Assembly (NCBI GenBank): GCA_013166775.1
Contig: JABLTJ010000004.1
Location: 64,001 to 128,000, forward strand
Length of the DNA: 64,000 bases
DNA from: Promethearchaeati archaeon
GTDB taxonomy: Archaea > Asgardarchaeota > Heimdallarchaeia > Heimdallarchaeales > Heimdallarchaeaceae
Reading direction: 5' to 3'
In this document: positions 1 to 64,000 of the stretch, piece after piece
Layout of the letters: every line of letters begins with the position of its first letter
How positions within the stretch are numbered: the stretch's first letter is position 1
Program-made: the position numbers and the translations under genes
Notes under the pieces: generated by a model
Database searches by the model: none
What the model saw: the letters and a program-made list of their open reading frames with translations, nothing else
What the model was told of the DNA's origin: nothing

Positions 1-217
1 TGGTAGTGATTTCACTGAAAGATCCAGTGATTTTTAAGAAGAGAAAAACGATTAACAGACTTAGAGGAAGCACCAGGTTAACTGTTGTGAACACCATCAT
101 ATTAGCTAACCTTGCTTCCCTTTCTTCAGTAAAAATCAAATTGAAAAATCTTCTTAGAAGAGGGAATAATAACAGTATTATAACCTGTATTGTTAAGATT
201 AAAGAAAAACTATCCAT
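1..217 (-). CDS. Membrane protein, N-terminal part only (runs off the window start); possibly a NuoL/MrpA-type antiporter-like subunit
   Basis: Not in the ORF track. ATG at 217 overlaps the end of the 210..491 gene and reads MDSFSLILTIQVIILLLFPLLRRFFN...LVLPLSLLIVFLFLK with no stop to base 1. Hydrophobic helices. Confidence 0.6.
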   Translation of the reverse strand, partial: MDSFSLILTIQVIILLLFPLLRRFFNLIFTEEREARLANMMVFTTVNLVLPLSLLIVFLFLKITGSFSEITT

Positions 218-491
218 TGTTATCACTCCCAGAATCTTCTGATTCAATTGAAACAATCAGGTGATCTCTAAATTGAAAAGCAAACATTATTGATATAGCT
301 AGCAGCCCAAAGATTACAAATACTACGTTCTCCGCAGATAATTCTGAAAAACTAAGCAAAACTATACCTGATAGAACCATCAAGAGAAAACCAAAAAGGA
401 TATTTACGTTCTTTTTAGAGCTTATGATAATTAATAAACTAAAACACAAACAAAGAAAGAACAAAGCTATGAGACTGTTTAAGAATACCAT
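210..491 (-). CDS. Small 3-TM membrane protein, divergent NuoK/MrpC-like
   Basis: 93 aa, three hydrophobic segments; SKKNVNILFGFLLM resembles the NuoK rrN-l motif; overlaps both neighbours. Confidence 0.5.
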   Translation of the reverse strand: MVFLNSLIALFFLCLCFSLLIIISSKKNVNILFGFLLMVLSGIVLLSFSELSAENVVFVIFGLLAISIMFAFQFRDHLIVSIESEDSGSDNNG

Positions 492-1165
492 GTTTCATCC
501 TTCCTTTTTGTGTATCTTTTTTGAATATCTAATGTGAAAATTATGAAGAGTACCACAATTAGTAAGCAAGTGAAAATAACAAGTATTAGAACACTAAAAT
601 GACCTGAAAAAATTTGAATTAGAGAATCATTCTGAAGCAATATTGCTTTATCATTTTGCAATTCGTAGACTATAAATCCAGTGATAGTTAATGAAGTTAA
701 GAAGAAGAACAAATCAGTTACATATTTTGTAACTTTCTTATCTTTCTTTTGATCTTTGTTTCCGTCATCATACACATTGTAAATTGATAGATAGATGAAA
801 AGAACATATGCGAAACCTAGATTTAATATAAACAAAATAATTTGACCCATTGAGAGAAATATGAAAGTAAATGATATGTAAGATAATAGTAAACATAACG
901 ATTTTAATTCAGTTAACTTAAAAATTGCTTTTAGTAAAAAACCAATACTCATAAACGATCCCATGAAGAAAAAACTGTCTCTTTTTACTTCTAATAACAA
1001 AATAACAATTATTGAACTTACAATAATGAGTAATAGTTTAGCAGCTAACCAAGCTTTTGGTTTCTTATATGAAGATACTGGATAGATAATGAGAAAAGCT
1101 ACGATTAAACCACAGATTGAAATAAGTATCGTGGATATTGTAGTAGACAAGCCAAACATATTCAA
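479..1165 (-). CDS. Multi-pass membrane protein, possibly divergent NuoJ-like
   Basis: 228 aa, about 7 TM segments; first gene of an overlapping membrane-protein operon. Confidence 0.5.
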   Translation of the reverse strand: MNMFGLSTTISTILISICGLIVAFLIIYPVSSYKKPKAWLAAKLLLIIVSSIIVILLLEVKRDSFFFMGSFMSIGFLLKAIFKLTELKSLCLLLSYISFTFIFLSMGQIILFILNLGFAYVLFIYLSIYNVYDDGNKDQKKDKKVTKYVTDLFFFLTSLTITGFIVYELQNDKAILLQNDSLIQIFSGHFSVLILVIFTCLLIVVLFIIFTLDIQKRYTKRKDETWYS

Positions 1166-1221
1166 ACCATAAAAATATAGATTAAGGGAAAAATAAAAGC
1201 TTTTGGGAGAAAATCAGTAGA

Positions 1222-2013
1222 TTATCTTTTTCGTTTCCGTCGATTCTTTAGTTTGTAGAATAACCCAAAAGACATTGAGACTATCATTACAAAACTTAGC
1301 GTGTTACCAAAGAAACCTGTTTGTACTAAGTACTCTATGGGGAGATTAGCTATAAATAAGGGTAAAGCGACATTATATCCAGGAAAAATTGGTTTATCAG
1401 GATAGAGAGGTTGCCCTCCAGGACCGAAAGTAGTAAAATTACCTAGTGTATAGTTTAGTCCTAAGTCGATTCTATACTCCAAGTTACATCCAAGATTTTT
1501 TGTGAGATTAACGTAATAGATTGGTATTTTTTGAAGTAGGTTTCCGCTTATTAAATCATAATAAGGATCTGGATAATACAGGACTTCCCATCGTGCTGTT
1601 GAGTTTTCAGGTATTCTCATCCGCCATTTGGCATTAACGACAACCCAATATCTATCCCAACCTTCAACACTATAATTATAGAAATCTGAAAGATCAAAAT
1701 AACTAATCCCATAAAAACCATAATAATGATCGAGTAGCTGGTCATCGTTTGTATCGAAACCCATAACTTGAAAATATACTTCAGGTCTTTTATAACCATC
1801 AACTGATTCATTCATAGGAGGATCTTCATATTCTGAAAGAGTAGGATCATAAATGAGGAGTTTTTTCTCTTCACTTGTCACCCGTAGAGTACCTTCAAAA
1901 TCCCATTTATCACTAATTTCATCTCGAGCAGCAGTTGCATTGAGTGTGAATGATGAAATAACCATTATTGTCGAAAGGAAAAAACATGCTATAAATATCT
2001 GATACTTTTTCAT
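1222..2013 (-). CDS. Secreted/surface protein with C-terminal TM anchor (paralog of 2010..2936)
   Basis: Signal peptide MKKYQIFIACFFLS..., C-terminal TM plus KNRRKRKR; shares GNFTTFGP with its neighbour. Confidence 0.75.
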   Translation of the reverse strand: MKKYQIFIACFFLSTIMVISSFTLNATAARDEISDKWDFEGTLRVTSEEKKLLIYDPTLSEYEDPPMNESVDGYKRPEVYFQVMGFDTNDDQLLDHYYGFYGISYFDLSDFYNYSVEGWDRYWVVVNAKWRMRIPENSTARWEVLYYPDPYYDLISGNLLQKIPIYYVNLTKNLGCNLEYRIDLGLNYTLGNFTTFGPGGQPLYPDKPIFPGYNVALPLFIANLPIEYLVQTGFFGNTLSFVMIVSMSFGLFYKLKNRRKRKR

Positions 2014-2936
2014 TTTTTAGTCCTCCTAATTGTTCTTGTAAAAACAAAAACCATTGAAAATACAGAAAACGCAAGGAGAACACCCATAAATGGAAAATCG
2101 ATTTCGAAACTATTTGTTCGTGGAAGAGACGTTCTTTCAACATTTTGGGCGATAGAGATGTTATATTTTGGCCACCAGTAGGCAGCATTGTATTCATCCT
2201 GTGGGTCAATAAAAATTGGATTTTCTGGACCAAATGTGGTAAAATTACCATTTATTACTGTTTGATCTTTGTTAATCTGTTGCCAAGTTCCAATATTTCC
2301 TGTGTTTTGTGTTAAATCAGCTAACACAATATTCTCCAAAGTTTCATTTAATCCCCATAAATCCCAATTTTCATAGATGAAGCCTAGAGTATAACCTAAA
2401 TCTGGATCTCTTTCATTATATATTTCTGTGTGAGTTAACCAAGTTTGGTTTACTACCAGAGTATAGATAGCTGAATGGAATTGGTCATATTCAGGAGAAG
2501 TTTTATTCATTACATTAGGAGAGAGTTCTATCCAATCTACTCCTTTTTCTTTTGAAACATTTAATCCATAAACCCCGTCTAGTTCAGTATATTCAAAATC
2601 TATAGAATAGAGTGGTGCGTTTCTTAGAGTTCCTACACCATATATGACAACTATCTGATCAATATCCTCATCATCATCTGAACAAGAGTCAAAGCAGAAT
2701 AGAAAACTTCGTTGTTTATATCCACCAAATATGTCGTAGAGAGGATTTGATTCGTCATCATAGAAACTTGGTATTAGCTTCTTTCTGAATTTTTGTTCGC
2801 GTATAACTCCTTGATATTGAAAATTTCCTTTTAATGTTGGACATTTTTCTTCTTGTGCATTAATATTAAAGTTTGTAAATGGTGATGCCAAAAGCGACAC
2901 CAATATGACTAAACATGTGGTTTTAGTATATTTCAC
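2010..2936 (-). CDS. Secreted/surface protein with C-terminal TM anchor (paralog of 1222..2013)
   Basis: GTG start after AGGAGG; signal peptide; C-terminal TM plus RRTKK; GNFTTFGP motif. Confidence 0.75.
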   Translation of the reverse strand: MKYTKTTCLVILVSLLASPFTNFNINAQEEKCPTLKGNFQYQGVIREQKFRKKLIPSFYDDESNPLYDIFGGYKQRSFLFCFDSCSDDDEDIDQIVVIYGVGTLRNAPLYSIDFEYTELDGVYGLNVSKEKGVDWIELSPNVMNKTSPEYDQFHSAIYTLVVNQTWLTHTEIYNERDPDLGYTLGFIYENWDLWGLNETLENIVLADLTQNTGNIGTWQQINKDQTVINGNFTTFGPENPIFIDPQDEYNAAYWWPKYNISIAQNVERTSLPRTNSFEIDFPFMGVLLAFSVFSMVFVFTRTIRRTKK

Positions 2937-3068
2937 ACAATTTCCTCCTGAACATCTATGCTACACAAATGGTTCAAATGACATTTATAAACGTTGTTGA
3001 AAAAACTTGTTTTTAAGTTTTTTATTATGAGTTCCTAATCGTAAATTTTAAATCGTTCAAACTAAATC

Positions 3069-4895
3069 TTGAACCAAATGTCATGGTTGGAGAACAAAGA
3101 GAGAGTACATTCTTCGAAAGAAATATTCGCTATTCTATGGCCATATTTGTCTAACAGAATAGGTTTTCTAATCACCGTAAGTATCGTTTCTTTTCTTGCG
3201 GCTATTATAGGTTTAGCTACTCCTTTGTTAATTAAACAAGCTATTGATACAGCAATTCCTATGGAGAGTACCACTCTTATTTGGATTTTTGGAGGTGCAA
3301 TTTTAGGAGTTGCTTTGTTTGGGGGAGTTCTCCAATATTTTTCTAGATTTTACGCAGCGAAGTTTGCACAAAAGGTTGTATATGAATTACGAAATGATAT
3401 CTACAAAATACTACAGCAATTAAGTTTGGAATATTATGACGAAGAAAATACTGGCCAAATAATGACTAGAGTTACGACTGATTTGAATGCTATTCAAGGT
3501 TTTGTCAGTTTTACAATTAGACTCATCATGAATGGTGCAGTATTCTTTATAGGATCTTACGTTGCTATGCTAGTTCTGAGTTGGAAATTAGGTTTAATTC
3601 TTGTAGCTCTTTTTCCAGGTTTTATCTGGTTAATCTACTGGTTTAGCGCTAAAGTTAGACCTCTTTTCTATAAAGCAAGGACGCAATTTGGTGAAGTAAC
3701 TTCTATTCTTCAAGAGAATGTTACTGGAACACATGTAGTTAGAGGTTTTGCTCAAGAGAAAAATGAGATAATAAAGTTTGATGAATCAAATACAAAATAT
3801 CGTGATTTGAGGATTAAAACTCAGGTTTTCAGAGCTATTTACTTTTCGACAATGACTCTTCTCATTGGTATTGGGACTACGCTTGTACTAACCATAGGGG
3901 GAAGGGCAGTTATCAGAAATGAAATGGAATTAGGAAGTTTTATTGCTTTCTTATCTTATCTTGCTCTTCTTCCAGGTCCTACAAGACAGTTGACTTGGTT
4001 AGTAGGGATCATACAAAGAATGCTAGCTAGTGGAGATAGAATTATCGAATTGATAAGTGCAAAACGAGAAGTTCAGGAAGATCCTGATGCAATAAATCCA
4101 CCTAAATTATTAGGGAAAATTCAATACAGAAATGTTAGTTTTGAATATGAATTAGGGAGAGCTATTCTAAACAACATTAGTGTTTCAATCCATACTGGTC
4201 AAAAAGTAGTTATACTAGGGGGTACAGGAAGTGGAAAAAGTACTTTTGTTAATCTGTTATCCAGATTTTATGATCCTAATGAGGGTACCATACAAATTGA
4301 TGATATAGATCTAAAGAAGTATAAATTAAAAGCTATGCGAAAACAGATAGGGCTTGTACTTCAAGAAACATATCTCTTCAATGCTACAATTAAAGAAAAT
4401 ATTGCGTTTGGAAAACCAGATGCAAAAGATGAAGAGATTATTCAAGCGGCAAAAATTGCAAAAATACACGAATTCATAGCAAGTCTTCCCGAAGGGTATG
4501 ATAGTAAAGTAGGAGATAGAGGAATCACATTATCAGGAGGACAAAAACAGAGAGTTTCAATAGCAAGAACTCTTTTGACTGACCCTTCTATTCTGATATT
4601 TGATGACTCTACAGCTTCAGTTGATGCAGAAACAGAAGCTCAAATTCAAGATGCATTGGACATCTTGAGCAAAGGAAGAACAACTCTGATAATATCACAA
4701 AGAATCTCTTCAGTACATTATGCCGATAGGATCCTAGTTTTTGAGAAAGGAAGAATCATACAAGATGGAAATCATAAGAAACTGATTTCAGAAGAAGGTT
4801 TGTACAAAGAGATCTATGAAACATTAGCACAAAGTTATTCGCTTGATGAGATATCTAAAGAGATTCAAGAAACAAAAACATGGGGGGATGATTGA
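3069..4895 (+). CDS. ABC exporter, fused TMD-NBD (degenerate half of a TM287/288-type heterodimer)
   Basis: 6-TM domain; Walker A GGTGSGKS; signature LSGGQKQR; Walker B LIFDD (D in place of catalytic E); switch SQR (Q in place of H). Confidence 0.93.
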   Translation: MNQMSWLENKERVHSSKEIFAILWPYLSNRIGFLITVSIVSFLAAIIGLATPLLIKQAIDTAIPMESTTLIWIFGGAILGVALFGGVLQYFSRFYAAKFAQKVVYELRNDIYKILQQLSLEYYDEENTGQIMTRVTTDLNAIQGFVSFTIRLIMNGAVFFIGSYVAMLVLSWKLGLILVALFPGFIWLIYWFSAKVRPLFYKARTQFGEVTSILQENVTGTHVVRGFAQEKNEIIKFDESNTKYRDLRIKTQVFRAIYFSTMTLLIGIGTTLVLTIGGRAVIRNEMELGSFIAFLSYLALLPGPTRQLTWLVGIIQRMLASGDRIIELISAKREVQEDPDAINPPKLLGKIQYRNVSFEYELGRAILNNISVSIHTGQKVVILGGTGSGKSTFVNLLSRFYDPNEGTIQIDDIDLKKYKLKAMRKQIGLVLQETYLFNATIKENIAFGKPDAKDEEIIQAAKIAKIHEFIASLPEGYDSKVGDRGITLSGGQKQRVSIARTLLTDPSILIFDDSTASVDAETEAQIQDALDILSKGRTTLIISQRISSVHYADRILVFEKGRIIQDGNHKKLISEEGLYKEIYETLAQSYSLDEISKEIQETKTWGDD

Positions 4896-6703
4896 TGGGT
4901 TGGGCTATTCATTATATGAGAAGAGAGGAAGCTGAAAGAGAGAAAAAATATTCAGACTGGACACTCTTTAAAAGAGTCTTTAGTATTTTCAGACATTATA
5001 AAACTGAAACTATCTCTGTTATGGCCGTTGTTCTAACTGCTTCAGTTTTTTCAACCTTAATTCCGATTCTAATGCAGCAGACAATTGATATGTTTATTAA
5101 ACCTGACAGATTGGATTTTGTTTCAAGCTTAATAATAATGGGTGGTCTCTATCTCATATTTATAGTACTGAATTTTATATTGATTTTAGCAAGAACAATT
5201 TTCTTTGCGAAACTAGGTCAAAAAATGATCTATCGAATAAGAAATGATACTTTTGCTAAGTTACAGTATCTATCTTTTGATTACTTTACAGAAACAGAAT
5301 CAGGTAGAACAATTTCCAAAGTTACTAATGATGTAGATGCGCTAGGAGAACTTCTTACAACTGGTATAATAGATATATTTGCGGATTTCTTCAGTCTAAT
5401 CTGGATCGTTGTGATCATGTTCATTTATGATGTTCAAATGACATTGGTAACTTTCACAATAGTTCCCATCCTTCTAATTACTGCAGTATTTTTCCAGAAA
5501 AGGGTACGTGCAGCATACAGAAGAACTAGAGTTGCAATTGCAAAAGTTACAGCGAATCTTCAAGAAACGATAACAGGAGTAAAAGTAACAAAAGCTTTAT
5601 CTCGAGAAGAAGAAAATATAGAAAATTTCAGAGACCTTAACAGAGAAAACTATGAAGCAAATGTAGAAGCAGCAGGAGTCTCATCACTTTTTATACCTAT
5701 CATTCAAATAATCGCAGGTTTAGGAAGCACTTTAGTTATAATTTTCGGAGGATATCTAGTAATTACTAAACAAGCATTGACAATAGGGGAGTTATACATA
5801 TTTCTCGAATACTCTAATAGATTCTTCATGCCAATTATCAGTTTGTTTACATTCTACACAATAATTCAATCTGGATTCGCTTCAGCAGAGAGAATATTTG
5901 AGATAATGGATGAGACACCAAGTGTTCAAAATGCAAAAGATCCGTTGTATCCTAAACAAATCAAAGGAAAGATAGAACTTAATTCAGTAGATTTCTTCTA
6001 TACTGAGGATGTTCAGGTGCTCAAGAACATCAATCTAACTATAGATTCAGGACAAAGTATTGCATTGGTTGGACAAACAGGAGCAGGAAAGACTACGATC
6101 ACCAAGCTTCTTTCTAGATACTATGATGTTACAAAAGGAAAGCTTCTGATAGACAATACTGAGATAAAGAAAATAGATCTAGAACTACTACGAAAAAATA
6201 TCGCAGTAGTGCCTCAGGATGTATATCTTTTTAGTGGTACTATTATGGAGAATCTTAAGTTCGGAAGAAAAGAAGCTGAGGATCAAGATGTGTTCGATGT
6301 ATGTCTGGTTCTTGGACTACATGATTATATCTTACAACTTCCAGAAGGGTACGAAACAGATGTCAAAGAAGGAGGTTCAAGACTTTCACTTGGTCAAAGA
6401 CAATTAATTTCTCTAGCAAGAGCTATAGTAGCAAATCCTAGTATTTTGATACTTGATGAGTGCAGTAGCTCTGTTGATCCAATAACAGAAGCATTAATCC
6501 AAAAAGGAATAAACTATACTCTTCGAGGTAGAACATCAATTATTATTGCACATCGATTAAGTACTATTAAGAATGTATCAAAAATAGTAGTAATAGATGA
6601 CGGTGAGATAGTTGAGGAGGGAACACATCAAGAGCTTTTGGAGAGAAAAGGTAAATATTACGATCTTTATGAAACTCAATTAACAAGCAACATTGTAGAG
6701 TAA
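4892..6703 (+). CDS. ABC exporter, fused TMD-NBD (consensus half of the heterodimer)
   Basis: Walker A GQTGAGKT; signature LSLGQRQ; Walker B LILDE; switch AHR; overlaps the upstream partner. Confidence 0.93.
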   Translation: MMGWAIHYMRREEAEREKKYSDWTLFKRVFSIFRHYKTETISVMAVVLTASVFSTLIPILMQQTIDMFIKPDRLDFVSSLIIMGGLYLIFIVLNFILILARTIFFAKLGQKMIYRIRNDTFAKLQYLSFDYFTETESGRTISKVTNDVDALGELLTTGIIDIFADFFSLIWIVVIMFIYDVQMTLVTFTIVPILLITAVFFQKRVRAAYRRTRVAIAKVTANLQETITGVKVTKALSREEENIENFRDLNRENYEANVEAAGVSSLFIPIIQIIAGLGSTLVIIFGGYLVITKQALTIGELYIFLEYSNRFFMPIISLFTFYTIIQSGFASAERIFEIMDETPSVQNAKDPLYPKQIKGKIELNSVDFFYTEDVQVLKNINLTIDSGQSIALVGQTGAGKTTITKLLSRYYDVTKGKLLIDNTEIKKIDLELLRKNIAVVPQDVYLFSGTIMENLKFGRKEAEDQDVFDVCLVLGLHDYILQLPEGYETDVKEGGSRLSLGQRQLISLARAIVANPSILILDECSSSVDPITEALIQKGINYTLRGRTSIIIAHRLSTIKNVSKIVVIDDGEIVEEGTHQELLERKGKYYDLYETQLTSNIVE

Positions 6704-6765
6704 AGCATAAGCATTCATTTCAAAATCTTTTTTATTATTAAGTATTTTTAAGAGCTTAGATATCT

Positions 6766-8625
6766 ATGGGAAAATTATCTGACCTTATTGAAAATAAGGA
6801 GAAGAGAGTACTGTGTTTAGGTAATGAAGCGATAGCTAGAGGAGCTATTGAAGCTGGTGTTCAAGTTTTCGCAGCTTATCCAGGTACTCCAAGTAGTGAG
6901 ATTAGTGCTGCTTTAATTGCAGCTGCACCTGAATTAGATTTTTATGCAGAATGGAGTACAAATGAAAAAGTTGCCATGGAGATTTCTTATGCAGCATCTA
7001 TTAGTGGTGTAAGATCTATGACAGCTCTAAAACATGTGGGATTGAATGTAGCAGCAGATGCTTATTATTCTTTTATGTACATGGGCTGTAAAGGAGGTTT
7101 TGTTACAGTCGTTGGAGATGATCCCCATTGCTTTAGCAGTCAAAACGAACAAGATTCAAGATGGCTAGGAGTATCAGCTAATTTTGTAATTTTAGAACCT
7201 TCAAATCCTCAAGAAGCAAAAGATTATGTTAAACTTGCCTTTGATATAAGTGAAAAATTCGAAGCTCCGATTCTTTTAAGATCAACAACTAGAATTTCTC
7301 ATGCTAGAGCTGATGTTCAATATAACGAATATGAATCAAACTTTAAAGAGGGTGATTTAGAAAAAACACCACGATTTAAGTGTTTACCAGCAATCGCAAG
7401 AGCTAATCATCCGAAACTTCTGGAAAAAATGGAGAAAATAAAGGAATGGATTTTTGATAGTGGATTATCAATTGTAGAAGATAATGATGGAGAGGATTAT
7501 GGTATTATTACTTCAGGTATATCCTATTCATATGTAAAAGATGCACTTAAAACTCTGAAAAGAACAATCCCTATACTCAAATTAGGAATGATTTCACCTT
7601 TAGATGAAAAGTCAATTCTTAGATTTGCGAAGAATAAGAAGAATATAATCTTTATAGAGGAAGTAGATCCCTACTTAGAAGATAGAATTTCAGCGTTGTT
7701 TATTCAAAATGGTCTCAATCCAGAGATACATGGTAAATGCAATGGAATTACTAAAAGGTATCATGAACTAGATTCTAGACTCGTTGCAGAAGGATTGATA
7801 AAAGTAATTGGTGGAGAGTTGCCATCTCTTTCAGAAATTCAAAAAGCTGTGGAAGAAACAAAAGAATTCATACCGTTCAGACCACCTCTTTTCTGTGCTG
7901 GATGTCAACACAGAGCAGCATTTTATGAACTTTCCAAAGTAGTTAGAAAACAAGATGGAATTTTCTCATCAGATATAGGTTGTTACTCCTTAGATCCTTG
8001 GGTAACCGATACTATTGTTTGTATGGGAGCATCAATAGGAATGGCAAATGGTTTTGCAAGAGTGATAAAAAATAAACCAATATTTGCCTTAATAGGTGAT
8101 TCAACATTCTTTCACACTGGATTACCAGCCCTTGTAAATGCAGTTTATCATAAAGCAAATTTCAATTTAATCATCCTAGATAATAGAATGACAGCTATGA
8201 CGGGATTTCAACCTAATCCGACGGAGGATATTCCAATTGAAAATGTTGTCAAAGGTTTAGGAGTAGATTATATTGTAGAATTTGATCCTTATAATTTTGA
8301 AAAAGGTAAAAAAACTATCGAAGATGCGCTAAAACATGAAGGACCAACAGTAATAATTATGAGAAAAATCTGTGCAAATGAATGGTGGAGAAGAAAAAGA
8401 AGAAAAGGAGAAGAAATAGAAGTTTTTCATACAAATTCAGAAGTATGTATTGCTTGTGGAACTTGCATTGTACAATATCAATGTCCCGCAATATCCTGGA
8501 GTTTAGATACAAATTCCAAAGATAAAAAATATACTGTAATAGATCCTGCAATGTGTACTGGATGTTCTGTATGCTCTCAAATATGCCCAACAGGAGCAAT
8601 TTCAAAGGTGGAATTAAATGACTGA
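6766..8625 (+). CDS. iorA: Indolepyruvate:ferredoxin oxidoreductase alpha subunit
   Basis: GNEAIARGA, YPGTPSSE, NEKVA, KHVGLNVA, RPPLFCAGC, TPP motif GDSTFFH...DN, C-terminal 2x[4Fe-4S] ferredoxin. Confidence 0.95.
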   Translation: MGKLSDLIENKEKRVLCLGNEAIARGAIEAGVQVFAAYPGTPSSEISAALIAAAPELDFYAEWSTNEKVAMEISYAASISGVRSMTALKHVGLNVAADAYYSFMYMGCKGGFVTVVGDDPHCFSSQNEQDSRWLGVSANFVILEPSNPQEAKDYVKLAFDISEKFEAPILLRSTTRISHARADVQYNEYESNFKEGDLEKTPRFKCLPAIARANHPKLLEKMEKIKEWIFDSGLSIVEDNDGEDYGIITSGISYSYVKDALKTLKRTIPILKLGMISPLDEKSILRFAKNKKNIIFIEEVDPYLEDRISALFIQNGLNPEIHGKCNGITKRYHELDSRLVAEGLIKVIGGELPSLSEIQKAVEETKEFIPFRPPLFCAGCQHRAAFYELSKVVRKQDGIFSSDIGCYSLDPWVTDTIVCMGASIGMANGFARVIKNKPIFALIGDSTFFHTGLPALVNAVYHKANFNLIILDNRMTAMTGFQPNPTEDIPIENVVKGLGVDYIVEFDPYNFEKGKKTIEDALKHEGPTVIIMRKICANEWWRRKRRKGEEIEVFHTNSEVCIACGTCIVQYQCPAISWSLDTNSKDKKYTVIDPAMCTGCSVCSQICPTGAISKVELND

Positions 8626-9223
8626 AGAGTATCAAATGGTAATAGTTGGAGTAGGTGGTCAGGGAATATTGACAATTTCAGATGTTATTGCAATTGCAGC
8701 TCGAAAAAAGGGTTTACACATCCTTGGATCTGAAGTTCATGGGATGGCACAGAAAGGTGGATCAGTAATTACTAATCTCAAAATCGGAAAGGAATTACAT
8801 TCTCCAACAATTCCAGAAGGAAGTGCAAAGGTTCTAATAGGAATAGAAGAGAATGAGACTTTGAGATTTATCAAGTATTTAGAACCTAATGCGACAGCAA
8901 TAACGTCTAAAACAATTTTAAATCCCGTTAGTTGGAAAAAGAACAAGAAAGCTGCTATAGAAGCACAGGAGAAGATTGATGAAAATTTAGCTAAATTCAA
9001 AGCTAAAATAATTAAGATAGACTCAGAAGCATTAGCACTTGAAGCCGGTCTTTCATTAGCTCAAAATATAGTATTATTAGGAGTTCTATCACAAGTAGAG
9101 GGATTCCCTCTATCTGATGAAGAATTAAAGGAAGCACTCAAAGAAAGAGTTCCTAAGAAGTATGTAGAACAAAATCTGAAAGCTTTTGAGCTTGGAAAAA
9201 ACGCTATTGAGAAAACTAATTAG
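8618..9223 (+). CDS. iorB: Indolepyruvate:ferredoxin oxidoreductase beta subunit
   Basis: GVGGQG, SEVHGMAQKGGSV, N..AFELG; overlaps iorA. Confidence 0.95.
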   Translation: MTEEYQMVIVGVGGQGILTISDVIAIAARKKGLHILGSEVHGMAQKGGSVITNLKIGKELHSPTIPEGSAKVLIGIEENETLRFIKYLEPNATAITSKTILNPVSWKKNKKAAIEAQEKIDENLAKFKAKIIKIDSEALALEAGLSLAQNIVLLGVLSQVEGFPLSDEELKEALKERVPKKYVEQNLKAFELGKNAIEKTN

Positions 9224-9248
9224 TAATGCATCTCTTTCTTCAATAGAG

Positions 9249-9272
9249 TTTTCCAGTTCATTTTCCAGTTCA
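9249..9272. repeat. Perfect 12-bp tandem repeat (ttttccagttca x2) between convergent genes
   Basis: Directly visible at 9249-9260 and 9261-9272. Confidence 0.7.
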
Positions 9273-9297
9273 GGTATGATTAGAAATTTTGCAATTG

Positions 9298-9615
9298 TTA
9301 GGTTATACCTTCTTCATTTGGTAATCTGACAGCTTCTATAATTTCTTTTCCAACAACGACTTCATCTACTGAGTGAATTGATGAACCATATTCCCTCAAA
9401 GTTTCTTTTATTTTCTCGAAATCTAAAGCATTACCAACAATAGTAACAATTATTCCTTCAGTACTGGAATCAGTTTCTGTTCTAGTTATATTAACTGATT
9501 CAATTCCTGAAATAACTCCTAAAGCTAAAGCCAAAACATCAATTCTAGGTTGATGAGGTTTTAGTACGTCTAGCACAAGTCTTCTGATATGAACTTTCTT
9601 CGTAGATTCGACCAT
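9298..9615 (-). CDS. DUF211 family archaeal protein
   Basis: IRRLVLDVLKPHQP and GSSIHSVDEVVVG motifs; start placed at MVESTKK (ORF open to 9666). Confidence 0.85.
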   Translation of the reverse strand: MVESTKKVHIRRLVLDVLKPHQPRIDVLALALGVISGIESVNITRTETDSSTEGIIVTIVGNALDFEKIKETLREYGSSIHSVDEVVVGKEIIEAVRLPNEEGIT

Positions 9616-9791
9616 CTTTATTTCCCATGTTCCAAATAGTTGCTTAATTTCATTTTCTGTTCGCATTTAAAAAAACTTTGTCTTGAGGACACATTCTAAA
9701 AATCTGGATTTTTCCTTTACCAATAGAAAAAAGAATATTAAACATAACAAATATTAAGTAATTAGAACCTAAAATTAGGTTATATAGTACT

Positions 9792-12700
9792 GTGAGGTCT
9801 ATGACAAAGCAATTCCCCTACGATTTATGGATATCTACAGGTAGTGACGCAGGAATAAGTTTTGCAACTGTAGGAAAGTTAGCAAAAGATTCTAGTATGA
9901 TGCAAGGGATTCTTCTTTCACTTCAGAATTTAATGTCTACAGAGGTTGATGTAACAAACTCTCAATTCATGACAGGGGAAAATGAATTCGTCAAATTTGG
10001 TACTTTTACACTTGCTGAGGAAGCAGATGATGTTGTAGTTCAATATGTAGTGAAATCTGAACAAGCAAGAAAACTCTCAAGATATGATGAACAGATAGTA
10101 CAAGAATTAGCATTAGCATTCTGTAGATTTATTATTCTTACTCCGAATTTTCATCAGAATTTATCTGCAGGAAAAATGATATCAGCAAACTATGTAACAA
10201 AATCATTTCTCAAAGCATGTACAATAGCAAAACAGAAGATATCGGTTCCTGTGAATAATAAAGGATTAGTTGAGAAAGTACATAAGTATTTACAAGTAAT
10301 TGAAAATGATCCAATAAAATTCCCAACTCTAGTTCAACTTAAAAATATCGATGAATGGATAGGAGGAGATGAAAATTCTTGGGATAAGGGGTCAATAGTA
10401 TCTTTTAAGAGACAATTGTTAGTTCAGATGGTAGCACAAGATATTCTCTATCAGATACTGATAGATGATCCTTTCATTGCCCTCGAATATGAAAACCCTA
10501 GGTATGCAATAGATGAAATTCGTAACCTCATTGAGAATTATCTAAGAAAGAAAGAAGTTCAACCTCAAGAGCTTATTGAACAACATCTTTCCAAAAACAT
10601 GGAAAAATTAATTTCTAAACAACTTAAAGCTCTTACTATTGATGAAATCCATTCAGCAAATTCATTCATTTCACATAAACTCGCTAAAGAGGTGATTTAT
10701 TCAATTGCTAAAAAAACTCCTCTTCTATCATTGGTCGATTTTAGAGACATTCCTCTCTATTCAACAATTCAAAAACATATCAGCGCTGTTACTGATGTTC
10801 CTCATGTAGGTAGTATGATATGTGATGCGCTCATAGAAGATGTTTCACCGTTAGTTCTTCAAGGTGCTCGATTATTTTATAATCAATTAATAGATCCTTT
10901 TGTAGGAAGGAAGCTACCAAACAGTATTTGGAATGTAATAATTAATTTTACATATTCTATTCTAGAAGAAAGGAAAATAGAATCTGATAAGAATAAACAA
11001 GCTAGAACATCCATAGAAGTGAAGAGGAACTTAATTCTTGATAGAATATCTAAATTAACAGTTCTCCAATCTGACTGGATTAAAGACCTCACGAAGCGAT
11101 TCAAAGAAATTGGAATTGGACAGCAATTGCAGGTTTCAAATATAGAAGAATCGGTTTTATTTGCTAATGCTCTGGAGCGAGCAATAATCACAACTCTAGA
11201 AAAAATGATCAAGGACCAGATGTTCAACTCCACTCTAGGTGATATATACAAGTATATGATGAATTCTTTCAAAAACTTAGCACCAAAAACTGTTCTAGTA
11301 GAGATACTCTCTAATATTACAAGAGATATTAAAGAAAAGAATTATGAAACTGCTCCTCAAATGAGTTTGAGTGCTAAGGATCTGATTGGATCAGCAATAG
11401 ATGAGGGGACTGTAAAAGCATACGTAAACTCAGTTCCAGTTCAAATAAAACGTTCTATTTTCGGACGATCAAACTTAAGATTTGATGGAAGAACTATTTC
11501 TTCTTCAGAGTTACTTCAGAAGAACGGGTTAACAATAAGTATAAGTAACAAAATAATACCATTACGGCACTTTGAGCAAGATGCTGAATTTCTAGTTACA
11601 TGTTTTAAAAATTCCAAAATACTCCGAAGAGCTTACGCTAAAGCTATCTTAAGAGGAATGATAACATCTTATCTTCAACAGCTTTTCAACTTCGAAGAAC
11701 AGGTGATAAATAGACTTGATTCACTAATAACAGCATTCAGTAGAGAATTGGCATCTAAGTTAATTCCTGCTCATAGATTAAATGAAATAAAAGATCCATT
11801 TCCAACATTTCCAATGATAAGGAATATTCCACAAAAATTCAAAGGAAGGGGTTTCCACGAGAAATGTCAAGAAAGTTGGAATATACAAGCACCAAGAACA
11901 TTTAAAGTGGTTCAAGACATTCTAAATGGTTTCTCGGCATTAAGATCGAATGACCTAAATTACAAGAAAAAAGCTATGAGATTATATAGTAGAGCTATAA
12001 AGGAACTTAAAGATATAAGAAAACGTCTACTAAAAAGTTGGAATCCATTAAACAATCAAATGACTAAATTAGTAGAAAAATGGTCAAAAGATGTAAGTGT
12101 TGATCTTTCTGCTCATTTAGATACAGTTAGTCGAAAAGTAAGGGATTGGGTGGGTGATATATTTAAAATACAAAGGCTTGATTATGGTAGATTTACAATT
12201 TCTACTGAACAATGCCAAAAAGAAATAATTGAAACACTTAATCAAATAAATCCTCGAGAAATAGTAGAATTACCAAAGAATTTCATGGAGATAGCTATCT
12301 CAATTCTACTCTATAGACGAATTCCAGAATATGTTATTGATGAATCATATAATCAGATGATAAGTGGAGAAAAGAAAGTCGCAGATGCTGTATTGAAAGC
12401 CTGGAGTAAAAGTAAATCAAGAAGTGATTTTGAGAATAATCTCTATCTTAACATGAGAGTATTAGGTAATACTTTTACAAAGATGATTAACACATATGGA
12501 AGATTGATTAGTACGTTCTTCGTTCAAAACGATATAGAATTATCAAGCGATAAACAAGGATATTATATTACTTTGGGACGTATTTCAAAAGAGGTTTATA
12601 CTTCCAAAATGGATATTCTTTCAGTTCTACAATTTCCTAACGTTGAACCTATTGCAGCAGAAGATGATTGGGAGATTCGATTATATTTAGAGCCTAAATA

Positions 12701-12944
12701 TAAGAAGGAAATGGATAAGTATAGAGATCGTCTTATTGTGATGAGTGATGTAGTAGGATTTACTGCAAGAATAAAATTCGATGAATTCACGGGGCCAGTT
12801 ATTGAAGGTATTAAATCTGTTATTCCCTATCTAATCAAAAACGGAGAAGCTAATGTAATTGATCTTTCTGAAACAATCAAGGAAGCTTTATTCATGTTAT
12901 CTGAATATCCTACTCAAATTGTTGATAAGAAAGGGAAGAAATGA
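9792..12944 (+). CDS. Large hypothetical protein with probable N-terminal longin-like domain and helical body
   Basis: 1050-aa ORF; N-terminus DLWIST..AGISFATVG...MMQGILLSLQNLM follows the beta-beta-alpha pattern of longin domains. Confidence 0.6.
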   Translation: MRSMTKQFPYDLWISTGSDAGISFATVGKLAKDSSMMQGILLSLQNLMSTEVDVTNSQFMTGENEFVKFGTFTLAEEADDVVVQYVVKSEQARKLSRYDEQIVQELALAFCRFIILTPNFHQNLSAGKMISANYVTKSFLKACTIAKQKISVPVNNKGLVEKVHKYLQVIENDPIKFPTLVQLKNIDEWIGGDENSWDKGSIVSFKRQLLVQMVAQDILYQILIDDPFIALEYENPRYAIDEIRNLIENYLRKKEVQPQELIEQHLSKNMEKLISKQLKALTIDEIHSANSFISHKLAKEVIYSIAKKTPLLSLVDFRDIPLYSTIQKHISAVTDVPHVGSMICDALIEDVSPLVLQGARLFYNQLIDPFVGRKLPNSIWNVIINFTYSILEERKIESDKNKQARTSIEVKRNLILDRISKLTVLQSDWIKDLTKRFKEIGIGQQLQVSNIEESVLFANALERAIITTLEKMIKDQMFNSTLGDIYKYMMNSFKNLAPKTVLVEILSNITRDIKEKNYETAPQMSLSAKDLIGSAIDEGTVKAYVNSVPVQIKRSIFGRSNLRFDGRTISSSELLQKNGLTISISNKIIPLRHFEQDAEFLVTCFKNSKILRRAYAKAILRGMITSYLQQLFNFEEQVINRLDSLITAFSRELASKLIPAHRLNEIKDPFPTFPMIRNIPQKFKGRGFHEKCQESWNIQAPRTFKVVQDILNGFSALRSNDLNYKKKAMRLYSRAIKELKDIRKRLLKSWNPLNNQMTKLVEKWSKDVSVDLSAHLDTVSRKVRDWVGDIFKIQRLDYGRFTISTEQCQKEIIETLNQINPREIVELPKNFMEIAISILLYRRIPEYVIDESYNQMISGEKKVADAVLKAWSKSKSRSDFENNLYLNMRVLGNTFTKMINTYGRLISTFFVQNDIELSSDKQGYYITLGRISKEVYTSKMDILSVLQFPNVEPIAAEDDWEIRLYLEPKYKKEMDKYRDRLIVMSDVVGFTARIKFDEFTGPVIEGIKSVIPYLIKNGEANVIDLSETIKEALFMLSEYPTQIVDKKGKK

Positions 12945-12945
12945 A

Positions 12946-13665
12946 TCAGTTTCTTGGTCCAAAAATAGCAGTCCCCACCCTAATCATTGTTGAACCTTCT
13001 TCTATTGCAACATTGAAATCATTTGACATACCCATTGAAAGTTGAGGTTTTTCTACATCCAACAAAGGAACAATTTTTTCTATGAAATACTTGTGAGTTC
13101 TTGAAAAGAATTTTCTAAGTTTAATTTGATCAACTTCATACTCTAAAGGAGCTATTGTCATAATACCTTGAATTTCAACGTTTGAGTATTTTTCTACTGA
13201 TTTGATAAACTTCAATAAAGTATTCATATCAAGTCCTTTAGGAAAAACTGAATTACTAAAATCAACTTGAATGAAAATTGGATATTTTATTTCTCTCGAT
13301 TGAGCTCTTCTATTTATTAGTGAAAAAATTTTCTCTGTTTGGATGCTTTGTATGAGATTACAGTTCTCAACAGCATATTTTACTTTATTTGATTGCATTT
13401 TCCCAACTATATGCATCTGTGTTGATGATGAATAATCTGTTATCAGAGGGAGTTTTTTCTTAAGTTCTGTCCCTGCGATTTCTCCAATAATTTCTAGCCC
13501 TGCATCTATTGCGAGCTTTATTCTATCAAATTCTATACGTTTCGAAACACCTACAATAGTAATCTCGCTTGGATTCCTTCCTACTTTTTCTGAGTAATCC
13601 TCTACCTGTTGAAGAACTTTTTTAAAATTGGATTGAACATCTATTTTTTGAGGATTTTCAGACAT
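12946..13665 (-). CDS. yggS: PLP homeostasis protein YggS/PLPBP
   Basis: IVGVSK, HIVGKMQSNK, GIMTI, LSMGMSNDF..AIEEGSTMIRVGTAIFG. Confidence 0.93.
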   Translation of the reverse strand: MSENPQKIDVQSNFKKVLQQVEDYSEKVGRNPSEITIVGVSKRIEFDRIKLAIDAGLEIIGEIAGTELKKKLPLITDYSSSTQMHIVGKMQSNKVKYAVENCNLIQSIQTEKIFSLINRRAQSREIKYPIFIQVDFSNSVFPKGLDMNTLLKFIKSVEKYSNVEIQGIMTIAPLEYEVDQIKLRKFFSRTHKYFIEKIVPLLDVEKPQLSMGMSNDFNVAIEEGSTMIRVGTAIFGPRN

Positions 13666-13722
13666 TAAATAAACATTTTCCGGATAAACATAAAGATATT
13701 GCTAAAGACATTTTCCTTTTTT

Positions 13723-14544
13723 TCATTTATCTATATTGTCAAGTTTGGTCTGATCAATATCATATAAAACACGTCCTTCCATCCCTCCATGAACCATAAT
13801 TGTCTCCCCATTTAGATGACTTGCTACTCTATCTGATAGAAGAAATACAGTCAAAGAAGCAATATCAAACGGTGTAGCTATTTTTTGAATTGGTATACTT
13901 TGCAGAATCTTGCGTACAACTTTATCGTCTTTCAATGATTCTTTTGCCATTGGAGTGTTTACCCATCCGGGAGCTACAGTATTCACTCTTCCTAATTTCG
14001 CAAATGAAACAATTTCATTCTTCCAAGTTTTTGTTAAACCATACATCAAAGCTGCTTTTGTCGCAGAATAATCAGCATGTCCAGCTTCACCAAACAAACC
14101 AGCGGTTGAACCAATTAGCACTAAAGATGCATTATCTTCAGGATAATTTTCAAGATTAAGGAAGAACTCTTTAACGCACAGAAAAACACCAGTTAGATTA
14201 ACTTGTATGATGTTTTCCCATTGTTTCAAACTCATTTTTGATGTTAAAATACTATCAGAAACCCATATTCCTGCATTAGCTACTAATCCATCTATTCTTC
14301 CAAAGTGTTCTGTTGATGTTTTAAAGAATTTCTTCACTTCATCTTCTTTTCTCAAATCACACTGTATAAAATTGATATTTTGGTTATTGTATGATTCTGC
14401 TAACTCTCTGGCTTTCTGAATATTCTTGAAGTATAGCACACTTATCTTTGCTCCCTCTTTGTAGAGCAAAGAAATAATTGCTTCTCCTATTCCTCCTGTT
14501 CCCCCAGTAATAACAAAATGCTTGTTACCAAGTTTTAAATCCAT
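13723..14544 (-). CDS. Short-chain dehydrogenase/reductase
   Basis: TGGTGGIG, NAG, YSATK, VAPGWVNT. Confidence 0.92.
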   Translation of the reverse strand: MDLKLGNKHFVITGGTGGIGEAIISLLYKEGAKISVLYFKNIQKARELAESYNNQNINFIQCDLRKEDEVKKFFKTSTEHFGRIDGLVANAGIWVSDSILTSKMSLKQWENIIQVNLTGVFLCVKEFFLNLENYPEDNASLVLIGSTAGLFGEAGHADYSATKAALMYGLTKTWKNEIVSFAKLGRVNTVAPGWVNTPMAKESLKDDKVVRKILQSIPIQKIATPFDIASLTVFLLSDRVASHLNGETIMVHGGMEGRVLYDIDQTKLDNIDK

Positions 14545-14636
14545 GATAATATCTTTGTTTCGGTTATTTTAAAGTTAATCTATTATTTAAATCAAATAAA
14601 CTTAAAGAAAAAATAGAAAAAAGAAAGGTTAGAAGA

Positions 14637-17504
14637 TTATTTTCTTCTTTTTGTGAATATTACTGCGCTTGAAATAGCTGCTAGTCCTATGATACTTAGA
14701 ATGGTTACTAATCCAAACTCTGGTACTAATGGTAAAGTACCTATTATAGCGTCGAGATGAGGTATTGAAGCAATATCTGAAGCAACTATTATTTCTAGAT
14801 AAGCTTCCATACCCATACCATTCATACCATAATCTGGAATTTGACCGATGACGAAATCAAAGCTTGTCTTAACTCCTCCACCTAGAACTTGACCAGTAAA
14901 GTAATCAATTCCTACCCATATGTAGCCTTTTATCCAACCATCCAAAGAACTAGTTTCCCATTCATAGTCTCCGTTCAACATACCAAACTCAAAGTCTACT
15001 GCTACATCAATTGAGATATAATTATACATTACGTCTAGACCTGCATCTGAGTAATAGAACGAATCGACAACTGGATTAAAGATTAGTTGGTTGAGAACCA
15101 CATTGGTGTTTTGTCCAGCGAGTAGAGTTAGAGCTTCTACAAAGTAATCTAAATTACCTATGACTGAAGTTACCGTAGTAAACATTCCATCCAGCAAGTC
15201 CCAATCTGGTAAGAATTGAGGTCCTGCAGGGTAAATCATTGGATATGAGTATGTATCAATTTCTGGTGTTGACAAAGGTTCTGAAGGATTAGTTAATTCC
15301 GTTGAGAAATTAGCCCAAAGACCTTCATAGCGATCAACAGTTACGGTTAGAAATTCATTACCAATGGCATCTAAACCACCTGTTTTGAATTGAGTTAATC
15401 CATCGACAAACTCTTGTGGTGCAATTGCAGGTATGTCATAGTAGAAAACAAAATCATCAATGCTGTAGGTCCAAGATTCATCAGTAAAGTCTGTAAATGT
15501 TACTGTTTCTGTTTTTCCGTAATTTAGCTCTATAACCATATCTACATACACATCAGTTAGAGAATAGAAATCTAAACTCAAGGAGACGTTTAGCAACATC
15601 CCATCGGTAGTATTATAGCCCCAGTAAACATCTTGTGTCATACCTGGTTCTGTCATATCCATATGCAGTTCGAATAGGAAATAGTTGTTAATATCATCAT
15701 AGGTTGTATTGAAACCTGGTGATTCATATTCTGGTGTGTCATTCATAGCAACATCTATATCATCTAAGCTCTCCCAATTAGTGTCAGGTGCATAGATTGA
15801 CTGCATTGGTACAAAAGTTTCTGTAAATGGCCAGTAGTCATAAGATCCATGCAAGAATTCATATTTATAATCTCCCATAACATTCATGGCAAATTCTAAA
15901 TCTGTAAACATTGTCAAAGGAATTGGGATTGGAATTATAGAACCAGTTGAAATATCTAATTCAGCATCGGGTAGATTCATTGTATAAAATGGTCCATTAG
16001 ACCATAACCACATCATAGGATCAGGACTGTTTACTAGTGTAGAAAAGATAAAACCATTATGATAACCATCATAGAATTGGCTTTCATATGCATAGTTTGC
16101 TCCATCGCGATATTCGGTTGTTCCAGCTGGATTAGGTAGTACAGGTATTGGATTTTCAGTAAGAGCTCCTGCTATTTTATCAGCAGCTCCATCTGCGAAA
16201 CCATCAAAATATCCTTTAGAACCATAGTCCCACATTCCATTAAGATAGTCTAATCCGTAATTAGTATCTGGATCATTAAATCCGTCCTCATACGCCCAAT
16301 CATAGCCATCCTTTATTCCCCAGTTATAACCATCTTCCCAGGAATCTTCTGGATTCCAATAATAGTTTACTGGAAGATTATAATTTGGACCTGGAAAAAC
16401 TCCACCGTCATCCCAAGTACCATGGTCAAATCCACCATAGTTATGATATCCATTATCGAAACCACTTTTATATCCAGACATCCAGGTATTCCACTCTGCA
16501 TCATAGAGATCATGATATAATTCTCTATTGAAATATTCAATAGCTCCTTGATATAGATATCCTTGACCATAGTACATATCGTACCATCTGCTATAGTGTT
16601 CATAGTAAGCAAGATCGAAGAGATTAGTGATTGCTGGAGGTGTTGGGGGAGTCTTATCAGGTATTCTATAAGTTGATAGATAATCAGTTTCTCCACTGGA
16701 GAAACCATTATCTCTAGCGTCAAAGAAACCATCATAGAAACCGTCTAATGCAGTAAAATTATCAAACCAAGCAAGGTTTTTTACACTGACTTCAGAAGCT
16801 CGGTAGCCCATCTCCCATCCGATACACTTTCCTAAATCTCTAGCAAAGTCATAAATTTGGCTTTCACCATAATTATTTTCATTTGGCCACCAGAAAGGAT
16901 TGTATGATCCCCAATCATAATAGTGAGTTTGCCATCCCCAATAGAATTCATCGAGGAAGGTTTGATTAAATCCATTCCAGAATTCGTCAGAGTCAATTGT
17001 GTTATCAAAATCACCCCATACCCAGTAGTCTTTGTAGTTGTTTATGTTGGTATCTACAAAATCATCAGGGAAAGAAAACATTGATGCATTGAGATATGCC
17101 ATTAGGTCGCTGTTTAGTTTAAGGTAAGTAAACGTTTGGAATGCATTTTCCCAGGTCTGGTTTTCATACGTATAATCGAAATCATCATCATATTGCCATA
17201 GTGGTAAAGTGTCCATAGCTGTAATATAAGCTATAATTTCACTTCCTTCAAATGTACCATCAAAACCATAGTCAAAATCTGGTGCTTCAATTGGTAGAAT
17301 AAGGTCTAGAATTTCTAGAAAACCTTCACCATAATCGAAAGTTGTCATGTCATAAACATATTTTGATCCAGCATCAAATGCTTCAAATTTTGGAGCATCA
17401 TCTGTAGAATCATCCCATGTCGCATTTATTACATTAGACATTGGTGAAACTATAGGCAGTAATATTAGCAATAGGCTTATTCCTAAAATTATTCGTTTTT
17501 TCAT
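14637..17504 (-). CDS. Acidic cell-surface protein with PEF(G)-CTERM-like sorting signal
   Basis: Signal peptide; D/Y/G-rich body; ends VPEFG-TM-KRRK. Confidence 0.8.
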   Translation of the reverse strand: MKKRIILGISLLLILLPIVSPMSNVINATWDDSTDDAPKFEAFDAGSKYVYDMTTFDYGEGFLEILDLILPIEAPDFDYGFDGTFEGSEIIAYITAMDTLPLWQYDDDFDYTYENQTWENAFQTFTYLKLNSDLMAYLNASMFSFPDDFVDTNINNYKDYWVWGDFDNTIDSDEFWNGFNQTFLDEFYWGWQTHYYDWGSYNPFWWPNENNYGESQIYDFARDLGKCIGWEMGYRASEVSVKNLAWFDNFTALDGFYDGFFDARDNGFSSGETDYLSTYRIPDKTPPTPPAITNLFDLAYYEHYSRWYDMYYGQGYLYQGAIEYFNRELYHDLYDAEWNTWMSGYKSGFDNGYHNYGGFDHGTWDDGGVFPGPNYNLPVNYYWNPEDSWEDGYNWGIKDGYDWAYEDGFNDPDTNYGLDYLNGMWDYGSKGYFDGFADGAADKIAGALTENPIPVLPNPAGTTEYRDGANYAYESQFYDGYHNGFIFSTLVNSPDPMMWLWSNGPFYTMNLPDAELDISTGSIIPIPIPLTMFTDLEFAMNVMGDYKYEFLHGSYDYWPFTETFVPMQSIYAPDTNWESLDDIDVAMNDTPEYESPGFNTTYDDINNYFLFELHMDMTEPGMTQDVYWGYNTTDGMLLNVSLSLDFYSLTDVYVDMVIELNYGKTETVTFTDFTDESWTYSIDDFVFYYDIPAIAPQEFVDGLTQFKTGGLDAIGNEFLTVTVDRYEGLWANFSTELTNPSEPLSTPEIDTYSYPMIYPAGPQFLPDWDLLDGMFTTVTSVIGNLDYFVEALTLLAGQNTNVVLNQLIFNPVVDSFYYSDAGLDVMYNYISIDVAVDFEFGMLNGDYEWETSSLDGWIKGYIWVGIDYFTGQVLGGGVKTSFDFVIGQIPDYGMNGMGMEAYLEIIVASDIASIPHLDAIIGTLPLVPEFGLVTILSIIGLAAISSAVIFTKRRK

Positions 17505-17664
17505 ATATTTGAACCCCTTAGGAGTCTAATATATCTATCCAGACTTATATTTAAAAACATAATGTTCGTTTTTTTTCGAGGAAGTAAATCTGAGTATATA
17601 AAATCATTGAATTGCTATACAATGAATAAAACGAATAAAGATGAAAATTATACTAAAACATGGT

Positions 17665-17853
17665 TTAATCTAATTCTGTTGGTTGCTCAAACTGACTACC
17701 AAAGAACTCGAAGACATGGTAACTTCCACATTCGGGACAATGGAATGTAAGTGTAAAAGCTTTCTTTCTATCATCCCCAACAAATTCATGTTCTATTTCT
17801 TTTTCACAGAATTTGCAGTAGAAATTTAGTTTGGGTTTATTTTCTGCGGACAT
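17665..17853 (-). CDS. Small zinc-ribbon protein
   Basis: CKFC...CPECG in 62 aa; co-oriented with flanking genes. Confidence 0.65.
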   Translation of the reverse strand: MSAENKPKLNFYCKFCEKEIEHEFVGDDRKKAFTLTFHCPECGSYHVFEFFGSQFEQPTELD

Positions 17854-17910
17854 CTTCCTTCACAATATGATTCTTTAATGTATTTTTAAGTTATTTGCAT
17901 GCAAGCAATT

Positions 17911-19068
17911 CTACAATATATTTTTGAATCTGTCTACAACTTCCTCTATCTGGGGAACACTTACTGATCCAAAGCTAGCTCTTATGTAATTATCTTGATT
18001 GGGACCGAATTCTGTTCCTGGCACAACAACAACATCAGCATCCTCAAAAGCTCTTTCAGAGAAATCTTTTCCATCTGAATATTTGGTTTCCTCAACATTT
18101 GCGTAACAATAGAAGGATCCTTTTGGTCTTTTACATTTTACTCCATCAATTGAGTTAAATCCATCTACTATTGTATTTCGACGTGTTTGGAACTCATTCT
18201 TAACGTATTTTTTGAACTCTTTTGCTTCCTTTGTGTGCATAAAGTTAGCTAAAGCAATTTGCATAGGAGTGGTAGCGTTAGCGATAATATAAGTATGATA
18301 TCTCAGTATAGGTCGTAAAATATCTGGAGTTGTGACTCCAAAACCCATTCTCCATCCTGGTATTGCAAATGTTTTGGAGAAGGAATTTACTGTTATTGTT
18401 TTTTCGTAAGCATCATCTATTGAGGCAATATGTACATGTTTATTATCATCATAAGTATAGTATTCATACACTTCATCACTTAAAATAAAAATATCATTAT
18501 CAACTGCAAGATCAACAATTGCTTTGAGCTCTTCACGAGTCATCACAGCTCCAGTAGGATTACTTGGAAAATTTAAAAAAATGAATTTTGTTTTATCCGT
18601 GATTGATTCTTTTGTTTTTTCGATATCTATTGAGAAATCCTCAGTCGATGGCATCCAAACTATTTTTCCTCCTGCTAAAACTACTTGACGTGGATAGGTA
18701 AGAAAGCAAGGAGCTTGAAGTAAAACCTCATCACCTGGAGTAAGATATGTTTGAAGTGCAACATAAATAATCTGAACACCCCCACACCCAACAATTACTC
18801 CTTCCTCACTACTATAATCAACACCATAATCTTCTTTATAATTCCTTGTTATAGCTTCCCTAAACTCTTTATTACCTGGAGTTAAATCGTAATTGTTAAA
18901 ATTGTTAAAAACTGCATCTTTTAAAGCTTCTTTCAAACCATCTGGTGTGTTAATATCTGGAGCCCCAATACCTAACGAAATCACATTAGCTTTTCCTTTA
19001 GCTTTGGAGAATAATTCTCTAATACCACTTGGTTCAATTTTTTCTAGTTTTTCAGGAAAGAAATTCAT
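17911..19068 (-). CDS. PLP-dependent class I/II aminotransferase (aspartate/aromatic type)
   Basis: PSNPTG, SDEVY, NSFSKTFAIPGWRMG, PG..FG. Confidence 0.93.
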   Translation of the reverse strand: MNFFPEKLEKIEPSGIRELFSKAKGKANVISLGIGAPDINTPDGLKEALKDAVFNNFNNYDLTPGNKEFREAITRNYKEDYGVDYSSEEGVIVGCGGVQIIYVALQTYLTPGDEVLLQAPCFLTYPRQVVLAGGKIVWMPSTEDFSIDIEKTKESITDKTKFIFLNFPSNPTGAVMTREELKAIVDLAVDNDIFILSDEVYEYYTYDDNKHVHIASIDDAYEKTITVNSFSKTFAIPGWRMGFGVTTPDILRPILRYHTYIIANATTPMQIALANFMHTKEAKEFKKYVKNEFQTRRNTIVDGFNSIDGVKCKRPKGSFYCYANVEETKYSDGKDFSERAFEDADVVVVPGTEFGPNQDNYIRASFGSVSVPQIEEVVDRFKNIL

Positions 19069-19128
19069 TAATTATCAAGTTGGCTTTAAACACTATAGAA
19101 TTAAATGTTTTCATTAAAGCTTAAGCAT

Positions 19129-20199
19129 TTATTTTTGTTCTAAAATTTCTACTATCTTATCAGCAGGAGATTCAAGTTTCTCTAGAATACTTTGAACCTG
19201 GTTTCTCATAACAGTTTTATTCACTGGATTCATCAATAAATCCTTTGCTCTAGAAATCGCTTCTTGAAGTGTAAATTCATTAAACAAGGGAATTCCTATG
19301 GATGCTATGTATTCCAATACTTCCAATGGTTTGGGATAATAAGAGATAGAAGGTGTTCCAAGAGCTGCTGCTTCTCTAGCCATAGTTGCTCCACCTGTAA
19401 TGCATAAATCTGAGAAATAGTACAAAGATAGAGTATCTACAGCTTTTGGAGGGATAATAATTTTATTTCCGAACTTCTTCAGAAGGAATTCTTTTTGACT
19501 CTCATATCTTGGAAAAACGATTGCTTTTCCATCATAGACATCAAATATCGCTAACAAAATCTCATCTAAAAGTGTTTGACCTGCCATTTTTTTATCAAGC
19601 ATGTAAGCTGCACTACTCTCTTCTGGTCGAGCTATGATAAATTTATCTTCTTTTGATAAATTCAACATTTCAAGAGTTTCTTCCTTTGCAGAAAAATCTG
19701 TTAGCCAAGCTACTTCATCAATGCCATCATAAGGATAAAACTGTGCATCTAGTGCACCTAATTTTAGCCAGTTTTCTTTTCTAATACTTGAGCTGTAAAC
19801 CAAATATTTTGTTAAGGGTATAGTGAGTTTTCCAACAGCTTTAGCATGTGGTGAATCATTTACATTAATTACAGGTATGCCTAAGCCAAATGCTACTCTA
19901 GTTGATTCAGGGCAAGCAAAGGAAATGTGAATATCAGGCTTTTTTCCTAGATTATGAATATATTCAGCAAGTAAATTTATTCTAGTATTTCCTGCAATGA
20001 GCTTTCCGTATAAAGTCCCCCCACCATGTTTTCCAAGAACTTTAACATCTCTCTTGAGTAGATCAAACAAACTTGAAACGTAATCATATTCTCTACAAGT
20101 AAATATGACTTCATGACCTAGCTTCTCCAATTCAGTAGCTACAGCATCAAATAACAGAGGTTCCTTTGCTGTTACAGCGTCAAACCAGATTATCATCAA
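19129..20199 (-). CDS. DUF354 family GT-B-fold protein
   Basis: IWFDA, GKHGG, RVAFGLGIP, RPEE..AAY, GGATMAREAAALGTPSISYYP. Confidence 0.85.
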   Translation of the reverse strand: MMIIWFDAVTAKEPLLFDAVATELEKLGHEVIFTCREYDYVSSLFDLLKRDVKVLGKHGGGTLYGKLIAGNTRINLLAEYIHNLGKKPDIHISFACPESTRVAFGLGIPVINVNDSPHAKAVGKLTIPLTKYLVYSSSIRKENWLKLGALDAQFYPYDGIDEVAWLTDFSAKEETLEMLNLSKEDKFIIARPEESSAAYMLDKKMAGQTLLDEILLAIFDVYDGKAIVFPRYESQKEFLLKKFGNKIIIPPKAVDTLSLYYFSDLCITGGATMAREAAALGTPSISYYPKPLEVLEYIASIGIPLFNEFTLQEAISRAKDLLMNPVNKTVMRNQVQSILEKLESPADKIVEILEQK

Positions 20200-20271
20200 A
20201 CATCATCTAACTTTATAACAAAAAAACATTATGCTTCATTTTTCAAATAAAAAGAAAGAATGAGAAGAAAA

Positions 20272-22437
20272 TTAGTCACATTTACTATAACCACAAGATC
20301 TACATGTGTAGCAACCTTCAGCAAACTCTAGCATTCCACCACATTCAGGACATGCAACAGTGCCATTTGGTCTAATTATCTGTGCTCCATCAATATATGA
20401 TTCCAAGACATGAGCAATTCCATCTGCACAAGATAAAACTGTTTTTCCTTGATAGAAATTTGGGCTTGGACAGCGTATACCTGCTAAATGGTCAGTGATA
20501 GATTCTAATCTTACACCAGATCTTAGAGCAAGAGAGATCAGTCTTCCTACTGCTTCACTTTGACTTGCTATACATCCACCACTTTTTCCTACTTGGACAA
20601 AGACTTCACAAACACCTGTCTCATCTCTGTTTATGGTCACATAGAGGTTTCCGCATCCTGCCCTAATTTTATGTGTTCTTCCTATTGTAACTTCAGGACG
20701 GGGCCTAGGTACAACCTTGTCTGTAATAACAACTTTGATGTCTTGTTCTGCTACTTTTTCAGTTTTCTTTGTTGTTAGAACTTGATATTTTCTAGAACCA
20801 TCTCTATATACAGTGACACCCTTGCATCCTTTCTTGTAAGCTAGTAAATAAGTTTTGGATATATCTTCTTTAGATGCAGTAGATGGGAAATTTATAGTTT
20901 TAGAAGTGGCATTATCTATGTATTTCTGAAAAGCTGCTTGCATCTCTATATGCCATTCAGGTTCTATATCATGGGATGTCACAAACACATCTCTAATTTC
21001 CATAGGAAGCTCATCTATTTCCTGAATTGAGTTTGTTGCAGATATTGTTTCAATAAGCTCTTCAGAATATAATTTAGCCTTTTTCAGTTTTTCTTCAAAA
21101 AGATGATTCACATCAAAAAGTTTCTTTCCGCCAAGAACATTTCTTGTAAATGCTATAGCATAATAAGGTTCTATTCCACTTGAGCAACCAGCAATTAATG
21201 ATATTGTTCCTGTCGGAGCAATAGTTGTTACAGTAGCATTACGCATGTTATCATATTGAGCTTTCAGAGTACTCTTTTCAAAATTAGCAAAATCCCCTCT
21301 TTCTTTTCCAAGCTTAGCAGATTCATCTCGTGCAGTGGATTGGATGAAAGACATAATTTCTTCTGCTTTTTCGATAGCTTCAGTTGAATTATATCTAATT
21401 CCTACCTTTACTAGTAAGTCAGCAAATCCCATAACACCTAAACCAATTTTACGATTTGCTTTAGTCATTTCTTCTATTTGAGGTAGTATAAAGCTGTTCT
21501 TGTCTATAATATTATCAAGGAAACGTATACTAGTTCTTATTGTTTTCTCTAGTAATTCCCAACTAATTTTTCCTTTTGAAACATGCTTTGAAAGATTGAT
21601 AGAACCTAAATTGCAGCTCTCCCATGGGAGCAATGGCATTTCACCACAAGGATTCGTACTCTCAATTTCACCAACTGCAGGAGTTGGATTGTCTCTATTG
21701 ATTCTATCTATGAAAACTATTCCAGGCTCACCGTTTTTCCATGCAAGCTCAATAATTTTGTTGAATACTTCCTTTGCATTTAATTTTCCCATAGTTTTGT
21801 TATTTCTGGGATTTATAAGATCATAATCCTCATTGTTCTCAACTGATTTCATGAAACTTTCAGTTACAGCAACAGAAATATTGAAATTCGTAAAACGAGT
21901 TTGTTCTTCTTTGCATGTAATGAATTCCATGATATCAGGATGATCAACACGAAGAATCCCCATATTAGCACCCCTTCTACGTCCTCCTTGTTTTACAGTA
22001 TTTGTAGCTGCATTGAAGACTTCCATAAATGAAATAGGACCACTTGCGATTCCTCCAGTTGTCTTAACAACATCATTCTTTGGCCGAAGTCTAGAGAATG
22101 CAAAACCTGTCCCTCCTCCACCTTGATGAATCAGGGCACTATTCTTCACAGCTTCAAAAATCGATGTCATATCATCTTCAATTGGTAGGACATAACATGC
22201 ACTAAGTTGTCCTAGCTTAGTACCTGCATTCATAAGTGTGGGAGAATTAGGTAAGAAACGTAAAGAAATCATTATGTCATAGAATTTTTCTCTTTCTTCC
22301 TCATTGTCTCCAATTGCATTTGAAACTCTCCAGAAGAGTTCTTCCGGTGTTTCTAATAATTTTTTATTTTCATCTCTGAGAAGATATCTCTTCTCCAAAA
22401 CAGTGATAGCATTTTTTGAGAGGTCAGTTACTGTCAC
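20272..22437 (-). CDS. nrdJ: Class II (adenosylcobalamin-dependent) ribonucleotide reductase with fused TSCPD-type domain and zinc ribbon
   Basis: PNSPTLMNAG, SACYV, GGGTG, TNPCGE, CNLGS, TIAPTGT, KGVTVYRDGSR, LSCAD, CPECG...CRSCGYSKC. Confidence 0.95.
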   Translation of the reverse strand: MTVTDLSKNAITVLEKRYLLRDENKKLLETPEELFWRVSNAIGDNEEEREKFYDIMISLRFLPNSPTLMNAGTKLGQLSACYVLPIEDDMTSIFEAVKNSALIHQGGGGTGFAFSRLRPKNDVVKTTGGIASGPISFMEVFNAATNTVKQGGRRRGANMGILRVDHPDIMEFITCKEEQTRFTNFNISVAVTESFMKSVENNEDYDLINPRNNKTMGKLNAKEVFNKIIELAWKNGEPGIVFIDRINRDNPTPAVGEIESTNPCGEMPLLPWESCNLGSINLSKHVSKGKISWELLEKTIRTSIRFLDNIIDKNSFILPQIEEMTKANRKIGLGVMGFADLLVKVGIRYNSTEAIEKAEEIMSFIQSTARDESAKLGKERGDFANFEKSTLKAQYDNMRNATVTTIAPTGTISLIAGCSSGIEPYYAIAFTRNVLGGKKLFDVNHLFEEKLKKAKLYSEELIETISATNSIQEIDELPMEIRDVFVTSHDIEPEWHIEMQAAFQKYIDNATSKTINFPSTASKEDISKTYLLAYKKGCKGVTVYRDGSRKYQVLTTKKTEKVAEQDIKVVITDKVVPRPRPEVTIGRTHKIRAGCGNLYVTINRDETGVCEVFVQVGKSGGCIASQSEAVGRLISLALRSGVRLESITDHLAGIRCPSPNFYQGKTVLSCADGIAHVLESYIDGAQIIRPNGTVACPECGGMLEFAEGCYTCRSCGYSKCD

Positions 22438-22784
22438 GTTTATCTCCTGTATTAAATTATTCTTAAATTGGTTATTAAACCCCGAAGAATCTCATAACGA
22501 TATATGATTTACATCGTTTTGAGAAACGCTTTCTTCAGATACTTTCTAGTAGGATAAAATGAACCATATTTAAGGATTTATAACACCTTTTTTTTCGCGA
22601 TAGAAGCAGTCTAAATGACAATATTCTACCGACAAAAATCAAGGTAAAAAACAAGTTTTTATAAATATTTAAAAAAAGATACAAGGAAAAATTATGCCTT
22701 ACATATAGAATTACATTTCTGATATATTTCTCATATACATTTTCCGATAGATTTTAATTTGCTCAAAATATAATAGATGCATAA

Positions 22785-23642
22785 ATGAAATTCAAGATGA
22801 ATCGAAGAGCTGTTTCTCCAGTTGTAGCAATTGTCCTAATGTTTGCTCTTACAACTGCAGCAATAGGCATTTCTTTAGCTTATATGTTTCCAAGTATTAG
22901 TCAGTTTAAGGACAAAAGTTACAATAATAGTAATAATCTCTACTTCATTGCTTTAGATTCAGCAATTCAAGATTTAATAACAAACAATCCTCCAATGAGT
23001 AAACAAATCCAGATAAATCAAGAAGAAGGAGAGTTTATGGTTGACTCAAGCTGGAGAGTTCTCTTTCTGCTCAAAGATGTAACAGGGACACAAAGTAGTC
23101 TGGTGCTTGATGAACAAATTACTCGAATTGTGCATAGGAGTACCGCAGTAGCGGATTATGATAAAGGAGAACATAGATATATGATAGGTCCTCAAGATCA
23201 AGATTATTTATTCATTAATGGGAGTAGCACTCTTTATAATGAGATAACTGTGTTAAACAGTTCTAGAACAATGTATGAACCGAGTTTTCTTGATTTAGCC
23301 TTGTATTATAGATATGCTCTTTCAATTAATTATAAAGATGCAGGATCAACAGAGATCTATCAATTAGATATAATTCATGTTAATTTGATTCTAAATGAAT
23401 CCTCTCTGGAGAGTACTATGCAAAAGCATATTTCTCTCCAACTAACCTATTTTGGAACTCAATATGAAGAGTATGGTACTATTGATTTTCTGAATGATAT
23501 TGAGGGAGAAATCCGTCTACTTGACCAATATAATCATTTTCAGAATGACTTTCCAATTTATTTCCCAGTAAATACGAATTTTGTTTCACATCAAATTAAT
23601 GTAAACATTATTAAAATAGATATAGGAGTATCATTTAGCTAG
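22785..23642 (+). CDS. Type IV pilin-like protein (class III signal peptide)
   Basis: MNRRA|VSPVVAIVLMFALTT: basic leader, cleavage after Ala, hydrophobic helix. Confidence 0.85.
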   Translation: MKFKMNRRAVSPVVAIVLMFALTTAAIGISLAYMFPSISQFKDKSYNNSNNLYFIALDSAIQDLITNNPPMSKQIQINQEEGEFMVDSSWRVLFLLKDVTGTQSSLVLDEQITRIVHRSTAVADYDKGEHRYMIGPQDQDYLFINGSSTLYNEITVLNSSRTMYEPSFLDLALYYRYALSINYKDAGSTEIYQLDIIHVNLILNESSLESTMQKHISLQLTYFGTQYEEYGTIDFLNDIEGEIRLLDQYNHFQNDFPIYFPVNTNFVSHQINVNIIKIDIGVSFS

Positions 23643-23651
23643 GAGATTATT

Positions 23652-24116
23652 ATGCCCAGTGAATATATAATGTATTTATCAATACTACTAGTAGGAACAC
23701 TTGCAATAGGTGGAATTTCAGCAACTATGGTTGCAATAAATAACACAATGGAAGAAAGGGCAATAGAAGTAAATCTGGAAAATATTCTACAGAGCATTAC
23801 GAAGGTTATTCACGACGTTAAAGAAAATGGTGATAATCAAGTTGAGCTCGGGGCAACAGATCTGAGTTATATCAATATTCTTGCTATTCCAGAAGAAATT
23901 CAAGAGGAGGAGTACATCATAGAAGTAACTTCTACAAATACATCCTATTCATTAAAAGCAAGCCTTAAAGAAGATCCAGAATTTTTCATTTCAGTTTCAC
24001 TCCTGATTTCACCTGATACAATCACAATTTCAGGATCTATTGACAGTACTGGTAATGCACCAAAAGTTATCTACATCTTTGACGGAATATCAAGCTCAAT
24101 TCTACTAGCTAACTAA
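23652..24116 (+). CDS. Pilin-like protein lacking a basic leader
   Basis: N-terminal hydrophobic helix, amphipathic helix, then beta-rich domain; AGGAG RBS; sits between a pilin and the ATPase. Confidence 0.65.
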   Translation: MPSEYIMYLSILLVGTLAIGGISATMVAINNTMEERAIEVNLENILQSITKVIHDVKENGDNQVELGATDLSYINILAIPEEIQEEEYIIEVTSTNTSYSLKASLKEDPEFFISVSLLISPDTITISGSIDSTGNAPKVIYIFDGISSSILLAN

Positions 24117-24295
24117 AATTGAAGGTCTTTCTAAGCTGAGCTTTCTACCTTCAAAAAAAGAGCCTAAGAAAGTTTTAAAGATTGGATAAACTGTCGATTT
24201 TTTTTATGAAAAAAAATGCAGAATCGATGTAAAAACATCTTTTATTAACTAAAATGAAAAATAACTTTAAAAAGAGTAGCACTTAATATTAATCT

Positions 24296-25831
24296 ATGCA
24301 AGAAGAAACTGGAGAAACTTTTACTGATACTGCAGCAGTTCCAATTCTTGAGGAAACTTATCCTGTCAGTCCTCCATTCTCTTACGTTCTAATTCAAACG
24401 GATCCCGTTTCTAAAAGAACACAGTATATGGTCGTCGAGATTCCTCTTGACAGTAAAGAACAGGCAATTTATAACAAAATATTTTCGATAATGGTTGACG
24501 AATTAGATGTTGACCTTAGTGTTTTGAAATCATCTGAAAAGGCAGAAGAATTTCTCAAGAAGAAAATAGTTGATATCATTAAAAGGTACAGAATTTCACT
24601 TAATGAATCTCAATTTGAAAAAATTATGTATTATCTAACAAGAGATCTAATTGGTTTCGGTAAGATTCAACCCTTCACACTTGATCCTAATATTGAAGAT
24701 ATATCATGTGATGGTGTTGCTATACCTATTTATGTATGGCACAGAAAGTATGAGTCTATTTCTACAAACGTTTCTTTTGATACATCAGAAGAATTAGATA
24801 GTTTTATCATTAAACTTGCACAAAGAGCAAATAGACATATAAGCATAGCAAATCCTCTATTAGATGCTTCTCTTCCAGATGGAAGCAGAATTCAATTAAC
24901 CTATGGAAAAGAAGTAACACAACGTGGTTCAACTTTTACTATGAGGAAATTCAAAGCAGATCCATTTACTATAACTGATCTTATCCTTTACAATACTATT
25001 GATTTGGACATTGCAGCTTTCTATTGGTTTACTATGGAGCACAATATCAGTACTCTCATCGCAGGAGGAACAGCAGCTGGAAAAACAACTCTTCTTAATA
25101 CGGTTGCGATGATGATTAAACCTGATCTAAAAGTTGTAACTATTGAAGATACTGCTGAACTCAACCTAGCTCATGAAAACTGGATTCCTAGTGTAGTAAG
25201 ATCAGGTTTCGGTGAAACAACAGAAACAGGATACCGTAGGGGACAAATCTCAATGTATGAATTGTTGAGAGCAGCAATGAGACAAAGACCTGACTATATA
25301 ATTGTTGGAGAAATCAGAGGAGAAGAAGCTTACGCGATGTTTCAGGCCATGTCCACTGGACACAGAGGATTAGGAACAATTCATGGTGATTCAGTTGAAG
25401 GAGTAATTCACAGATTGGAAAGCAAACCAATGAATATCCCACGTTCAATGATGAAATCACTGGATATAATCCATGTTATCCGAAAAGTAAGATTACAATC
25501 TAAATTCGCTCGTCGAACCCAGTCAGTAACAGAATTGATTGGTTTAGATCCAGTTACCGAGGAGATTTTAACAAACAAACTCTATCAATGGAATCCAAAA
25601 GATGATACTTTCATTTACTTTGGAAGAAGTTATGTTATGGAGAAAATTATGGAAAATACTGGACTAGAAGAACAAGCTATATTTGATGAACTAGAGCAAA
25701 GAAAAACAATTCTCAGATGGATGGTTAAGAAGCGAATTAGATATTTTGAAGATGTAGCTTCTGTAATCCAAGAGTATAACTCAGATCCAGATAGAGCACT
25801 TGAAAAAGCTAGGAAAGGATTAAAAGCATAA
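24296..25831 (+). CDS. Type IV pilus assembly ATPase (PilB/FlaI/TadA family)
   Basis: EDISCDG, DASLPDGSR, Walker A GGTAAGKTT, TIEDTAEL, RQRPDYIIVGEIRG, TGH..TIH. Confidence 0.93.
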   Translation: MQEETGETFTDTAAVPILEETYPVSPPFSYVLIQTDPVSKRTQYMVVEIPLDSKEQAIYNKIFSIMVDELDVDLSVLKSSEKAEEFLKKKIVDIIKRYRISLNESQFEKIMYYLTRDLIGFGKIQPFTLDPNIEDISCDGVAIPIYVWHRKYESISTNVSFDTSEELDSFIIKLAQRANRHISIANPLLDASLPDGSRIQLTYGKEVTQRGSTFTMRKFKADPFTITDLILYNTIDLDIAAFYWFTMEHNISTLIAGGTAAGKTTLLNTVAMMIKPDLKVVTIEDTAELNLAHENWIPSVVRSGFGETTETGYRRGQISMYELLRAAMRQRPDYIIVGEIRGEEAYAMFQAMSTGHRGLGTIHGDSVEGVIHRLESKPMNIPRSMMKSLDIIHVIRKVRLQSKFARRTQSVTELIGLDPVTEEILTNKLYQWNPKDDTFIYFGRSYVMEKIMENTGLEEQAIFDELEQRKTILRWMVKKRIRYFEDVASVIQEYNSDPDRALEKARKGLKA

Positions 25832-25922
25832 GATTAAGGGATTTTTTTTTATTCCCCTATTTTTTCATTAAATAATTGCATTTAAATACAAATATTACTA
25901 AGAACTCTTAACAATATCTGTT

Positions 25923-26585
25923 GTGGTTGAGAGAATGGACAAAGATGATAAGAAAAAGAAGAAAAAGAAAAAGTCTTTTCCAGATGATTTTCCTGATGAT
26001 TTTCCTGATGAAATCTCTTCACCGTTTGATTTCTTTTCATCAGGAAATGAATTCAATATGGATGAGATAATGAAGAAAATATTTCCCTATTTTAAAGGCT
26101 CTTCTTTTGGAAAAATGATAGATGAAATGATGAAGAATCTAATGAAAAATCTTGAAAACGTAGATTCTAGTGAATATGAAGAGATTTTCAAAAATCCATT
26201 TGTTTATGGATTTAAGCTAGGTTTAGGACCAGATGGTAAACCAAATTTTGGTCAATTTGGTAACTTAAAACCAAAAGAATATGGAGATATAGAAACTTCA
26301 GATGTTAGAGAACCTCTTATTGATGTGTTTAAGGAAGATAAATGTGTTAGAGTAGTTGCAGAGGTACCGGGAGTTAACAAGGGGGATGTCCTTTTAACAG
26401 GATCTGAAAGAACTCTAACTATCAAAGCTCATTCAAAATCTAGAAAATATGAAAAATCAGTAAGTTTACCCGTTTCTGTAGATATCAAAACAGCTAAAGC
26501 TAAATACAAAAACGGAGTACTCGAAGTAGTGATTGAGAGGAAAGAAAACCAAAAAGAAGAAGATCATGAAATTGATATAAACTGA
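25923..26585 (+). CDS. hsp20: Archaeal small heat-shock protein Hsp20
   Basis: PFVYGF..GPDGKP..FGN, REPLIDV, AEVPGV, AKYKNGVLEV. Confidence 0.92.
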   Translation: MVERMDKDDKKKKKKKKSFPDDFPDDFPDEISSPFDFFSSGNEFNMDEIMKKIFPYFKGSSFGKMIDEMMKNLMKNLENVDSSEYEEIFKNPFVYGFKLGLGPDGKPNFGQFGNLKPKEYGDIETSDVREPLIDVFKEDKCVRVVAEVPGVNKGDVLLTGSERTLTIKAHSKSRKYEKSVSLPVSVDIKTAKAKYKNGVLEVVIERKENQKEEDHEIDIN

Positions 26586-26611
26586 TTTCTAAATAAATTG
26601 AAAAAGAAAGA

Positions 26612-27289
26612 CTACAATTCCATCCATAAGATTATGTTATGTGGAAAAGTTGCCATAATTGTTTGCCCTAGCTGAAGATCAGCTAAATAACTTCCGTCGC
26701 CCATATTGGTTATAAGAGTACTTGGATTAAAATCTAAAATACCATTATTTATCATTGACTTGATACCATTGTTTATCTTATAGAGGTAGATGTAATTTTC
26801 ACTACCAGTAGTGTCTGATATTTCAACATAATATGTTATATCTATTAAGAATGTTCCATCATAATTAACATCAGGACTATCTATTTGTAATGTAACATTG
26901 AAGCTAATATGTATTGAAACAGGATTTAAAGTTGAACTGGAATTACCTAAACTGAAATCTACTTCATCTAAGTAGAGTACAGCTGGTAGATTATGATTAT
27001 CAAGAAAAGATTCTATAGCTTCGAATCCCTCTAATACAGAGACAATAACTTCAGTTCTAGTAGCTCCAGTTGATGAATGAGACAAAGAAGCCTCTGCTAA
27101 ATCCTGGATAGCAGTAATTGAGTTATCTATATAATGGGAAAGCTGTTTTTGATTTGGAGCTGGATTTACATATGGACTTTGGGTTATTCGATAAACAGTT
27201 GTAGAGAGTAGAATTAAGTAGATTAGAATCACTATTGCCAATAATAGAAAAACCTGCCCTTTGCGATTCTTGAATATCGATTTCCTCAT
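26612..27289 (-). CDS. Minor pilin-like protein (class III signal peptide)
   Basis: KNRKG|QVFLLLAIVILIYL; ORF open to 27298. Confidence 0.8.
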   Translation of the reverse strand: MRKSIFKNRKGQVFLLLAIVILIYLILLSTTVYRITQSPYVNPAPNQKQLSHYIDNSITAIQDLAEASLSHSSTGATRTEVIVSVLEGFEAIESFLDNHNLPAVLYLDEVDFSLGNSSSTLNPVSIHISFNVTLQIDSPDVNYDGTFLIDITYYVEISDTTGSENYIYLYKINNGIKSMINNGILDFNPSTLITNMGDGSYLADLQLGQTIMATFPHNIILWMEL

Positions 27290-27290
27290 T

Positions 27291-27758
27291 TTATACACCT
27301 TTCAACCACACTTGGAAGTGATAAATATAAGATTCAAATTCCCCGTTGACTTCTGTAATCAAATAGTCAATTCCTATTGTTTCTTTTGGTAAGATTAGTG
27401 CTTGATTTATCCAACTGTTAATCACTACATCAATTGATTCCATATTTTCACAGTATAACTGGAATTCTCCATTATCCGGTAAAACGCCATAAATTGCTTG
27501 TTTTATTGTATTCTTGATATTTGTTATTTCTACTGCTGAACCAGTTTCAACAGTTACAATATATTCATCTAAAATTCCATTTTTATCAAGAAGTTTTAGT
27601 GTGTTGTAAATATCTTCCTGGAAGTTTGGTTCAGTCGAGGGTTGAGTTGCAAGTTGAACCTCATATAGAGCTGTTACCATTATAATCATAACAGATACAG
27701 CTATGAATGCTTCAATTATGAACAATTGACCCTTCTTGTTTTTAGTTAAACGTTTCAA
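27291..27758 (-). CDS. Minor pilin-like protein (class III signal peptide)
   Basis: KNKKG|QLFIIEAFIAVSVM. Confidence 0.82.
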   Translation of the reverse strand: MKRLTKNKKGQLFIIEAFIAVSVMIIMVTALYEVQLATQPSTEPNFQEDIYNTLKLLDKNGILDEYIVTVETGSAVEITNIKNTIKQAIYGVLPDNGEFQLYCENMESIDVVINSWINQALILPKETIGIDYLITEVNGEFESYIYHFQVWLKGV

Positions 27759-27762
27759 TTTA

Positions 27763-28908
27763 TCACCAATACCACATTTGACATTTTACAAGTACATTTC
27801 GTACCATTAGTATGTGAGTCACAGAGATGTATGAAGATTCTGGCATCTGGGAGATAGGACCATATGTACCTCCCAGGTTTTCGGTTAAGAACATAGGAAT
27901 TCCAATGAAACCAGCGCGATACTCTGTACCTTCTCTTTCTTGTACAACTACAACTGCTACTCCATCAGCGGGTGCAGGGATGTTCTCTGCTAAATAGATT
28001 TGCCCTTCATTGTTATTTACTTGTGCCAATGAAGTTGTACGATGAGTTATGTCAATATCACCATAAGGAAATAAGACGAATGCTTGAGCTTCGTCACTTA
28101 ATTGAGTGCGTGCAACACTAATGTCAACTGCACTAGTTTTCGATGCTGTATTTTCTCTAACAAAGGGATTAAGAACAAATTCTGATTGGAAATACTCTAA
28201 TCCGGATGCTTCTTTTTCCATTCTTAAAACTGTATAGTCTTGGTATATTCCACCAACTTGTGCAAATGCAACAATACTATAATATCCTGTTGTATTAACA
28301 TTTATCACCGATTTGAAGCTAACAACTCCAGAAATATCCTTTGTTTGTGTGTAATTCAATGCAACATTGTTGTTAGCATCAATTGAAAATACCCAGACAT
28401 CTGCATCTTTTATTGGAGTTTGATATTCAGTTACCATACCATTTATTGTTATTTTATCAAACGCTATTTGGACACTGTTAAGAGATATCGTTATAGGAGA
28501 GTAGATCTCCAATGCAAAATCTTGAATCAAAGCAAATGAAGTCTTTGTTTTAATATAATCTATTTGCCAAAAATCCATTATCCCTGAGGTTAATCTATTA
28601 ATTTTAGTAAAATCCAAGCTTTCTTGATTACCCAATAAACCCACTCTAAAATCTGATAAATAACTAATTCCTCTACTTCCCCAATTGGTTGGATATCCTT
28701 GAGAATAGAAGATATTACTATATAATGTGTCCAAATCTTGCTCTTGAGAATAAGTTTCCATTTGTACAAGAGAGGGGATCAAGAGGTTTGAAAGGACTAT
28801 TATTATTTGACTAAATGCTATGATGAAAATCAACATAGCTAAAGCGAAGTCTATACCTCTTACTTGTCCTCTACGGTTTCTGGCAAATTTATGAAGATTA
28901 AACGCCAA
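27763..28908 (-). CDS. Larger minor pilin-like protein (class III signal peptide)
   Basis: RNRRG|QVRGIDFALAMLIF; GYPTNW motif; beta-rich insert. Confidence 0.8.
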   Translation of the reverse strand: MAFNLHKFARNRRGQVRGIDFALAMLIFIIAFSQIIIVLSNLLIPSLVQMETYSQEQDLDTLYSNIFYSQGYPTNWGSRGISYLSDFRVGLLGNQESLDFTKINRLTSGIMDFWQIDYIKTKTSFALIQDFALEIYSPITISLNSVQIAFDKITINGMVTEYQTPIKDADVWVFSIDANNNVALNYTQTKDISGVVSFKSVINVNTTGYYSIVAFAQVGGIYQDYTVLRMEKEASGLEYFQSEFVLNPFVRENTASKTSAVDISVARTQLSDEAQAFVLFPYGDIDITHRTTSLAQVNNNEGQIYLAENIPAPADGVAVVVVQEREGTEYRAGFIGIPMFLTENLGGTYGPISQMPESSYISVTHILMVRNVLVKCQMWYW

Positions 28909-28922
28909 TTTTCTATTCTCCT

Positions 28923-29342
28923 TTATTCTTCTCCTTCGTCACCAAGAATTCTTTCTTCTAATAATGATTTAATCTCTACAAGTGTAGCTTCTAATTCTAC
29001 TAATTCCATTCCTTTATCAAGCAGATTTGAAGCTCTTATTTGCATTTCATCAGCTTTTTTAATCCTCTCAGAGACCAAATCCTCCACTTTTTCATTCAAA
29101 GCAGCTAAGTCACTTCTTGTACTCATCTCTTGTTCTATTTTTTCAATTCTATCTTCAAGAGGACCTAAGTCAACAGATACGGAACCTACTACACCTTCAG
29201 AATCCCCACTTACAGCCGGAGTAACACCTTTATCTAGTGTTCCCATTATCCTTACTACATTGAAACTTACTTGGTTCACTAACCGTTTTATTTCATCTAC
29301 TTCATCTTTTAAGGATTTGACATCATCTTCTAATTTACCCAT
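28923..29342 (-). CDS. Coiled-coil protein within the pilus operon
   Basis: Heptad pattern; AGGTGA RBS; lies between tadC and the pilins. Confidence 0.7.
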   Translation of the reverse strand: MGKLEDDVKSLKDEVDEIKRLVNQVSFNVVRIMGTLDKGVTPAVSGDSEGVVGSVSVDLGPLEDRIEKIEQEMSTRSDLAALNEKVEDLVSERIKKADEMQIRASNLLDKGMELVELEATLVEIKSLLEERILGDEGEE

Positions 29343-29363
29343 ATGATTTCACCTATTTCAACA

Positions 29364-30314
29364 TCATATATTTAGCGTTATAAGTGGATTATCAGGTTGA
29401 ATTAATATCTTAAAAGCAAACCATCCAATGAACATTAGAACTACAGAATGCATTAGACCAGATTTTACTGACATTTTAGACATTTTACCAGCTACTAAAC
29501 CAGAGAAAAATCCTTGTACAGCTAACATATGGAGGAACAGTACTTCTAAAGTGTCCAAATCTATCTCTAAAAGGAATATTCCTGCAGTTTGTTCTTGTGA
29601 TATATTAGCAGATCCAAAAGGTATGAAAAATGATAGAAATAGAATTACTACTACTAGTATGAATATAAGAAATGCTGCGTAAACTATGTAAACGTAAGGT
29701 TTCATTGCACCTTCTCTTTCCTTCTTGAGATCTAGCAAACTTTGAACGTATTTCTCTGTTGCCTCAAAAATCTCTTCAAGGTTTCCACCTGATCTTTCTG
29801 CTTCTAATATTAATAAAGCTGCTCTCTTAGCTAAAGGTGTATTTATCGAATCTTGAAAATCTTCCATTGCTTTGCTAAAAGGAATACCCCAAGATATTTT
29901 GCTTGACATTTTTCTTAGTTCAGGTGTTAATGGACCATAATGTCTTTTTGCAGATTCTTGGATAGCTCTTGGGAGACTCATACCAGTTCTTTGAGCGTTA
30001 CTAATTTCTCTCAACAGATAAGGTAGATTTTCATCTATTCTTGATTGTCTCCTCTCTTCTCTATAAATTATAAGAAAAGTTGGAATTCCTACCATAACAA
30101 TTATCGCTAGTATCACAAAATCATTGATATCCAGAATTGTAATGAAATCCCTAATTGTTTCTCCTGTATTTGGATCTACTTCTGTGCTTACTAAGTCTAT
30201 TATACCCAAAGTAACTAGAAGAACTGCTGATACTCCAGCTATTATCCAATATATAGTATCTTGAGTTATTTGAAACTCCCTTGTCTTTACTTCTACTTCA
30301 TCACTTATTGCCAT
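29364..30314 (-). CDS. Type IV pilus membrane platform protein (T2SS-F, TadC/PilC)
   Basis: LPYLLREI..AQRTGMSL..A, YGPLTPEL, ISWGIPF, AERSGGNL, GLVAGKM. Confidence 0.9.
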   Translation of the reverse strand: MAISDEVEVKTREFQITQDTIYWIIAGVSAVLLVTLGIIDLVSTEVDPNTGETIRDFITILDINDFVILAIIVMVGIPTFLIIYREERRQSRIDENLPYLLREISNAQRTGMSLPRAIQESAKRHYGPLTPELRKMSSKISWGIPFSKAMEDFQDSINTPLAKRAALLILEAERSGGNLEEIFEATEKYVQSLLDLKKEREGAMKPYVYIVYAAFLIFILVVVILFLSFFIPFGSANISQEQTAGIFLLEIDLDTLEVLFLHMLAVQGFFSGLVAGKMSKMSVKSGLMHSVVLMFIGWFAFKILIQPDNPLITLNI

Positions 30315-30322
30315 TTTTTCAC

Positions 30323-31186
30323 CTACATTTCTGGTTGTTGTGCATCGATAAGCAAAATTATTGTCATTTCAGCCACAGGAATTATGACATATACTAATAC
30401 AGCCATTAAAACTGTCGAATTTCCCTCTGATCCACCTAACATTGACATCATAGCTAATATAACTATGAAGAATATTGGTGCAACTACTCCCAAGACCATG
30501 AATAATTCTGCCATTAAGCCTAACGATTCTATAAAATTCTTCTCGCTTTGCACTTTATCATTCATGAGAGATTCAGTTGAAACTTCAAGATATCTTTGTA
30601 ATTCTCCACCAGATGTAAAGGTTCCAACTATTCCTTCAAGAAAACTTGAGTATTTGGGGGAAGGAGATCTTAATGATGCTTCACTTAAAGCATGAACTAT
30701 ATCATATCCAAAGACATGAATGTCTCTTGATATCTTTTTAGCATCTTTCACAATAGCTTTTCCCATAGATTCTTTAGTCAAAGCTAGAAATATTCTATCT
30801 GGTGTAACTCCAGCTGAAGACATTGCTGTCATATAACTTGAAGCTGTTGGTAAAGCGGCTTCTAGCTTTCTCTTTCGTTCTCCTACCAAATAGCTAGGAT
30901 AAATCCACGTATAGACGAACATTCCTATGAAAACCATAACTGGAAGTAAGAATACTAAAACCCAGGAAAATGTAGGAACAGCTATTCTAACAGCTATTAA
31001 AAGGACTAAAGATACAACAGCGATAATAACTGCCCAGAAAATCCTCACACTCAGATACATTCTTAGACTTTGTTCAAGTCCAGCCTTTCTGAGCGTAACT
31101 TTTAAACCTTCAAATTCTGCAAGATAAGGTTCAACAATTCTACCTACGAATGAATAAGCAAACGATTCCACTATTTTTGAGCTCAT
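30323..31186 (-). CDS. Type IV pilus membrane platform protein (T2SS-F, TadB/PilC)
   Basis: LRKAG, LP.ASSYM.AMSSAG, FGYDI..AL, SPS, SGGEL..YL. Confidence 0.9.
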   Translation of the reverse strand: MSSKIVESFAYSFVGRIVEPYLAEFEGLKVTLRKAGLEQSLRMYLSVRIFWAVIIAVVSLVLLIAVRIAVPTFSWVLVFLLPVMVFIGMFVYTWIYPSYLVGERKRKLEAALPTASSYMTAMSSAGVTPDRIFLALTKESMGKAIVKDAKKISRDIHVFGYDIVHALSEASLRSPSPKYSSFLEGIVGTFTSGGELQRYLEVSTESLMNDKVQSEKNFIESLGLMAELFMVLGVVAPIFFIVILAMMSMLGGSEGNSTVLMAVLVYVIIPVAEMTIILLIDAQQPEM

Positions 31187-31220
31187 TATAATTTCCTCGA
31201 GTTTATGTCTTTGAATCTAC

Positions 31221-31253
31221 TCTACAAAAGTATATTGTAGAATGACTATTTAA
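31221..31253 (-). promoter_or_regulatory. Putative promoter of the pilus platform operon: TATA-like TTAAATAG followed by inverted repeat TCTACAA-N7-TTGTAGA
   Basis: Perfect 7-bp arms at 31221-31227 and 31235-31241; minus-strand TTAAATAG at 31253-31246; IR lies ~35 bp upstream of the ATG at 31186. Confidence 0.45.
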
Positions 31254-31488
31254 CATTTGCTCGTGTAAAGTTTAACAAACAAATATTAGAAACTTTTTCT
31301 AGATGCAAATCGAAATATATTAAAAATTATTTAAAAATATAAAGTGATTTTAGATTTAAAGTTGTACATCAATATACTTCTTCTTTTTTATTGAAATAGG
31401 CTTTAAAACGTGGAAAAGGACAGAATTCATTACTCTAAAGATGAGACTATCGCCAAGTATAAAAATGATAATTAATAATTCCACTTGT

Positions 31489-32232
31489 ATGAGTCTTTAT
31501 ATTATCCAGCCTACTGGAGAAATGACTGAATGTGAGAATAAAGAAGTTGCTCTTTCTTCAGACAATGTTTTGCTTGTTATCTCTCATGAACAGAAGAGAA
31601 TCTATACATGGATAGGAAATCAAGCAGCTCCACATTCAAAATTTGCATGTGCTAGAGAAACTGCGCGAATTAGGATGGAACTAGGATATAAAATCATGAA
31701 CTTAGAAGAATCTGAAACAAATAATGAATTTTTAGAAGCTGTTGATGAAGCTTGTAATATAGCAAAAAAACCAACCAAAAAACCAACTCCTGTTAAGAAA
31801 CCAGAACCTACTCCAGAGGCCAAGAAAGATGAAAAAACTAAAACTGAAACCAAACCTAAACCAGCAACAAAAACAGCAGCTGAACCAAAACCAAAAACAA
31901 CTGCAACAAAAACAACAACTAAAACAAAACCAAAAATCGAACCTAAAAAAGATACAACTCGTCGATACAGTAGTACAGCTATTAAAAGTCAAATTGTTGA
32001 TGTAGAACATGTCATAAAACAGCTTGAGATTTTGCAACCTATGAGTGATAGTATTAGAGACTATGTTATAATTGGGGATACGCTTTTTGTTGCTCCAGAA
32101 AATCTCGAAAAACCAGATACAGAATCGAAAGTATCTCTTCCAGATGGATCATTTGTAGCAGATGATTATATTCCCAGATTATTTTTGGAAAATGGTAAAA
32201 TTGTTGCTATTGAATTATGGAGAGAATCTTAA
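31489..32232 (+). CDS. Asgard gelsolin-domain protein (single gelsolin domain, K/P/T-rich linker, C-terminal domain)
   Basis: LSSDNVLLVI...IYTWIG...KF..AR...EESE...EFLE is the gelsolin repeat consensus; ORF open from 31441. Confidence 0.8.
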   Translation: MSLYIIQPTGEMTECENKEVALSSDNVLLVISHEQKRIYTWIGNQAAPHSKFACARETARIRMELGYKIMNLEESETNNEFLEAVDEACNIAKKPTKKPTPVKKPEPTPEAKKDEKTKTETKPKPATKTAAEPKPKTTATKTTTKTKPKIEPKKDTTRRYSSTAIKSQIVDVEHVIKQLEILQPMSDSIRDYVIIGDTLFVAPENLEKPDTESKVSLPDGSFVADDYIPRLFLENGKIVAIELWRES

Positions 32233-32762
32233 AGATCTCTGTTTTCCATTACTTTCTTAGCAATTATTGAGTAGATATCTTCTACTCCTTCTCCTAATTT
32301 AGCTGAAGATTCTAGAACAGTATAACCTTTTGCTCCCCATTCTTTACTTACTTCATCGTAAGAAACCGCTCGTTCTTCTTTAAGATCAGTTTTATTTCCA
32401 ACTATGATAATGGGTATATCAGGGCACCTTTCTCTAACTTCAGCAATCCAATTGTTAAGGTGTTCATAGGTTTCTTTTCTTGTAACATCGAAAACTACTA
32501 CTGCACCGTGAGAACCAGTATAATATCTTTTTCTTAAACTAACTAGTTTTTCTTGACCTACTGTATCAAACAAAACAACTCTTAGAGTAGTATCTTCATC
32601 AAATTGGATGTTTTTAGAGTGGAAGTCAACCCCAAGAGTAGGCAAATAGGAAGAAGAGAATCGATTTTGAGTGTATCTTAACGCTAAACTTGTTTTTCCT
32701 ACACTATAATCTCCAATGTTAAGGATTTTAATGATGTAAGTTACATTAGGGGTTAAGCTCAT
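32229..32762 (-). CDS. Rab-like small GTPase
   Basis: G1 GDYSVGKTS, G2 PTLGVDF, G3 DTVGQE, G4 NKTD, G5 SAK; no C-terminal Cys; ORF open to 32795. Confidence 0.92.
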   Translation of the reverse strand: MSLTPNVTYIIKILNIGDYSVGKTSLALRYTQNRFSSSYLPTLGVDFHSKNIQFDEDTTLRVVLFDTVGQEKLVSLRKRYYTGSHGAVVVFDVTRKETYEHLNNWIAEVRERCPDIPIIIVGNKTDLKEERAVSYDEVSKEWGAKGYTVLESSAKLGEGVEDIYSIIAKKVMENRDL

Positions 32763-32935
32763 TAAGTGGATATTGCATAAAGGATATTTGAGCATTGTGT
32801 TATCTTTCTTTTACATCTAACTCAAATTTTAAAAATATCTCATCTGAAAATTCTATCAATCAGTTCTTTAATGAAAAGATTGAAATTGCTTTTCTTAAAT
32901 ACTTAGTAGAGAGAACACTCACAGATTTGAGAGAA

Positions 32936-33646
32936 ATGGAAAAAACTTATGCAGATTTGACTATTATCATTCCTACTTTGAACGAAGAAGAAGCTATAAC
33001 TATTATACTTCATAAAATAGATGAATGTGTATCTAAGACTAATATAATTATTGCAGATGATGGATCAACTGACAGAACAAAAGAACTTGTCGAATCTTTT
33101 GATGGGAGTATTGATGTACTATTTTTAGATAGAAAAGAAAAAAAAATCCATGGTTTAACCATTAGTGTATTAGATGCAATAAAAAACTGTAAAACACCAA
33201 TGTTTCTAGTAATGGATGGTGATCTTCAACACCCTCCTGACAAGATAAAAGACTTTTATGATATTTTGAAGAAGGATTATGAACTTGTTGGAGGTAGAAG
33301 AATCAAAGTATTAGGAAAATGGCCTCTTCATAGAAGATTGATGTCTATTATGGCATCTTCAGCTGGTAAAATTTCTTTATTTCTTAGAAGAAAGAATAAA
33401 GTAAAAGATATTATGTCTGGTTTTTTCGCTTCAAAAACAGAATTATGGCAGAAACTATTAGTGGAAAAAGAAACTGAATTCACATTAGAGGGGTATAAAG
33501 TTCTTTTTGATTTCTTGAAAATTTATCCTTCTAAATTGAAAATAGGTCACGTGGATTATGTCTTTGGAATACGTGGTTATGGAGAATCAAAAATTAGCAG
33601 TAAAGTTATTTGGTTATACTTCAAATCCCTATTTAAAAAAGCTTGA
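32936..33646 (+). CDS. GT2 glycosyltransferase (dolichol-phosphate mannosyltransferase-like)
   Basis: IIIPTLNE, DDGSTDRT, MDGDLQHPP, D.MSGFF, R..GESK; ORF open from 32795. Confidence 0.9.
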   Translation: MEKTYADLTIIIPTLNEEEAITIILHKIDECVSKTNIIIADDGSTDRTKELVESFDGSIDVLFLDRKEKKIHGLTISVLDAIKNCKTPMFLVMDGDLQHPPDKIKDFYDILKKDYELVGGRRIKVLGKWPLHRRLMSIMASSAGKISLFLRRKNKVKDIMSGFFASKTELWQKLLVEKETEFTLEGYKVLFDFLKIYPSKLKIGHVDYVFGIRGYGESKISSKVIWLYFKSLFKKA

Positions 33647-33666
33647 AAAAGAAGATGATGGTGAAT

Positions 33667-34359
33667 TTAGACTCCTATAAGATGCTCTTTATAGTCATAC
33701 ACTGTTTCTAAGAATTCTTGCATGAGTTCAGGATTCTTTATACCAGGTATTTTTTCAACACCTGAGGAAATATCTACAGCGTTGGGAGAAAGAGCTTTTG
33801 TTATTTCCCCAATATTAGATGTTTTTAAACCTCCACCAATAATGAGTGGTTTAGTTACAACATTTTTGATTTCATAGATAATCTTAATCAATTTCTCCTT
33901 TTTGTTCTGAGAATCCCAGTTTAATCCTAGTGGTAAATTGATGTTTATTGCGTGAACATAAGAATCTAGCATTTGTACAGCTTTGATAGGATCTGTATCA
34001 AGAATATTCGATTCCAGGGTTTCCTTATCCATGAAGATAGAACCAATTATCGGAATAGTTGTTATTGATTGAACAGCAATAAGAGTATTGATATCATTAA
34101 AGAATAGACCATTAATTTGAATCATATCTGGATTACAAATTTCCTGAATTTCAAAAATATCATCAATTGTAGAAGGAACAATTTCTGCAATTGTTACACA
34201 ATTTTCCATACTTGCAAAAATCCTTCTTGCATCGAATTTACTTACAGCTCTAATTTCATTAATATTATCTATTATTGCTCCTATAGCAAATTCAGGGGAA
34301 ACATCTACTGATATTGCTGATTCAAAGTCAGTAACACCAGAAATTTTTGCAATCCACAA
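33667..34359 (-). CDS. trpF: Phosphoribosylanthranilate isomerase-like TIM barrel (divergent TrpF)
   Basis: AKISGVT, IQING, PLIIGGGL..SNI, AVDISSGVE..PGIKN. Confidence 0.7.
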   Translation of the reverse strand: MWIAKISGVTDFESAISVDVSPEFAIGAIIDNINEIRAVSKFDARRIFASMENCVTIAEIVPSTIDDIFEIQEICNPDMIQINGLFFNDINTLIAVQSITTIPIIGSIFMDKETLESNILDTDPIKAVQMLDSYVHAININLPLGLNWDSQNKKEKLIKIIYEIKNVVTKPLIIGGGLKTSNIGEITKALSPNAVDISSGVEKIPGIKNPELMQEFLETVYDYKEHLIGV

Positions 34360-34526
34360 TCTTAGTTACCTCAAATTGTAATATTTGATAGGGTTTTAAT
34401 ATTTTCCCCATGAAACTAGAATTGACATAACAGAATGATATCCCGAATGTATCTGCGACTTGACAAGTATAATTTCTGGATATTACAAAAGACCATATTC
34501 TATTACCCAAATATTATAGTGATTAT

Positions 34527-34859
34527 ATGACAACGAAGGATACATTTCTCAGTTACAAATTGGAAAAAGCTATCGCTAGAATAAAGACTCACAATGGGTA
34601 TAATGATTCTCCTCTATTTCTAGAGATATGTAACTGTCCAAGTAAAGGAGGTTCATTATATTTCGATACTAAGAAAAACACCTATTTTGGAAAAGGTTCA
34701 TGCAACAGAGGTCTTCTTTGTTCTAAGATTCAAGTCGATAAACATCAAGTAAGAATTCGTAAAGCACTACCTATAGAATTAGAAAGTGGTTCAATTAATC
34801 AAGAAAAAATCTTACTCAAAAATCAAGATTTGAATATCTCTGCTAGAATTATTTCTTAA
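34527..34859 (+). CDS. Hypothetical Cys-containing protein
   Basis: 110-aa ORF filling the intergenic gap; CNC...C...C. Confidence 0.5.
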   Translation: MTTKDTFLSYKLEKAIARIKTHNGYNDSPLFLEICNCPSKGGSLYFDTKKNTYFGKGSCNRGLLCSKIQVDKHQVRIRKALPIELESGSINQEKILLKNQDLNISARIIS

Positions 34860-34954
34860 AATTAGTGAAATTTCAAAGCTTCTCCATACAATGATTGTTT
34901 AGATTTATAAAGAACAATCAAATATTTAAACACAAAATTATATCGAGTGTTAGG

Positions 34955-36673
34955 ATGAATAACGCTGACGAGATTCTTTACAAAGAAGCTTTAATTAACG
35001 CATTCAAATACGGATCAGCTGAAGTTAAGATTGTTTTTAAGAAGATTATGGCTAATTATCCTAATTTAAGAGAAAAATCTAAAGAACTCTACCCAAAATT
35101 AGAAAAAATTATCAAAGAAGTTAATTCATTTTCTGAAGAGAAAATAACAGAAATTGTTGAAAGCAAATATCCTGAGGAAATTATCTTTGAGAAGAAAGAA
35201 CGAGTGGTTCTTCCGGATTTACCAAATGCTGTGGAAGGAAAAGTAGTAGTTCGTTACCCTCCTGAACCATCTAAACATCCCCATATTGGTCAAATGCTTT
35301 CATTTTGTATTAATCATCTCATAGCAGAAAAGTACAAAGGAAGGAGAGTTCTACGTTTCGATGATACAAACCCAGAGAGGATAAAAAAAGAATTCTACGA
35401 AGGTTTTCGTGAAGCAATATCATGGATGGAATTAAAGATCGATCAAGAAGTTTTGGCTTCCAACTATATGGGAACCTATTATCAAAAAGCGGAAAAACTA
35501 ATCAAGAATAATGATGCTTTTGTTTGTTCATGTAAAAGAGAAGCATTCTCAAAGCTAAGAGCTGAAGGAAAACCTTGTCAATGCAATTTGAACCATTCAA
35601 CAGAAAGGAACATGGAATTATTTGAAAAGATGTTAGAAGGGGAATTCTCATCAGGAGAAGCGGTTCTTAGATTAAGAGGAGACATGCAATCGGATAATTC
35701 TGCATTAAGAGATCCCGTTTTACTAAGGATATCCAAATTTCCTCATGCAATTCAAGGAGATAAATTTCATATTTGGCCGATGTATGATTTTGAATCTCCT
35801 ATTATGGAAGAGATAACAGGAGTTACTCATATCTTCAGAAGCATAGAATTCGGAAAAATGAGAGAAGAACTCCAGTCTCTAATTTCAAAGAAACTAAATA
35901 TTATTCCCCCAGAGTTTTACGAGTACAGTAGATTTAACATAATAGGTGCTCCAACACAAGGAAGAATTATTAGAGAACTTGTAGAAGAAGGTGTAGTAAA
36001 GGGTTGGGACGATTACCGTTTGGTGACATATCAAGCATTGAAGAAAAGAGGGATTCAACCACAAGTTTTTTCAGAGATTGTGGAAAGGGTTGGTATTACA
36101 AAATCCACTACCAATATTGATTGGTCATTAATATTCTCAATCAACAGGAAAATAATCGAACCGATATCAAAACACTATTTCTTTGTAGATGAACCGATTG
36201 AGATTGTATTATTAAATCCAAAATCTGTGGAGCTTGAAATCCCTTTACATCCCTATAATCAAGATTTAGGGAAGAGAAAAGTCAAAGTTAACAATACATT
36301 GTATCTAAGTGGTACTGATAAGAACCTGCTTAGAAAAGATGAAATTCTTAGAATGAAAGATCTCTACAACATCAGAATTACAAAAAAAATCACAGAAGAA
36401 AAATACGAAGCAGAAATTTGTGGAGAAGAATTGCTCCCAAAGATTCCTCGTCTTCAATGGGTTTCTGAACCCGTAGAAATAGAGATTGTTAAACCAGAAA
36501 TGTTATATTTAAATAATCGAATTAACAAAGATAGTCTAGGGTATATCACTGGCTTCGGTGAGAAAAGTATTTCTAGCCTTAAAATAGGAGAAATTGTTCA
36601 ACTTGAACGCTTTGGATATACAAAAGTTAATAAGAAGAACGATAACATAAAAATGAACTACATTCATGGATGA
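34955..36673 (+). CDS. gltX: Glutamate--tRNA ligase, archaeal type
   Basis: RYPPEPS..HIGQ, LRFDDTNP, RDPV..R, WPMYDF, GWDD.RL.T...RRG-like, QLERFGY; ORF open from 34895. Confidence 0.92.
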   Translation: MNNADEILYKEALINAFKYGSAEVKIVFKKIMANYPNLREKSKELYPKLEKIIKEVNSFSEEKITEIVESKYPEEIIFEKKERVVLPDLPNAVEGKVVVRYPPEPSKHPHIGQMLSFCINHLIAEKYKGRRVLRFDDTNPERIKKEFYEGFREAISWMELKIDQEVLASNYMGTYYQKAEKLIKNNDAFVCSCKREAFSKLRAEGKPCQCNLNHSTERNMELFEKMLEGEFSSGEAVLRLRGDMQSDNSALRDPVLLRISKFPHAIQGDKFHIWPMYDFESPIMEEITGVTHIFRSIEFGKMREELQSLISKKLNIIPPEFYEYSRFNIIGAPTQGRIIRELVEEGVVKGWDDYRLVTYQALKKRGIQPQVFSEIVERVGITKSTTNIDWSLIFSINRKIIEPISKHYFFVDEPIEIVLLNPKSVELEIPLHPYNQDLGKRKVKVNNTLYLSGTDKNLLRKDEILRMKDLYNIRITKKITEEKYEAEICGEELLPKIPRLQWVSEPVEIEIVKPEMLYLNNRINKDSLGYITGFGEKSISSLKIGEIVQLERFGYTKVNKKNDNIKMNYIHG

Positions 36674-36683
36674 TGTTTAAAAT

Positions 36684-37601
36684 ATGGAATATGGACTACT
36701 AATATTTCTGATATTCATTGCTTTATCTCTCATAGTTGCAGCAAGAGCTGGTATTAAGAGTAAACAAAAAAAACAAGCACCGAAGAAAAGATACAAACCT
36801 TATCAACCTTATGGACAACAGGAATCCATAGTTCAAACTCCAACTAGAGCGACAACTCCTAGACAGGTATCTGCCCCACCTAGCCAATCCGAATCAAGAG
36901 CTGCATACGCAAGTGCAGACGAATTTTTTAGAGCTGGGATGTACGACAGAGCAAAAGAAGAATACCTAAAAACTGGAAGAGTGTTTGGAGCAGCAAAATC
37001 TATAGCAGCTAAAGGTAGAGAATTCATACCTGATGCGTTACAAATTATTTCTAGGTACGCACCTGAAAGAGAAGAGGAAATGGTCAGAAACCTTTCACGA
37101 TATTTCTTTGATAGTGGAGAAACTGAAATTTCTGCTCTGATTCTTTCTGAAAGCGGTTTAACAGGAGAAGCTGATGCTGTTTTAGCTACAATTGGAAAAA
37201 CAATTGATGATATAGCTCTTGGAGAGGTAGTGGAAGTAACCTCAATAGAACAAATCGTATCAGAAGAAGAAATGGCTGATACTCAAAAAAGTCTTGAAGA
37301 ATTAGAAGTAATTGCTGCTGAAACTAAAGAGACAGAAGAAGATGAGATAATAATTAAAGAAAAGGAAAAGAAAGTGGTTGAAGTGAAACGTATAACTACA
37401 CAACCTCTTAAGATTGCAACCTCTGCCTTAGAAGATAGATGCAGTGTCTGTATGTCTCCAATTAAAGCAGGAGAAAGTTTTGTAAGATGTCCACACTGTG
37501 AAATTCCTTCGCATTATTCTCATATAGTTGAGTGGATAAAAGTCAAACCTCAATGCCCTAACTGCAGAAAGAAGTTAGTCTCAAAAATGTTTCAAGAATA
37601 G
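36684..37601 (+). CDS. Membrane-anchored RING-finger protein (putative E3 ligase)
   Basis: N-terminal TM helix; helical middle; C-terminal CSVC..CPHC..H..H..W....CPNC. Confidence 0.8.
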   Translation: MEYGLLIFLIFIALSLIVAARAGIKSKQKKQAPKKRYKPYQPYGQQESIVQTPTRATTPRQVSAPPSQSESRAAYASADEFFRAGMYDRAKEEYLKTGRVFGAAKSIAAKGREFIPDALQIISRYAPEREEEMVRNLSRYFFDSGETEISALILSESGLTGEADAVLATIGKTIDDIALGEVVEVTSIEQIVSEEEMADTQKSLEELEVIAAETKETEEDEIIIKEKEKKVVEVKRITTQPLKIATSALEDRCSVCMSPIKAGESFVRCPHCEIPSHYSHIVEWIKVKPQCPNCRKKLVSKMFQE

Positions 37602-37638
37602 AGAAAAGAGTTAAAAACATATTTGTTATGAAAACATC

Positions 37639-38115
37639 ATGGTATTCTTACCTCCTTTTTCAAAAGAGACAATTCGAGAATATATTGATTTGAAAACTCA
37701 AACACAAATTGCAGGATTCGATCTATCAGTTAAAGAAATCATGTACTTGGAAGATGGGGGAGTATTAGACTTTGATAATTCAAAAAGATTAATTCCACAG
37801 CATGAGCTATTAGAAAAAAAGGATGATGCGTGGATGCTTAAACCTGGAGGGTATCTAGTTAGATATAATGAGATTGTTGAAGTTCCATATGATGCTGTTG
37901 GAATTGTGTTACCTCGATCAAGCTTAATGCGATGTGGTGCAACAATCTTCTCTGCTATTTGGGATCCTGGATATAAGGGTAGAGGAATAGGATTAATGGT
38001 AACCTATGCAGAAATAAAAATACATCAAAATACAAGAATAGCTCAAATAATGTTCATTAGAACAATGGAGAAAACAAAGAAAGGGTATTCTGGAGATTAT
38101 CAAAATGAAAGATAA
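37639..38115 (+). CDS. dut: dUTPase (trimeric dUTPase/dCTP deaminase family)
   Basis: GFDLS, PRSSL.R.G, WDPGY.G, RIAQ, GY.G.YQ. Confidence 0.85.
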   Translation: MVFLPPFSKETIREYIDLKTQTQIAGFDLSVKEIMYLEDGGVLDFDNSKRLIPQHELLEKKDDAWMLKPGGYLVRYNEIVEVPYDAVGIVLPRSSLMRCGATIFSAIWDPGYKGRGIGLMVTYAEIKIHQNTRIAQIMFIRTMEKTKKGYSGDYQNER

Positions 38116-38212
38116 GAGGAAAATGTTAAAAATAATAGTTTTATCTACTCAATACGCATTTTTTATATATTAAAATCTAAATAGTGAAATAGCAGACAAA
38201 GAAAGTGAGAAT

Positions 38213-39319
38213 ATGTCAAAGAAAGCTGATCCACCTAAAAGTACTAAGCAAGCTACTTCAAAAACTCCTGATGAGAAGAAAAAACCAAAAGAGGCAGAAG
38301 ATTGGATAGCGGAAATTATTCCAAAAAAGAAAAAACCTAGTGTTCAGAAACCAAGTGACGATGACCTAAGTGATGTAGCTGTAAATAAAATTCCAGGAAT
38401 CGGTCCTGCAGTTTCAGAAAAACTCATGTCTGCAGGTTACTTAACCTTAGCAGCTGTTGCACATGCATCTCCGTACGAACTAGTAGAACACTGTGAGATA
38501 GGAGAACAAACAGCAAAAAGACTAATTACAGCAGCTAGAAGTCAAATTGGAGTAGGTTTCAAAAGTGCAAAATCATTACTTGAGAGTAGACAAAAACTTC
38601 AAATGATTCCTACAGGAAGCAAAGCACTTGATACATTATTAAAAGGAGGGATAGAAACAAGTTCTTTGACAGAAATATCAGGAGAATTCAGAACTGGAAA
38701 AACACAAATCTGCTTCCAGTTGTGTGTAATGACTGCTATGGAGAAGAAAAACGGTGGATTGGAATCTGGTGTTATTTTCATTGATACAGAGGGAACTTTT
38801 CGACCGGAAAGAATAGTTCAAATTTGTAGTAGATTCGGAGCAGATCCGGATGATATTTTGAGTAGAATTCATGTAGGAAGAGCGTACAATTCGGATCATC
38901 AGATGGTCTTAGTTCTAGAAAGTCCAATATTGATCAAAGAGAAAAATGTTAAACTGATGATAATTGATTCACTAACCAGTCATTTTAGAGCTGAATTTAC
39001 AGGTAGAGGAGCTCTTCTAGAGAGACAACAAAAACTAAACAAGTATTTGCATCAACTGCTCAGACTTGGTGAAGTTTATGATATAGCAACTGTAGCAACG
39101 AACCAAGTATTATCAAAACCCGATGTACTTTATGGAGAAACTATTTTCCCAATAGGAGGGAATATTGTTGCACATTCATGTACGACTAGAATTTTCTTAA
39201 GGAAAGGAAAGGGAGATAAAAGAATAGCAAGAGTGATAGATAGCCCCCACATCCCTGAGATTGAAACTATCTTTAGTATAACCGAAGAAGGGATAGTTGA
39301 TATTGAAGATTCCAGCTAG
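38213..39319 (+). CDS. radA: DNA repair and recombination protein RadA
   Basis: N-terminal HhH domain IPGIGP; GEFRTGKTQ; IDTEGTFRPER; IDSLTSHFRAE; TNQV; GGNIVAH. Confidence 0.95.
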   Translation: MSKKADPPKSTKQATSKTPDEKKKPKEAEDWIAEIIPKKKKPSVQKPSDDDLSDVAVNKIPGIGPAVSEKLMSAGYLTLAAVAHASPYELVEHCEIGEQTAKRLITAARSQIGVGFKSAKSLLESRQKLQMIPTGSKALDTLLKGGIETSSLTEISGEFRTGKTQICFQLCVMTAMEKKNGGLESGVIFIDTEGTFRPERIVQICSRFGADPDDILSRIHVGRAYNSDHQMVLVLESPILIKEKNVKLMIIDSLTSHFRAEFTGRGALLERQQKLNKYLHQLLRLGEVYDIATVATNQVLSKPDVLYGETIFPIGGNIVAHSCTTRIFLRKGKGDKRIARVIDSPHIPEIETIFSITEEGIVDIEDSS

Positions 39320-39385
39320 GAATGTAACAACATTTAAGTAAGACGTTTAACTCTGTCAGATAAGAAAATTAATCTCGTAAAGAGA

Positions 39386-40177
39386 ATGGTGATAGACTTG
39401 TCAGACGAAGGCATATCAGTTAGTGACGCAATAAAAATTACTGAATTAGAGAACCAAGTACAAAATCTTCTAAACAAAGTCGAAGAACTCGAAAATATCA
39501 AGAAGGAATTAGAAGAAAAGAGCAGTAATCTAGAACAAGAACTCAATGATTTAAAAGAAAGATCTGCTGCGTTAAATGAAATTGAAAGCGCAAAAGCTAA
39601 TCTTGAAACTGAATTAGAAAATCTCAAACAAGAGAATTCTCAACTTAAAGAAGATAAAGAGAATTTAAATAATGAGTTTCAGGAGCTCAAGAATGAAACG
39701 ATGAGAAAAGATACTGAAATCTCAAATGTTAAGAGGGAATTTGAAACAAAAAGCGAAGGAATTCAAGAAAAAGAACACACCATTGAAAAGCTGAAAGAAA
39801 ATGTAGCTGAAATGGAGAGTATTAAAACAGAGCTTGAAGCGCAAGTTGAACAACTCAGAGATGAAAAAGCAACCATCGAAAATAAATATAATGAACTATT
39901 AACAGATTCATCTAGATTAGAACAAATAAAGGATGATTTAAGAAAGAAAGAGGAAGTTCTCAAGAGATTCCAAATCATCGCCGAATCTGATCCATCTTAC
40001 AGTTGGCTCTCAACTCTAGAACAATATAAAGTTATAGAACTTAAGAGGTTAGCAATGTCAACAGGATCTTCAACACATGCTATTCTAAAATACGTTAGAT
40101 TACTTGAACGAGCAGGTCTTGTAGATATAGAAATGCATGGAAAAGATGATCCAAATCCAACTATAAAGCTAAAGTAG
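39386..40177 (+). CDS. Long coiled-coil protein with C-terminal winged-helix domain
   Basis: ~190 aa of heptad repeats, then DP.Y..L..L....ELKRLAMSTG.....KYVRLLERAGLVDI. Confidence 0.75.
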   Translation: MVIDLSDEGISVSDAIKITELENQVQNLLNKVEELENIKKELEEKSSNLEQELNDLKERSAALNEIESAKANLETELENLKQENSQLKEDKENLNNEFQELKNETMRKDTEISNVKREFETKSEGIQEKEHTIEKLKENVAEMESIKTELEAQVEQLRDEKATIENKYNELLTDSSRLEQIKDDLRKKEEVLKRFQIIAESDPSYSWLSTLEQYKVIELKRLAMSTGSSTHAILKYVRLLERAGLVDIEMHGKDDPNPTIKLK

Positions 40178-40226
40178 TTTTTTTCTAATTTTTTTTTCAG
40201 TATTTTTTTAATATTTTTTTTGTTTT
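40178..40226 (+). terminator. Oligo-T archaeal terminator region
   Basis: Four T-tracts of 7-9 nt immediately after the stop at 40177. Confidence 0.55.
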
Positions 40227-40267
40227 ATCTTATTTTTCACAACATTATTGTTTTAAAGAGAGGAATA

Positions 40268-40444
40268 ATGATTACCATGAATAAAATGAATAAAGTTGAA
40301 ATAAGAGTCAATGATAATCAAGTTCCTTTAAATCAGTATGTTACAACCCTAGTATCTAAACTTGTATTAGCTATAGTTGATTCTCTAAAAGGAATTGAAG
40401 AAGAAGATATAGAAAATGTTAACATAACAGTAAATTATATTTAG
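40268..40444 (+). CDS. Small protein resembling the archaeal MobB C-terminal domain
   Basis: VEIRVND..VPLNQYV..LV..LV.AIV.SLKGI pattern. Confidence 0.6.
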   Translation: MITMNKMNKVEIRVNDNQVPLNQYVTTLVSKLVLAIVDSLKGIEEEDIENVNITVNYI

Positions 40445-40492
40445 TATATTTCACCAAAAAAATTTAAAACATACTTATTATCTTCTTTCCCT

Positions 40493-41443
40493 ATGGAACC
40501 TAAACAATTTTCTAAAAAAGAAATTGTGATATCATATATCAAAATGCTTAGATTAGTAAATGGAATTGTTGCAGGGACTGCAGCAACTTTTGGAATCGTT
40601 CTCTCTTTACCTTCTGGTGTGAAAGTAAACTTTGCGACTTTGGCTTTGGTTATTATAGCAACCATGCTTGTTTCTTCTCAAGCTATGATTTTTAATGATA
40701 TTGCAGATAGAGAAGAAGATGCAATTAATGCACCACATAGACCTCTTCCTTCAGGAAAGATATCTTTAAAGACAGCGAAGATATATGGTGTAATTATCGC
40801 GACTTTAGCATTAGTTTTAGCGGTCGTAATTGATGTTATCAACAATCTCTATGGATTAAGTGTTGCAACCGCAATAGTGTTTGGGGGATCTTTAGACTTA
40901 TATAATTTCAAGCTAAAGAAACTTGGTTTTTGGGGGAATTTAACAATAGGTATAAATGTCGTTGCTTTGTTCTTTTATGGCTCACTTCATACTTATTTGA
41001 TTCATCCTGGAGTAGGTATAGCATGGGTTCCTATCTGTGTAGGCTTCTGTGCTGGATCTGGAAATGTTGGTAGGGAAGTCATTAAAGGATTACCTGATAT
41101 TGAAGGAGATAGAGAAGCAGGTGTTAGAACAGTTGCAGTAAAATTCGGTTCAAAGACAACAGCTATTATAGGTTCTCTTTTTCTATGGGGGTTAGTTGCT
41201 GGAGCCTTGATAGCAGCAATATTACCTATGTATCTACCAAGTCCTGAACCTCTATATTTAGTCAGTCAAATCTTAGTCTGTCTGATAGCAGCCTTAGCAT
41301 CATTTCTAGCAATTGCTATACTTTTCAATCAAAAACCTAAATGGGCTTACACAACAAAAGAAATACTTCTATTTGTATTTCTAGCTTTCTTACTTGTCTT
41401 CATAATAGATAAAATAGTTAAACTAGCTATCGGAGCTAGTTAA
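40493..41443 (+). CDS. UbiA-family prenyltransferase, digeranylgeranylglyceryl phosphate synthase
   Basis: NDIADREEDAINAPHRPLPSG, YN..LK, REVIKGLPDIEGD. Confidence 0.88.
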   Translation: MEPKQFSKKEIVISYIKMLRLVNGIVAGTAATFGIVLSLPSGVKVNFATLALVIIATMLVSSQAMIFNDIADREEDAINAPHRPLPSGKISLKTAKIYGVIIATLALVLAVVIDVINNLYGLSVATAIVFGGSLDLYNFKLKKLGFWGNLTIGINVVALFFYGSLHTYLIHPGVGIAWVPICVGFCAGSGNVGREVIKGLPDIEGDREAGVRTVAVKFGSKTTAIIGSLFLWGLVAGALIAAILPMYLPSPEPLYLVSQILVCLIAALASFLAIAILFNQKPKWAYTTKEILLFVFLAFLLVFIIDKIVKLAIGAS

Positions 41444-41446
41444 TTT

Positions 41447-41719
41447 TTATCTTTTTCTGATAACTTGGAAAACTACAGGATTAAAAGCATCAGGACATGC
41501 ATGAGTAGATACATCTTTATCTTCTAACCAGGGAAACTCAGCACCATAAGCCATAGCATATATTTTTGGTAAAACTGAATAAAGTGCATGTAAGCAAATT
41601 TTCCCATTTATTTCGTTTGTTTCAAAATTAAAAATAATTTCATCGCCTACACTATGACCTGCCACACAATGACCCTTTTGTTCAACAACTTTCAAGATTA
41701 TTTCATGTGCCATATTCAT
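41447..41719 (-). CDS. TIGR04076-family protein
   Basis: KGHCVAGH.VGD, ICLHA, CPD..NPVVF. Confidence 0.8.
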   Translation of the reverse strand: MNMAHEIILKVVEQKGHCVAGHSVGDEIIFNFETNEINGKICLHALYSVLPKIYAMAYGAEFPWLEDKDVSTHACPDAFNPVVFQVIRKR

Positions 41720-41757
41720 GCTTCATGTTTTAGATTTAAATAGTTATTCCCGAATTA

Positions 41758-42840
41758 TTGTATATGGTTGAGAAATTTCGAAGTGATATAATCATTGAAG
41801 GGAGTGGTTTATCAGCTTCTGCATTAGCATATTATATTTCTCTTCATAATGATGATGATGTAATTATTTTGATTCAGGGGGAAACAAAAGAAACTGATAT
41901 ACCAAATTTCACTCCAGGATTCAGTTTTCCACAATTTGATTTGCCTGTGGATTCAATGGGTAATATTTTCAGAAAGACCAAAGATAATCTAAGAGATCTT
42001 CATTCAATATCAGGATTGTTTGAGTTTTCAATAAATCCGCTAGTTACAACGTATAGAGGAAGAAATTTTCAGAAATTGATGGAGAATCATAAGGAAAAAC
42101 TTGGAAAAACAAATATCAAACACAATTTATTGGATATTGAAGATATTTCTAACTATTATCCCTTTATTTCTCGTCAAGAGGAAATATATCTTTTGGAGAT
42201 ATTTGATTCAATAACATGTGCAAATATCAATGAATTATCCCATGCTTTTCAGAAGTTTGCAGAAGAAAATAATGTTATTATAACAAAAGAATCTGGAAAC
42301 CTAAGACTAGATGTGAAAAGTTGCCAATTACTATCAGAAGAGAGCAGCTATACAGCTAATAAGAATATCACAATTACGTCAAAACAACTATTTTCTTCTT
42401 CCTTTCATGAAGAATTTTTTGCTCTAGATATCTCGACACCAGTCTTTGAAAAATTTCCTAGAATTAATCTAATTGATTTCAACAACAAATCCTGTATGTG
42501 GTTGGAAGAAGCGGGTTATTTTCATATCTTTAGACTGTTTGATGTCGACGATGAAGAACGTAATAGAAAACAAGTAGAGAAAGATTTTGAAAAAATCTTT
42601 CCACATCTTGGAATACTTGAAATTGCTGATTCCAGCTTTGTTAAGTTAATGCAATGTAATAATCTGAGTAAATCACTTGGAACTTTAAGTTCCACCAACA
42701 TTCATTACTTCTCACTCCCAGTAGAGTCTGAGCTTTCATTGATTACAATTCTTGCAGAGAATTATTCATATTTAATTGCTGCTGATAGATTAAAGGAAAA
42801 TGGAGAGTTTAATTTTCTCAATCTGGCAACAAAAGACTGA
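41758..42840 (+). CDS. Divergent FAD-dependent oxidoreductase-like protein (DAO/sarcosine oxidase fold)
   Basis: DIIIEGSGLSASALAYY Rossmann start; ..I...YPFI; FP.L; size 360 aa. Confidence 0.55.
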   Translation: MYMVEKFRSDIIIEGSGLSASALAYYISLHNDDDVIILIQGETKETDIPNFTPGFSFPQFDLPVDSMGNIFRKTKDNLRDLHSISGLFEFSINPLVTTYRGRNFQKLMENHKEKLGKTNIKHNLLDIEDISNYYPFISRQEEIYLLEIFDSITCANINELSHAFQKFAEENNVIITKESGNLRLDVKSCQLLSEESSYTANKNITITSKQLFSSSFHEEFFALDISTPVFEKFPRINLIDFNNKSCMWLEEAGYFHIFRLFDVDDEERNRKQVEKDFEKIFPHLGILEIADSSFVKLMQCNNLSKSLGTLSSTNIHYFSLPVESELSLITILAENYSYLIAADRLKENGEFNFLNLATKD

Positions 42841-42853
42841 TTTCCAGATTCAA

Positions 42854-45211
42854 CTAATTTACCATTTCTTCTAAGAATTCACTGTACTTAATTAGATTAT
42901 CTTGACAATATCTTCTTATTACCCTTGTATGTGATTTAACGATTAGGTTATTTAGAAACTTTAGTTTCTTATTTTTCTTTATTGTATTCAGAATACCAAC
43001 AACGATTTCAGCTTTTAATCCCTTAGATTTCTCAATGAATTGCTTCCTTGATTTCGCAGTCATTTTAGTTAGCCCTTTAACTATACCATCGACACTATCT
43101 ACACCTAAATAATTTAATGAAGAAATTCCAACCCTAGCATTACCTTCAACTATCTGGTTGACTGTTTCTTGTATTATTTCAATATCCTGAGCAATAGCAA
43201 GGAGAAGTATTAATCGTTCTTTTGCTTTTTTGTTCCTTTCCTTTTGGAAGAATTTCCTCAATGGTTGAATCGCTGATTTTTCCATTTTTTCGATTATTTT
43301 TCGAAGATTATTGAACCATTTATCCTCAGCACTTTTTAGATTAGGAAGAATCAATTCGAGTGTTTTACTTTCCATTTTGCTTAATGCACTTATGGTAGAC
43401 TTTACAAGATGCTGATTTGAAGAAGTTAATTGTTGGGAGAGTTTCTTTACAATGGGAGAACCTATTTTTACTGCAGCATAAATTGAAGCTTCTCTGACCA
43501 ATTCTTTAGATCTCTTCATATTATTAATAATAACATCAATAACGCCTGGATCTTGCAATTCACCTAGAGCTCTTGTTGAAATTTCTGCTATACCGTCATC
43601 ATTATCTTTTGCAGCTTTTATTAATGAAATGAGAGCTCTCTTACTTTTTATTTTTCGTAAAGATTCAACAGCTTTTCGTCTTAATTTAATATTAGGGTCT
43701 GATAAGATTGATGAGAGGATAGGAACTGATTTAGTACCAAGATGAGACAACAAATCACAAGATTTTTCTCTAATTTCTGGATCTATCTCCTTCAAGGATT
43801 TAGTTAATAAATCGAAGATTTCGTCGTCTTTAGATCTTATTTTTCCTTTATGGAGAGCGAATGAATAACCTAGTTCTTGCAGTTCTTCTGATGGGTAGTA
43901 TAGAAATAGTATAATTCCAAGTTTCACACCTTGAGTAAGATTACTTTCAAGAAATCCATCTAGTGCGAGTTCGATATTATCTGTACCAAAATAATGTAAA
44001 ACCTCCACTGCATTTTTCCTAAGTTGTAAGTCATCATCAATCAGTTCTTCAATTAAAACCTTTATTGAGGGAGTGCCTAAAGTGAGTAGAGCTTGAGTAA
44101 CAGCTTCAAGAATCGATGGATTCTTTCCTGCTAGTTGAGTTGTTAATAATCTTATTGCTCCTTCGTAACCATACTTTTGACTCATAACCAGAGTTAAACA
44201 CTGTGCTGCGTTTCTCCTAACATTCCTTTTACCTTTTTGGAGAGCACTCATTAGATAATCATAACTCGATTCACCTATTCTTTTCATAGATTCAATTATG
44301 TAAGGAACGTTTCTATCTTTTTCAAGGGCAGTAATCAAACTTGGAAGTGCTCCATTGCCAATTAAGGCTAGAGACCTTGCAGCATAATACGCAGCGGGAT
44401 CACCCTTTTCAAATTGGTTTACAAGTATCCCAATAGCTTTTTCACTCCCTAGATTCCCTAATGCTTCAATAATAGCTAATTGTGTATCTATAGAGTCCTT
44501 GAAATTTGAGAGTCTCGTGATTAAAACATCAACATGCTTTTGATTATCTAGATGCATCAAAATAATTGAACCATATTTAATATGCTCTTCAACATTGGAA
44601 GTCAGAATTATTTCACGAACTTGCTTTACGAAAAGATACGTAAGTTCAGGAAATTGAGTGATTGTGAGAAGAGTAAGTTCGGTGAAAATAGGATTAGTTT
44701 GCTTTAATCTATAAGAGAGAATTTTCTTTATTTCCTTAGATTGCTCATCAATAAATTGAAAATTAATGAAAGTGTCATCATAATTTGATAAGGAAGAATG
44801 ACAGGTTCTGATGGCAATTTCAGTTAGAGTCGCTAGAACAGGTGTAACTATTTGTGCTTTACTAATAGCAGAAAAAATCTTCTTTGCTTGAAGTGTAGAA
44901 AGTATTTCGAAGAATAATTCAAAACTCTCATCCTTGATTAAATATGTATGAATAATAGGAATAAAATACTGAAGTTTATTGACTATAACAGCTTTTATTA
45001 GATTGTCATGATTTTTAAGATATTCTTGGATTATCTTGTCCGTTGGAATATAATCCGTACTAAATAATAATTTTGTAGCATTTACTCTAACTAGCGTATC
45101 CTTATCAGTTAGAAAATTGATCAATAAATAATAATCTTTAATGTTTTCTAGGCTTATTTTTTCTACTTTTTCTTCTTTCAAGAGGAGTCTTTTGAGCTCT
45201 TCTTCATTCAA
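42854..45211 (-). CDS. HEAT-repeat (alpha-solenoid) protein
   Basis: Repeated LxDxDxxVRxxA..LG units, e.g. LSDPNIKLRRKAVESL, LIDDDLQLRKNAVEVL. Confidence 0.88.
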   Translation of the reverse strand: MNEEELKRLLLKEEKVEKISLENIKDYYLLINFLTDKDTLVRVNATKLLFSTDYIPTDKIIQEYLKNHDNLIKAVIVNKLQYFIPIIHTYLIKDESFELFFEILSTLQAKKIFSAISKAQIVTPVLATLTEIAIRTCHSSLSNYDDTFINFQFIDEQSKEIKKILSYRLKQTNPIFTELTLLTITQFPELTYLFVKQVREIILTSNVEEHIKYGSIILMHLDNQKHVDVLITRLSNFKDSIDTQLAIIEALGNLGSEKAIGILVNQFEKGDPAAYYAARSLALIGNGALPSLITALEKDRNVPYIIESMKRIGESSYDYLMSALQKGKRNVRRNAAQCLTLVMSQKYGYEGAIRLLTTQLAGKNPSILEAVTQALLTLGTPSIKVLIEELIDDDLQLRKNAVEVLHYFGTDNIELALDGFLESNLTQGVKLGIILFLYYPSEELQELGYSFALHKGKIRSKDDEIFDLLTKSLKEIDPEIREKSCDLLSHLGTKSVPILSSILSDPNIKLRRKAVESLRKIKSKRALISLIKAAKDNDDGIAEISTRALGELQDPGVIDVIINNMKRSKELVREASIYAAVKIGSPIVKKLSQQLTSSNQHLVKSTISALSKMESKTLELILPNLKSAEDKWFNNLRKIIEKMEKSAIQPLRKFFQKERNKKAKERLILLLAIAQDIEIIQETVNQIVEGNARVGISSLNYLGVDSVDGIVKGLTKMTAKSRKQFIEKSKGLKAEIVVGILNTIKKNKKLKFLNNLIVKSHTRVIRRYCQDNLIKYSEFLEEMVN

Positions 45212-45798
45212 GTAGTCTGCCCCCTCTGCTTCTTGCGGTACTTAATGAAATCTATAATTCCAGAACCAAGATTCTCAAAAACTTCTTGAACATTTTCTCC
45301 AGTTCTTGCAGAAGTTTCATAGTATTTAACTTTGAATCCTTTAGATTTGTATTTCTTATTTAAATCTTGAACGTATGCTAATGCTTTTTCTTTTACATTT
45401 ACTCGTTTTGTTTTAGAAAGAAGGTCCATTTTGTTACCTAAAACATAGAATGGAACAATACCTCTTTCTGTACCTATTTCTAATTCTTTCACCCATCTAT
45501 CTAAAGTTTTTAGTGTAGAAATTTTCGTAGCGTCAAAAACCATTAATGCACCTAAAGTTCCCCTATAATACAACATACGAACTTTCTCGAAAATTTCTTG
45601 ACCAGCAATGTCCCAGATTTGAAATAAAACTGAATAATCGTAAATTTCTTTTGGTAAAGAAGCAAAATCAGCTCCAATTGTTTCAAGATGTTTTGTGATA
45701 AAACCTTCCCCCAAATACGAACGTCTTAGACTTGTTTTTCCAACCGCTGCTTCTCCTGCTAAGATGACCTTTAAAAATAGTTTTTGACCATAGCTCAC
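45208..45798 (-). CDS. Rab-like small GTPase
   Basis: G1 GEAAVGKTS, G2 TIGADF, G3 WDIAGQE, YYRG, G4 NKMD, G5 SAR. Confidence 0.93.
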   Translation of the reverse strand: MSYGQKLFLKVILAGEAAVGKTSLRRSYLGEGFITKHLETIGADFASLPKEIYDYSVLFQIWDIAGQEIFEKVRMLYYRGTLGALMVFDATKISTLKTLDRWVKELEIGTERGIVPFYVLGNKMDLLSKTKRVNVKEKALAYVQDLNKKYKSKGFKVKYYETSARTGENVQEVFENLGSGIIDFIKYRKKQRGQTT

Positions 45799-45800
45799 TG

Positions 45801-47570
45801 TTATCCCGTCTCACTAGTTATATTGTTTTTAGATAAATGCTTTGTTCGTCCTAGTTTATTATTAATAAAATTGAAAACAGCTGAAAGAGGGAGTAAGAAT
45901 GAATAAATCAAATATAATGCACCTAAAGCTGTAATCAACAATACAAGAATTTCTCCATTAAGAATTAAACCTAAATTAGGTGTAAGCAACATCCCTAAAA
46001 CGAAATTGTTTACTACATGTAAGAAAATAGCTGCATGTAAACCATACTTATAGAAAGCATATCCAAAGATTAATCCAGCTACTGCAGCTTGGAAAATCTT
46101 CCCTTCTTGCCAATAAGGATAACCTAATTGATAGTGTACATACCCGAAACTATAGGATGAAAAGAGAAGAAAAAGAAAATCAATTAATCCTAATTTCTTC
46201 CAGCGTCCTGTTAGGTAAAAGAGGGGATTCTTAGGTTTTTTTTCAAATATATATCTTGCAACTCTAGACGAATTTGAATGATTTTTTTTGTTTCTTTTAA
46301 TCATTATTTGTGATAATTTTATTATTCCATAAAAAATACCATTTAGAATAAACAGAGGTAGTCCAAACAAAAGAAAACGATATGTTATTTCTTCATTAAA
46401 ACCAGCCCAATATAATTGTGATAACTGTACGTATAGTACATCATAATTGATATCTATTTGTGAAGCTATGGGTATTCCTAAATTAAGAAGAATAATGATT
46501 ATGAATGAAGCTAAAGCTAGATTTAAGCAAGCCAAGTTCATTACAGGAATTATATCACTGACCATTATTCGTTTGAAGAATTTCTCTGTTCTATTTTTCG
46601 AGGTTCCAGGCAAAGTTGATGGAGGGCTATATTCCTTTGGCTGAATATCAGGAGAGAGAATGTTGAATGCTATATCATCCATTGATTCTTCAGGAGAAAA
46701 ATCTCCAGCATCAGATGGTACTTCCTCTAATGACAGTTTTTTGTCCTTTCTAGGTAAGTAGAATAATAGAATAGTAATACCGAAGAGAGCAAAACACATT
46801 AAAGATTGAGTAAGTTTCCAATCAACGATAAATTTTGATGGAATTGAGGTTGATACAAAAAATTCTTGTCTAAAACCCAACTCAGCTTTGTAAGAGTAAA
46901 AGAAATTAGGATAAGTAAAAGAAAGATTTGCGACAACTGTATCAGAAGGTATTGAAGGAAAGACGATGAAAACAAGAAAATTAGAAACAACAAGCATTAT
47001 TGCTACAACAACCATACTATTTTTCCACAGTTTATTTATGGAATACTGAGATTGTTTAACAAGTGATCCCAAACCAATTTTCCTATCATCTGGTAAGATG
47101 ATTTCTTTATGGATCAGTAATCCAAGATGCTGTTCAATTTTCGGATAGGTGAAGATTCCAATTAGAGAGCTCAATATAGCTATTTGTAGAAATTGAAGTA
47201 GGTTAGTAGAGACTGTGATTAGGATAAAATTATCTCTGAAAATTGTTAAATAGACAATAATAGTATAAATCAGAATAATACCAAATAAAGGTAAGAAGAA
47301 TTTAAACAGATGAGTGAGTGCATTATCACCTTGATCCTTTTTATTTATTATAAACCATCTTCGAATTTTCCAACCATATAAAATGTAAAAGATTACTGAA
47401 ATGAAATAAATTACTATAGAAATTATGAAGCCTTGTTCTAGGTAGTAGAAGCCGAAATCAATATCATTGGCAGAGAATAAGGTAATCATAGTGTTTAATG
47501 CAGATAAAGCAAGAATGAAAACAGGAATAAAGAGTGTGTCAAGAATCATTCTACTGATATTCTTCCGCAT
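45801..47570 (-). CDS. CPBP (Abi/Rce1-like CAAX) intramembrane glutamic protease with multi-TM N-terminal extension
   Basis: EEITYR, FGYVH, HVVNN motifs; more than 10 TM segments. Confidence 0.85.
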   Translation of the reverse strand: MRKNISRMILDTLFIPVFILALSALNTMITLFSANDIDFGFYYLEQGFIISIVIYFISVIFYILYGWKIRRWFIINKKDQGDNALTHLFKFFLPLFGIILIYTIIVYLTIFRDNFILITVSTNLLQFLQIAILSSLIGIFTYPKIEQHLGLLIHKEIILPDDRKIGLGSLVKQSQYSINKLWKNSMVVVAIMLVVSNFLVFIVFPSIPSDTVVANLSFTYPNFFYSYKAELGFRQEFFVSTSIPSKFIVDWKLTQSLMCFALFGITILLFYLPRKDKKLSLEEVPSDAGDFSPEESMDDIAFNILSPDIQPKEYSPPSTLPGTSKNRTEKFFKRIMVSDIIPVMNLACLNLALASFIIIILLNLGIPIASQIDINYDVLYVQLSQLYWAGFNEEITYRFLLFGLPLFILNGIFYGIIKLSQIMIKRNKKNHSNSSRVARYIFEKKPKNPLFYLTGRWKKLGLIDFLFLLFSSYSFGYVHYQLGYPYWQEGKIFQAAVAGLIFGYAFYKYGLHAAIFLHVVNNFVLGMLLTPNLGLILNGEILVLLITALGALYLIYSFLLPLSAVFNFINNKLGRTKHLSKNNITSETG

Positions 47571-47736
47571 TTTAATGACCTTTAAATATTATTACTTAAA
47601 GTTCTTTTCAGTCTTTAGGTATTTATGAATTTTTGATATCCAATAGTTTAAGGAAAAGCTTTTAAACATGAATACGACTTTTTGTTCTAATTCAAACATA
47701 AGCAAACTAAAGACAACCGATTTACAGGTGTATTAT

Positions 47737-48156
47737 ATGAGCAAGAAAAAGAAAGATGAAAAAGAAGAAGTAGTTGAAGAGGAAGTCGAAGAAGAAGTAG
47801 GTGAAGAGGAAGCTGAAGAAAAAATAGTTGAAGAAGCAAAGAAAAAGAAGAAACCTGCTCCTAAAGCTAGAAGTGAAGAAGAGCGTCAAATAATCTACAT
47901 CGGTAAGAAGAACACCATTAGCTATGTTCTCGTTGCTGTAACTATATTAAATAAGCATGATAACTGTAATATCCAAGCGAGAGGAAGGCAAATCTCTAAA
48001 GCAGTTGATGTTGCAGAGATTACTCGCAGAAAATTCTTACAAGACATAGTTGAAGTAAGTGGTGTTATTATTGGTTCTGAAGATATCGCAAGTGATATAG
48101 AAGGAATGCCACCTAAGACTGTCTCTACAATTGAGATAATTATGAAGAAAAAATAG
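47737..48156 (+). CDS. albA: DNA/RNA-binding protein Alba with acidic N-terminal extension
   Basis: IYIGKK...YV, ARGRQISKAVDVAEI.RRKF, VSTIEI; AGGTG RBS before ATG 47737. Confidence 0.92.
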   Translation: MSKKKKDEKEEVVEEEVEEEVGEEEAEEKIVEEAKKKKKPAPKARSEEERQIIYIGKKNTISYVLVAVTILNKHDNCNIQARGRQISKAVDVAEITRRKFLQDIVEVSGVIIGSEDIASDIEGMPPKTVSTIEIIMKKK

Positions 48157-48213
48157 CAAAGTAAGATTCACTTAATAGAATTTTTTTCTTTAATTTTTTA
48201 TATATAATTGATG

Positions 48214-49623
48214 TTAGATGAAATCTCCTGTTTCAATCTTTTGAGGTAGATAGAAATTTGTAATATATTGTGGATCTCGAGCATTCAGAGCTTGTATTTC
48301 AGCTTTATACCCACTGGAAATTAGAATCTCTAACTGTTCTTTCCATCTTGGTTTTCTTACTACAAATTCCTCTTCTAGCATAAGCTTAGATCTATGAATA
48401 TCTTTGGCAGTCATTTTTAGGAGAGTGCTACTAGGAATATCAAAACCACTTTCTGGAGCTAGATCACTTGGAAGAAGCCCCAACCACTTAATGCTTGGTA
48501 CTGCTAAATGACTAGATTCGAAGCTTAGTGCTTTGCTTCCTACACTATAAACTCTCATGATTTCAAATCCATAGGGATCGGCATCCATAATCGCAAAAAT
48601 AGGGAGCTTCAATTCATCATCTATTTTTTTGAGAAACTGTCTTGTTGCAATATCTGGTTGTCCTTTTGCAGTTATTAGAATACTTGGCACATAATCATAA
48701 AAATGATCTTCTGCTAATCTATTAAAGACAGCATCTTTTTCTATTACTAATACAAATTCTGCATCAGAATCTAAATCTTCTATGTCATCTATATTCGGTG
48801 AAATAGCTTTTCCTGCTCCAATTGCTCTACAATTAATTAAATCACCTTTTTCCTTAAAATCTATGCGACCTACAACTATACCTTTAGAAGATGCACTTAT
48901 GTTGAGTGAGGATCTAGTTACTTGCAACATTGCGCTCAAATCCTCTAATAATGAATCAGAGACAGTTTGCTTCTCAAACGAATTAACATCCATGTAAAAT
49001 ACATCTCTTTTGGTACTATGAATATCTCTGGTAAGAATATCGTGAATAATCCTCATAATGATAGTCATTTGTTCCACAGAGCTTACAGATGCAAGATTAC
49101 GAAATTGTCGTTCAATCATTTGTCTTCCAATTAGAACGAGTTCTTGTTCTTCGTCAAATCCTACATTTGTTCCAGCTCTAGAGGGAATATAAAACGAAGC
49201 TTCAGATGGAGATAGCATTGCCTGTTGAAGAAAAGCCAAAGAGTATTCCACAAGCAAATTGTTGGTTTCTTCAGATGTTTTAGTATCTACATGAGTAACA
49301 CCAAAAGGCATAAAATGATCTAATTTATGTTCAAGTTCTTTACGAACATCTTGAATCTTTTTCAGAGAAACTGCGTTTTTTATACTGATTTTCATTGTTT
49401 CCTTTTGCAAAGGGTATCTTGATAATTTTCGAGTTGATTCCAGTTTGTACCATTTCTTTGCACTTCTGAGAAATAAAACAAAAGATCCTCGCCTAAGATC
49501 AAAGGCTTCTCTAGCCCATGAATACATTTCTCTAACTAAAATTTCTTTATCAAAACTAAATGGTTTTTCCAATGCGGGTATAATTGTTGAGTTTCTAAAT
49601 ATGAAATTAAATTCAGGTGGCAT
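48214..49623 (-). CDS. top6A: DNA topoisomerase VI subunit A with N-terminal ubiquitin-like extension
   Basis: TKRDVFY (catalytic Tyr region), TOPRIM IEKDAVF and DADPYG, KGQPD, KAEIQAL. Confidence 0.93.
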   Translation of the reverse strand: MPPEFNFIFRNSTIIPALEKPFSFDKEILVREMYSWAREAFDLRRGSFVLFLRSAKKWYKLESTRKLSRYPLQKETMKISIKNAVSLKKIQDVRKELEHKLDHFMPFGVTHVDTKTSEETNNLLVEYSLAFLQQAMLSPSEASFYIPSRAGTNVGFDEEQELVLIGRQMIERQFRNLASVSSVEQMTIIMRIIHDILTRDIHSTKRDVFYMDVNSFEKQTVSDSLLEDLSAMLQVTRSSLNISASSKGIVVGRIDFKEKGDLINCRAIGAGKAISPNIDDIEDLDSDAEFVLVIEKDAVFNRLAEDHFYDYVPSILITAKGQPDIATRQFLKKIDDELKLPIFAIMDADPYGFEIMRVYSVGSKALSFESSHLAVPSIKWLGLLPSDLAPESGFDIPSSTLLKMTAKDIHRSKLMLEEEFVVRKPRWKEQLEILISSGYKAEIQALNARDPQYITNFYLPQKIETGDFI

Positions 49624-49625
49624 TT

Positions 49626-52600
49626 TTAATTACCCTCCTTTTTTTGGGTGTTTGAAGATTTCTTAACCGTTGTTGTATTTTTGTTACTTTTGGTCATATC
49701 CAACAAAGTTGTCTGTCTAGCTTTAGCTGATTTTCTATCGGCAGATTTTGTTGTAACTGAAGTTTTTGGTTTTACTGAGGTTGAACCAGCTTTTTTAGGT
49801 GTAGCTTTTTTAGTAACAGGTTTTGAGGTACTAGTTTTCTTAATGACTTTTACTTTCTTAGGTGGAAGTCTGCTTTTTAGGCTCTTGATAGCCATATAAC
49901 TGAGATCTGTTTTCTCATCGAGTTGCGCAGCTGGATAAACTACAAAATCTTTGATGGTGGTAATTCCTAATTGCTTGATTTGCTTAATTACTTCAGGTTT
50001 TATCTCTAAAGTTCCAATGGGTTGTTCAAGTATTCCTATCAGCTTCTTAACATTTGGATCCTTTAACGATGTGGAATTCTTCATCTCTGTATCTGGCATT
50101 AAAAGTGCTTGAAGAGTGGTTATACTACTTCCTTTCAATTGAGCTATATTACCTTCAGTAATATGTGGAAGTGTTTTTCTTATTTCGACTTGATCCTTTT
50201 CAGCTTGCTTGAGAGATTCAGGATTCAATGACGCATAAAGTGATCGAAGATCCTTTACAGGTAGTGTAATTATCTTAGAGAGCTGTTGAACTAGAGTTGC
50301 GAATAAATCCCATAAATTATTGATATTTTTGCTATGCAACAGAAAAACACTCTGAGCATTGATTTTAATCATGTCAGTAAGATAATAAATCGGGGTTTCC
50401 AGAAGTTTTTGTATTCGAGATATTTGAAGTTTATTTAATCTCGAAGTTGAAGCTATGAGTTCTTCTGAGGCTTTCAAATGAGCGATGGTTGTATAACCAG
50501 ATATCTTTAATAATTTCTTTGTGTTTTTATCGAACAAACCTATCTTATCTACAGGATAACTCTTGTTAACCAACGCATCTTTTATCGACAAGAGACTCAA
50601 GGAACTTTGTAATTTCTGTACAATTGTTTGTTCCTGTTCTGTAAGAGACATTTTTACAACTTTTCTTACATCTGGAACAACAATGAAATCAATAACTTGT
50701 ACGATTCCTGCTACTTCTAATTTAGAAATTAATCGTTCTTGATTAACAAACAGATTGATCGGAGCTCTTAGAGCAATAACTAATTCGACAAGTTCTGGCT
50801 CGTAATCTGCGATCTCCGTATTCTCTAGATGTTTAATCAGAGTACCGAAGGATCTAATTTTCTGTTTTCTGAGGAAAGGTGCTAACTCTGAACCGCGTAT
50901 AAAGCTAGACAATCTCTTCTGTTCATCGTCCAGCATTCTTTCCACTTTTGTTGAGGATAATTTAGGTAAAAGATTAGCACAACTCAGTTTATCGCTTTCA
51001 GGTGTAGTTGATTTGCAATAGAGCAATAAATCATAAATATTGACTAGCTTTAATTCTGATACAAGTTTCTGGATATTCTTGGATTGTCTAATAGGTGGTA
51101 ATGAAAGCAATTCTGTTTCTACCATAGAACAAACAGTTTCTGTGAGTTTCCAGAGAGAACTTGTTTTAGCACTAGATTGTCTATTGAAAATTATAGCTTC
51201 TTCAATTGAATAAATAGTGTTACTCTCTAATTGTGATATATTACTTCCACTAAGTAATTCAGAAGGTAGATTCGTCAATTCCTTTTCAAGATCATTTAAA
51301 AGACTAATTGATATATTTCTAAGATTTCTTAGGAATGTCGTTTCTGAGATCTGTTTCTTAATCTTGATACTATCTTCTAGCAATAACTCTCTGATATTTC
51401 TATATGGGAGTTTAGCTACTTGATCGATACTATTTCTAGTAGGAGCTAAGAGAATAGGAGATCTTGATAAAAATGGAACCAATTCCTTGAATCGCTTACT
51501 TATTTTTGAGTGTAGATGCGATTTTGTTTGGTCATAGATTGCAGTTTTATGCTTTTCAAGTAATAGTAAATATTCAATTGTTGAATCTGACATTTCCAAT
51601 TTCTGATCTTTAGATTCAAGATTGAGTATTTGAGATAGGGGTAAACCTTTACTAAAAATGAAATTAATTACAGTACTGATACTATCTCGCTGTTTTTTCT
51701 CCATGGTCATTTTATCTATGCTTGGAGCCAAATATGCAAGGTCTAATATTGATAAGGAAAACTCGGAAGTTGAATCAAAATCTTTCAAATTTAGTTGTTT
51801 AAAGATTTTTATCTTATCCAAGATATAGTTTGGAACTTTCTCAAGTTTTACTTTCTTCTCAAAAAGGTCTACATAAGTCTTGATGTCCTTTTGTTTCAGG
51901 ATGTCTATATCCTTTTTGGAGAATAATTTATTCTCTTTAATTATTGGATGATGACCAATGTTGCCTTCAGTTAATGAATAACGCAGTTTTTCAACTTCAG
52001 TTTGTTTAAGGGAAAGAATTGAAGATAACTCTTTGTTTGTTAATAAATATAAATCTTCAATTGTTTTAATCGATTGGAGTAACCTCTGCCAACTTTTTAT
52101 TGTTACATTAGGGAATAACAATAATTGTATTGGAGTATTCAATCTTCTTTGTATTTTGTTTCCTAAAGCTCTGGATATTGGATAATTTTCTTGTTTCAAA
52201 GAGTAGATTAAATCGTCCATTGTGGAATAATGTTTAAGAGTTTCTTTCTTCGTTTCAGCATCAAAAATCTTAATCTTACTTAGTTGAACTTTTTTGCTAA
52301 CATCTGTTTCTATCTTCTTATATGATAATGATGTTAGTGAAGTAATTATTGCTTCCTTGAATGAAGCAGGAGTCAAATTGGTCCAGAAAGAGCCAGGTTT
52401 GATAATAAGTTCACCAACAGTGAATACTCCTTTCAAGGCAAGATTTTCGGTATCAGACTTCGAAAGAAAAGACAATGAAGAAACAGGATTCTGGAATGAT
52501 TGATTGATTTTGTGTCCTAATATGCTTAATGAATCCTTATTCTGTTCTAAAACAGTGACTAAATCAACAACTGTGTTGACATTAGAGACACTAACCTTCT

Positions 52601-55600
52601 TTGAGAATAACTCACCTGGATTGTCATTTTCAAGATATTGTGAGAGTGGTATATAATCGCTTTTAACAGCTGTTTTGTTCGCAGAAAATAGTTTCATGAA
52701 TCCTATGATTTTATTCTTTTCAGCTTGAGTACTTGAGGAAATGAGTTCTTGTACTGTTGTTATTCCAGTTTCAAAATAATCTCTTTTGATATCTGAAAGG
52801 GTATGTTCTGATATACTTGGATAATACAGGATTGAGGTTGCTAGAGCTGATCTTGTTTTATTTCGTATTTGTTGTATTTTCTTCTCTGAAACAAGCCAGT
52901 CATAAATGGAGTTTCCTGCAAGTTCATCTAGAGAATAAATTCCTATCGATTTTAAGAAATTTCTATCTGCTGTTGATAAGAAAAAGAATTCATCAGCAAT
53001 CTTTTCAGCTATTGTATCAAGCTTTTGGATTATATTATCTATTTTAAAACTATCAATCTGATTTTGTATATCAGAAACTTTTGTCTTTGTCGTTGCTGCA
53101 ACTATACTAGGGGACATAAAGAATAAATCTGCTATAATTGTAAAATCAGCTTTTTTCCATTTATCTAGAATTTTTGGATCAACTTCTAGATATTTTAGAT
53201 TTGCTAGAAGATAAGGAGCAAATTTAGTATAAATCTCTTCATCTTCCTTAAATGAAGGAGAGGTTATAAGAGCCTTATATGACGAAAATCCTTTCTGCTG
53301 TAGAAAAACTTCCAACTCAGAGAGAGGTTCGACGAATCCAGATTCTCTTATACTTTTGATCAATGAGAGAGAATCCAGAATTTCCTCTTGAATATTCTTG
53401 GGAAGTTTCTTTATGAAAATAAGATGCTCAATGATTGTAGTTAGTCCTAGGTCATAACAAAAATCAATGGATTCTTGTGTAATAGTGGACAAGTAACTAA
53501 TGTTATATGACAGTTTATCTCTCAAAGCATTAATGTCATTTGATTTCAATCGTGTATTTTTCACAATATATTCAATAGGGATGAAATACAAGTGCTCGAT
53601 TGTAGAAACACCTATTTGAAGGAGTGGAGTGGTTAATTTAGCTGACAAGCTTAATTTCTCTAATCCTATTCCCTGTTTCTTTATATTTTTAAAGAGCTTA
53701 ACTAGATAATTTGGATCTTCTTTTTGATTATCAATTAGCTTATGCAAGCTAGGAGACCAGTTCTTTGGAGGGATTTCCAACAAGTTTGTGTAGGTTATAA
53801 CACTGTTGCTTAGCAAATCCTTAATCTCAGTATGTTTGAATTTTAGAGTCTTTCCGATTAGAGTAATTGGTGTTAAGAGATAAGAAGTAAGTTTCACTAT
53901 TTTGTTACGTTCTTCATTTGAGAAAGGTAATAAATCTAGATTCAGTTTCGATGCTTGAATAAGCGAAACACAACCATAATCAGCTAAGATTTTTCTTGTA
54001 TCTTGAGATATTTCAGGAAATAGGCTTAAATCCATTCCAGTTTGTTTAACATTTTGCTCCAGAAGTTTTATATCTTGAGTTGTTTTGTTTCGAGTAACCT
54101 GCTCTTCTGGAATCTTTGTAATTGCGGAGAGTAGAGGTGTAGGAACCAATAGGAATTGGTAAAGATTCCTTATACCATGTCCCTTAATTTTATCAATTTG
54201 CTTTGTTGAAAGATTATCGACTGAAGACAAGGGAAGGCTTTTCAGAGAGAGAATCAAGGGATAAACCTCAGCTAGTAAGCTTTCATTTTCAACAATCTTG
54301 CTATCTAGTGAGAGTAGTTCATCTAAAAAGATAATTTTTTCATCTTTTAGTTTCTTTAGAATAGATGGATCAGTTATTATTTTTGTATCTTCAAGTTTAA
54401 TTGCCCAATCTGGTGGACTGAATTGAATAATACTGCTATTCAGAAATTCAGTAGTCTTCGAATACAAACTTTGATATTGTTCATTTTGAGATAAAAGTAA
54501 TAATCCTGAGATTATATTTATTCCACCTATTTGAGCAAGAGACAGCAATTGTTTAACACTTAAGGACAAGTCAGAAGTAAGCCAAGAGATTGGTTTAAAC
54601 ATATTTGAAGTTGCAATTCTTATGATTGATTTCTCAAGATCATCTAGCTCAAAAACTGGATGAGGGATGAAATCAATTATCAATAATGCGCTTGATAATC
54701 CATATTTCATAAATTGTTTTTCTGCTTTGTTTGGGAATGACAAAGAATGATCTATAAACTGTGAAAATGTTTCAGACATTTTCTTACTTAATTCAAATTC
54801 TCTCTTAAAATTCCTTATTTCTGATGTTGTTTCTTTTGAAACACCGGTTAATTCACTTAAGTTAAGTGAGAGAAGTTCTATAACATGTTTGATCCCTTTG
54901 TTCCACAAAACTGATTTTGTAGGAATACTAATGCCAGGGATGGATAATACATTCAAACATAAGAAACTGACGAGCTGTTCGATGAATGCGATGCTTGAGG
55001 TTTTTACAATCTTATCTGATTCTGTTAGTTGCATTAAAGCCTCAGGTATGAACCCAAATAAGTCCTCTGCAGCTTTTTTAGTTGGATCAAATTCCAAGGA
55101 TTTTAGTAATTGAATTATAGGTTCATTTAGCTTTAATTGAGCACCTTTAGAGAGAGTAAAAGCTCCTTTCCTAATCTTACTTATTTCTTTGGGAACAGAA
55201 CCCTCGAATGCACTTTTAAGATCTTTATCTGAGCTATTGAATAGATCTATAAGTCTAAGAATTCCTTCTCCTATCAATCTTAGTTTATCCTCTGATGAAA
55301 GCTCTTTGATTCTATAAACAGAGATATGACATCCATTGAGAAATTCTCTCATGTAATCTCCTGAAACACTTATAGAGGGATAAGCTTGATAATTCAAACT
55401 ATACAAATCTTGTACATATTCTTTTCCAGTTCTAAGTAATGAAGCAATCTTTCCTTTTGATAATACACTGAATTCTTCGAGTTTTACTCCTTTTCTGTTG
55501 ACCTCTTTCATTAGGTTTTCAGGCGTTATTCGCTCTAAAAATCGCTGGACTTTCTTTTCACTCATTTTTAGAAGAAGAGCAATTGTAGATACATCTTCAG

Positions 55601-58600
55601 TTATAAATGAGAGAATATCCCCGACTCCTGAATAAATTAGCTTGCGAACTTGGTTATTATCCAAGCCTATGAATGCAACAGAAGCTCGGTATAGTTGAAC
55701 TTCTCTGAAGATGTCAAGTTTCACTAAAGCAGGACGCGACTCTCTAATTTCTTCCATGCGGGAAATAAAGTCCTGGATTGAGTTTATTCCAATATCATTC
55801 AGTTTCTCCAGATAATCTTCCTCTATAGAGGGGCAAACAGAAAGAGGAATTGCAGAACTTATACGTCTTTCAGCAAGTTCATCAAAAGAGATAAGATCTA
55901 ATGCATGAAACTCTTGATAAATTGGATTTTGAGTGATCTGATGTAACTCGTCTTTATTTACTAATGCAAGATCAATTACTGAATTTATCTCATGAAATTC
56001 TAATCGTTTCAATTCATCATATGAAAGAAATCCAATGAATCTTATAGATCCAGAAAGAAGCTCCTTTGCTTTCTTGTATTCTTCTATTGAAAGAATTTCA
56101 GAGATACCCATAATGCTTGCAGAATAAAAGAATGATTCAATATCGGAAACACCTATGTCTTTCAGATCTTCTATCTTCTTTTCTGACAAGTACTCTGAAG
56201 GTCTTATTATATGAGCTTGAGATAAGCGGAAAGCAACTATATCGGAATAGGTTAATGCATCTTTTATTTCTCTTATTTCTTTTTGAGAATTACCAGTTAT
56301 CTCAGAAATTTGTTTTACTGGAATTGAAAAGAAATCAATTAAAGTATTAACTGAGGATTTACTTAACTTGAGAGCAATTGATCTAGGTAATCCCATAGAA
56401 GCAATAGGAATTGCAAGCTCCATGATTAACCTGTCTAACGAATCATCTTCTAATAAACGAGTATAAAATGGTTGAAGAGCAGAATGTTCTTCAAAATCAA
56501 TTTCGAAAACATCTCCAATTATTACGTTTTTGTATTCTTCTCGTCTTGCTTTTCTAATTCGAGTAAAGAACGGTGTGATTCTTAGAGGAAGCTCCAAAAT
56601 TGATCGAATTAGGGTTAAATTATAATTCTCTGTTAGATATTGTTGATCCTTCCCCATTAGGTCTTTTATAACCTTATTATCGGTAATTACATCAAATAAT
56701 GTCTTATTCTCTATATCTTGAACTACTTTCTTGAAATAAGATGAATTATAAACAGTAGCAGGGAGATTCGCAAAATAATGAAATGCCTGCATTATAATGA
56801 TTTTTGAAGAATATGTTGATACAACACGGAACAGAACAGGATCTGTAAGATCTGCATCAGGAATGAAAAGCAATTGGTAAACATAATTGATGTTATTTTG
56901 CTCAAGAATCTCCATAGAAAACTCTGAAATCTCTGTGAAAATCTTTAATGGTAGTGTTAGATACTTCTGAACTGCAGAGATTTTTTTCCATATTTCTGGA
57001 TTGGAATAATAGTATTGCTCCTCTGTTGAGTAATATAGTTCTTGGATTGTTTGAAAACGCTCAAATTGAAATATTGAATCTCTACTTAATACTCTTTGCT
57101 CATGCTTATCAAATAGTTGTGTTTCAAAGGCAAAAATACCTTTGTTTTCATAGAGAGCTTGAATGCTAGATGTTGTCAAAGTTGTTATAATTTCCTTAAC
57201 CTCTTCTGGTTGAGCTTTTATTAATTTACTAGTTTTTTGAGCTGGAGCCATAATGAATTCTGCAATAGTTTGAATTCCATTTTCTCTAAGAATTTCAGTA
57301 TTGGTAAAGGATATAGATGGTAAGAAATAAACTGGTAATGAGAAGTAACCAAAGATATCGGATAAATCTAAAGCATTCTTTATGGTTTCAAATCTTTCAT
57401 CCGCAATTCCTGTCTTTTCCATAAGTGCTTCAGGTGAGGATAACATGAATCCAAGTAGAGTGGAAATACTAGCTTTTCTTAGTATTTCGATAATCTCTGG
57501 ATCTAACATATCTGATATATGATTGAGTGGAAGGTTCAAGATTGCTTTAAAAGATTCAATAACATACCAAGGTAGAGAATCTATTGTCCATTTGTCCTTT
57601 GAAGTTGAGAAGTACAGATCCTCAATTGTGACTATATTATGTATATCTAATTCTCTTACAATCCTAGGTTCTAAAATTCCAAGTTCTGATAGATCTATTC
57701 CAGTATCACTTATTCGTACATTCTTTTGCAGTGATCTAGCTTCTTCGATTTCAATACCTAGATACTCAATTAAATCTGAGGGTTGACTAACCAGTAAATC
57801 GATAATTTTTGTTATTCCATGATTACGAAGGGTGTTCAATTGTTGAGTAGATAGAGTAGAAACTAGTATATCATCTATATAACTATCTTCTTCTGTTTCC
57901 TCATCTTTTACTGCTCTCTTAATCTCTTGTTCCCAAGTCACTAAGGTTAATGGAGAACGTAGAAGTTTCCTAAATTTTTCTATCACATTCCAATTAACAA
58001 AAGCTGATGAAAATGTGAGAGGGTTTGCAAGATAGAAGATTTTGTCTATGGTATCGTATCCAGATAGAATTAAAGAAACAATCTCAGGAGAGGAGAATCT
58101 CTCAGACTCTTCAAATTCAAATGAAATTAAGGACTCATATTTATTCCCTTTTTTCTCAAAGAAGAAGGTTCCTTGTTTTAGAATTGAAAAATTCTCAAAT
58201 AGTTGTGTTACATTTTCCTCTTCTTTTCCAAGAATGGATGCTAATTCTGCAACAGTAAAATCAAAGATTTGATGGATGGCTATTATTCCATAATTTCTCA
58301 ATTTATCATAATCATCCAAAGTGAGACCACTAATTCTTGATATCGGAAGAGCTAGACTTCGTAGAAACTCATCATACTCGCTAATAAGAACTATTTGTTT
58401 ATTAAATTCACTCTCTTCATCGATATCTCTTGTTTTAATTTTATTGTATAAATTCAAAGCTAACTTTCTTTCTTTTGTTGAACTAAGTTCTGACTCAATT
58501 ATCTCAGGAAGCAAATCTAAAAACTGTCTGATTGTTACAATATTTCTTAATTTTAACTTTAGTAATGTATTTTTTAGTTCAGGATGCTCTTTGAACTTAC

Positions 58601-61600
58601 TAGAATATATTTGAGTAAGCTCGATTAATTCAAGATTAGAAAGTTTGTTCAGACTCTCAAAATTCTTCCAAAAATCTTGAGTTAATGATGGTTTTTCAGT
58701 AGGGTAGACACTGAAAAGATCCTGCAAATTAAGGTTAAATTGATCAAAATAACTAATGAATTTTGGAAAGATTTTCTTAAATATTTCAATATCTTTTCCA
58801 AAAGTAGCTCTGTTTTTATTAATTTCTTCTGCTGAAACAGTCTTCTTGAATTCTTCTATTTTTATTTCCGATAGATTTAGAATTTCTGCTAATTCACTGT
58901 TAGACCATAGTGTGAAACGACCTATGCAGTTTATACCCACATCATATAACAGATTAGAATTCTTACGAAGAGAGGGAAAAGCAAAAATCAGAGGAGTTCG
59001 GAGGAATGTTGAGATTTCTATATATTTTTTCTTGTTTTCTGATGATAAAGAATAGGCTTCTGGAGGATTATAAAACAGCTCTTCTAAGGTAACAATTCCT
59101 TCTGTTTTAAAGAATTCAGGTTCATCAATCCAAGAGGGTATAGGTACCCCCAGTTTCTTCTTAATCCACTCAATATCTTTTTTACGTAAACCAACTTTAC
59201 GTAATTGGGGAGAAGGATAAGCTAAGAAAGAAGAGGTTGTAAAAATTTGAAGAGCAGTCAAGTCTCTTTCAATATCTTGAGGTATGATTTTTATGTGAGA
59301 GAGATCTTTATCCTGTTTGGTCTCCCTAATATGAGATAAGAGTTTATATTTAGATTCTTTAAGTAAGAAATCGCGAAGCGATGCAAATTTCTTGTTATGA
59401 ATTGAATTTACTGGTAAATAAATTAAATCCAATAAAGTTGAGATCTTGTTTGTAGCTAGAATCTTCTTGACTTCTGATTCTTCTTGGTTTAAACTTTCAT
59501 CTGTTGTAAATTGTAACTTTGATAAAGAAATAGACTTCGAAGAAGAAGAAAGGATATCCATATAAGATGCATAGAGTTTTCGTTCAAGTTCTTTGATTAC
59601 TATTAGTTCATCAAGATTAGTATTCAGAAAATTCTCGATTGTTTTTATTTTTCTCCTGTGGAAAGCGTTCTTAGTATATGCATCCGTCCAATCAGGAGTC
59701 ATTTTAGTAATATTTGTTTTAGCAAAATCTGGGAATTTATCACATAATTGGGAATAAACATTCTGCATATAATTTACTAATATTGCAGTAATTTCTGCTT
59801 GATAATTTATAGTAGTAGGTAGTTTAGTTTGAAAGAGAAACTCCTCGATAGTTGTTTCTTGAGCGATTAAACCCTTAGAATTATCCTTTAGGTAATCAAA
59901 CGATGGGAATAAAGTCTGTATTTTTAGGTCTGTTGTTTTAGTCAAGGAAGCTATTAGTTGCTTACCTTCGGAGGAAATTGCAGCACCATTTTTCTTATTC
60001 CTATTGAGTAAAAACTGATGTAACAAATCTTCCCTCATATTTTCAAAAAGCTTCTCTGGTAAACCCGCAACTGATTGAAGTTTATAAAAATCAGTAGCAA
60101 AGTAATGATAACTATTTTGTATCCAACGTCTATACAAAGAGTCCTTTAAAGAATCAAATGATTTTCCATTGTCTGAAATAAATCTTTTTTCTATGGTTCT
60201 ACTCACAAAGATTTTAGGATCAAATCCTGGACTCATACCTTCCCTATCTAGTTCTGATATTGTTCTCAATTTTATGTTGTAAATATCCTCTTCAGAGAGC
60301 GATAGAAGAGTTACAAGTTCTTTTGAAGGGGTAATAAGAAAATCTGCAACAGACTCAATTTCTTTTGATTTCAAAGCTGATTGTATTCTTGAAGGACACC
60401 ATACATTGGCTCCAAAAAGTCTTTTTCCTAAAGGCATGAAGAGTTTGACTTTTTTCGTTGCTCCATGAGCAAGCGCTGCTGCAATTCGATCTGTTTCCAA
60501 CCTGAAATCAGTATAGCTTAGATCTTCATCTTCCAATATTTTTGTTAGATTCTCAACAATTATTGGAGCTGATCTAACAAAACGAGATAATCTTGCATGT
60601 TCTCTTCGTTTTCTTTTTGCTCTACTAAGAAAGGTCTTTAATCTTCTTCCTAATTGCATTAGAGCTAATCTAATTTCTTCCTCAATCTCTGGAACAATAG
60701 ATACATATTCCTTGCTAGTTTCTGGGAAGGGTATTTTTGTACTAACTAATGAAACAGCAATTGCTAATGGATCAGATTGTCTAGTAAGACCATAATCACT
60801 CCACCTTATTGAAGAGACAACATGTGTAATAACATCGTTCCCAGCACCAAAAACAAGAGGGATTCGATTAGCATAACGATATATTATCTTATTATCTGTT
60901 ACTGTCGCACCTTTTACTTGTGATGCTTCAGCTACTCCTCCACCATATCCTAATGCTGCTTCAATAACAAATGGATGTCCAGAGTAAGCTTTTGGAGCTC
61001 GAGTGATAGCTTCTACGAATTTTGGCTGTAATTCTTTTTCCAAACCTTTCCTTAATCGGTTTGATCCTAGAGGTGAAAGAGCTGTTCCTCTTGGGGCATC
61101 AAACTGGAAAATTCTATCTCTTTTTCTCTTTACATCTTTAGCTTCTTGATATGCTTTCACGAATCCTTCATGAACAATTCTTCGAATCTCATGAGATGTG
61201 ATATCTTTTGGGGATTTGTTTGGATCTATCTCTAGGAGCTGGAAGAAATGCTCTGCTATTTCCTCATTCACTCCCATAAATTGTGTGGCTAGAAATTCCT
61301 TCAATTTCTTGCTTCTAGTCACTGCTAATTCAGCTTTAAACTGTGTAATATCACACCCCCAAGGATGAATTTTCACTGGTTGAGGAGGTGGAGGCATATC
61401 ATCGACAACACTCTCATAGTCCAACTCCTCTGTTTCTCCTTCCTTGTCACCTGGTAATCTAACTTTGAAGCTTGAGTAAGGAGTAATAATTGCTAACTGT
61501 TTGAAATACTCCTTCACACTATTTTTCGCTAATCTCCAAGCACCTGTAAATGTAATTGAAATTTCCAAACCTGGTTCTTCCAAATAATTAGGATCTCCTG

Positions 61601-62138
61601 GAAGATATTCATGCTGTTCCATAATAATTGGTTCATTCTTTTCCAGGTTAATCATCAAGTGCATTTCATGGGTTATATCGTCCATGAAATACCTACTACG
61701 AATCTTAGCGGGGAGATCTACAGAAGACATTGAATAAAGCAAACACATTTTTGCTCCTAAACCGAATCTTCCACGTGTCTGAATAACACCATATTTAGTT
61801 CCTGTTAAAACTCTCCCAAATAGATCTGCAATCTCATTACCAGGAACTCCAACACCATTATCTCTGCATGATAATTGAAGAAAATCTAAATGCTTTTCCA
61901 GTTTCTTGTATTGTGTTACATCCAATAGCTCATTAATTTCTCTACTGGATAATTTTCTTAAATCAATAGAAATAATTGGACTAGTTCCTCTCTTTTCTGC
62001 TGAATCCAAGCCATTTTCAACTAATTCTCTTATGCTAGTAAAGACTGCTCTCATAGAATTTCCAAAGCCTGCAATAGCTCTATTCTCATTAAAAAAAGCT
62101 GCTGCAGACATCTTCTTTGTGATAGAATTTTCAGACAC
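49626..62138 (-). CDS. top6B: Giant DNA topoisomerase VI subunit B (4170 aa) with C-terminal tandem HhH-repeat array
   Basis: ELVENGLDS, DNGVG, GTKY, RGRFGLG, H2TH domain, RYANRIPL, KIPFPETSKE within the first ~560 aa; top6A starts 2 nt after its stop. Confidence 0.92.
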   Translation of the reverse strand: MSENSITKKMSAAAFFNENRAIAGFGNSMRAVFTSIRELVENGLDSAEKRGTSPIISIDLRKLSSREINELLDVTQYKKLEKHLDFLQLSCRDNGVGVPGNEIADLFGRVLTGTKYGVIQTRGRFGLGAKMCLLYSMSSVDLPAKIRSRYFMDDITHEMHLMINLEKNEPIIMEQHEYLPGDPNYLEEPGLEISITFTGAWRLAKNSVKEYFKQLAIITPYSSFKVRLPGDKEGETEELDYESVVDDMPPPPQPVKIHPWGCDITQFKAELAVTRSKKLKEFLATQFMGVNEEIAEHFFQLLEIDPNKSPKDITSHEIRRIVHEGFVKAYQEAKDVKRKRDRIFQFDAPRGTALSPLGSNRLRKGLEKELQPKFVEAITRAPKAYSGHPFVIEAALGYGGGVAEASQVKGATVTDNKIIYRYANRIPLVFGAGNDVITHVVSSIRWSDYGLTRQSDPLAIAVSLVSTKIPFPETSKEYVSIVPEIEEEIRLALMQLGRRLKTFLSRAKRKRREHARLSRFVRSAPIIVENLTKILEDEDLSYTDFRLETDRIAAALAHGATKKVKLFMPLGKRLFGANVWCPSRIQSALKSKEIESVADFLITPSKELVTLLSLSEEDIYNIKLRTISELDREGMSPGFDPKIFVSRTIEKRFISDNGKSFDSLKDSLYRRWIQNSYHYFATDFYKLQSVAGLPEKLFENMREDLLHQFLLNRNKKNGAAISSEGKQLIASLTKTTDLKIQTLFPSFDYLKDNSKGLIAQETTIEEFLFQTKLPTTINYQAEITAILVNYMQNVYSQLCDKFPDFAKTNITKMTPDWTDAYTKNAFHRRKIKTIENFLNTNLDELIVIKELERKLYASYMDILSSSSKSISLSKLQFTTDESLNQEESEVKKILATNKISTLLDLIYLPVNSIHNKKFASLRDFLLKESKYKLLSHIRETKQDKDLSHIKIIPQDIERDLTALQIFTTSSFLAYPSPQLRKVGLRKKDIEWIKKKLGVPIPSWIDEPEFFKTEGIVTLEELFYNPPEAYSLSSENKKKYIEISTFLRTPLIFAFPSLRKNSNLLYDVGINCIGRFTLWSNSELAEILNLSEIKIEEFKKTVSAEEINKNRATFGKDIEIFKKIFPKFISYFDQFNLNLQDLFSVYPTEKPSLTQDFWKNFESLNKLSNLELIELTQIYSSKFKEHPELKNTLLKLKLRNIVTIRQFLDLLPEIIESELSSTKERKLALNLYNKIKTRDIDEESEFNKQIVLISEYDEFLRSLALPISRISGLTLDDYDKLRNYGIIAIHQIFDFTVAELASILGKEEENVTQLFENFSILKQGTFFFEKKGNKYESLISFEFEESERFSSPEIVSLILSGYDTIDKIFYLANPLTFSSAFVNWNVIEKFRKLLRSPLTLVTWEQEIKRAVKDEETEEDSYIDDILVSTLSTQQLNTLRNHGITKIIDLLVSQPSDLIEYLGIEIEEARSLQKNVRISDTGIDLSELGILEPRIVRELDIHNIVTIEDLYFSTSKDKWTIDSLPWYVIESFKAILNLPLNHISDMLDPEIIEILRKASISTLLGFMLSSPEALMEKTGIADERFETIKNALDLSDIFGYFSLPVYFLPSISFTNTEILRENGIQTIAEFIMAPAQKTSKLIKAQPEEVKEIITTLTTSSIQALYENKGIFAFETQLFDKHEQRVLSRDSIFQFERFQTIQELYYSTEEQYYYSNPEIWKKISAVQKYLTLPLKIFTEISEFSMEILEQNNINYVYQLLFIPDADLTDPVLFRVVSTYSSKIIIMQAFHYFANLPATVYNSSYFKKVVQDIENKTLFDVITDNKVIKDLMGKDQQYLTENYNLTLIRSILELPLRITPFFTRIRKARREEYKNVIIGDVFEIDFEEHSALQPFYTRLLEDDSLDRLIMELAIPIASMGLPRSIALKLSKSSVNTLIDFFSIPVKQISEITGNSQKEIREIKDALTYSDIVAFRLSQAHIIRPSEYLSEKKIEDLKDIGVSDIESFFYSASIMGISEILSIEEYKKAKELLSGSIRFIGFLSYDELKRLEFHEINSVIDLALVNKDELHQITQNPIYQEFHALDLISFDELAERRISSAIPLSVCPSIEEDYLEKLNDIGINSIQDFISRMEEIRESRPALVKLDIFREVQLYRASVAFIGLDNNQVRKLIYSGVGDILSFITEDVSTIALLLKMSEKKVQRFLERITPENLMKEVNRKGVKLEEFSVLSKGKIASLLRTGKEYVQDLYSLNYQAYPSISVSGDYMREFLNGCHISVYRIKELSSEDKLRLIGEGILRLIDLFNSSDKDLKSAFEGSVPKEISKIRKGAFTLSKGAQLKLNEPIIQLLKSLEFDPTKKAAEDLFGFIPEALMQLTESDKIVKTSSIAFIEQLVSFLCLNVLSIPGISIPTKSVLWNKGIKHVIELLSLNLSELTGVSKETTSEIRNFKREFELSKKMSETFSQFIDHSLSFPNKAEKQFMKYGLSSALLIIDFIPHPVFELDDLEKSIIRIATSNMFKPISWLTSDLSLSVKQLLSLAQIGGINIISGLLLLSQNEQYQSLYSKTTEFLNSSIIQFSPPDWAIKLEDTKIITDPSILKKLKDEKIIFLDELLSLDSKIVENESLLAEVYPLILSLKSLPLSSVDNLSTKQIDKIKGHGIRNLYQFLLVPTPLLSAITKIPEEQVTRNKTTQDIKLLEQNVKQTGMDLSLFPEISQDTRKILADYGCVSLIQASKLNLDLLPFSNEERNKIVKLTSYLLTPITLIGKTLKFKHTEIKDLLSNSVITYTNLLEIPPKNWSPSLHKLIDNQKEDPNYLVKLFKNIKKQGIGLEKLSLSAKLTTPLLQIGVSTIEHLYFIPIEYIVKNTRLKSNDINALRDKLSYNISYLSTITQESIDFCYDLGLTTIIEHLIFIKKLPKNIQEEILDSLSLIKSIRESGFVEPLSELEVFLQQKGFSSYKALITSPSFKEDEEIYTKFAPYLLANLKYLEVDPKILDKWKKADFTIIADLFFMSPSIVAATTKTKVSDIQNQIDSFKIDNIIQKLDTIAEKIADEFFFLSTADRNFLKSIGIYSLDELAGNSIYDWLVSEKKIQQIRNKTRSALATSILYYPSISEHTLSDIKRDYFETGITTVQELISSSTQAEKNKIIGFMKLFSANKTAVKSDYIPLSQYLENDNPGELFSKKVSVSNVNTVVDLVTVLEQNKDSLSILGHKINQSFQNPVSSLSFLSKSDTENLALKGVFTVGELIIKPGSFWTNLTPASFKEAIITSLTSLSYKKIETDVSKKVQLSKIKIFDAETKKETLKHYSTMDDLIYSLKQENYPISRALGNKIQRRLNTPIQLLLFPNVTIKSWQRLLQSIKTIEDLYLLTNKELSSILSLKQTEVEKLRYSLTEGNIGHHPIIKENKLFSKKDIDILKQKDIKTYVDLFEKKVKLEKVPNYILDKIKIFKQLNLKDFDSTSEFSLSILDLAYLAPSIDKMTMEKKQRDSISTVINFIFSKGLPLSQILNLESKDQKLEMSDSTIEYLLLLEKHKTAIYDQTKSHLHSKISKRFKELVPFLSRSPILLAPTRNSIDQVAKLPYRNIRELLLEDSIKIKKQISETTFLRNLRNISISLLNDLEKELTNLPSELLSGSNISQLESNTIYSIEEAIIFNRQSSAKTSSLWKLTETVCSMVETELLSLPPIRQSKNIQKLVSELKLVNIYDLLLYCKSTTPESDKLSCANLLPKLSSTKVERMLDDEQKRLSSFIRGSELAPFLRKQKIRSFGTLIKHLENTEIADYEPELVELVIALRAPINLFVNQERLISKLEVAGIVQVIDFIVVPDVRKVVKMSLTEQEQTIVQKLQSSLSLLSIKDALVNKSYPVDKIGLFDKNTKKLLKISGYTTIAHLKASEELIASTSRLNKLQISRIQKLLETPIYYLTDMIKINAQSVFLLHSKNINNLWDLFATLVQQLSKIITLPVKDLRSLYASLNPESLKQAEKDQVEIRKTLPHITEGNIAQLKGSSITTLQALLMPDTEMKNSTSLKDPNVKKLIGILEQPIGTLEIKPEVIKQIKQLGITTIKDFVVYPAAQLDEKTDLSYMAIKSLKSRLPPKKVKVIKKTSTSKPVTKKATPKKAGSTSVKPKTSVTTKSADRKSAKARQTTLLDMTKSNKNTTTVKKSSNTQKKEGN
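49870..60400 (-). repeat. Protein-level tandem repeat array (~60-65 aa unit, HhH/RadA-NTD/alphaCTD-like)
   Basis: Recurrent L..P[IL]..L....L...GI.T[IL].[DE]L motif; about 50-57 copies counted by eye. Confidence 0.8.
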
Positions 62139-62307
62139 GTTGTCTACCCCACTTTATAACTCATATTTAACTTTCTATTATATTACATTAATTATAGTCT
62201 TACACGAGTATATAGTTTACAGAATCAGATATCTATATTTAAAGTTAAATTTTACCGGCAAAAATTGTTAAAATTAAGAAAATGGAAAAAGAAAAGAAGG
62301 AGAGGTG

Positions 62308-63999
62308 TTACGATTTCCTGAATTTAGGTCCAGTTCTATAAAGAACAACTGACGTAACTACGAAACCAATTGTAACTAAGAATAAAGAAGCAAAAGCACC
62401 TATGGTACGGTTTGCATCTGCATTACTGATTTCATCTAGGAAATTCACCAGAAGGTATTCATAGAACTTAGAAGTTGCTCTGTGAACATCTTCTCCCCAA
62501 AAGAGAGTTCCCATGTTACCTGTTAATCCAGGATTAGTTGTGTGCCATGTTCTGTATCTATCACTTTCAGCTAAAATATCAGGATCTATAATCCATTCAT
62601 CTCTAACAGCGTCATAATAACCATATAACGTTGCATTAAGAAATGCATAAGCTTCTGAAAATCCTTCCACTCCTGTACAGTACTGTACTCTATCTTCTCT
62701 TAGAATAACACTTCCAGTGACAGGCTCTGCTCTCATATTTTGCATATGGAAAGGATCTCTGGAAAATCCAGGGAGAGAGTGCGTAAGCTCAAAATCACTA
62801 GGGCGGAAATCAAGATCATACATTCTATTCCATCTTCCTACGTGTATGAAACTAGAGTTCAGAAAGTTGGAAGTTATCATCCAATAAATATCTGTCATTG
62901 CTAATTGTCTGAGCGGTACAGTAGCTTGAGCAGTATAAACTAGAACATCTTGATCATAGAAGATAGCAGTATCTGTCAGAGAAGAATACGCAAATGGTCT
63001 AAAGAAGAATTCACTCCATTGTTGTCGTAAACCTTTTTCAGCATAAGGATAAACAGCAAAATTGTCGTAAGTTTCGTTAAATATTAATTCTGATTCTATA
63101 AGTGTCCAATCATTAAATTGAATCTTTGAATCTTGTCTCCAACACTCAACGAATGCATGCAACTCATCTCGTTCAAGTTCTTCAAAAGTGCCACCAACCC
63201 CTAACTCTAAATGGACAAGACCTTCAGAACCATCAGCAAGGTAAATATCATCTAGATCAGCAAAAATACCATATGCTGAACCTAAATGGTCAGTTCCATC
63301 AAATCTGTGTAGTTCTGTTAGGGTTGCAGGTGCAGTTGTACTTACAATTGTGAATCCATAATCACCTTGTGTAAGATAAGCTCTTGCTGTACCTTCATCA
63401 ACATAGAGATTGTTGAAATAAGTCTCTGCTGGATCGTAGGAGAATTGATCTAATTCTGTGAGAATACCATCAAAATCAACACTAAAAGTAAGTAATCCTT
63501 CTATTTGATCTAAAACATAAACAGTACTACCTTTAGCTTTGATATCAATAACGTTTTTGAGATTTGGAAAATCAGCTGCATTATAGTGTAACACATCACC
63601 TAAATAACCTGTAGCTTGCTCAATTTCTACAACATTGATTCCATCTGTACCTAGTGCTATATATGCATGTCTTCGATTATCGTTAACATCAATTGCAATA
63701 GCAGTACCGTTTAATGCTTTGGTCTCTATAGTTGTACTTATTGCTCCTTCTGAACCAATTGTATCGCTTATTCTAGCATATGTTATTCCATATACACCGT
63801 TAGCGATATACAGAGCATCAAATGGAAGACCTTCTCCCATGGAAGAATAATCTATATCTCGCATGTCAGAGTCGCCAAAATTACTCCATTGATCTACTTC
63901 ATATATTGAGGCTGGATTTGTTGCATTCAACACTTCTAATCCTCTTGCTCCTTCAACAGCATATACATATCCATCAACTACTGCAAAACCTAATATTTG
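62308..63999 (-). CDS. LVIVD-repeat (beta-propeller) surface protein with C-terminal TM anchor; 5' end lies outside the window
   Basis: Repeats YVYAVEGARGLEVLN, AYIALGTDGINVVE, AYLTQGDYGFTIVS, IYLADGSEGLVHL; frame stays open past 63933 to the window end; C-terminal TM plus basic tail. Confidence 0.82.
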   Translation of the reverse strand, partial: QILGFAVVDGYVYAVEGARGLEVLNATNPASIYEVDQWSNFGDSDMRDIDYSSMGEGLPFDALYIANGVYGITYARISDTIGSEGAISTTIETKALNGTAIAIDVNDNRRHAYIALGTDGINVVEIEQATGYLGDVLHYNAADFPNLKNVIDIKAKGSTVYVLDQIEGLLTFSVDFDGILTELDQFSYDPAETYFNNLYVDEGTARAYLTQGDYGFTIVSTTAPATLTELHRFDGTDHLGSAYGIFADLDDIYLADGSEGLVHLELGVGGTFEELERDELHAFVECWRQDSKIQFNDWTLIESELIFNETYDNFAVYPYAEKGLRQQWSEFFFRPFAYSSLTDTAIFYDQDVLVYTAQATVPLRQLAMTDIYWMITSNFLNSSFIHVGRWNRMYDLDFRPSDFELTHSLPGFSRDPFHMQNMRAEPVTGSVILREDRVQYCTGVEGFSEAYAFLNATLYGYYDAVRDEWIIDPDILAESDRYRTWHTTNPGLTGNMGTLFWGEDVHRATSKFYEYLLVNFLDEISNADANRTIGAFASLFLVTIGFVVTSVVLYRTGPKFRKS

Positions 64000-64000
64000 G

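Follow-up and report, generated by a model that had tools for sequence, protein, structure and literature searches.

The three adjacent genes described here, on the minus strand of a 64,000-nucleotide stretch of Heimdallarchaeaceae DNA (the window), are best explained as a GTPase-HEAT switch module that would act at the membrane, with a CPBP-fold protein serving as its anchor or regulator in this family (probability roughly 0.55). As read from gene order and sequence profiles, comparison of the loci shows that the old core consists of two genes, one for a Rab-like GTPase and, after it, one for a HEAT solenoid of ~770–840 residues, and that the CPBP gene is an upstream addition limited to Heimdallarchaeaceae. 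The three open reading frames were found at exactly the coordinates given in the initial annotation, and are listed here with the GTPase tail and the upstream spacer.

45801..47570, minus strand: gene 1, CPBP-fold membrane protein, 589 aa (open reading frame, translation)
45208..45798, minus strand: gene 2, Rab-like small GTPase, 196 aa, GTG start (open reading frame, Pfam Ras)
42854..45211, minus strand: gene 3, HEAT α-solenoid, 785 aa, TTG start (open reading frame, Pfam HEAT_2)
45211..45243, minus strand: polybasic C-terminal tail of the GTPase, KYRKKQRGQTT, residues 186–196 (orthologue comparison)
47571..47667, no strand assigned: spacer of 97 nt shared with a divergent Alba gene (sequence)

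The CPBP and GTPase genes are joined as TAA-CA-GTG, which leaves a 2-nt gap, and the TGA stop of the GTPase gene shares 4 nt (45208–45211) with the start of the HEAT gene. Both the gap and the overlap had been annotated initially, the overlap as ATGA; its sequence is TTGA, and the ATG at 45205–45207 near the HEAT start is out of frame with the HEAT gene and belongs to the GTPase frame. Both internal junctions are too short to hold promoters, and the operon promoter is probably the spacer, which contains an A/T-rich, TATA-like stretch (47581–47600). Every Heimdallarchaeaceae genome (five genera) in which the region is assembled retains the trio, with junctions just as tight; these genomes include 23 of the 24 in the window's own genus and members of each of the four other genera. 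The one genus genome without the trio also lacks Top6A, and its absence there is due to the region being unassembled. At 22 orthologous loci the junctions measure −14 to +39 nt, typically with GTGA, TAATG or TTGA overlaps. On this sequence evidence, the tight or overlapping junctions kept in five genera show that the three genes form one translationally coupled operon maintained across the family, as had been proposed initially. In the family, collinearity extends over approximately 25 kb surrounding the trio and takes in Top6A/B, Alba, UbiA, and RadA, so synteny at this level proves little, and inherited gene order could account in part for the CPBP linkage. In two of the genera (g12 and g13) the flanks have been rearranged, with the trio intact.

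The GTPase matches Pfam Ras (1.2e-35), and its closest solved relatives are Rab7 (6e-29), Ypt51, Rab11, and the Thorarchaeota Rab 7ezb (2.6e-25), with nearly all of the best 60 solved matches being Rab/Ypt proteins. The RabF-like motifs noted at the outset, IGADF (41–45), FQIWD (59–63), and YYRG (77–80), are all present together with VLGNKMDL, and the G1–G5 residues are invariant in 15 orthologues. The polybasic tail, likewise correctly described as cysteine-free, reaches ~10 residues past the last helix, α5, with no long linker, and the whole translation is free of cysteine. Because of this short tail without cysteine, the protein is classed from its sequence as Rab-like and not as a bona fide Rab. 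Arg-188 and Arg-192 of the tail are invariant, and conservation of the pattern [FY]-R-[KR]-x-x-R is restricted to the CPBP-bearing family, Heimdallarchaeaceae. The gene is one of ~30 of the Ras family in this genome, and its subfamily is defined by the HEAT neighbour.

The HEAT protein matches Pfam HEAT_2 in four stretches (4.5e-35, 120 bits), and its AF2 model (pLDDT 90.1) comprises ~49 helices with no strand-rich domain; conservation is highest at approximately residues 230–600. Foldseek searches with the model returned CAND1, SF3B1, karyopherins, TBCD, and mTOR (probability 1.0, TM 0.16–0.28, 10–13% identity), with the karyopherins ranking no higher than CAND1 or SF3B1, and neither Pfam IBN_N nor Adaptin_N matched the window's HEAT protein. 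The likeness to long solenoids is generic (TM ≤0.28) and does not single out karyopherins or adaptins as specific relatives. This genome holds ~15 HEAT genes, and none of its other HEAT_2 genes adjoins a Ras-family gene.

The GTPase-HEAT pair also occurs outside the family. In the sister family f2, the gene after a GTPase of 46% identity encodes an 826-aa HEAT protein collinear with the HEAT protein of the trio over 591 columns (hhalign probability 98%), and upstream of this pair lies the gene of a soluble 318-aa protein. A profile search of 1.84 billion representatives revealed three more full-length HEAT relatives on three Asgard contigs, each directly preceded by a Ras-family gene with gaps of 26, 47, and 20 nt; two of these contigs come from MAGs labelled Odinarchaeota and Thorarchaeota, the labels being the submitters' own. 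The reverse profile matches only the HEAT protein of the trio among 399 Asgard genomes, and the paired GTPases form one subfamily in quick ML trees (SH-aLRT supports of 82–100, from quick searches only). No CPBP gene is present at the f2 locus or at the three distant loci, and the flanks there differ from those of the trio, indicating that the GTPase-HEAT pair is ancient and the CPBP gene a family-specific addition. The link between GTPase and HEAT solenoid drawn in the initial annotation is therefore well supported by comparative genomics, with the pair recurring in four further lineages among different flanks. Conservation of the neighbourhood across Asgard genomes, which that annotation had proposed as a check, holds beyond the family for the GTPase-HEAT adjacency and fails for the CPBP linkage, which is confined to Heimdallarchaeaceae. 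Families f3 and f4 yielded no HEAT orthologue, and their nearest GTPase genes stand without a HEAT gene beside them. An N-terminal FGFFRKKK motif with a linker occurs only in GTPases of pairs without CPBP, and the f2 GTPase has neither this motif nor a polybasic tail. In the quick ML trees, the CPBP-linked GTPases form a clade on a long stem, and their new polybasic tail arises at precisely the point where CPBP comes in.

The product of gene 1, which public databases begin at Met-8 to give 582 aa, has 12 predicted membrane helices, the first four in an N-terminal add-on that precedes a core of CPBP (Rce1-like/Abi) fold, and NCBI names its orthologues "CPBP family intramembrane metalloprotease." Its features are the following.

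47091..47570, minus strand: N-terminal add-on, residues 1–160, four transmembrane helices additional to the canonical CPBP core (AF2)
46377..46394, minus strand: CPBP motif 1, EExxxR (Glu-393, Glu-394, Arg-398), invariant in all orthologues
46194..46298, minus strand: basic loop, residues 425–459, with 12 Lys and Arg residues, between motifs 1 and 2, family-specific (invariant columns, K+R count)
46134..46148, minus strand: CPBP motif 2, FxxxH (Phe-475, His-479), with Gln in place of His in seven genomes within the genus
46005..46019, minus strand: CPBP motif 3, HxxxN (His-518, Asn-522), NxxxE/S in the same seven genomes

A Pfam Rce1-like (PF02517) match of 32.5 bits, relative to a cut-off of 22.4, was obtained only when residues 330–589 (the C-terminal 260) were scanned alone, and a six-frame genome search gave 33.9 bits; the full-length protein had no match in Pfam. 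By its profile score the protein belongs to PF02517 as a marginal member. In the AF2 model (pLDDT 74.5), comparison identifies the C-terminal eight helices as the CPBP membrane fold, with residues 160–577 matching archaeal CPBP clusters of the atlas at TM values of 0.63–0.72 by target over 299–317 aligned residues. The best solved fold match is SpdC (6u0o_A; Z 7.3, rmsd 4.5, 156 aligned), and Rce1 (MmRce1, 4cad_C) aligns with Z 5.7 and rmsd 3.9 over 134 residues; a Foldseek search of the model against the PDB gave no match. The add-on helices span residues 2–35, 40–75, 83–108, and 115–140, with conserved residues Gly-66, Trp-67, Arg-70, Gln-129, and Gly-138; structural matches to the add-on are generic helical ones only, and an atlas feature search that included it returned none. 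The protein also has a 60-residue disordered loop. The basic loop holds an invariant N448-P-x-x-Y-L-x-G-x-W457 and persists in the subclade whose catalytic motifs are degenerate, and is a candidate cytoplasmic docking site. Three further CPBP genes in the genome are ordinary ones, and the form with 12 helices and the special loop was seen only in this operon in the genomes and databases searched.

The CPBP motifs had been annotated as intact, and all three are indeed present in the window (E393-E394-x3-R398, F475-x3-H479, H518-x3-N522), as well as in 14 of 21 other orthologous loci checked. H479Q and H518N occur together in 6 of the 21 and in a seventh genome checked separately, and these seven genomes keep the operon with a CPBP gene that is intact and still conserved. 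The retention of all catalytic residues by most orthologues over deep divergence suggests that the predicted proteolysis matters in most lineages. A non-catalytic role is possible as well, given that the genomes with H479Q and H518N keep an intact gene and that SpdC is the best solved fold match.

In the explanation we favor, the GTPase would be a nucleotide switch and the HEAT scaffold its effector or regulator partner, with the contact most likely in the conserved central region of the solenoid. The module would act at the membrane, which in Heimdallarchaeaceae may be contacted through the conserved basic cytoplasmic loops of the 12-helix CPBP protein and the polybasic tail of the GTPase; in lineages without CPBP, the FGFFRKKK motif on a long flexible linker at the N terminus of the GTPase would take this role instead. 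The CPBP protein is probably an anchor or regulator, comparable with SpdC and other CPBP proteins that bind partners or lack catalysis, and any proteolysis would be secondary and not a CaaX-type maturation of the GTPase. Points against this explanation are the catalytic residues kept by most CPBP orthologues, the collinearity of the region in the family, the f2 GTPase with neither membrane motif, and the GTPases of families f3 and f4 with no HEAT gene next to them. A bolder proposal, which we regard as improbable, is a self-contained archaeal membrane-recruitment system in which a polytopic CPBP receptor docks the GTPase and the GTP state brings the HEAT solenoid to the membrane, the receptor also being a processing enzyme in some lineages and the GTPase-HEAT pair the ancestral form. 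If true, the eukaryotic GTPase-driven recruitment of solenoid coats, tethers or transport receptors would have in this system a prokaryotic counterpart, analogous and perhaps also related by descent.

Many bacterial CPBP/Abi proteins function in housekeeping, immunity or peptide processing, and it is conceivable, if on balance rather unlikely, that only the GTPase and HEAT proteins are partners and that an unrelated membrane protease, the CPBP protein, happens to share their transcript in Heimdallarchaeaceae. The existence of the pair elsewhere without CPBP, the collinearity of the entire region in the family, and the three ordinary CPBP genes in the genome are consistent with this, as is the identity of 32–54% across CPBP orthologues compared with 55–75% and 41–64% for the neighbours, by which measure the CPBP protein evolves much faster than both. 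However, the overlapping stop and start of the CPBP and GTPase genes are kept or re-created in differing forms (GTGA, TAATG) in five genera, and the long stem branch and new tail of the GTPase coincide with CPBP. The gene also stays intact after loss of the catalytic residues, and its 12-helix, special-loop form is particular to this operon, all of which argues for a tie between the CPBP protein and its neighbours.

That the CPBP protein is an Rce1-like protease clipping the GTPase tail without prenylation, with the HEAT protein as effector of the processed GTPase, is very unlikely. The CPBP fold, the intact motifs in the window and most orthologues, the tight coupling of the two genes, and the co-occurrence of the tail and its invariant arginines with the CPBP gene would fit such a reading, but the GTPase has no cysteine, and its ~10 residues past α5 look conserved rather than removed. 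The operon and an unchanged tail persist in the seven genomes whose motifs 2 and 3 are degenerate, and four other lineages have the pair with no CPBP gene. The tails of the GTPase orthologues contain no cysteine, nor do any of 21 paralogue C termini end in one. PPTA (prenyltransferase α subunit) had 0 matches in this genome, which is 88.7% complete, so that its absence is not proven; one partial α-α toroid match was seen (53 bits, positions 37–162 of 304). The genome's best "ICMT" neighbour is a DUF1295 protein, and no CaaX substrate was found in the genome context. Asgard Rabs are described as having neither the prenylated extension nor its enzymes (PMC10933270). The analogy with eukaryotic Rce1 and Ras drawn initially is thus not supported, given the missing cysteine, the short tail, the lack of a PPTA match, the pairs without CPBP, and the seven degenerate-motif operons. 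The operon provides no evidence for an archaeal precursor of Ras/CaaX processing, and a role as forerunner of the eukaryotic pathway is not supported by these sequences.

It is scarcely credible that the adjacency is functionally meaningless, with three unrelated genes in a slowly rearranging chromosomal region, since the ~25 kb of collinearity and the numbers of Ras-family and HEAT genes, which make some adjacency expected by chance, are outweighed by junctions without room for separate promoters and by a trio that stays together where its flanks are rearranged, while chance adjacency of the GTPase-HEAT pair is largely refuted by its recurrence at distant loci with differing flanks and by the reciprocal profile relationship of the HEAT proteins.

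Compared with MmRce1 (4cad) and S. aureus SpdC (6u0o), the CPBP protein likewise has the eight-helix fold and three signature motifs, and differs in its four extra N-terminal helices, 60-residue disordered loop, and 35-residue basic loop. Relative to CPBP proteins of PF02517, its match is weak and limited to the C-terminal domain alone, and motifs 2 and 3 are degenerate in one of its subclades. This subclade recalls SpdC, which reportedly has a partner-binding, non-proteolytic role. The GTPase shares its RabF-like and G motifs with Asgard Rabs (Thor-Rab 7ezb) and eukaryotic Rab7/Ypt, and like other Asgard Rabs it has no prenylatable cysteine tail (PMC10933270). Its place in a conserved operon sets it apart from most Asgard GTPases, and its short polybasic tail is family-specific. 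Asgard archaea have dozens of small GTPases, almost none of which has been matched to partners because their genes are seldom in operons (PMC10933270). Liu et al. predicted an Asgard operon of Roadblock (LAMTOR1-like), Rab-like GTPase, and DENN genes (bioRxiv 10.1101/2020.10.19.343400), which is likewise a conserved cluster of a GTPase with candidate partners; in contrast, the trio has HEAT and CPBP partners, no roadblock or DENN, and a much narrower phyletic range. A term search of that preprint found no mention of the trio, CAAX or prenyl and one generic HEAT sentence, and we found no paper describing a CPBP-GTPase-HEAT operon.

The present locus ties one Rab-like subfamily to a specific HEAT solenoid by repeated, context-independent adjacency, with a specialised membrane protein genetically linked to them as well in one family, giving three concrete proteins as candidates for nucleotide-dependent binding and membrane recruitment. 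In eukaryotes, small GTPases pair with HEAT solenoids in Ran-karyopherin β, Arf-adaptin/COPI, Arl2-TBCD, and Rag-mTORC1. As in these pairs, a small GTPase is here genetically tied to a long HEAT solenoid, whereas the matches of the archaeal solenoid are generic with no family standing out, and the likeness is known from genes and predicted fold. The operon thereby bears on a possible origin of the GTPase-solenoid partnerships that are central to eukaryotic trafficking and transport.

The operon comprises three ORFs arranged head-to-tail on the minus strand:

45801–47570, minus strand, gene 1, ORF for a CPBP membrane protein of 589 aa
45208–45798, minus strand, gene 2, ORF for a Rab-like GTPase of 196 aa
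42854–45211, minus strand, gene 3, ORF for a HEAT protein of 785 aa

All three proteins are from known families, and the NCBI name for the gene 1 protein is already CPBP protease. At the first junction the dinucleotide CA separates the TAA stop of gene 1 from the GTG start of gene 2, and at the second the TGA stop of gene 2 overlaps the TTG start of gene 3. The 2-nt gap and 4-nt overlap of the initial annotation are present, with the correction that the overlap reads TTGA and not ATGA; an ATG lies just downstream of it but is out of frame with the HEAT protein. The upstream spacer of 97 nt is A/T-rich and is shared with a divergent Alba gene, and on the 3' side the end of a convergent gene (360 aa) is 13 nt from that of the HEAT gene.

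The GTPase belongs to the Ras superfamily (Pfam Ras, 1.2e-35), and its G motifs are all invariant among orthologues. The RabF-like motifs first described are present, and the best solved relatives are of the Rab type (Rab7, Ypt51, Rab11, and Thor-Rab). The tail had been described as polybasic and Cys-free, which holds, as the protein contains no cysteine and extends about 10 residues past helix α5 with a conserved [FY]-R-[KR]-x-x-R end. The gene 3 protein is a HEAT solenoid (Pfam HEAT_2, 4.5e-35), modeled by AF2 with a pLDDT of 90.1 and about 49 helices. Foldseek matches include CAND1, SF3B1, mTOR, karyopherins, and TBCD, all with TM values of 0.28 or less, so that the fold class is certain and a match to any one eukaryotic family is not indicated. 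The conserved central region of the solenoid spans approximately residues 230–600, and its best-kept part, residues 334–463, is common even to distant relatives.

A Pfam scan of the full-length gene 1 protein gave no match, and the last 260 residues alone scored 32.5 bits as Rce1-like (PF02517; cut-off 22.4). The three protease motifs are intact as originally reported, with all residues located (E393-E394-x3-R398, F475-x3-H479, and H518-x3-N522). The AF2 model (pLDDT 74.5) has 12 long helices, and its residues 160–577 align structurally with CPBP clusters of archaea in the ESM Atlas at TM values of 0.63–0.72 by target, the CPBP fold being recovered by VIA-align and the atlas only. Foldseek of the whole model against the PDB returned nothing at E ≤ 0.001, and Rce1 was not among the phmmer matches of the C-terminal domain to PDB sequences. 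Residues 1–160 form an additional four-helix bundle for which no informative structural match was found, and an atlas feature search with residues 1–275 gave no usable match. Charge counts mark the N-terminus, the loops 66–91, 143–185, 272–334, and 425–459, and the C-terminus as basic, and these segments are presumably cytoplasmic for that reason. Loop 425–459 is inserted between the EExxxR and FxxxH motifs and carries an invariant N-P-x-x-Y-L-x-G-x-W.

In the genome, of which the window is contig C2:64001–128000, Ras-family matches number 36, alongside about 15 HEAT_2 genes and 4 CPBP genes, and none of the other HEAT_2 or CPBP genes adjoins a Ras-family gene. Gene-neighborhood conservation, proposed initially as a check, is extensive: within the genus 23 of the 24 genomes have the trio, as do all four other genera of the Heimdallarchaeaceae, with junctions of −14 to +39 nt and recurrent GTGA, TAATG, and TTGA overlaps. 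However, gene order is shared throughout the family over approximately 25 kb (Top6B, Top6A, Alba, the trio, the 360-aa and 90-aa genes, UbiA, a coiled-coil gene, RadA, and dUTPase), with partial rearrangement in two genera only. Family-wide synteny was for this reason rejected as proof of function; conservation within the family establishes an operon but does not alone demonstrate a functional triad, because the surroundings are collinear as well. Absence of the trio from one genome of the genus (G009) was considered as a co-loss and rejected, since Top6A is missing along with it and the region is thus unassembled there. The collinear stretch corresponds to window positions 36684–62138 and to loci L021–L036 and L067–L071 of related genomes, with a RING-like gene as a further member and Top6B in a giant form; in the two closed Heimdallarchaeum genomes the Top6 block has lost its adjacency and genes on the other flank are reordered.

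Several other genes of the region were recorded:

41758–42840, plus strand, 360-aa gene convergent on the HEAT gene, no Pfam match
41447–41719, minus strand, 90-aa Cys/His-containing ORF, no Pfam match
39386–40177, plus strand, 263-aa coiled-coil protein, weak filament/ATG-like Pfam matches only
32229–32795, minus strand, second Ras-family GTPase of the window, 188 aa, Pfam Ras 1.2e-45

The 360-aa product starts with a Rossmann-like IIIEGSGLSASALA motif and is possibly a diverged FAD-dependent oxidoreductase; it evolves fast (25–43% identity across the family), yet is a constant neighbor of the trio. The 90-aa ORF beside it shows 66–81% identity between species and 92% in the closest genome. 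The coiled-coil protein shows conservation throughout the family; in family f4 a relative of 28% identity is encoded close to a related GTPase (L087:7704–8525). The second GTPase has about 33% identity to the operon GTPase, and the ends of its ORF overlap or abut flanking ORFs on the opposite strand.

Outside the family the linkage takes a different form. Orthologues of the CPBP and HEAT proteins were not found in three further families of the order, elsewhere in the class, or, with two candidates scored per genome, among 399 genomes sampled from the phylum, with the exception of a single genome, the one sampled from sister family f2. There, the gene after a GTPase of 46% identity encodes an 826-aa HEAT protein collinear with the trio HEAT protein over 591 columns (hhalign probability 98%). 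The gene upstream of this pair encodes a soluble protein of 318 aa with no relation to CPBP; its candidacy as a short CPBP protein was rejected on its soluble sequence and an hhalign probability of 0.1%. Searching 1.84 billion representative proteins with a profile recovered three further full-length, single-stretch HEAT relatives (769–839 aa), two of them from MAGs labeled by their submitters as Odinarchaeota and Thorarchaeota. Directly 5' of each lies a Ras-family gene (3/3; gaps of 26, 47, and 20 nt), in entirely different neighborhoods without a CPBP gene. A reverse profile of the three, run on 399 Asgard genomes with two candidates scored in each, matched the trio HEAT protein alone and covered almost all of it; a search of genome contigs with one of them alone (P0179) found no relatives. 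In quick maximum likelihood searches the trio GTPases group as a single clade (SH-aLRT 100) with the f2 GTPase as sister (84–90), and those of the three distant pairs make up a clade of their own (99) inside the same larger group (82), which also takes in members from families f3 and f4 that lack a HEAT partner and neighbor TatD, LanC-like, and PTPS genes. The f2 and distant pairs, together with the trees, indicate that the GTPase–HEAT pair is an old module independent of genomic context and that the CPBP gene is an addition specific to the Heimdallarchaeaceae.

The three distant paired GTPases are encoded at:

L120:4198–4974, paired GTPase with FGFFR(K/R)KK
L121:203–964, paired GTPase with FGFFR(K/R)KK
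L122:4066–4980, paired GTPase with FGFFR(K/R)KK

This N-terminal motif is followed by a 60–110-residue low-complexity linker rich in P, K, and S and then a second basic patch, and the region may be a built-in membrane tether. The motif is absent from the Heimdallarchaeaceae GTPase orthologues.

The initial annotation set the operon beside the eukaryotic pairing of Rce1 with Ras, and a role of the CPBP protein as a CaaX-type processor of the GTPase is not supported. Its catalytic residues are complete in most lineages despite deep divergence, which suggests that it is probably an active protease there. However, no C-terminal cysteine occurs in the GTPase, its orthologues, or the 21 paralogue ends listed, and the short, conserved tail does not resemble a cleavable linker. 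Within the genus, seven genomes (G005, G008, G010, G012, G013, G018, and G024) carry H479Q, H518N, and N522E/S and still keep gene 1 intact and linked and the GTPase tail unchanged. CPBP identity in this subclade is 51–53% where HEAT identity is 74–75%, compared with 64–66% in other lineages; the protein evolves somewhat faster in the subclade, under a constraint that is still clear. The genome (3.85 Mb, 88.7% complete) yielded no PPTA α subunit and one partial toroid-domain match, and its "ICMT" matches are best explained as DUF1295:

G000:C76:14466–15713 (L119:67–1314), minus strand, 415-aa protein with a partial prenyltransferase α–α toroid, 53 bits, profile positions 37–162 of 304
G000:C102:10915–13458 (L118), ordinary 319-aa CPBP gene and a DUF1295/steroid-reductase-like membrane protein, about 0.7 kb apart

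The latter two were rejected as a CaaX-like pair, as the weak match to the ICMT model comes from a DUF1295 protein and the two genes are separated by a YdjM-like gene of opposite orientation. Published work likewise describes Asgard Rabs as having neither a lipidated extension nor the enzymes for adding it (PMC10933270).

A membrane mechanism of the GTPase, HEAT, and CPBP proteins is the likely reading. The GTPase would act as a nucleotide switch pairing with the HEAT scaffold, most plausibly at the conserved central region of the solenoid; prediction of the complex from the alignments of both proteins scored 0.29 against a mark of 0.32, which speaks neither for nor against binding. Two complementary GTPase features suggest that the module acts at the membrane: GTPases that accompany a CPBP gene carry a polybasic tail at the C-terminus and are not extended at the N-terminus, whereas those of the three distant pairs without a CPBP gene have the N-terminal motif instead.

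Conserved operons with GTPase genes are already known from Asgard archaea, such as that of Roadblock, a Rab-like GTPase, and DENN (Liu et al., bioRxiv 10.1101/2020.10.19.343400). No paper joining CPBP and Asgard was found, and a GTPase–HEAT–CPBP module is absent from the titles and abstracts on CAAX and Asgard or on small GTPases, gene neighborhoods, and HEAT, and from the consulted portion of a solenoid preprint. In the Heimdallarchaeaceae the 12-helix CPBP protein would be the membrane partner of the pair, with an anchoring or regulatory role and possibly that of a protease as well. SpdC provides a precedent for a CPBP-fold protein that works through partner binding, and the gene 1 core matches the solved structure of SpdC with a Z score of 7.3, compared with 5.7 for that of Rce1.

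Follow-up and report, generated by a model that had tools for sequence, protein, structure and literature searches.

Top6A, the A subunit of topoisomerase VI, is the archaeal counterpart of Spo11, the meiotic enzyme. In the window (the whole stretch of 64,000 nucleotides analysed here, from a member of the Heimdallarchaeaceae), the gene of this subunit encodes a protein with an unusually long N-terminus, which raises the question of what this extension is and what it may do for the enzyme. The original prediction described about 100 extra residues that form an N-terminal ubiquitin-like domain. The length of the extension was borne out by an alignment with Top6A of S. shibatae (2zbk_A; E 4e-56), which covers residues 110-469 and begins at query residue 110, paired with residue 7 of the chain (Table 1).

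Table 1. Position of the Top6A gene, its parts and its neighbour in the window.
Feature	Coordinates	Strand	Details and basis
Top6A (Spo11 homologue) CDS	48214..49623	minus	469 aa + stop; ORF list, translation, Pfam, 2zbk_A match
Predicted N-terminal ubiquitin-like beta-grasp domain	49375..49623	minus	residues 1-83, fold proper 4-83; AF2, Foldseek, VIA-align, hhalign
Connector	49294..49374	minus	residues 84-110: helix 88-97, then lower-confidence linker with conserved P106-x-G108-V109
Canonical Top6A core	48217..49293	minus	residues 111-469: B-binding N-terminal region, 5Y-CAP (Tyr210), Toprim (DADPYG)
GGAGG ribosome-binding site	49634..49638	minus	10 nt before the Top6A ATG, within the end of Top6B; read from sequence
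Giant Top6B	49626..62138	minus	4170 aa; stop codon 2 nt before the Top6A start

Downstream of the extension, Pfam matched TP6A_N (PF04406) at residues 183-242 (E 5e-20) and Toprim (PF21180) at residues 290-463 (E 3e-58). The catalytic tyrosine in the motif RDVFY (Tyr210) aligns with RDLYY of 2zbk_A and is invariant in the Top6A alignment, as are the acidic Toprim residues E295, D347 and D349. The protein has the 5Y-CAP, the Toprim metal cluster and the B partner that define topoisomerase VI subunit A/Spo11; in NCBIfam, models of the Top6A core alone were matched, all under their equivalog cut-offs. Both 5Y-CAP and Toprim with DADPYG, as well as the position of the gene after Top6B in an operon, are shared with canonical Top6A (2zbk_A, M. 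jannaschii 1d3y_A, M. mazei 2q2e_A) and with the short Asgard Top6A proteins. In contrast to the roughly 100 residues added here, canonical archaeal and short Asgard Top6A proteins (387-427 aa) have no folded domain before the B-binding N-terminal region. Top6B and Top6A look translationally coupled, because only 2 nt separate the stop codon of the former from the start of the latter. Two plus-strand ORFs (49445-49666 and 48782-48997) overlap Top6A and are short frames within a well-supported gene.

Structure prediction with AF2 placed strands at residues 4-11, 18-25, 48-54, 57-60 and 77-83 and a helix at residues 30-41, giving the topology bb-a-bb-b. The order of secondary structure elements that had been guessed from the sequence was nearly exact. 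The same elements were obtained for the domain alone (pLDDT 82.9) and within the full-length model (81-93), whose pTM of 0.81 does not tell whether the domain is docked on the core. A Foldseek search returned 56 matches at E<=0.001, the best of them to ubiquitin, SUMO2, ISG15 and the Ubl of TBCE (E about 1e-4, TM 0.65-0.77), and superposition of the domain model by VIA-align reached Z scores of 10-12 with an rmsd of about 2 A over 75-87 residues. All 50 VIA-align chains listed are ubiquitin-like folds or contain a ubiquitin/SUMO-type unit as tag or partner; the listed neighbours include the proteasome-binding Ubls of NUB1, Dsk2 and midnolin and the UBX domain of UBXD7 (Z 10.7). The beta-grasp fold, which had been set as a check on the N-terminal residues, is thus recovered by the predicted topology together with the structural matches to ubiquitin, and the assignment to the superfamily by superposition uses a predicted model rather than a solved structure.

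At the sequence level, the segment LESTRKLSRYPLQKE had been claimed to share 9 of 15 residues with LEDGRTLSDYNIQKE of ubiquitin, and comparison against a ubiquitin unit gave the same count. The motif is weak alone, scoring 4.6 bits per ubiquitin unit in a profile-vs-PDB search in which all matches were ubiquitins, and its consensus L-E-x-x-R-x-L-S-x-Y-x-[LI]-Q-K-E occupies the equivalent structural position in the domain and in ubiquitin. An hhalign comparison of the clade alignment with ubiquitin matched residues 14-75 to Ub 7-64 with a probability of 89% and E 2e-6. The Pfam ubiquitin family PF00240 (cut-off 25.4 bits) did not match residues 1-110 of this Top6A even at E<=10, a scan of the whole genome with this model did not pick up the domain either, and the remaining Pfam matches to the N-terminus were noise (YlbE E 0.08, eIF-5 E 0.14). 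The orthologous domains of Borrarchaeum exceeded both family cut-offs, with 31.4 and 29.9 bits for PF00240 and scores of 33.5 and 32.6 bits for Rad60-SLD (PF11976; cut-off 23.8). The Borrarchaeum domain aligns with the one studied here by hhalign (E 1.3e-4) over 87 colinear columns and at the same position in orthologous proteins, and the clades that carry the domain are interlinked at E 1e-4 to 2e-5. Homology to the ubiquitin family is therefore found at the profile level and transitively, while the direct score for this protein stays below the PF00240 cut-off. A recent copy of the two ubiquitin-like genes of the same genome was rejected as the source, since the domain is only weakly similar to them (hhalign E about 1e-3), less so than to eukaryotic ubiquitin. 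In the databases, the automatic RefSeq name of the Borrarchaeum orthologue is 'ubiquitin-like protein', so the signal was detectable there, though left uninterpreted; most copies of the Heimdall group with a source name are labelled 'hypothetical protein'.

The domain is integral to Top6A, because it lacks a di-Gly: GG is absent from residues 1-110, so that the protein does not qualify as a conjugatable type-1 modifier as ubiquitin and SUMO do. Strand 5 continues directly into the conserved helix 88-97 and then into the Top6A core. Taken together, the missing GG, the beta-grasp model and the ubiquitin profile match bear out the proposed non-cleavable UBL, and the predicted structure makes it almost certain that residues 1-83 form an integral, non-conjugatable ubiquitin-like beta-grasp domain of type 2. 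The UBX family is a different matter: the FPR motif typical of UBX is absent between strands 3 and 4 (R53-S54-A55-K56-K57-W58), PF00789 (UBX) matched two of 24 clade members at E>=0.073 and under the cut-off, and the likeness to the UBXD7 fold is common to all Ubls. Within the connector, P106, G108 and V109 are invariant in the alignment, and the full-length model shows helix 88-97 and a block at residues 101-110 with a pLDDT of 67. The short Asgard Top6A proteins begin to align at about this connector (residues 84-110). An extra N-terminal helix has been reported for Asgard and eukaryal TopoVIA (PMC9665070), and helix 88-97 is probably its counterpart.

Eukaryotic type-2 Ubls (TBCE/TBCB, USP11/USP15, NUB1, Dsk2/ubiquilin, SF3A1) provide the best structural matches to the beta-grasp model (VIA-align Z 10.7-12.0, rmsd 1.7-3.3 A; Foldseek TM up to 0.76), and like the domain of Top6A they have no C-terminal di-Gly and are a permanent part of a larger protein. 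Sequence identity to them is 7-14%. Unlike in these proteins, the host is here the catalytic subunit of an archaeal type IIB topoisomerase, the loop between strands 1 and 2 is longer, and a K-K-W hairpin is inserted between strands 3 and 4.

A profile of the domain found it in 45 genomes from all four families of the host's order, and each match opens a Top6A reading frame. In a library of 1.84 billion representative proteins, the profile retrieved N-termini of Top6A and polyubiquitin-type repeats and nothing else. Purifying selection has maintained the domain in Heimdallarchaeales, in Hodarchaeales, in a sister family and, within Borrarchaeum (Sifarchaeia), in the second Topo VI; none of the sampled genomes, which come from at least six families, has lost it. 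Of the 45 genomes, 43 have an uninterrupted reading frame of 462-501 aa; in the other two, the Top6A frame is cut short, presumably at a contig end. Over residues 2-84, dN/dS is 0.08-0.17, compared with 0.02-0.04 for the Top6A core, which corresponds to a rate of evolution 3-5 times higher in the domain.

Whether the extension co-occurs with a giant Top6B had been set as a further check. A Top6B of 2190-4304 aa lies beside the domain-bearing Top6A in 12 of 12 loci in which Top6B is complete in the DNA (two further loci end at a contig edge first). Beside a short Top6A, by comparison with the 4170 aa found here, Top6B measures 510-1241 aa in all six loci with an adjacent B; for one further short Top6A no adjacent Top6B was found. 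In Borrarchaeum, the short and the domain-bearing forms stand in tandem, and the domain is on the Top6A that adjoins the giant Top6B. The domain was gained once, in the Top6A lineage with the giant Top6B partner, because a tree of the Top6A core only places all long Top6A on one side of a branch with support 100/99. Very probably, the domain has been co-inherited with giant Top6B. The pattern fits the co-evolved A/B system of the original prediction as a co-inherited pair; owing to the single origin, the co-occurrence is a single evolutionary event rather than a set of independent correlations, and it says little about function. In the giant lineage, the Top6B arm adds 1,700 to 3,800 C-terminal residues. 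The first about 530 residues of the Top6B described here match Top6B cores, and residues up to about 1100-2000 are colinear with other giant Top6Bs. No third conserved gene was found on the Top6B side of the operon across clades, which fits a partner within the enzyme. On the Top6A side, a small GTPase recurs in two clades in different arrangements, probably by chance, since Asgard genomes hold many such GTPases.

As to function, we tentatively propose that the domain serves for docking where subunits A and B of the giant enzyme meet. In the solved Topo VI structures 2zbk and 2q2e, A uses its N-terminal region to clamp the B transducer at its C-terminal end, so the ubiquitin-like domain should lie at this junction, at the very point from which the giant B arm departs from the core. 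There it may dock or organise parts of the giant holoenzyme: the face equivalent to the L8/I44 patch of ubiquitin could grip the B arm at its base, or a segment that folds back onto this base, and a held arm would have its geometry fixed next to the DNA gate. Three elements make up the candidate docking face: the N11-x-T13-x-x-P16 loop, which is invariant, the strand-3 residues L50/L52, and the hairpin insertion K57-W58. The conserved residues were mapped to the L8/I44 face from the sequence alignment to ubiquitin and not from model coordinates. Within the order, N11, T13, P16, E19, K57 and W58 are invariant and map outside the ubiquitin core by alignment. Across the whole clade, F51 and L61 alone are nearly invariant hydrophobic positions, so that the clade shares no single fixed interface, and the surface would need to change in step with its partner. 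A functional analogy for docking is provided by SMCHD1, in which an integral N-terminal ubiquitin-like fold likewise belongs to a GHKL-type DNA/chromatin machine and stabilises assembly, namely the dimer of the GHKL-ATPase module, instead of serving in signalling (PMC6620310). The Ubl of SMCHD1 is located on the ATPase chain and contacts the neighbouring ATPase domain, whereas the domain of Top6A is on the cleavage subunit and far from GHKL; beyond the common fold, no homology between the two is claimed.

A main role in nucleic-acid contact is an unlikely alternative to docking. The domain would then widen the surface that binds the G-segment or the crossing, or work together with the Top6B arm. 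Residues 1-88 carry a net charge of +9 (pI 10.2), compared with -14 for the Top6A core; equally basic segments of 88 residues make up 2% among the ORFs of the window, and such a charge fits DNA contact no less than docking. The net charge is positive in 23 of 24 sampled clade members, and the Ubl of SF3A1 bound to an RNA stem-loop (8id2, Z 11.4) is among the top structural matches. However, the charge is not universal, with -4 in one member and +1 in one copy of the Borrarchaeum group, the residues invariant within the order (L50, L52, W58, P16) are of hydrophobic or aromatic character and form no basic cluster, and most ubiquitin-like domains bind proteins.

The original prediction had also considered a link to the ubiquitin machinery, in which the domain acts as a handle for recruiting Cdc48/p97, the proteasome or a factor that binds ubiquitin, so that Topo VI cleavage complexes that have become trapped could, for example, be extracted or degraded. 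Integral Ubl and UBX domains of eukaryotes commonly recruit these factors, and the structural neighbours NUB1, Dsk2, midnolin and UBXD7 point in this direction, although fold similarity by itself is no proof of function. The genome holds two ubiquitin/E1/E2 clusters, which makes such recruitment feasible. A few clade members have marginal UN_NPL4 or UBX matches in Pfam (E 0.002-0.07), but these are under the cut-offs, and the hairpin between strands 3 and 4 is without the FPR of UBX. Moreover, a handle of this kind does not predict the strict tie to giant Top6B, the genome's own ubiquitins resemble the domain only weakly, and no conserved adaptor gene lies nearby, which together leave this recruitment improbable. 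The specific version in which giant Topo VI covalently trapped on DNA is cleared by Cdc48 or the proteasome through contact with the domain appears very doubtful to us. If true, the archaeal lineages closest to eukaryotes would possess, fixed in the gene itself, a forerunner of the pathway by which eukaryotes remove TOP2 and Spo11 adducts in a ubiquitin/SUMO-dependent way.

There is also little probability that the domain has no specific binding role and is a folding or solubility aid, or a spacer fixed by chance together with the giant enzyme. Folds of the ubiquitin type are well known to make proteins more soluble, conservation at the surface is nearly absent when the whole clade is compared, and the domain evolves faster than the core. 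Nevertheless, its retention without loss in all sampled genomes of these families, a dN/dS that reflects real constraint and the six residues invariant within the order speak against mere ballast. Finally, an extension outside the real protein, whether by a downstream start at M33, M77 or M105 or as an annotation artefact, has a practically negligible chance and was rejected in spite of the internal Met codons at these three residues: the first ATG is preceded by GGAGG at a distance of 10 nt and follows the Top6B stop by 2 nt, the whole domain is kept as protein without stops in 45 genomes, dN/dS is far below 1, and the fold is predicted with good confidence, so that the extension is translated.

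We found no published description of a ubiquitin-like domain in Top6A, and none is mentioned in PMC9665070, PMC11302465 and PMC8185306, which treat the diversity of Topo VI and Spo11. A Ubl hard-wired into a core DNA-topology enzyme, and passed on strictly with a partner enlarged four- to eight-fold, points to a remodelled type IIB topoisomerase. Ubiquitin-like domains built into proteins are regarded as a eukaryotic hallmark, and among archaea the Heimdallarchaeia, including the Hodarchaeales, are usually positioned nearest to eukaryotes. To our knowledge, eukaryotic TopoVIA and Spo11 have not been reported with such a domain, so either it was lost there, or these enzymes go back to the canonical paralogue, which in Borrarchaeum persists next to the giant form.

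The Top6A of the window carries about 100 residues ahead of all canonical Top6A content, as the original prediction had it: its best match among solved structures, Top6A of S. shibatae (2zbk_A, E 4e-56), begins to align at residue 110, which corresponds to chain residue 7, and Pfam places TP6A_N at residues 183-242 (E 5e-20) and Toprim at residues 290-463 (E 3e-58). The Top6A start codon (ATG, 49621-49623) is separated by 2 nt from the TAA that ends the 4170-aa Top6B upstream, and a GGAGG precedes it at a distance of 10 nt. Comparing this genome with its relatives, we obtained dN/dS values of 0.08-0.17 for residues 2-84 (least saturated pair: dN 0.031, dS 0.255) and of 0.02-0.04 for the core, and the rate of change in the N-terminal segment is 3-5 times that of the catalytic core. 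The start context and the dN/dS values indicate that the segment is translated and constrained, which argues against a true start further downstream that would leave it untranslated.

The extension is kept in 33 orthologues of 463-469 aa, with an identity to the window of 43-93% over residues 1-92 (28 orthologues aligned). AlphaFold2, run with the orthologue alignment, modelled the domain with a mean pLDDT of 82.9 and predicted strands at residues 4-11 and 18-25, a helix at 30-41 and strands at 48-54, 57-60 and 77-83. In this model, the element order is that of the ubiquitin beta-grasp, in almost exact agreement with the layout originally read from the sequence. Within the full-length model (pLDDT 87.5, pTM 0.81), the domain retained pLDDT values of 81-93 and was followed by a helix (88-97) and a weaker linker (101-110, pLDDT 67). 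Structure comparison of the predicted model supported the ubiquitin-like fold: Foldseek against the PDB returned ubiquitin, SUMO2, ISG15 and the Ubl domains of TBCE and USP15 (E ~1e-4, TM 0.65-0.77), and an independent all-against-representatives search gave Z of 10-12 and an rmsd of ~2 Å over 75-87 residues, all 50 chains listed being ubiquitin-like folds or bearing a ubiquitin/SUMO-type unit.

At the sequence level, the proposed identity of 9 of 15 residues to ubiquitin is real. The motif is weak alone: a domain profile searched against the PDB matched ubiquitins only, at 4.6 bits per unit, and the low E-values of polyubiquitins arose because scores were summed over repeats. Pfam gave no ubiquitin match to the window's own domain sequence, even at E 10. 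The clade-wide domain alignment compared with one ubiquitin unit reached a probability of 89% (hhalign, E 2e-6, residues 14-75 aligned with Ub 7-64). In Borrarchaeum, the orthologous domains passed the Pfam gathering cut-offs of PF00240 (31.4 bits, cut-off 25.4) and Rad60-SLD (33.5 bits, cut-off 23.8), and another clade member passed that of Ubiquitin_2. The domains of Borrarchaeum and Hodarchaeales occupy the identical position in orthologous proteins and match the window domain in hhalign with E 1.3e-4 (87 colinear columns) and E 1.9e-5, respectively. The first 110 residues lack a GG, and strand 5 leads on to a conserved helix; the domain is hence an integral part of Top6A and not a modifier, as had been proposed. 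In RefSeq, the long Top6A of Borrarchaeum (WP_287583880.1) is named 'ubiquitin-like protein', an automatic name that reflects the small domain at the N-terminus but not the protein's function as a topoisomerase; Heimdall-group orthologues with a source name are mostly 'hypothetical protein'.

The domain profile matched 45 of 399 Asgard genomes, and each match opened a Top6A reading frame (462-501 aa where complete). The matches extend to each of the four families in the window's order (28/30, 1/1, 3/3 and 12/12 genomes, leaving out the window's own). Among 1.84 billion representative proteins, the domain occurred at Top6A N-termini only, apart from polyubiquitin-type repeat matches, and in the full-text literature searched, no ubiquitin-like domain was described for Top6A or Spo11. 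A search with the Top6A core identified frames that are just as long (463-506 aa) in Hodarchaeales, a sister family and Borrarchaeum/Sifarchaeia; the remaining Asgard frames listed had ~390-430 aa, except those ended by a contig end. Outside the long-Top6A clade, many Asgard genomes (G080-G091 of family f7, many of f12 and f31) hold two to three separate Top6A-like matches, suggesting additional type IIB paralogues. In genome G050, the domain is wholly encoded in frame with no ATG, GTG or TTG at the expected start; the frame begins with an Ile codon directly behind a stop (…*ISVKIINCINS…), pointing to either a start at a non-canonical codon or an error in the sequencing.

The anticipated co-occurrence with a giant Top6B was found in our sample of 20 fetched loci and the window: 12/12 long Top6As with a complete neighbouring Top6B adjoin one of 2190-4304 aa, and 6/6 short Top6As with an adjacent Top6B adjoin one of 510-1241 aa. 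Two more long-Top6A loci reach the contig end first, one showing at least 1035 aa of Top6B, and one short Top6A had no Top6B alongside. The giant Top6Bs are colinear with that of the window through at least residue 1100. The ~1100-aa Top6Bs of other Asgard lineages, which are already double the canonical length, match it in the core alone, their extra C-terminal halves having no BLASTP similarity to the giant arm. The tandem operons of Borrarchaeum/Sifarchaeia each hold two pairs, set ~3 kb apart: upstream a canonical one, with a Top6B of 557-560 aa and a Top6A of 387 aa, and downstream a giant one, with a Top6B of 2289-2294 aa and a Top6A of 463-472 aa. The ubiquitin-like domain sits on the Top6A of the giant pair. 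In Borrarchaeum, the sizes are 557 and 387 aa for the canonical Top6B and Top6A and 2289 and 463 aa for the giant ones. In a maximum-likelihood tree built from the C-terminal 370 residues of Top6A, which exclude the domain, a single branch (support 100/99) sets 15/15 long proteins apart, and the two tandem Top6As fall on opposite sides of this split. The simplest reading is that the domain was gained once and inherited together with the giant Top6B arm; since this is a single event, the complete co-occurrence carries little statistical weight as evidence of a functional link. Sampled loci showed no conserved third gene around the Top6 operon. In Heimdallarchaeaceae and Hodarchaeales, a small GTPase-like gene recurs at a distance of up to ~1-2.5 kb from the Top6A stop; as it is absent from other sampled clades and its orientations differ, this recurrence is possibly chance.

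Coordinates of Top6A and associated features (L, fetched Top6 loci; G000, the window's genome)
Feature	Position	Strand	Size
Top6A ORF	window 48214-49623	minus	469 aa
Domain-encoding frame, G050	L023:1337-1445	minus	
Small GTPase-like protein	window 45208-45798	minus	183-196 aa (all five)
Small GTPase-like protein	L040:2345-2929		
Small GTPase-like protein	L037:6818-7375		
Small GTPase-like protein	L039:1011-1583		
Small GTPase-like protein	L042:862-1413		
Oversized Top6B, other Asgard lineages	L026:1328-4675		1115-1241 aa (all three)
Oversized Top6B, other Asgard lineages	L029:15396-18764		
Oversized Top6B, other Asgard lineages	L032:14917-18642		
Tandem Topo VI operons, Borrarchaeum/Sifarchaeia	L018:62-14306	one strand	
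Tandem Topo VI operons, Borrarchaeum/Sifarchaeia	L020:663-14876	one strand	
Ubiquitin/E1/E2 cluster, outside window	G000:C27:9779-11616		
Ubiquitin/E1/E2 cluster, outside window	G000:C102:21191-27506		

In solved Topo VI structures (2zbk, 2q2e), subunit A uses its N-terminal region to hold the C-terminal end of the B transducer, a contact that would put the ubiquitin-like domain at the junction of A and B, the point from which the giant Top6B arm leaves the core. An extra N-terminal helix has been described in Asgard and eukaryal TopoVIA by Brinkmeier et al. (PMC9665070). Invariant in the order are N11-x-T13-x-x-P16 in the extended strand 1-2 loop, L50 and L52 in strand 3 and K57-W58 in the inserted hairpin, all of which appear from the sequence to lie outside the hydrophobic core. 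The hhalign register equates L50 with Ub I44 and L52 with A46 and sets K57-W58 in an insertion beside K48; extended by strand correspondence, it puts the N11-P16 loop at the Ub L8 loop. These residues would map to ubiquitin's canonical binding face, and for this reason we tentatively favour a role in docking or organising inside the giant enzyme. Such a role has a precedent in SMCHD1, whose Ubl stabilises a GHKL-ATPase dimer (PMC6620310).

Direct DNA contact by the domain is a serious rival, albeit an unlikely one, since the domain is strongly basic (charge +9, pI 10.2, top 2% of window-protein segments; Top6A core -14) and 23/24 relatives are net positive; the Ubl of SF3A1 bound to RNA also ranks among its best structural matches. 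The originally suggested tie to Cdc48 and the proteasome is feasible, as the genome holds two clusters that each combine a ubiquitin-family, a ThiF/E1-like and a UQ_con/E2-like gene (ubiquitin-like ORFs ending in KGGF and STAG), but it is otherwise unsupported and rather improbable: a Cdc48 adaptor is opposed by the missing FPR loop, and all Pfam UBX and NPL4 matches of the clade's domains stayed below cut-off.

Follow-up and report, generated by a model that had tools for sequence, protein, structure and literature searches.

The top6B-top6A locus

The analyzed window, a 64,000-nt stretch of the genome of a Promethearchaeati archaeon, contains on its minus strand a gene encoding a giant B subunit of DNA topoisomerase VI (Top6B), directly followed by the gene of the A subunit (Top6A). 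The top6B product almost certainly consists of a Top6B core, a giant array of helix-hairpin-helix (HhH)-type domains and a tail. The features distinguished within the locus are collected in Table 1.

Table 1. Features of the top6B-top6A locus (positions refer to the window).
Feature	Residues	Position	Strand	Characteristics
top6B, whole gene		49626..62138	-	4170-aa frame from GTG; 476 kDa
Top6B core	7-542	60513..62120	-	GHKL ATPase, H2TH, transducer with switch lysine
Predicted (HhH)2-type five-helix array	~555-4095	49854..60476	-	~55 domains; ~121-aa two-domain super-repeat
Array, middle part	1400-1990	56169..57941	-	best conserved, acidic; ~9 units and a beta-hairpin insert at the start
Array, distal part	3000-4095	49854..53141	-	more diverged, all short helices; ~18-19 units
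Basic tail	4096-4170	49629..49853	-	K/S/T/P-rich, low complexity; net +18, pI 10.9
PIP-box-like motif KARQTTLLDM	4139-4148	49695..49724	-	sole conserved island in the tail
top6A		48214..49623	-	469 aa; 5Y-CAP and Toprim, ~100-aa N-terminal extension

In the ORF listing, top6B is the sole long frame at its place. The identical database protein starts at an ATG nine codons in (window position 62111), has 4161 aa and is labelled there plainly as "DNA topoisomerase VI subunit B". The start codon of top6A lies 2 nt past the top6B stop, with GGAGG at 49634-49638 within the end of top6B, and from this arrangement the two genes are read as translationally coupled. The domains of Top6A were recognized with PF21180 (E 3.1e-58) and PF04406 (E 5e-20).

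The Top6B core

The N-terminal part of the giant protein was identified by NF003218 (439 bits against a cut-off of 274) and by TIGR01052, with a score of 380.7 bits that equals its cut-off (386.4 bits in the six-frame search), while Topo-VIb_trans (PF09239) matched residues 349-515 (E 2.9e-53). The GHKL/H2TH/transducer core aligns end to end with canonical Top6B proteins, i.e., those of S. shibatae (2zbk_B, 530 aa; E 6.9e-85) and M. mazei (2q2e_B, 621 aa; E 2.4e-62). In the S. shibatae alignment, the N-box, G1 box, G2 box and switch lysine are matched: the Bergerat-fold motifs RELVENGLDS, DNGVGVP and TRGRFGLGAK face their counterparts, and the lysine of ...ETSKE faces that of ...SAGKE. A sequence-only reading of this DNA had described all GHKL and transducer motifs as intact, which holds for these four elements but not for the WKxY motif of the transducer. 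The latter reads W-S-D-Y here and W-(S/N)-(D/E)-Y in 15 of 15 aligned orthologues. The tryptophan and tyrosine are thus retained, but not the lysine, a residue to which a part in DNA sensing is ascribed in other Topo VI enzymes.

A six-frame profile search of the genome (88.7% complete) found this Top6B only. With its ATP-binding motifs and transducer intact, the single-copy giant Top6B is, as judged from its sequence, the functional topoisomerase VI B subunit of the organism. It shares the operon with Top6A with canonical archaeal Top6B, whereas 3600 aa more follow the transducer (~55 (HhH)2 domains, the basic tail and a PIP-like motif), and the Ig-like C-terminal domain of M. mazei Top6B was not seen.

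Integrity of the giant gene

A frame of such length might result from a mis-join during assembly or represent a decaying pseudogene, so that the core and the extension would not form one protein. A single observation points in this direction: in an assembly of another lineage the core (622 aa) and the array (2996 aa) are encoded by separate ORFs overlapping by 28 nt. Against it stand the 12.5 kb without a stop codon in DNA of 32% GC and more than 14 collinear orthologues of 4140-4341 aa from independent assemblies, two one-contig genomes among them. Orthologues down to 40% identity are collinear with the giant Top6B, with almost no indels per unit, and the segment of residues 1400-1990 comprises 591 aa also in nearly all of them, a pattern read as purifying selection acting on every unit. 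Furthermore, contigs assembled separately from three sequencing runs (two of which are possibly the source of the present DNA) span the gene with 0-2 substitutions and no indel. An artefactual origin is thus extremely improbable, and the earlier claim of an intact, in-frame giant gene was borne out. The split ORF pair of the other lineage may reflect either a frameshift error or a genuine split.

Repeats and fold of the array

The sequence-only reading had proposed a unit of 60-65 aa in about 50-57 copies. The repeat is real and spans residues 580-4090, but its length is not uniform. In 17 of 20 consecutive pairs the unit spacing alternates between ~54-56 and ~65-70 aa (p=0.0013), which gives a ~121-aa two-domain super-repeat (~55 plus ~67 aa) present in ~27 copies. 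The proposed copy number is in line with the ~55-58 slots obtained from the spacing and the AF2 helices of both models (see below). Profile-profile comparison (hhalign) found 43 units at a probability of at least 20%, including 38 at 50% or more and 31 at 90% or more. An HMM constructed from distant homologues only gave 39 matches in the protein, of which 38 fell within the extension and 27 reached iE<1e-3. A division of the units into A and B classes by sequence similarity was marginal (permutation p ~0.05), the alternation resting on the spacing, and hydrophobicity autocorrelation of the array showed no clean period.

Regarding the affiliation of the units, RAD51D_N (PF21794) matched the array with E 2.3e-22 (79.4 bits against a gathering score of 27.3), whereas two profiles suggested earlier for the scan, HHH_5 with 19.9 bits (cut-off 27) and RNA_pol_A_CTD with 15.1 (cut-off 23.8), stayed under the Pfam cut-offs. 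The precomputed Pfam 38 matches comprise PF26169 (HHH_XRCC3_RpoA) on the identical protein, and PF26169, PF14520 and PF03118 on homologues. Compared with the PDB, the unit profile retrieved the N-terminal domains (NTDs) of RAD51D (5e-5) and RAD51 (4e-4) and the RNA polymerase alpha-CTD (1e-3). The likeness noticed earlier to the N-terminal domain of RadA encoded in this window is weak (E 0.0017), while that to RAD51-family NTDs and the alpha-CTD fold is good. A phmmer search of the extension against PDB sequences yielded a chance match only (E 0.028), and the best score of the ESM Atlas feature search, 0.84, was under the useful range.

Two parts of the array were modelled with AF2, residues 1400-1990 (16-orthologue alignment; mean pLDDT 76, pTM 0.64) and residues 3000-4095 (mean pLDDT 86.4, pTM 0.60), and in both models HhH-type helical units were found, as anticipated. 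With VIA-align, the first model matched the NTDs of RAD51D (Z 8.1, rmsd 2.3 A over 61 aa) and RAD51C (Z 7.7), a Z of ~8 being near the ceiling for 60-aa domains, yet common for helical models too. It also matched the alpha-CTD (Z 5.6-6.3), the C-terminal domain of AF1548, NusA-AR and SAM domains. The last unit of the second model matched AF1548 (Z 7.9), RAD51D NTD (Z 7.7), Rad51 (Z 7.4) and Topo V (Z 4.8). Superpositions on the RAD51D/C NTDs had an rmsd of 2.0-2.3 A. Whole-model Foldseek searches of the PDB with both models returned nothing at E<=0.001. A HEAT-like or TAL-like arm was considered and rejected, as karyopherin, Cas9, TAL effector and designed-toroid entries appeared only at probability <0.1.

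According to these profiles and models, the array units are of the five-helix (HhH)2 fold, closest to the RAD51-family NTD and RNA polymerase alpha-CTD, which agrees with the alphaCTD/NusA-AR fold class assigned to them beforehand. The best single-unit matches in both sequence and fold are the RAD51 NTD and bacterial alpha-CTD families (PF21794, PF26169, PF03118), with which the units share the signature L...GI.T(I/V).DL....eL....G(l/k)s...a..I. In the first hairpin, (N/x)-G-I-x-T, a single glycine takes the place of the canonical G-h-G; for the second, G-(L/I)-S is frequent. Whereas RAD51 NTD and alpha-CTD occur once per protein, ~55 such domains are chained in the giant Top6B and apparently packed together. 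The modelled inter-domain geometry appears fixed over these 591- and 1096-aa multi-domain stretches, and a rod-like packing is read only from their pTM values, obtained with shallow alignments (14-16 sequences).

The closest known case of HhH domains in tandem on a topoisomerase is, as previously supposed, Topo V of Methanopyrus kandleri (5hm5, 8df7), in which 12 tandem (HhH)2 domains stand behind the catalytic module. A single Topo V unit superposes on an array unit with an rmsd of 2.2 A over 47 aa (Z 4.8). The catalysis of the two enzymes is unrelated (type IC versus type IIB), as the N-terminal module is here a Top6B. The giant Top6B has four to five times as many units, and these are nearer to the RAD51 NTD and alpha-CTD. 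Topo V has basic repeats with AP-lyase sites, in contrast to the neutral or acidic array described here. To our knowledge, this is the largest natural array of HhH domains.

The C-terminal tail and its PIP-box-like motif

The length of the basic tail, read as disordered, varies among orthologues, and the conserved part is the motif within the peptide KSAKARQTTLLDMTKS. A KQxTLxD-type motif was present in 12 of 13 family tails (the 13th record is marked partial); in the alignment of the 13, Q, T and L were invariant and D was kept in at least 90%. Homologues from Thor-, Prometheo- and Hod-archaea end with the PIP-like motifs QKSLNAF, QKSLDEY and QKTLDAML, some of those in other Asgard classes having F or Y at position 7, whereas several large homologues, the Kariarchaeaceae-like 3500-aa forms, have basic tails without a recognizable motif. 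Compared with the PIP consensus QxxhxxAA, the present Q-T-T-L-L-D-M-T retains Q and L but lacks the aromatic pair, whose positions are taken by M-T here and by V-S, L-A or I-Q in orthologues. Archaeal proteins with a C-terminal PIP box (Fen1, RFC-L, NucS, NreA), for which the consensus peptide KTTQSTLDSFFK is cited (PDB 1RXM; PMC4929162), likewise have K-x-x-Q-x-T-L-x-D near the C-terminus, preceded by a disordered linker, and differ in the aromatic pair.

When the tail motif was modelled in the PIP pocket of the PCNA encoded by this genome, ipSAE reached 0.80 (best control 0.00). Of 80 solved complexes 58 attained this mark, as did 2 of 110 mismatched pairs; as PIP-PCNA is a textbook pair, this pass may simply mirror likeness to solved structures. 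The partner pLDDT was 48, and the runs agreed in at least 59% of contacts, which connect AKARQTTLLDM with PCNA residues 41, 44-48, 127, 130, 231-232 and 248-255. The tail carries a putative PCNA-docking motif, for which the model suggests possible docking. Both Topo VI subunits were recovered, along with PCNA and RFC, in pull-downs of NucS from P. abyssi (PMC4929162). The sequence-only reading had not linked the basic tail and the PCNA-docking-like motif to a function.

Possible roles of the arms

In the presumed A2B2 enzyme of ~1.06 MDa, two long folded arms, roughly neutral to acidic, would leave the core near the Top6A/DNA-gate end of the transducer. The sequence-only reading had regarded them as DNA-binding arms that could wrap, bridge or compact DNA or select crossings, a model in which the ~55 HhH modules of each would be non-specific binders of double-stranded DNA. 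The fold class includes known DNA binders (RAD51 NTD, alpha-CTD, UvrC, ligase A, Pol X, Topo V). In Topo V, tandem (HhH)2 domains already accompany a topoisomerase, and besides the strongly basic tail the array of the giant Top6B is itself mildly basic at either end (pI 8.8-9.4); by analogy, some array units may bind DNA. The charge of the array as a whole speaks against generic wrapping: it is -15 net over 3550 aa (pI 6.4), its best-conserved middle is acidic (pI 4.5-5.3), the most conserved third being the most acidic, and in every lineage examined the arrays are neutral to strongly acidic, down to -135 (the same pattern in 25 homologues, with pI ~4.9-6.4 in most). The single glycine of the first hairpin and the existence of fold members that make protein contacts (NusA-AR2 with alpha-CTD, RAD51 paralogue NTDs, SAM domains) weigh in the same direction. 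Moreover, the units are orthologous one by one and constant in copy number, which is unusual for redundant generic binders; such unit-by-unit conservation with few indels fits specific roles or packing better. As originally worded, the proposal of DNA-wrapping or compacting arms is therefore weakened, and we consider it rather unlikely.

The same acidic or neutral character, position-specific conservation and protein-binding structural neighbours would suit an arm serving mainly as a platform for basic chromatin proteins (histones, Alba) or replication and repair factors, with Topo VI as part of a chromosome scaffold. An Alba gene adjoins the top6B-top6A operon, but it is absent at the one other locus examined, and we regard this explanation as improbable.

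We favour, with confidence evenly divided for and against, a Topo VI that is tethered to the replisome and bears two long structured arms. According to this proposal, the C-terminus of Top6B would have been extended by ~27 copies of the ~121-aa two-domain module into ~55 RAD51-NTD/alpha-CTD-like (HhH)2 domains, and the arms would be structured spacers or scaffolds, not polycationic DNA wrappers, in which single units could give specific DNA or protein contacts. The arm ends would hold DNA by the basic tail and, by the PIP-like motif, PCNA rings left on replicated DNA, and the decatenase/relaxase core might thereby be kept at replication forks or on sister duplexes that have just been replicated. 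The tether taken by itself is tentative, its chances being somewhat below even. A further possibility is a long shot, namely that the ~3,500-aa arms are semi-rigid rods of tens of nm or more, each with a DNA-binding tail and a PCNA hook, which would be anchored to clamps on the two newly replicated sister duplexes and place the Topo VI gate between the sisters.

Distribution and relevance of the giant Top6B

In a quick tree, all extension-bearing cores group together, with arrays of ~7, ~25-28, ~45 or ~55 units; the homologues labelled as Hod-, Thor-, Odin- and Prometheo-archaeal have 2,300-3,100 aa. Among archaea, Topo VI is the chief decatenase, and the Spo11/TopoVIBL machinery of meiotic breaks descends from it. 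In the searchable literature we found no description of an Asgard Topo VI with an HhH array, in line with the earlier impression of novelty. The same protein family has been recognized as carrying something after the transducer, i.e., a "lineage-specific C-terminal extension" (Villain et al. 2022, PMC9348778) or "CTD +" (Brinkmeier et al. 2022, PMC9665070). Both speak of a "globular domain" or a CTD. HhH repeats are absent from their main texts, and neither the 1,700-3,700-aa size nor a PCNA motif was found to be stated there.

A recent study reported that the conserved Asgard Top6A/B copy is the closest relative of the eukaryotic genes (PMC12680538). In Heimdall-group archaea this copy, with a B subunit ~eight times the normal Top6B size, would be, as predicted, an enzyme of ~1 MDa with ~110 HhH motifs and a probable clamp hook. 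The giant form alters the biochemical meaning of "Asgard Topo VI" and provides a possible connection, accessible to experiment, of a type IIB topoisomerase with the replisome or chromatin. Should the long-shot reading with semi-rigid rods be true, the archaeal lineage with the Topo VI sister to that of eukaryotes would possess a decatenase that is tethered to the replisome, selects crossings and serves as an element of the chromosome scaffold.

Organization of the top6BA operon

The giant topoisomerase VI B subunit (Top6B) is encoded by a single open frame lying in DNA of 30–37% GC, and its product has a mass of 476 kDa. The identical database protein (P0002) begins with an ATG nine codons inside the frame (window 62111) and counts 4161 aa. 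The top6A gene starts 2 nt downstream of top6B and is preceded by a GGAGG sequence; an A2B2 enzyme composed of both products would reach ~1.06 MDa. The giant protein is the sole Top6B detected in this 88.7%-complete genome; GyrA and one PCNA are encoded there as well. The TP6A_N domain of Top6A begins only at residue 183, which gives roughly 100–180 additional N-terminal residues. The gene of an Alba-domain protein, convergent with the operon, was absent at the one other Top6B locus examined (L034). In this window, three tightly packed genes lie beyond the Alba gene.

Features of the top6BA region (residues of Top6B numbered from the GTG start)
Feature	Window position	Strand	Description
top6B	49626-62138	-	single open frame, 4170 aa, GTG start
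W-S-D-Y motif	60790-60801	-	Top6B residues 447-450
beta-hairpin insert	57855-57938	-	Top6B residues 1401-1428
tail motif KARQTTLLDM		-	Top6B residues 4139-4148
GGAGG	49634-49638	-	upstream of top6A
top6A	48214-49623	-	469 aa
Alba-domain protein	47668-48156	+	162 aa, Alba at residues 75-131, N-terminal extension
three-gene cluster	42854-47570	-	589-aa protein without Pfam match; Ras/Rab-like small GTPase, 196 aa; HEAT-repeat protein, 785 aa
frame called RadA in the sequence-only reading	38174-39316	+	N-terminal region compared with the repeat profile

The catalytic core

Residues 7-542 scored 439 bits with the Top6B equivalog model NF003218 (cut-off 274) and 380.7 bits with TIGR01052, and Pfam located Topo-VIb_trans at residues 349-515. 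The core was aligned end to end with the Top6B proteins of S. shibatae (2zbk_B, E 6.9e-85) and M. mazei (2q2e_B, E 2.4e-62). The sequence-only reading had described an intact core with all motifs, and the N, G1 and G2 boxes and the switch lysine of known Top6B proteins are indeed kept; the WKxY motif, however, reads W-S-D-Y. In other Topo VI enzymes, the lysine of this motif has been linked to DNA sensing; it is systematically replaced across the clade, where all orthologues have W-(S/N)-(D/E)-Y.

The repeat array and its predicted fold

On the extension, Pfam recognized RAD51D_N in three stretches (E 2.3e-22), with HHH_5 and RNA_pol_A_CTD below threshold, and Pfam 38 annotates PF26169 (HHH_XRCC3_RpoA) on the identical protein. 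To avoid circularity, an HMM of the repeat unit was trained on distant homologues only (P0018-P0033); its consensus, ...LDLPIS.L.ELPPELIKKLSKNGISTIIDFLLTPPEELAKILGLSEKEIEEIKK.., is that of an alpha-CTD/RAD51-NTD-like double helix-hairpin-helix (HhH). It gave 39 matches on the giant Top6B, 38 of them within residues 580-4090 and 27 with iE<1e-3, and a second census, in which sliding windows of the orthologue alignment were compared with the unit profile, revealed 43 units at a probability of at least 20%, 38 at 50% or more and 31 at 90% or more. The intervals of ~116–123, 157 and 181 aa between detected units have the size of one or two missed units, and in the folded region such intervals carry an identical short-helix pattern. 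Adding these intervals to the detected units, we count ~55–58 slots, in agreement with the ~50–57 copies estimated previously by eye; the similarity then proposed to the RadA encoded in the window proved weak (E 0.0017 for its N-terminal region against the repeat profile). Spacing alternates between ~54–56 and ~65–70 aa in 17 of 20 consecutive pairs (binomial p=0.0013), so the evolutionary unit is a ~121-aa domain pair; L-x-x-P-I tends to start the units that come after the short spacing.

Residues 1400-1990 (pLDDT 76, pTM 0.64) and 3000-4095 (pLDDT 86.4, pTM 0.60) were modelled with orthologue alignments. Both models consist of short helices throughout, except for one beta-hairpin between HhH units (two 11-residue strands, acidic, AF2). 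Fixed packing of the domains, in a rod or superhelix, may be read from the high pTM obtained for multi-domain stretches of this length. Foldseek with the whole models gave no significant match. Exhaustive structural alignment against 48,161 PDB representatives, with Z values that are modest in absolute terms and a tool warning attached to helical models, placed on single units the NTDs of RAD51D (Z 8.1, rmsd 2.3 Å over 61 aa), RAD51C (Z 7.7) and yeast Rad51 (Z 7.4) and the C-terminal domain of AF1548 (Z 7.2–7.9), followed by alpha-CTD, NusA-AR, UvrC, ligase A, Pol X, SAM domains and Topo V (Z 4.8). Every one of these hits is of the same fold class, in keeping with the sequence evidence: against PDB sequences the unit profile matched the NTDs of RAD51D (5e-5), RAD51 (4e-4) and DMC1, as well as alpha-CTD (1e-3). 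The predicted units therefore fall in the HhH/alphaCTD/NusA-AR class, as had been proposed.

Conservation, distribution and origin

Fourteen full-length relatives (4161–4341 aa, 40–100% identity) are collinear with the giant protein, the alignment having 4411 columns for ~4200-aa proteins, and the segment 1400-1990 is exactly 591 aa long in almost all of them. Separately assembled contigs of three sequencing runs, two of which may be the source sample, span 48000-63000 with 0–2 substitutions and no indel. Together with the occurrence of the gene in single-contig genomes, this upholds the earlier claim that the frame is no assembly artefact.

Open frames carrying a Top6B match were surveyed in 300 genomes of the phylum. 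Their length is 4140–4305 aa in this archaeon's own family (nearly every genome has one match, and two of the genomes are single contigs), ~3500–3590 aa in the sister families of the order, 2312–2324 aa in another family of the class and ~1120 aa, beside a ~505-aa copy, in a further one, and copies of 500–680 aa were found in many other lineages. Two Top6B genes occur in a family of the same class represented by L040 (G235:C39:175490-179200): one is canonical (~505 aa), and the other (~1120 aa) has ~7 HhH units.

Among 1.84 billion representative proteins, the unit profile matched just 463 at E<=0.001 and 32 at E<=1e-30. Those of the top matches scanned that had more than 10 units were of two kinds: proteins with a Top6B core, and pieces lacking the core, of which several have no initial Met and are fragment-like. 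In P0048 (GCA_024280435.1, L034:4160-16397), a 622-aa core ORF and a 2996-aa array ORF overlap by 28 nt and are followed by Top6A; the split is either natural or due to a frameshift error. Extended forms carry the database labels Heimdallarchaeaceae, Kariarchaeaceae, Hodarchaeales, Thor-, Odin- and Prometheo-archaeota.

A quick maximum-likelihood tree was computed from 51 cores; a branch with SH-aLRT 100 has every one of the 32 extended cores on the same side. With the root being arbitrary, the ~1100-aa 7-unit forms come first within this group (the ~1120-aa protein of L040 branches at its base), then those of 2300–3100 aa and of 3500–4340 aa, a picture compatible with a single origin and subsequent step-by-step growth of the array.

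In the searchable literature, no paper was found to deal with Asgard, Topo VI and HhH together. Lineage-specific C-terminal extensions of Asgard Top6B were modelled as a globular domain (Villain et al. 2022, PMC9348778), and 'CTD +' was given for Asgard TopoVIB (Brinkmeier et al. 2022, PMC9665070). A 2025 study (PMC12680538) showed the conserved Asgard Top6A/B copy to be sister to the eukaryotic genes, its main text mentioning neither the extension nor HhH repeats. The giant Top6B with its in-frame HhH array, the existence of which is confirmed here, is a striking variant of a known enzyme; it is conserved and has apparently escaped description so far.

The C-terminal tail and the function of the arm

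The array ends in a low-complexity K/S/T/P tail of variable length, whose only conserved island is (K/R)-Q-x-T-L-x-D-hydrophobic. The form present here, KARQTTLLDM, resembles the archaeal PIP consensus KTTQSTLDSFFK (PMC4929162) but is devoid of its two aromatic residues; in other classes, homologues terminate with QKSLNAF, QKSLDEY or QKTLDAML. The complex of the PCNA of the same genome (17-row alignment) with the last 55 residues of Top6B (13-row alignment) was predicted with ipSAE 0.80 in three runs, versus 0.00 in all three controls (58 out of 80 complexes of known structure attain that mark, against 2 out of 110 mismatched pairs). Partner pLDDT was 48, and contacts agreed between runs in at least 59%. 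Since PIP-PCNA pairs are well represented among solved structures, this result shows likeness rather than binding. On the tail side, the contacts coincide exactly with the motif (fragment residues 23-33), and those on PCNA are residues 41, 44-48, 127, 130, 231-232 and 248-255, which we take to be the canonical PIP pocket, interdomain loop and C-terminal tail.

The obvious reading of the architecture is that the arm binds DNA, like that of Topo V. Against its simple version speaks the composition of the array, with a net charge of -15 over 3550 aa and pI 6.4; in the third that is most conserved (1296-2295) the pI drops to 4.5–5.3, and mild basicity occurs at the two ends only. Likewise, the arrays of 22 of 25 homologues are net acidic or neutral (pI 4.9–7.4, net charge as low as -135), and three are mildly basic (pI 8.1–8.5), while most cores are basic, as are the last 100 residues in most homologues (pI 10–12 in the larger forms). 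The DNA-wrapping function is thus doubtful, although the architecture was read correctly, and a rival explanation is kept in which part of the arm binds DNA. The unit-by-unit orthology at constant copy number suggests that each unit may have its own role or packing partner. Considering this orthology, the array charge, the tail motif and the PCNA model, we favour a model in which two long folded arms of Topo VI would serve as a tether or scaffold. With a DNA-binding tail and a clamp hook at their ends, they would hold the decatenase at forks or on DNA that has just been replicated.
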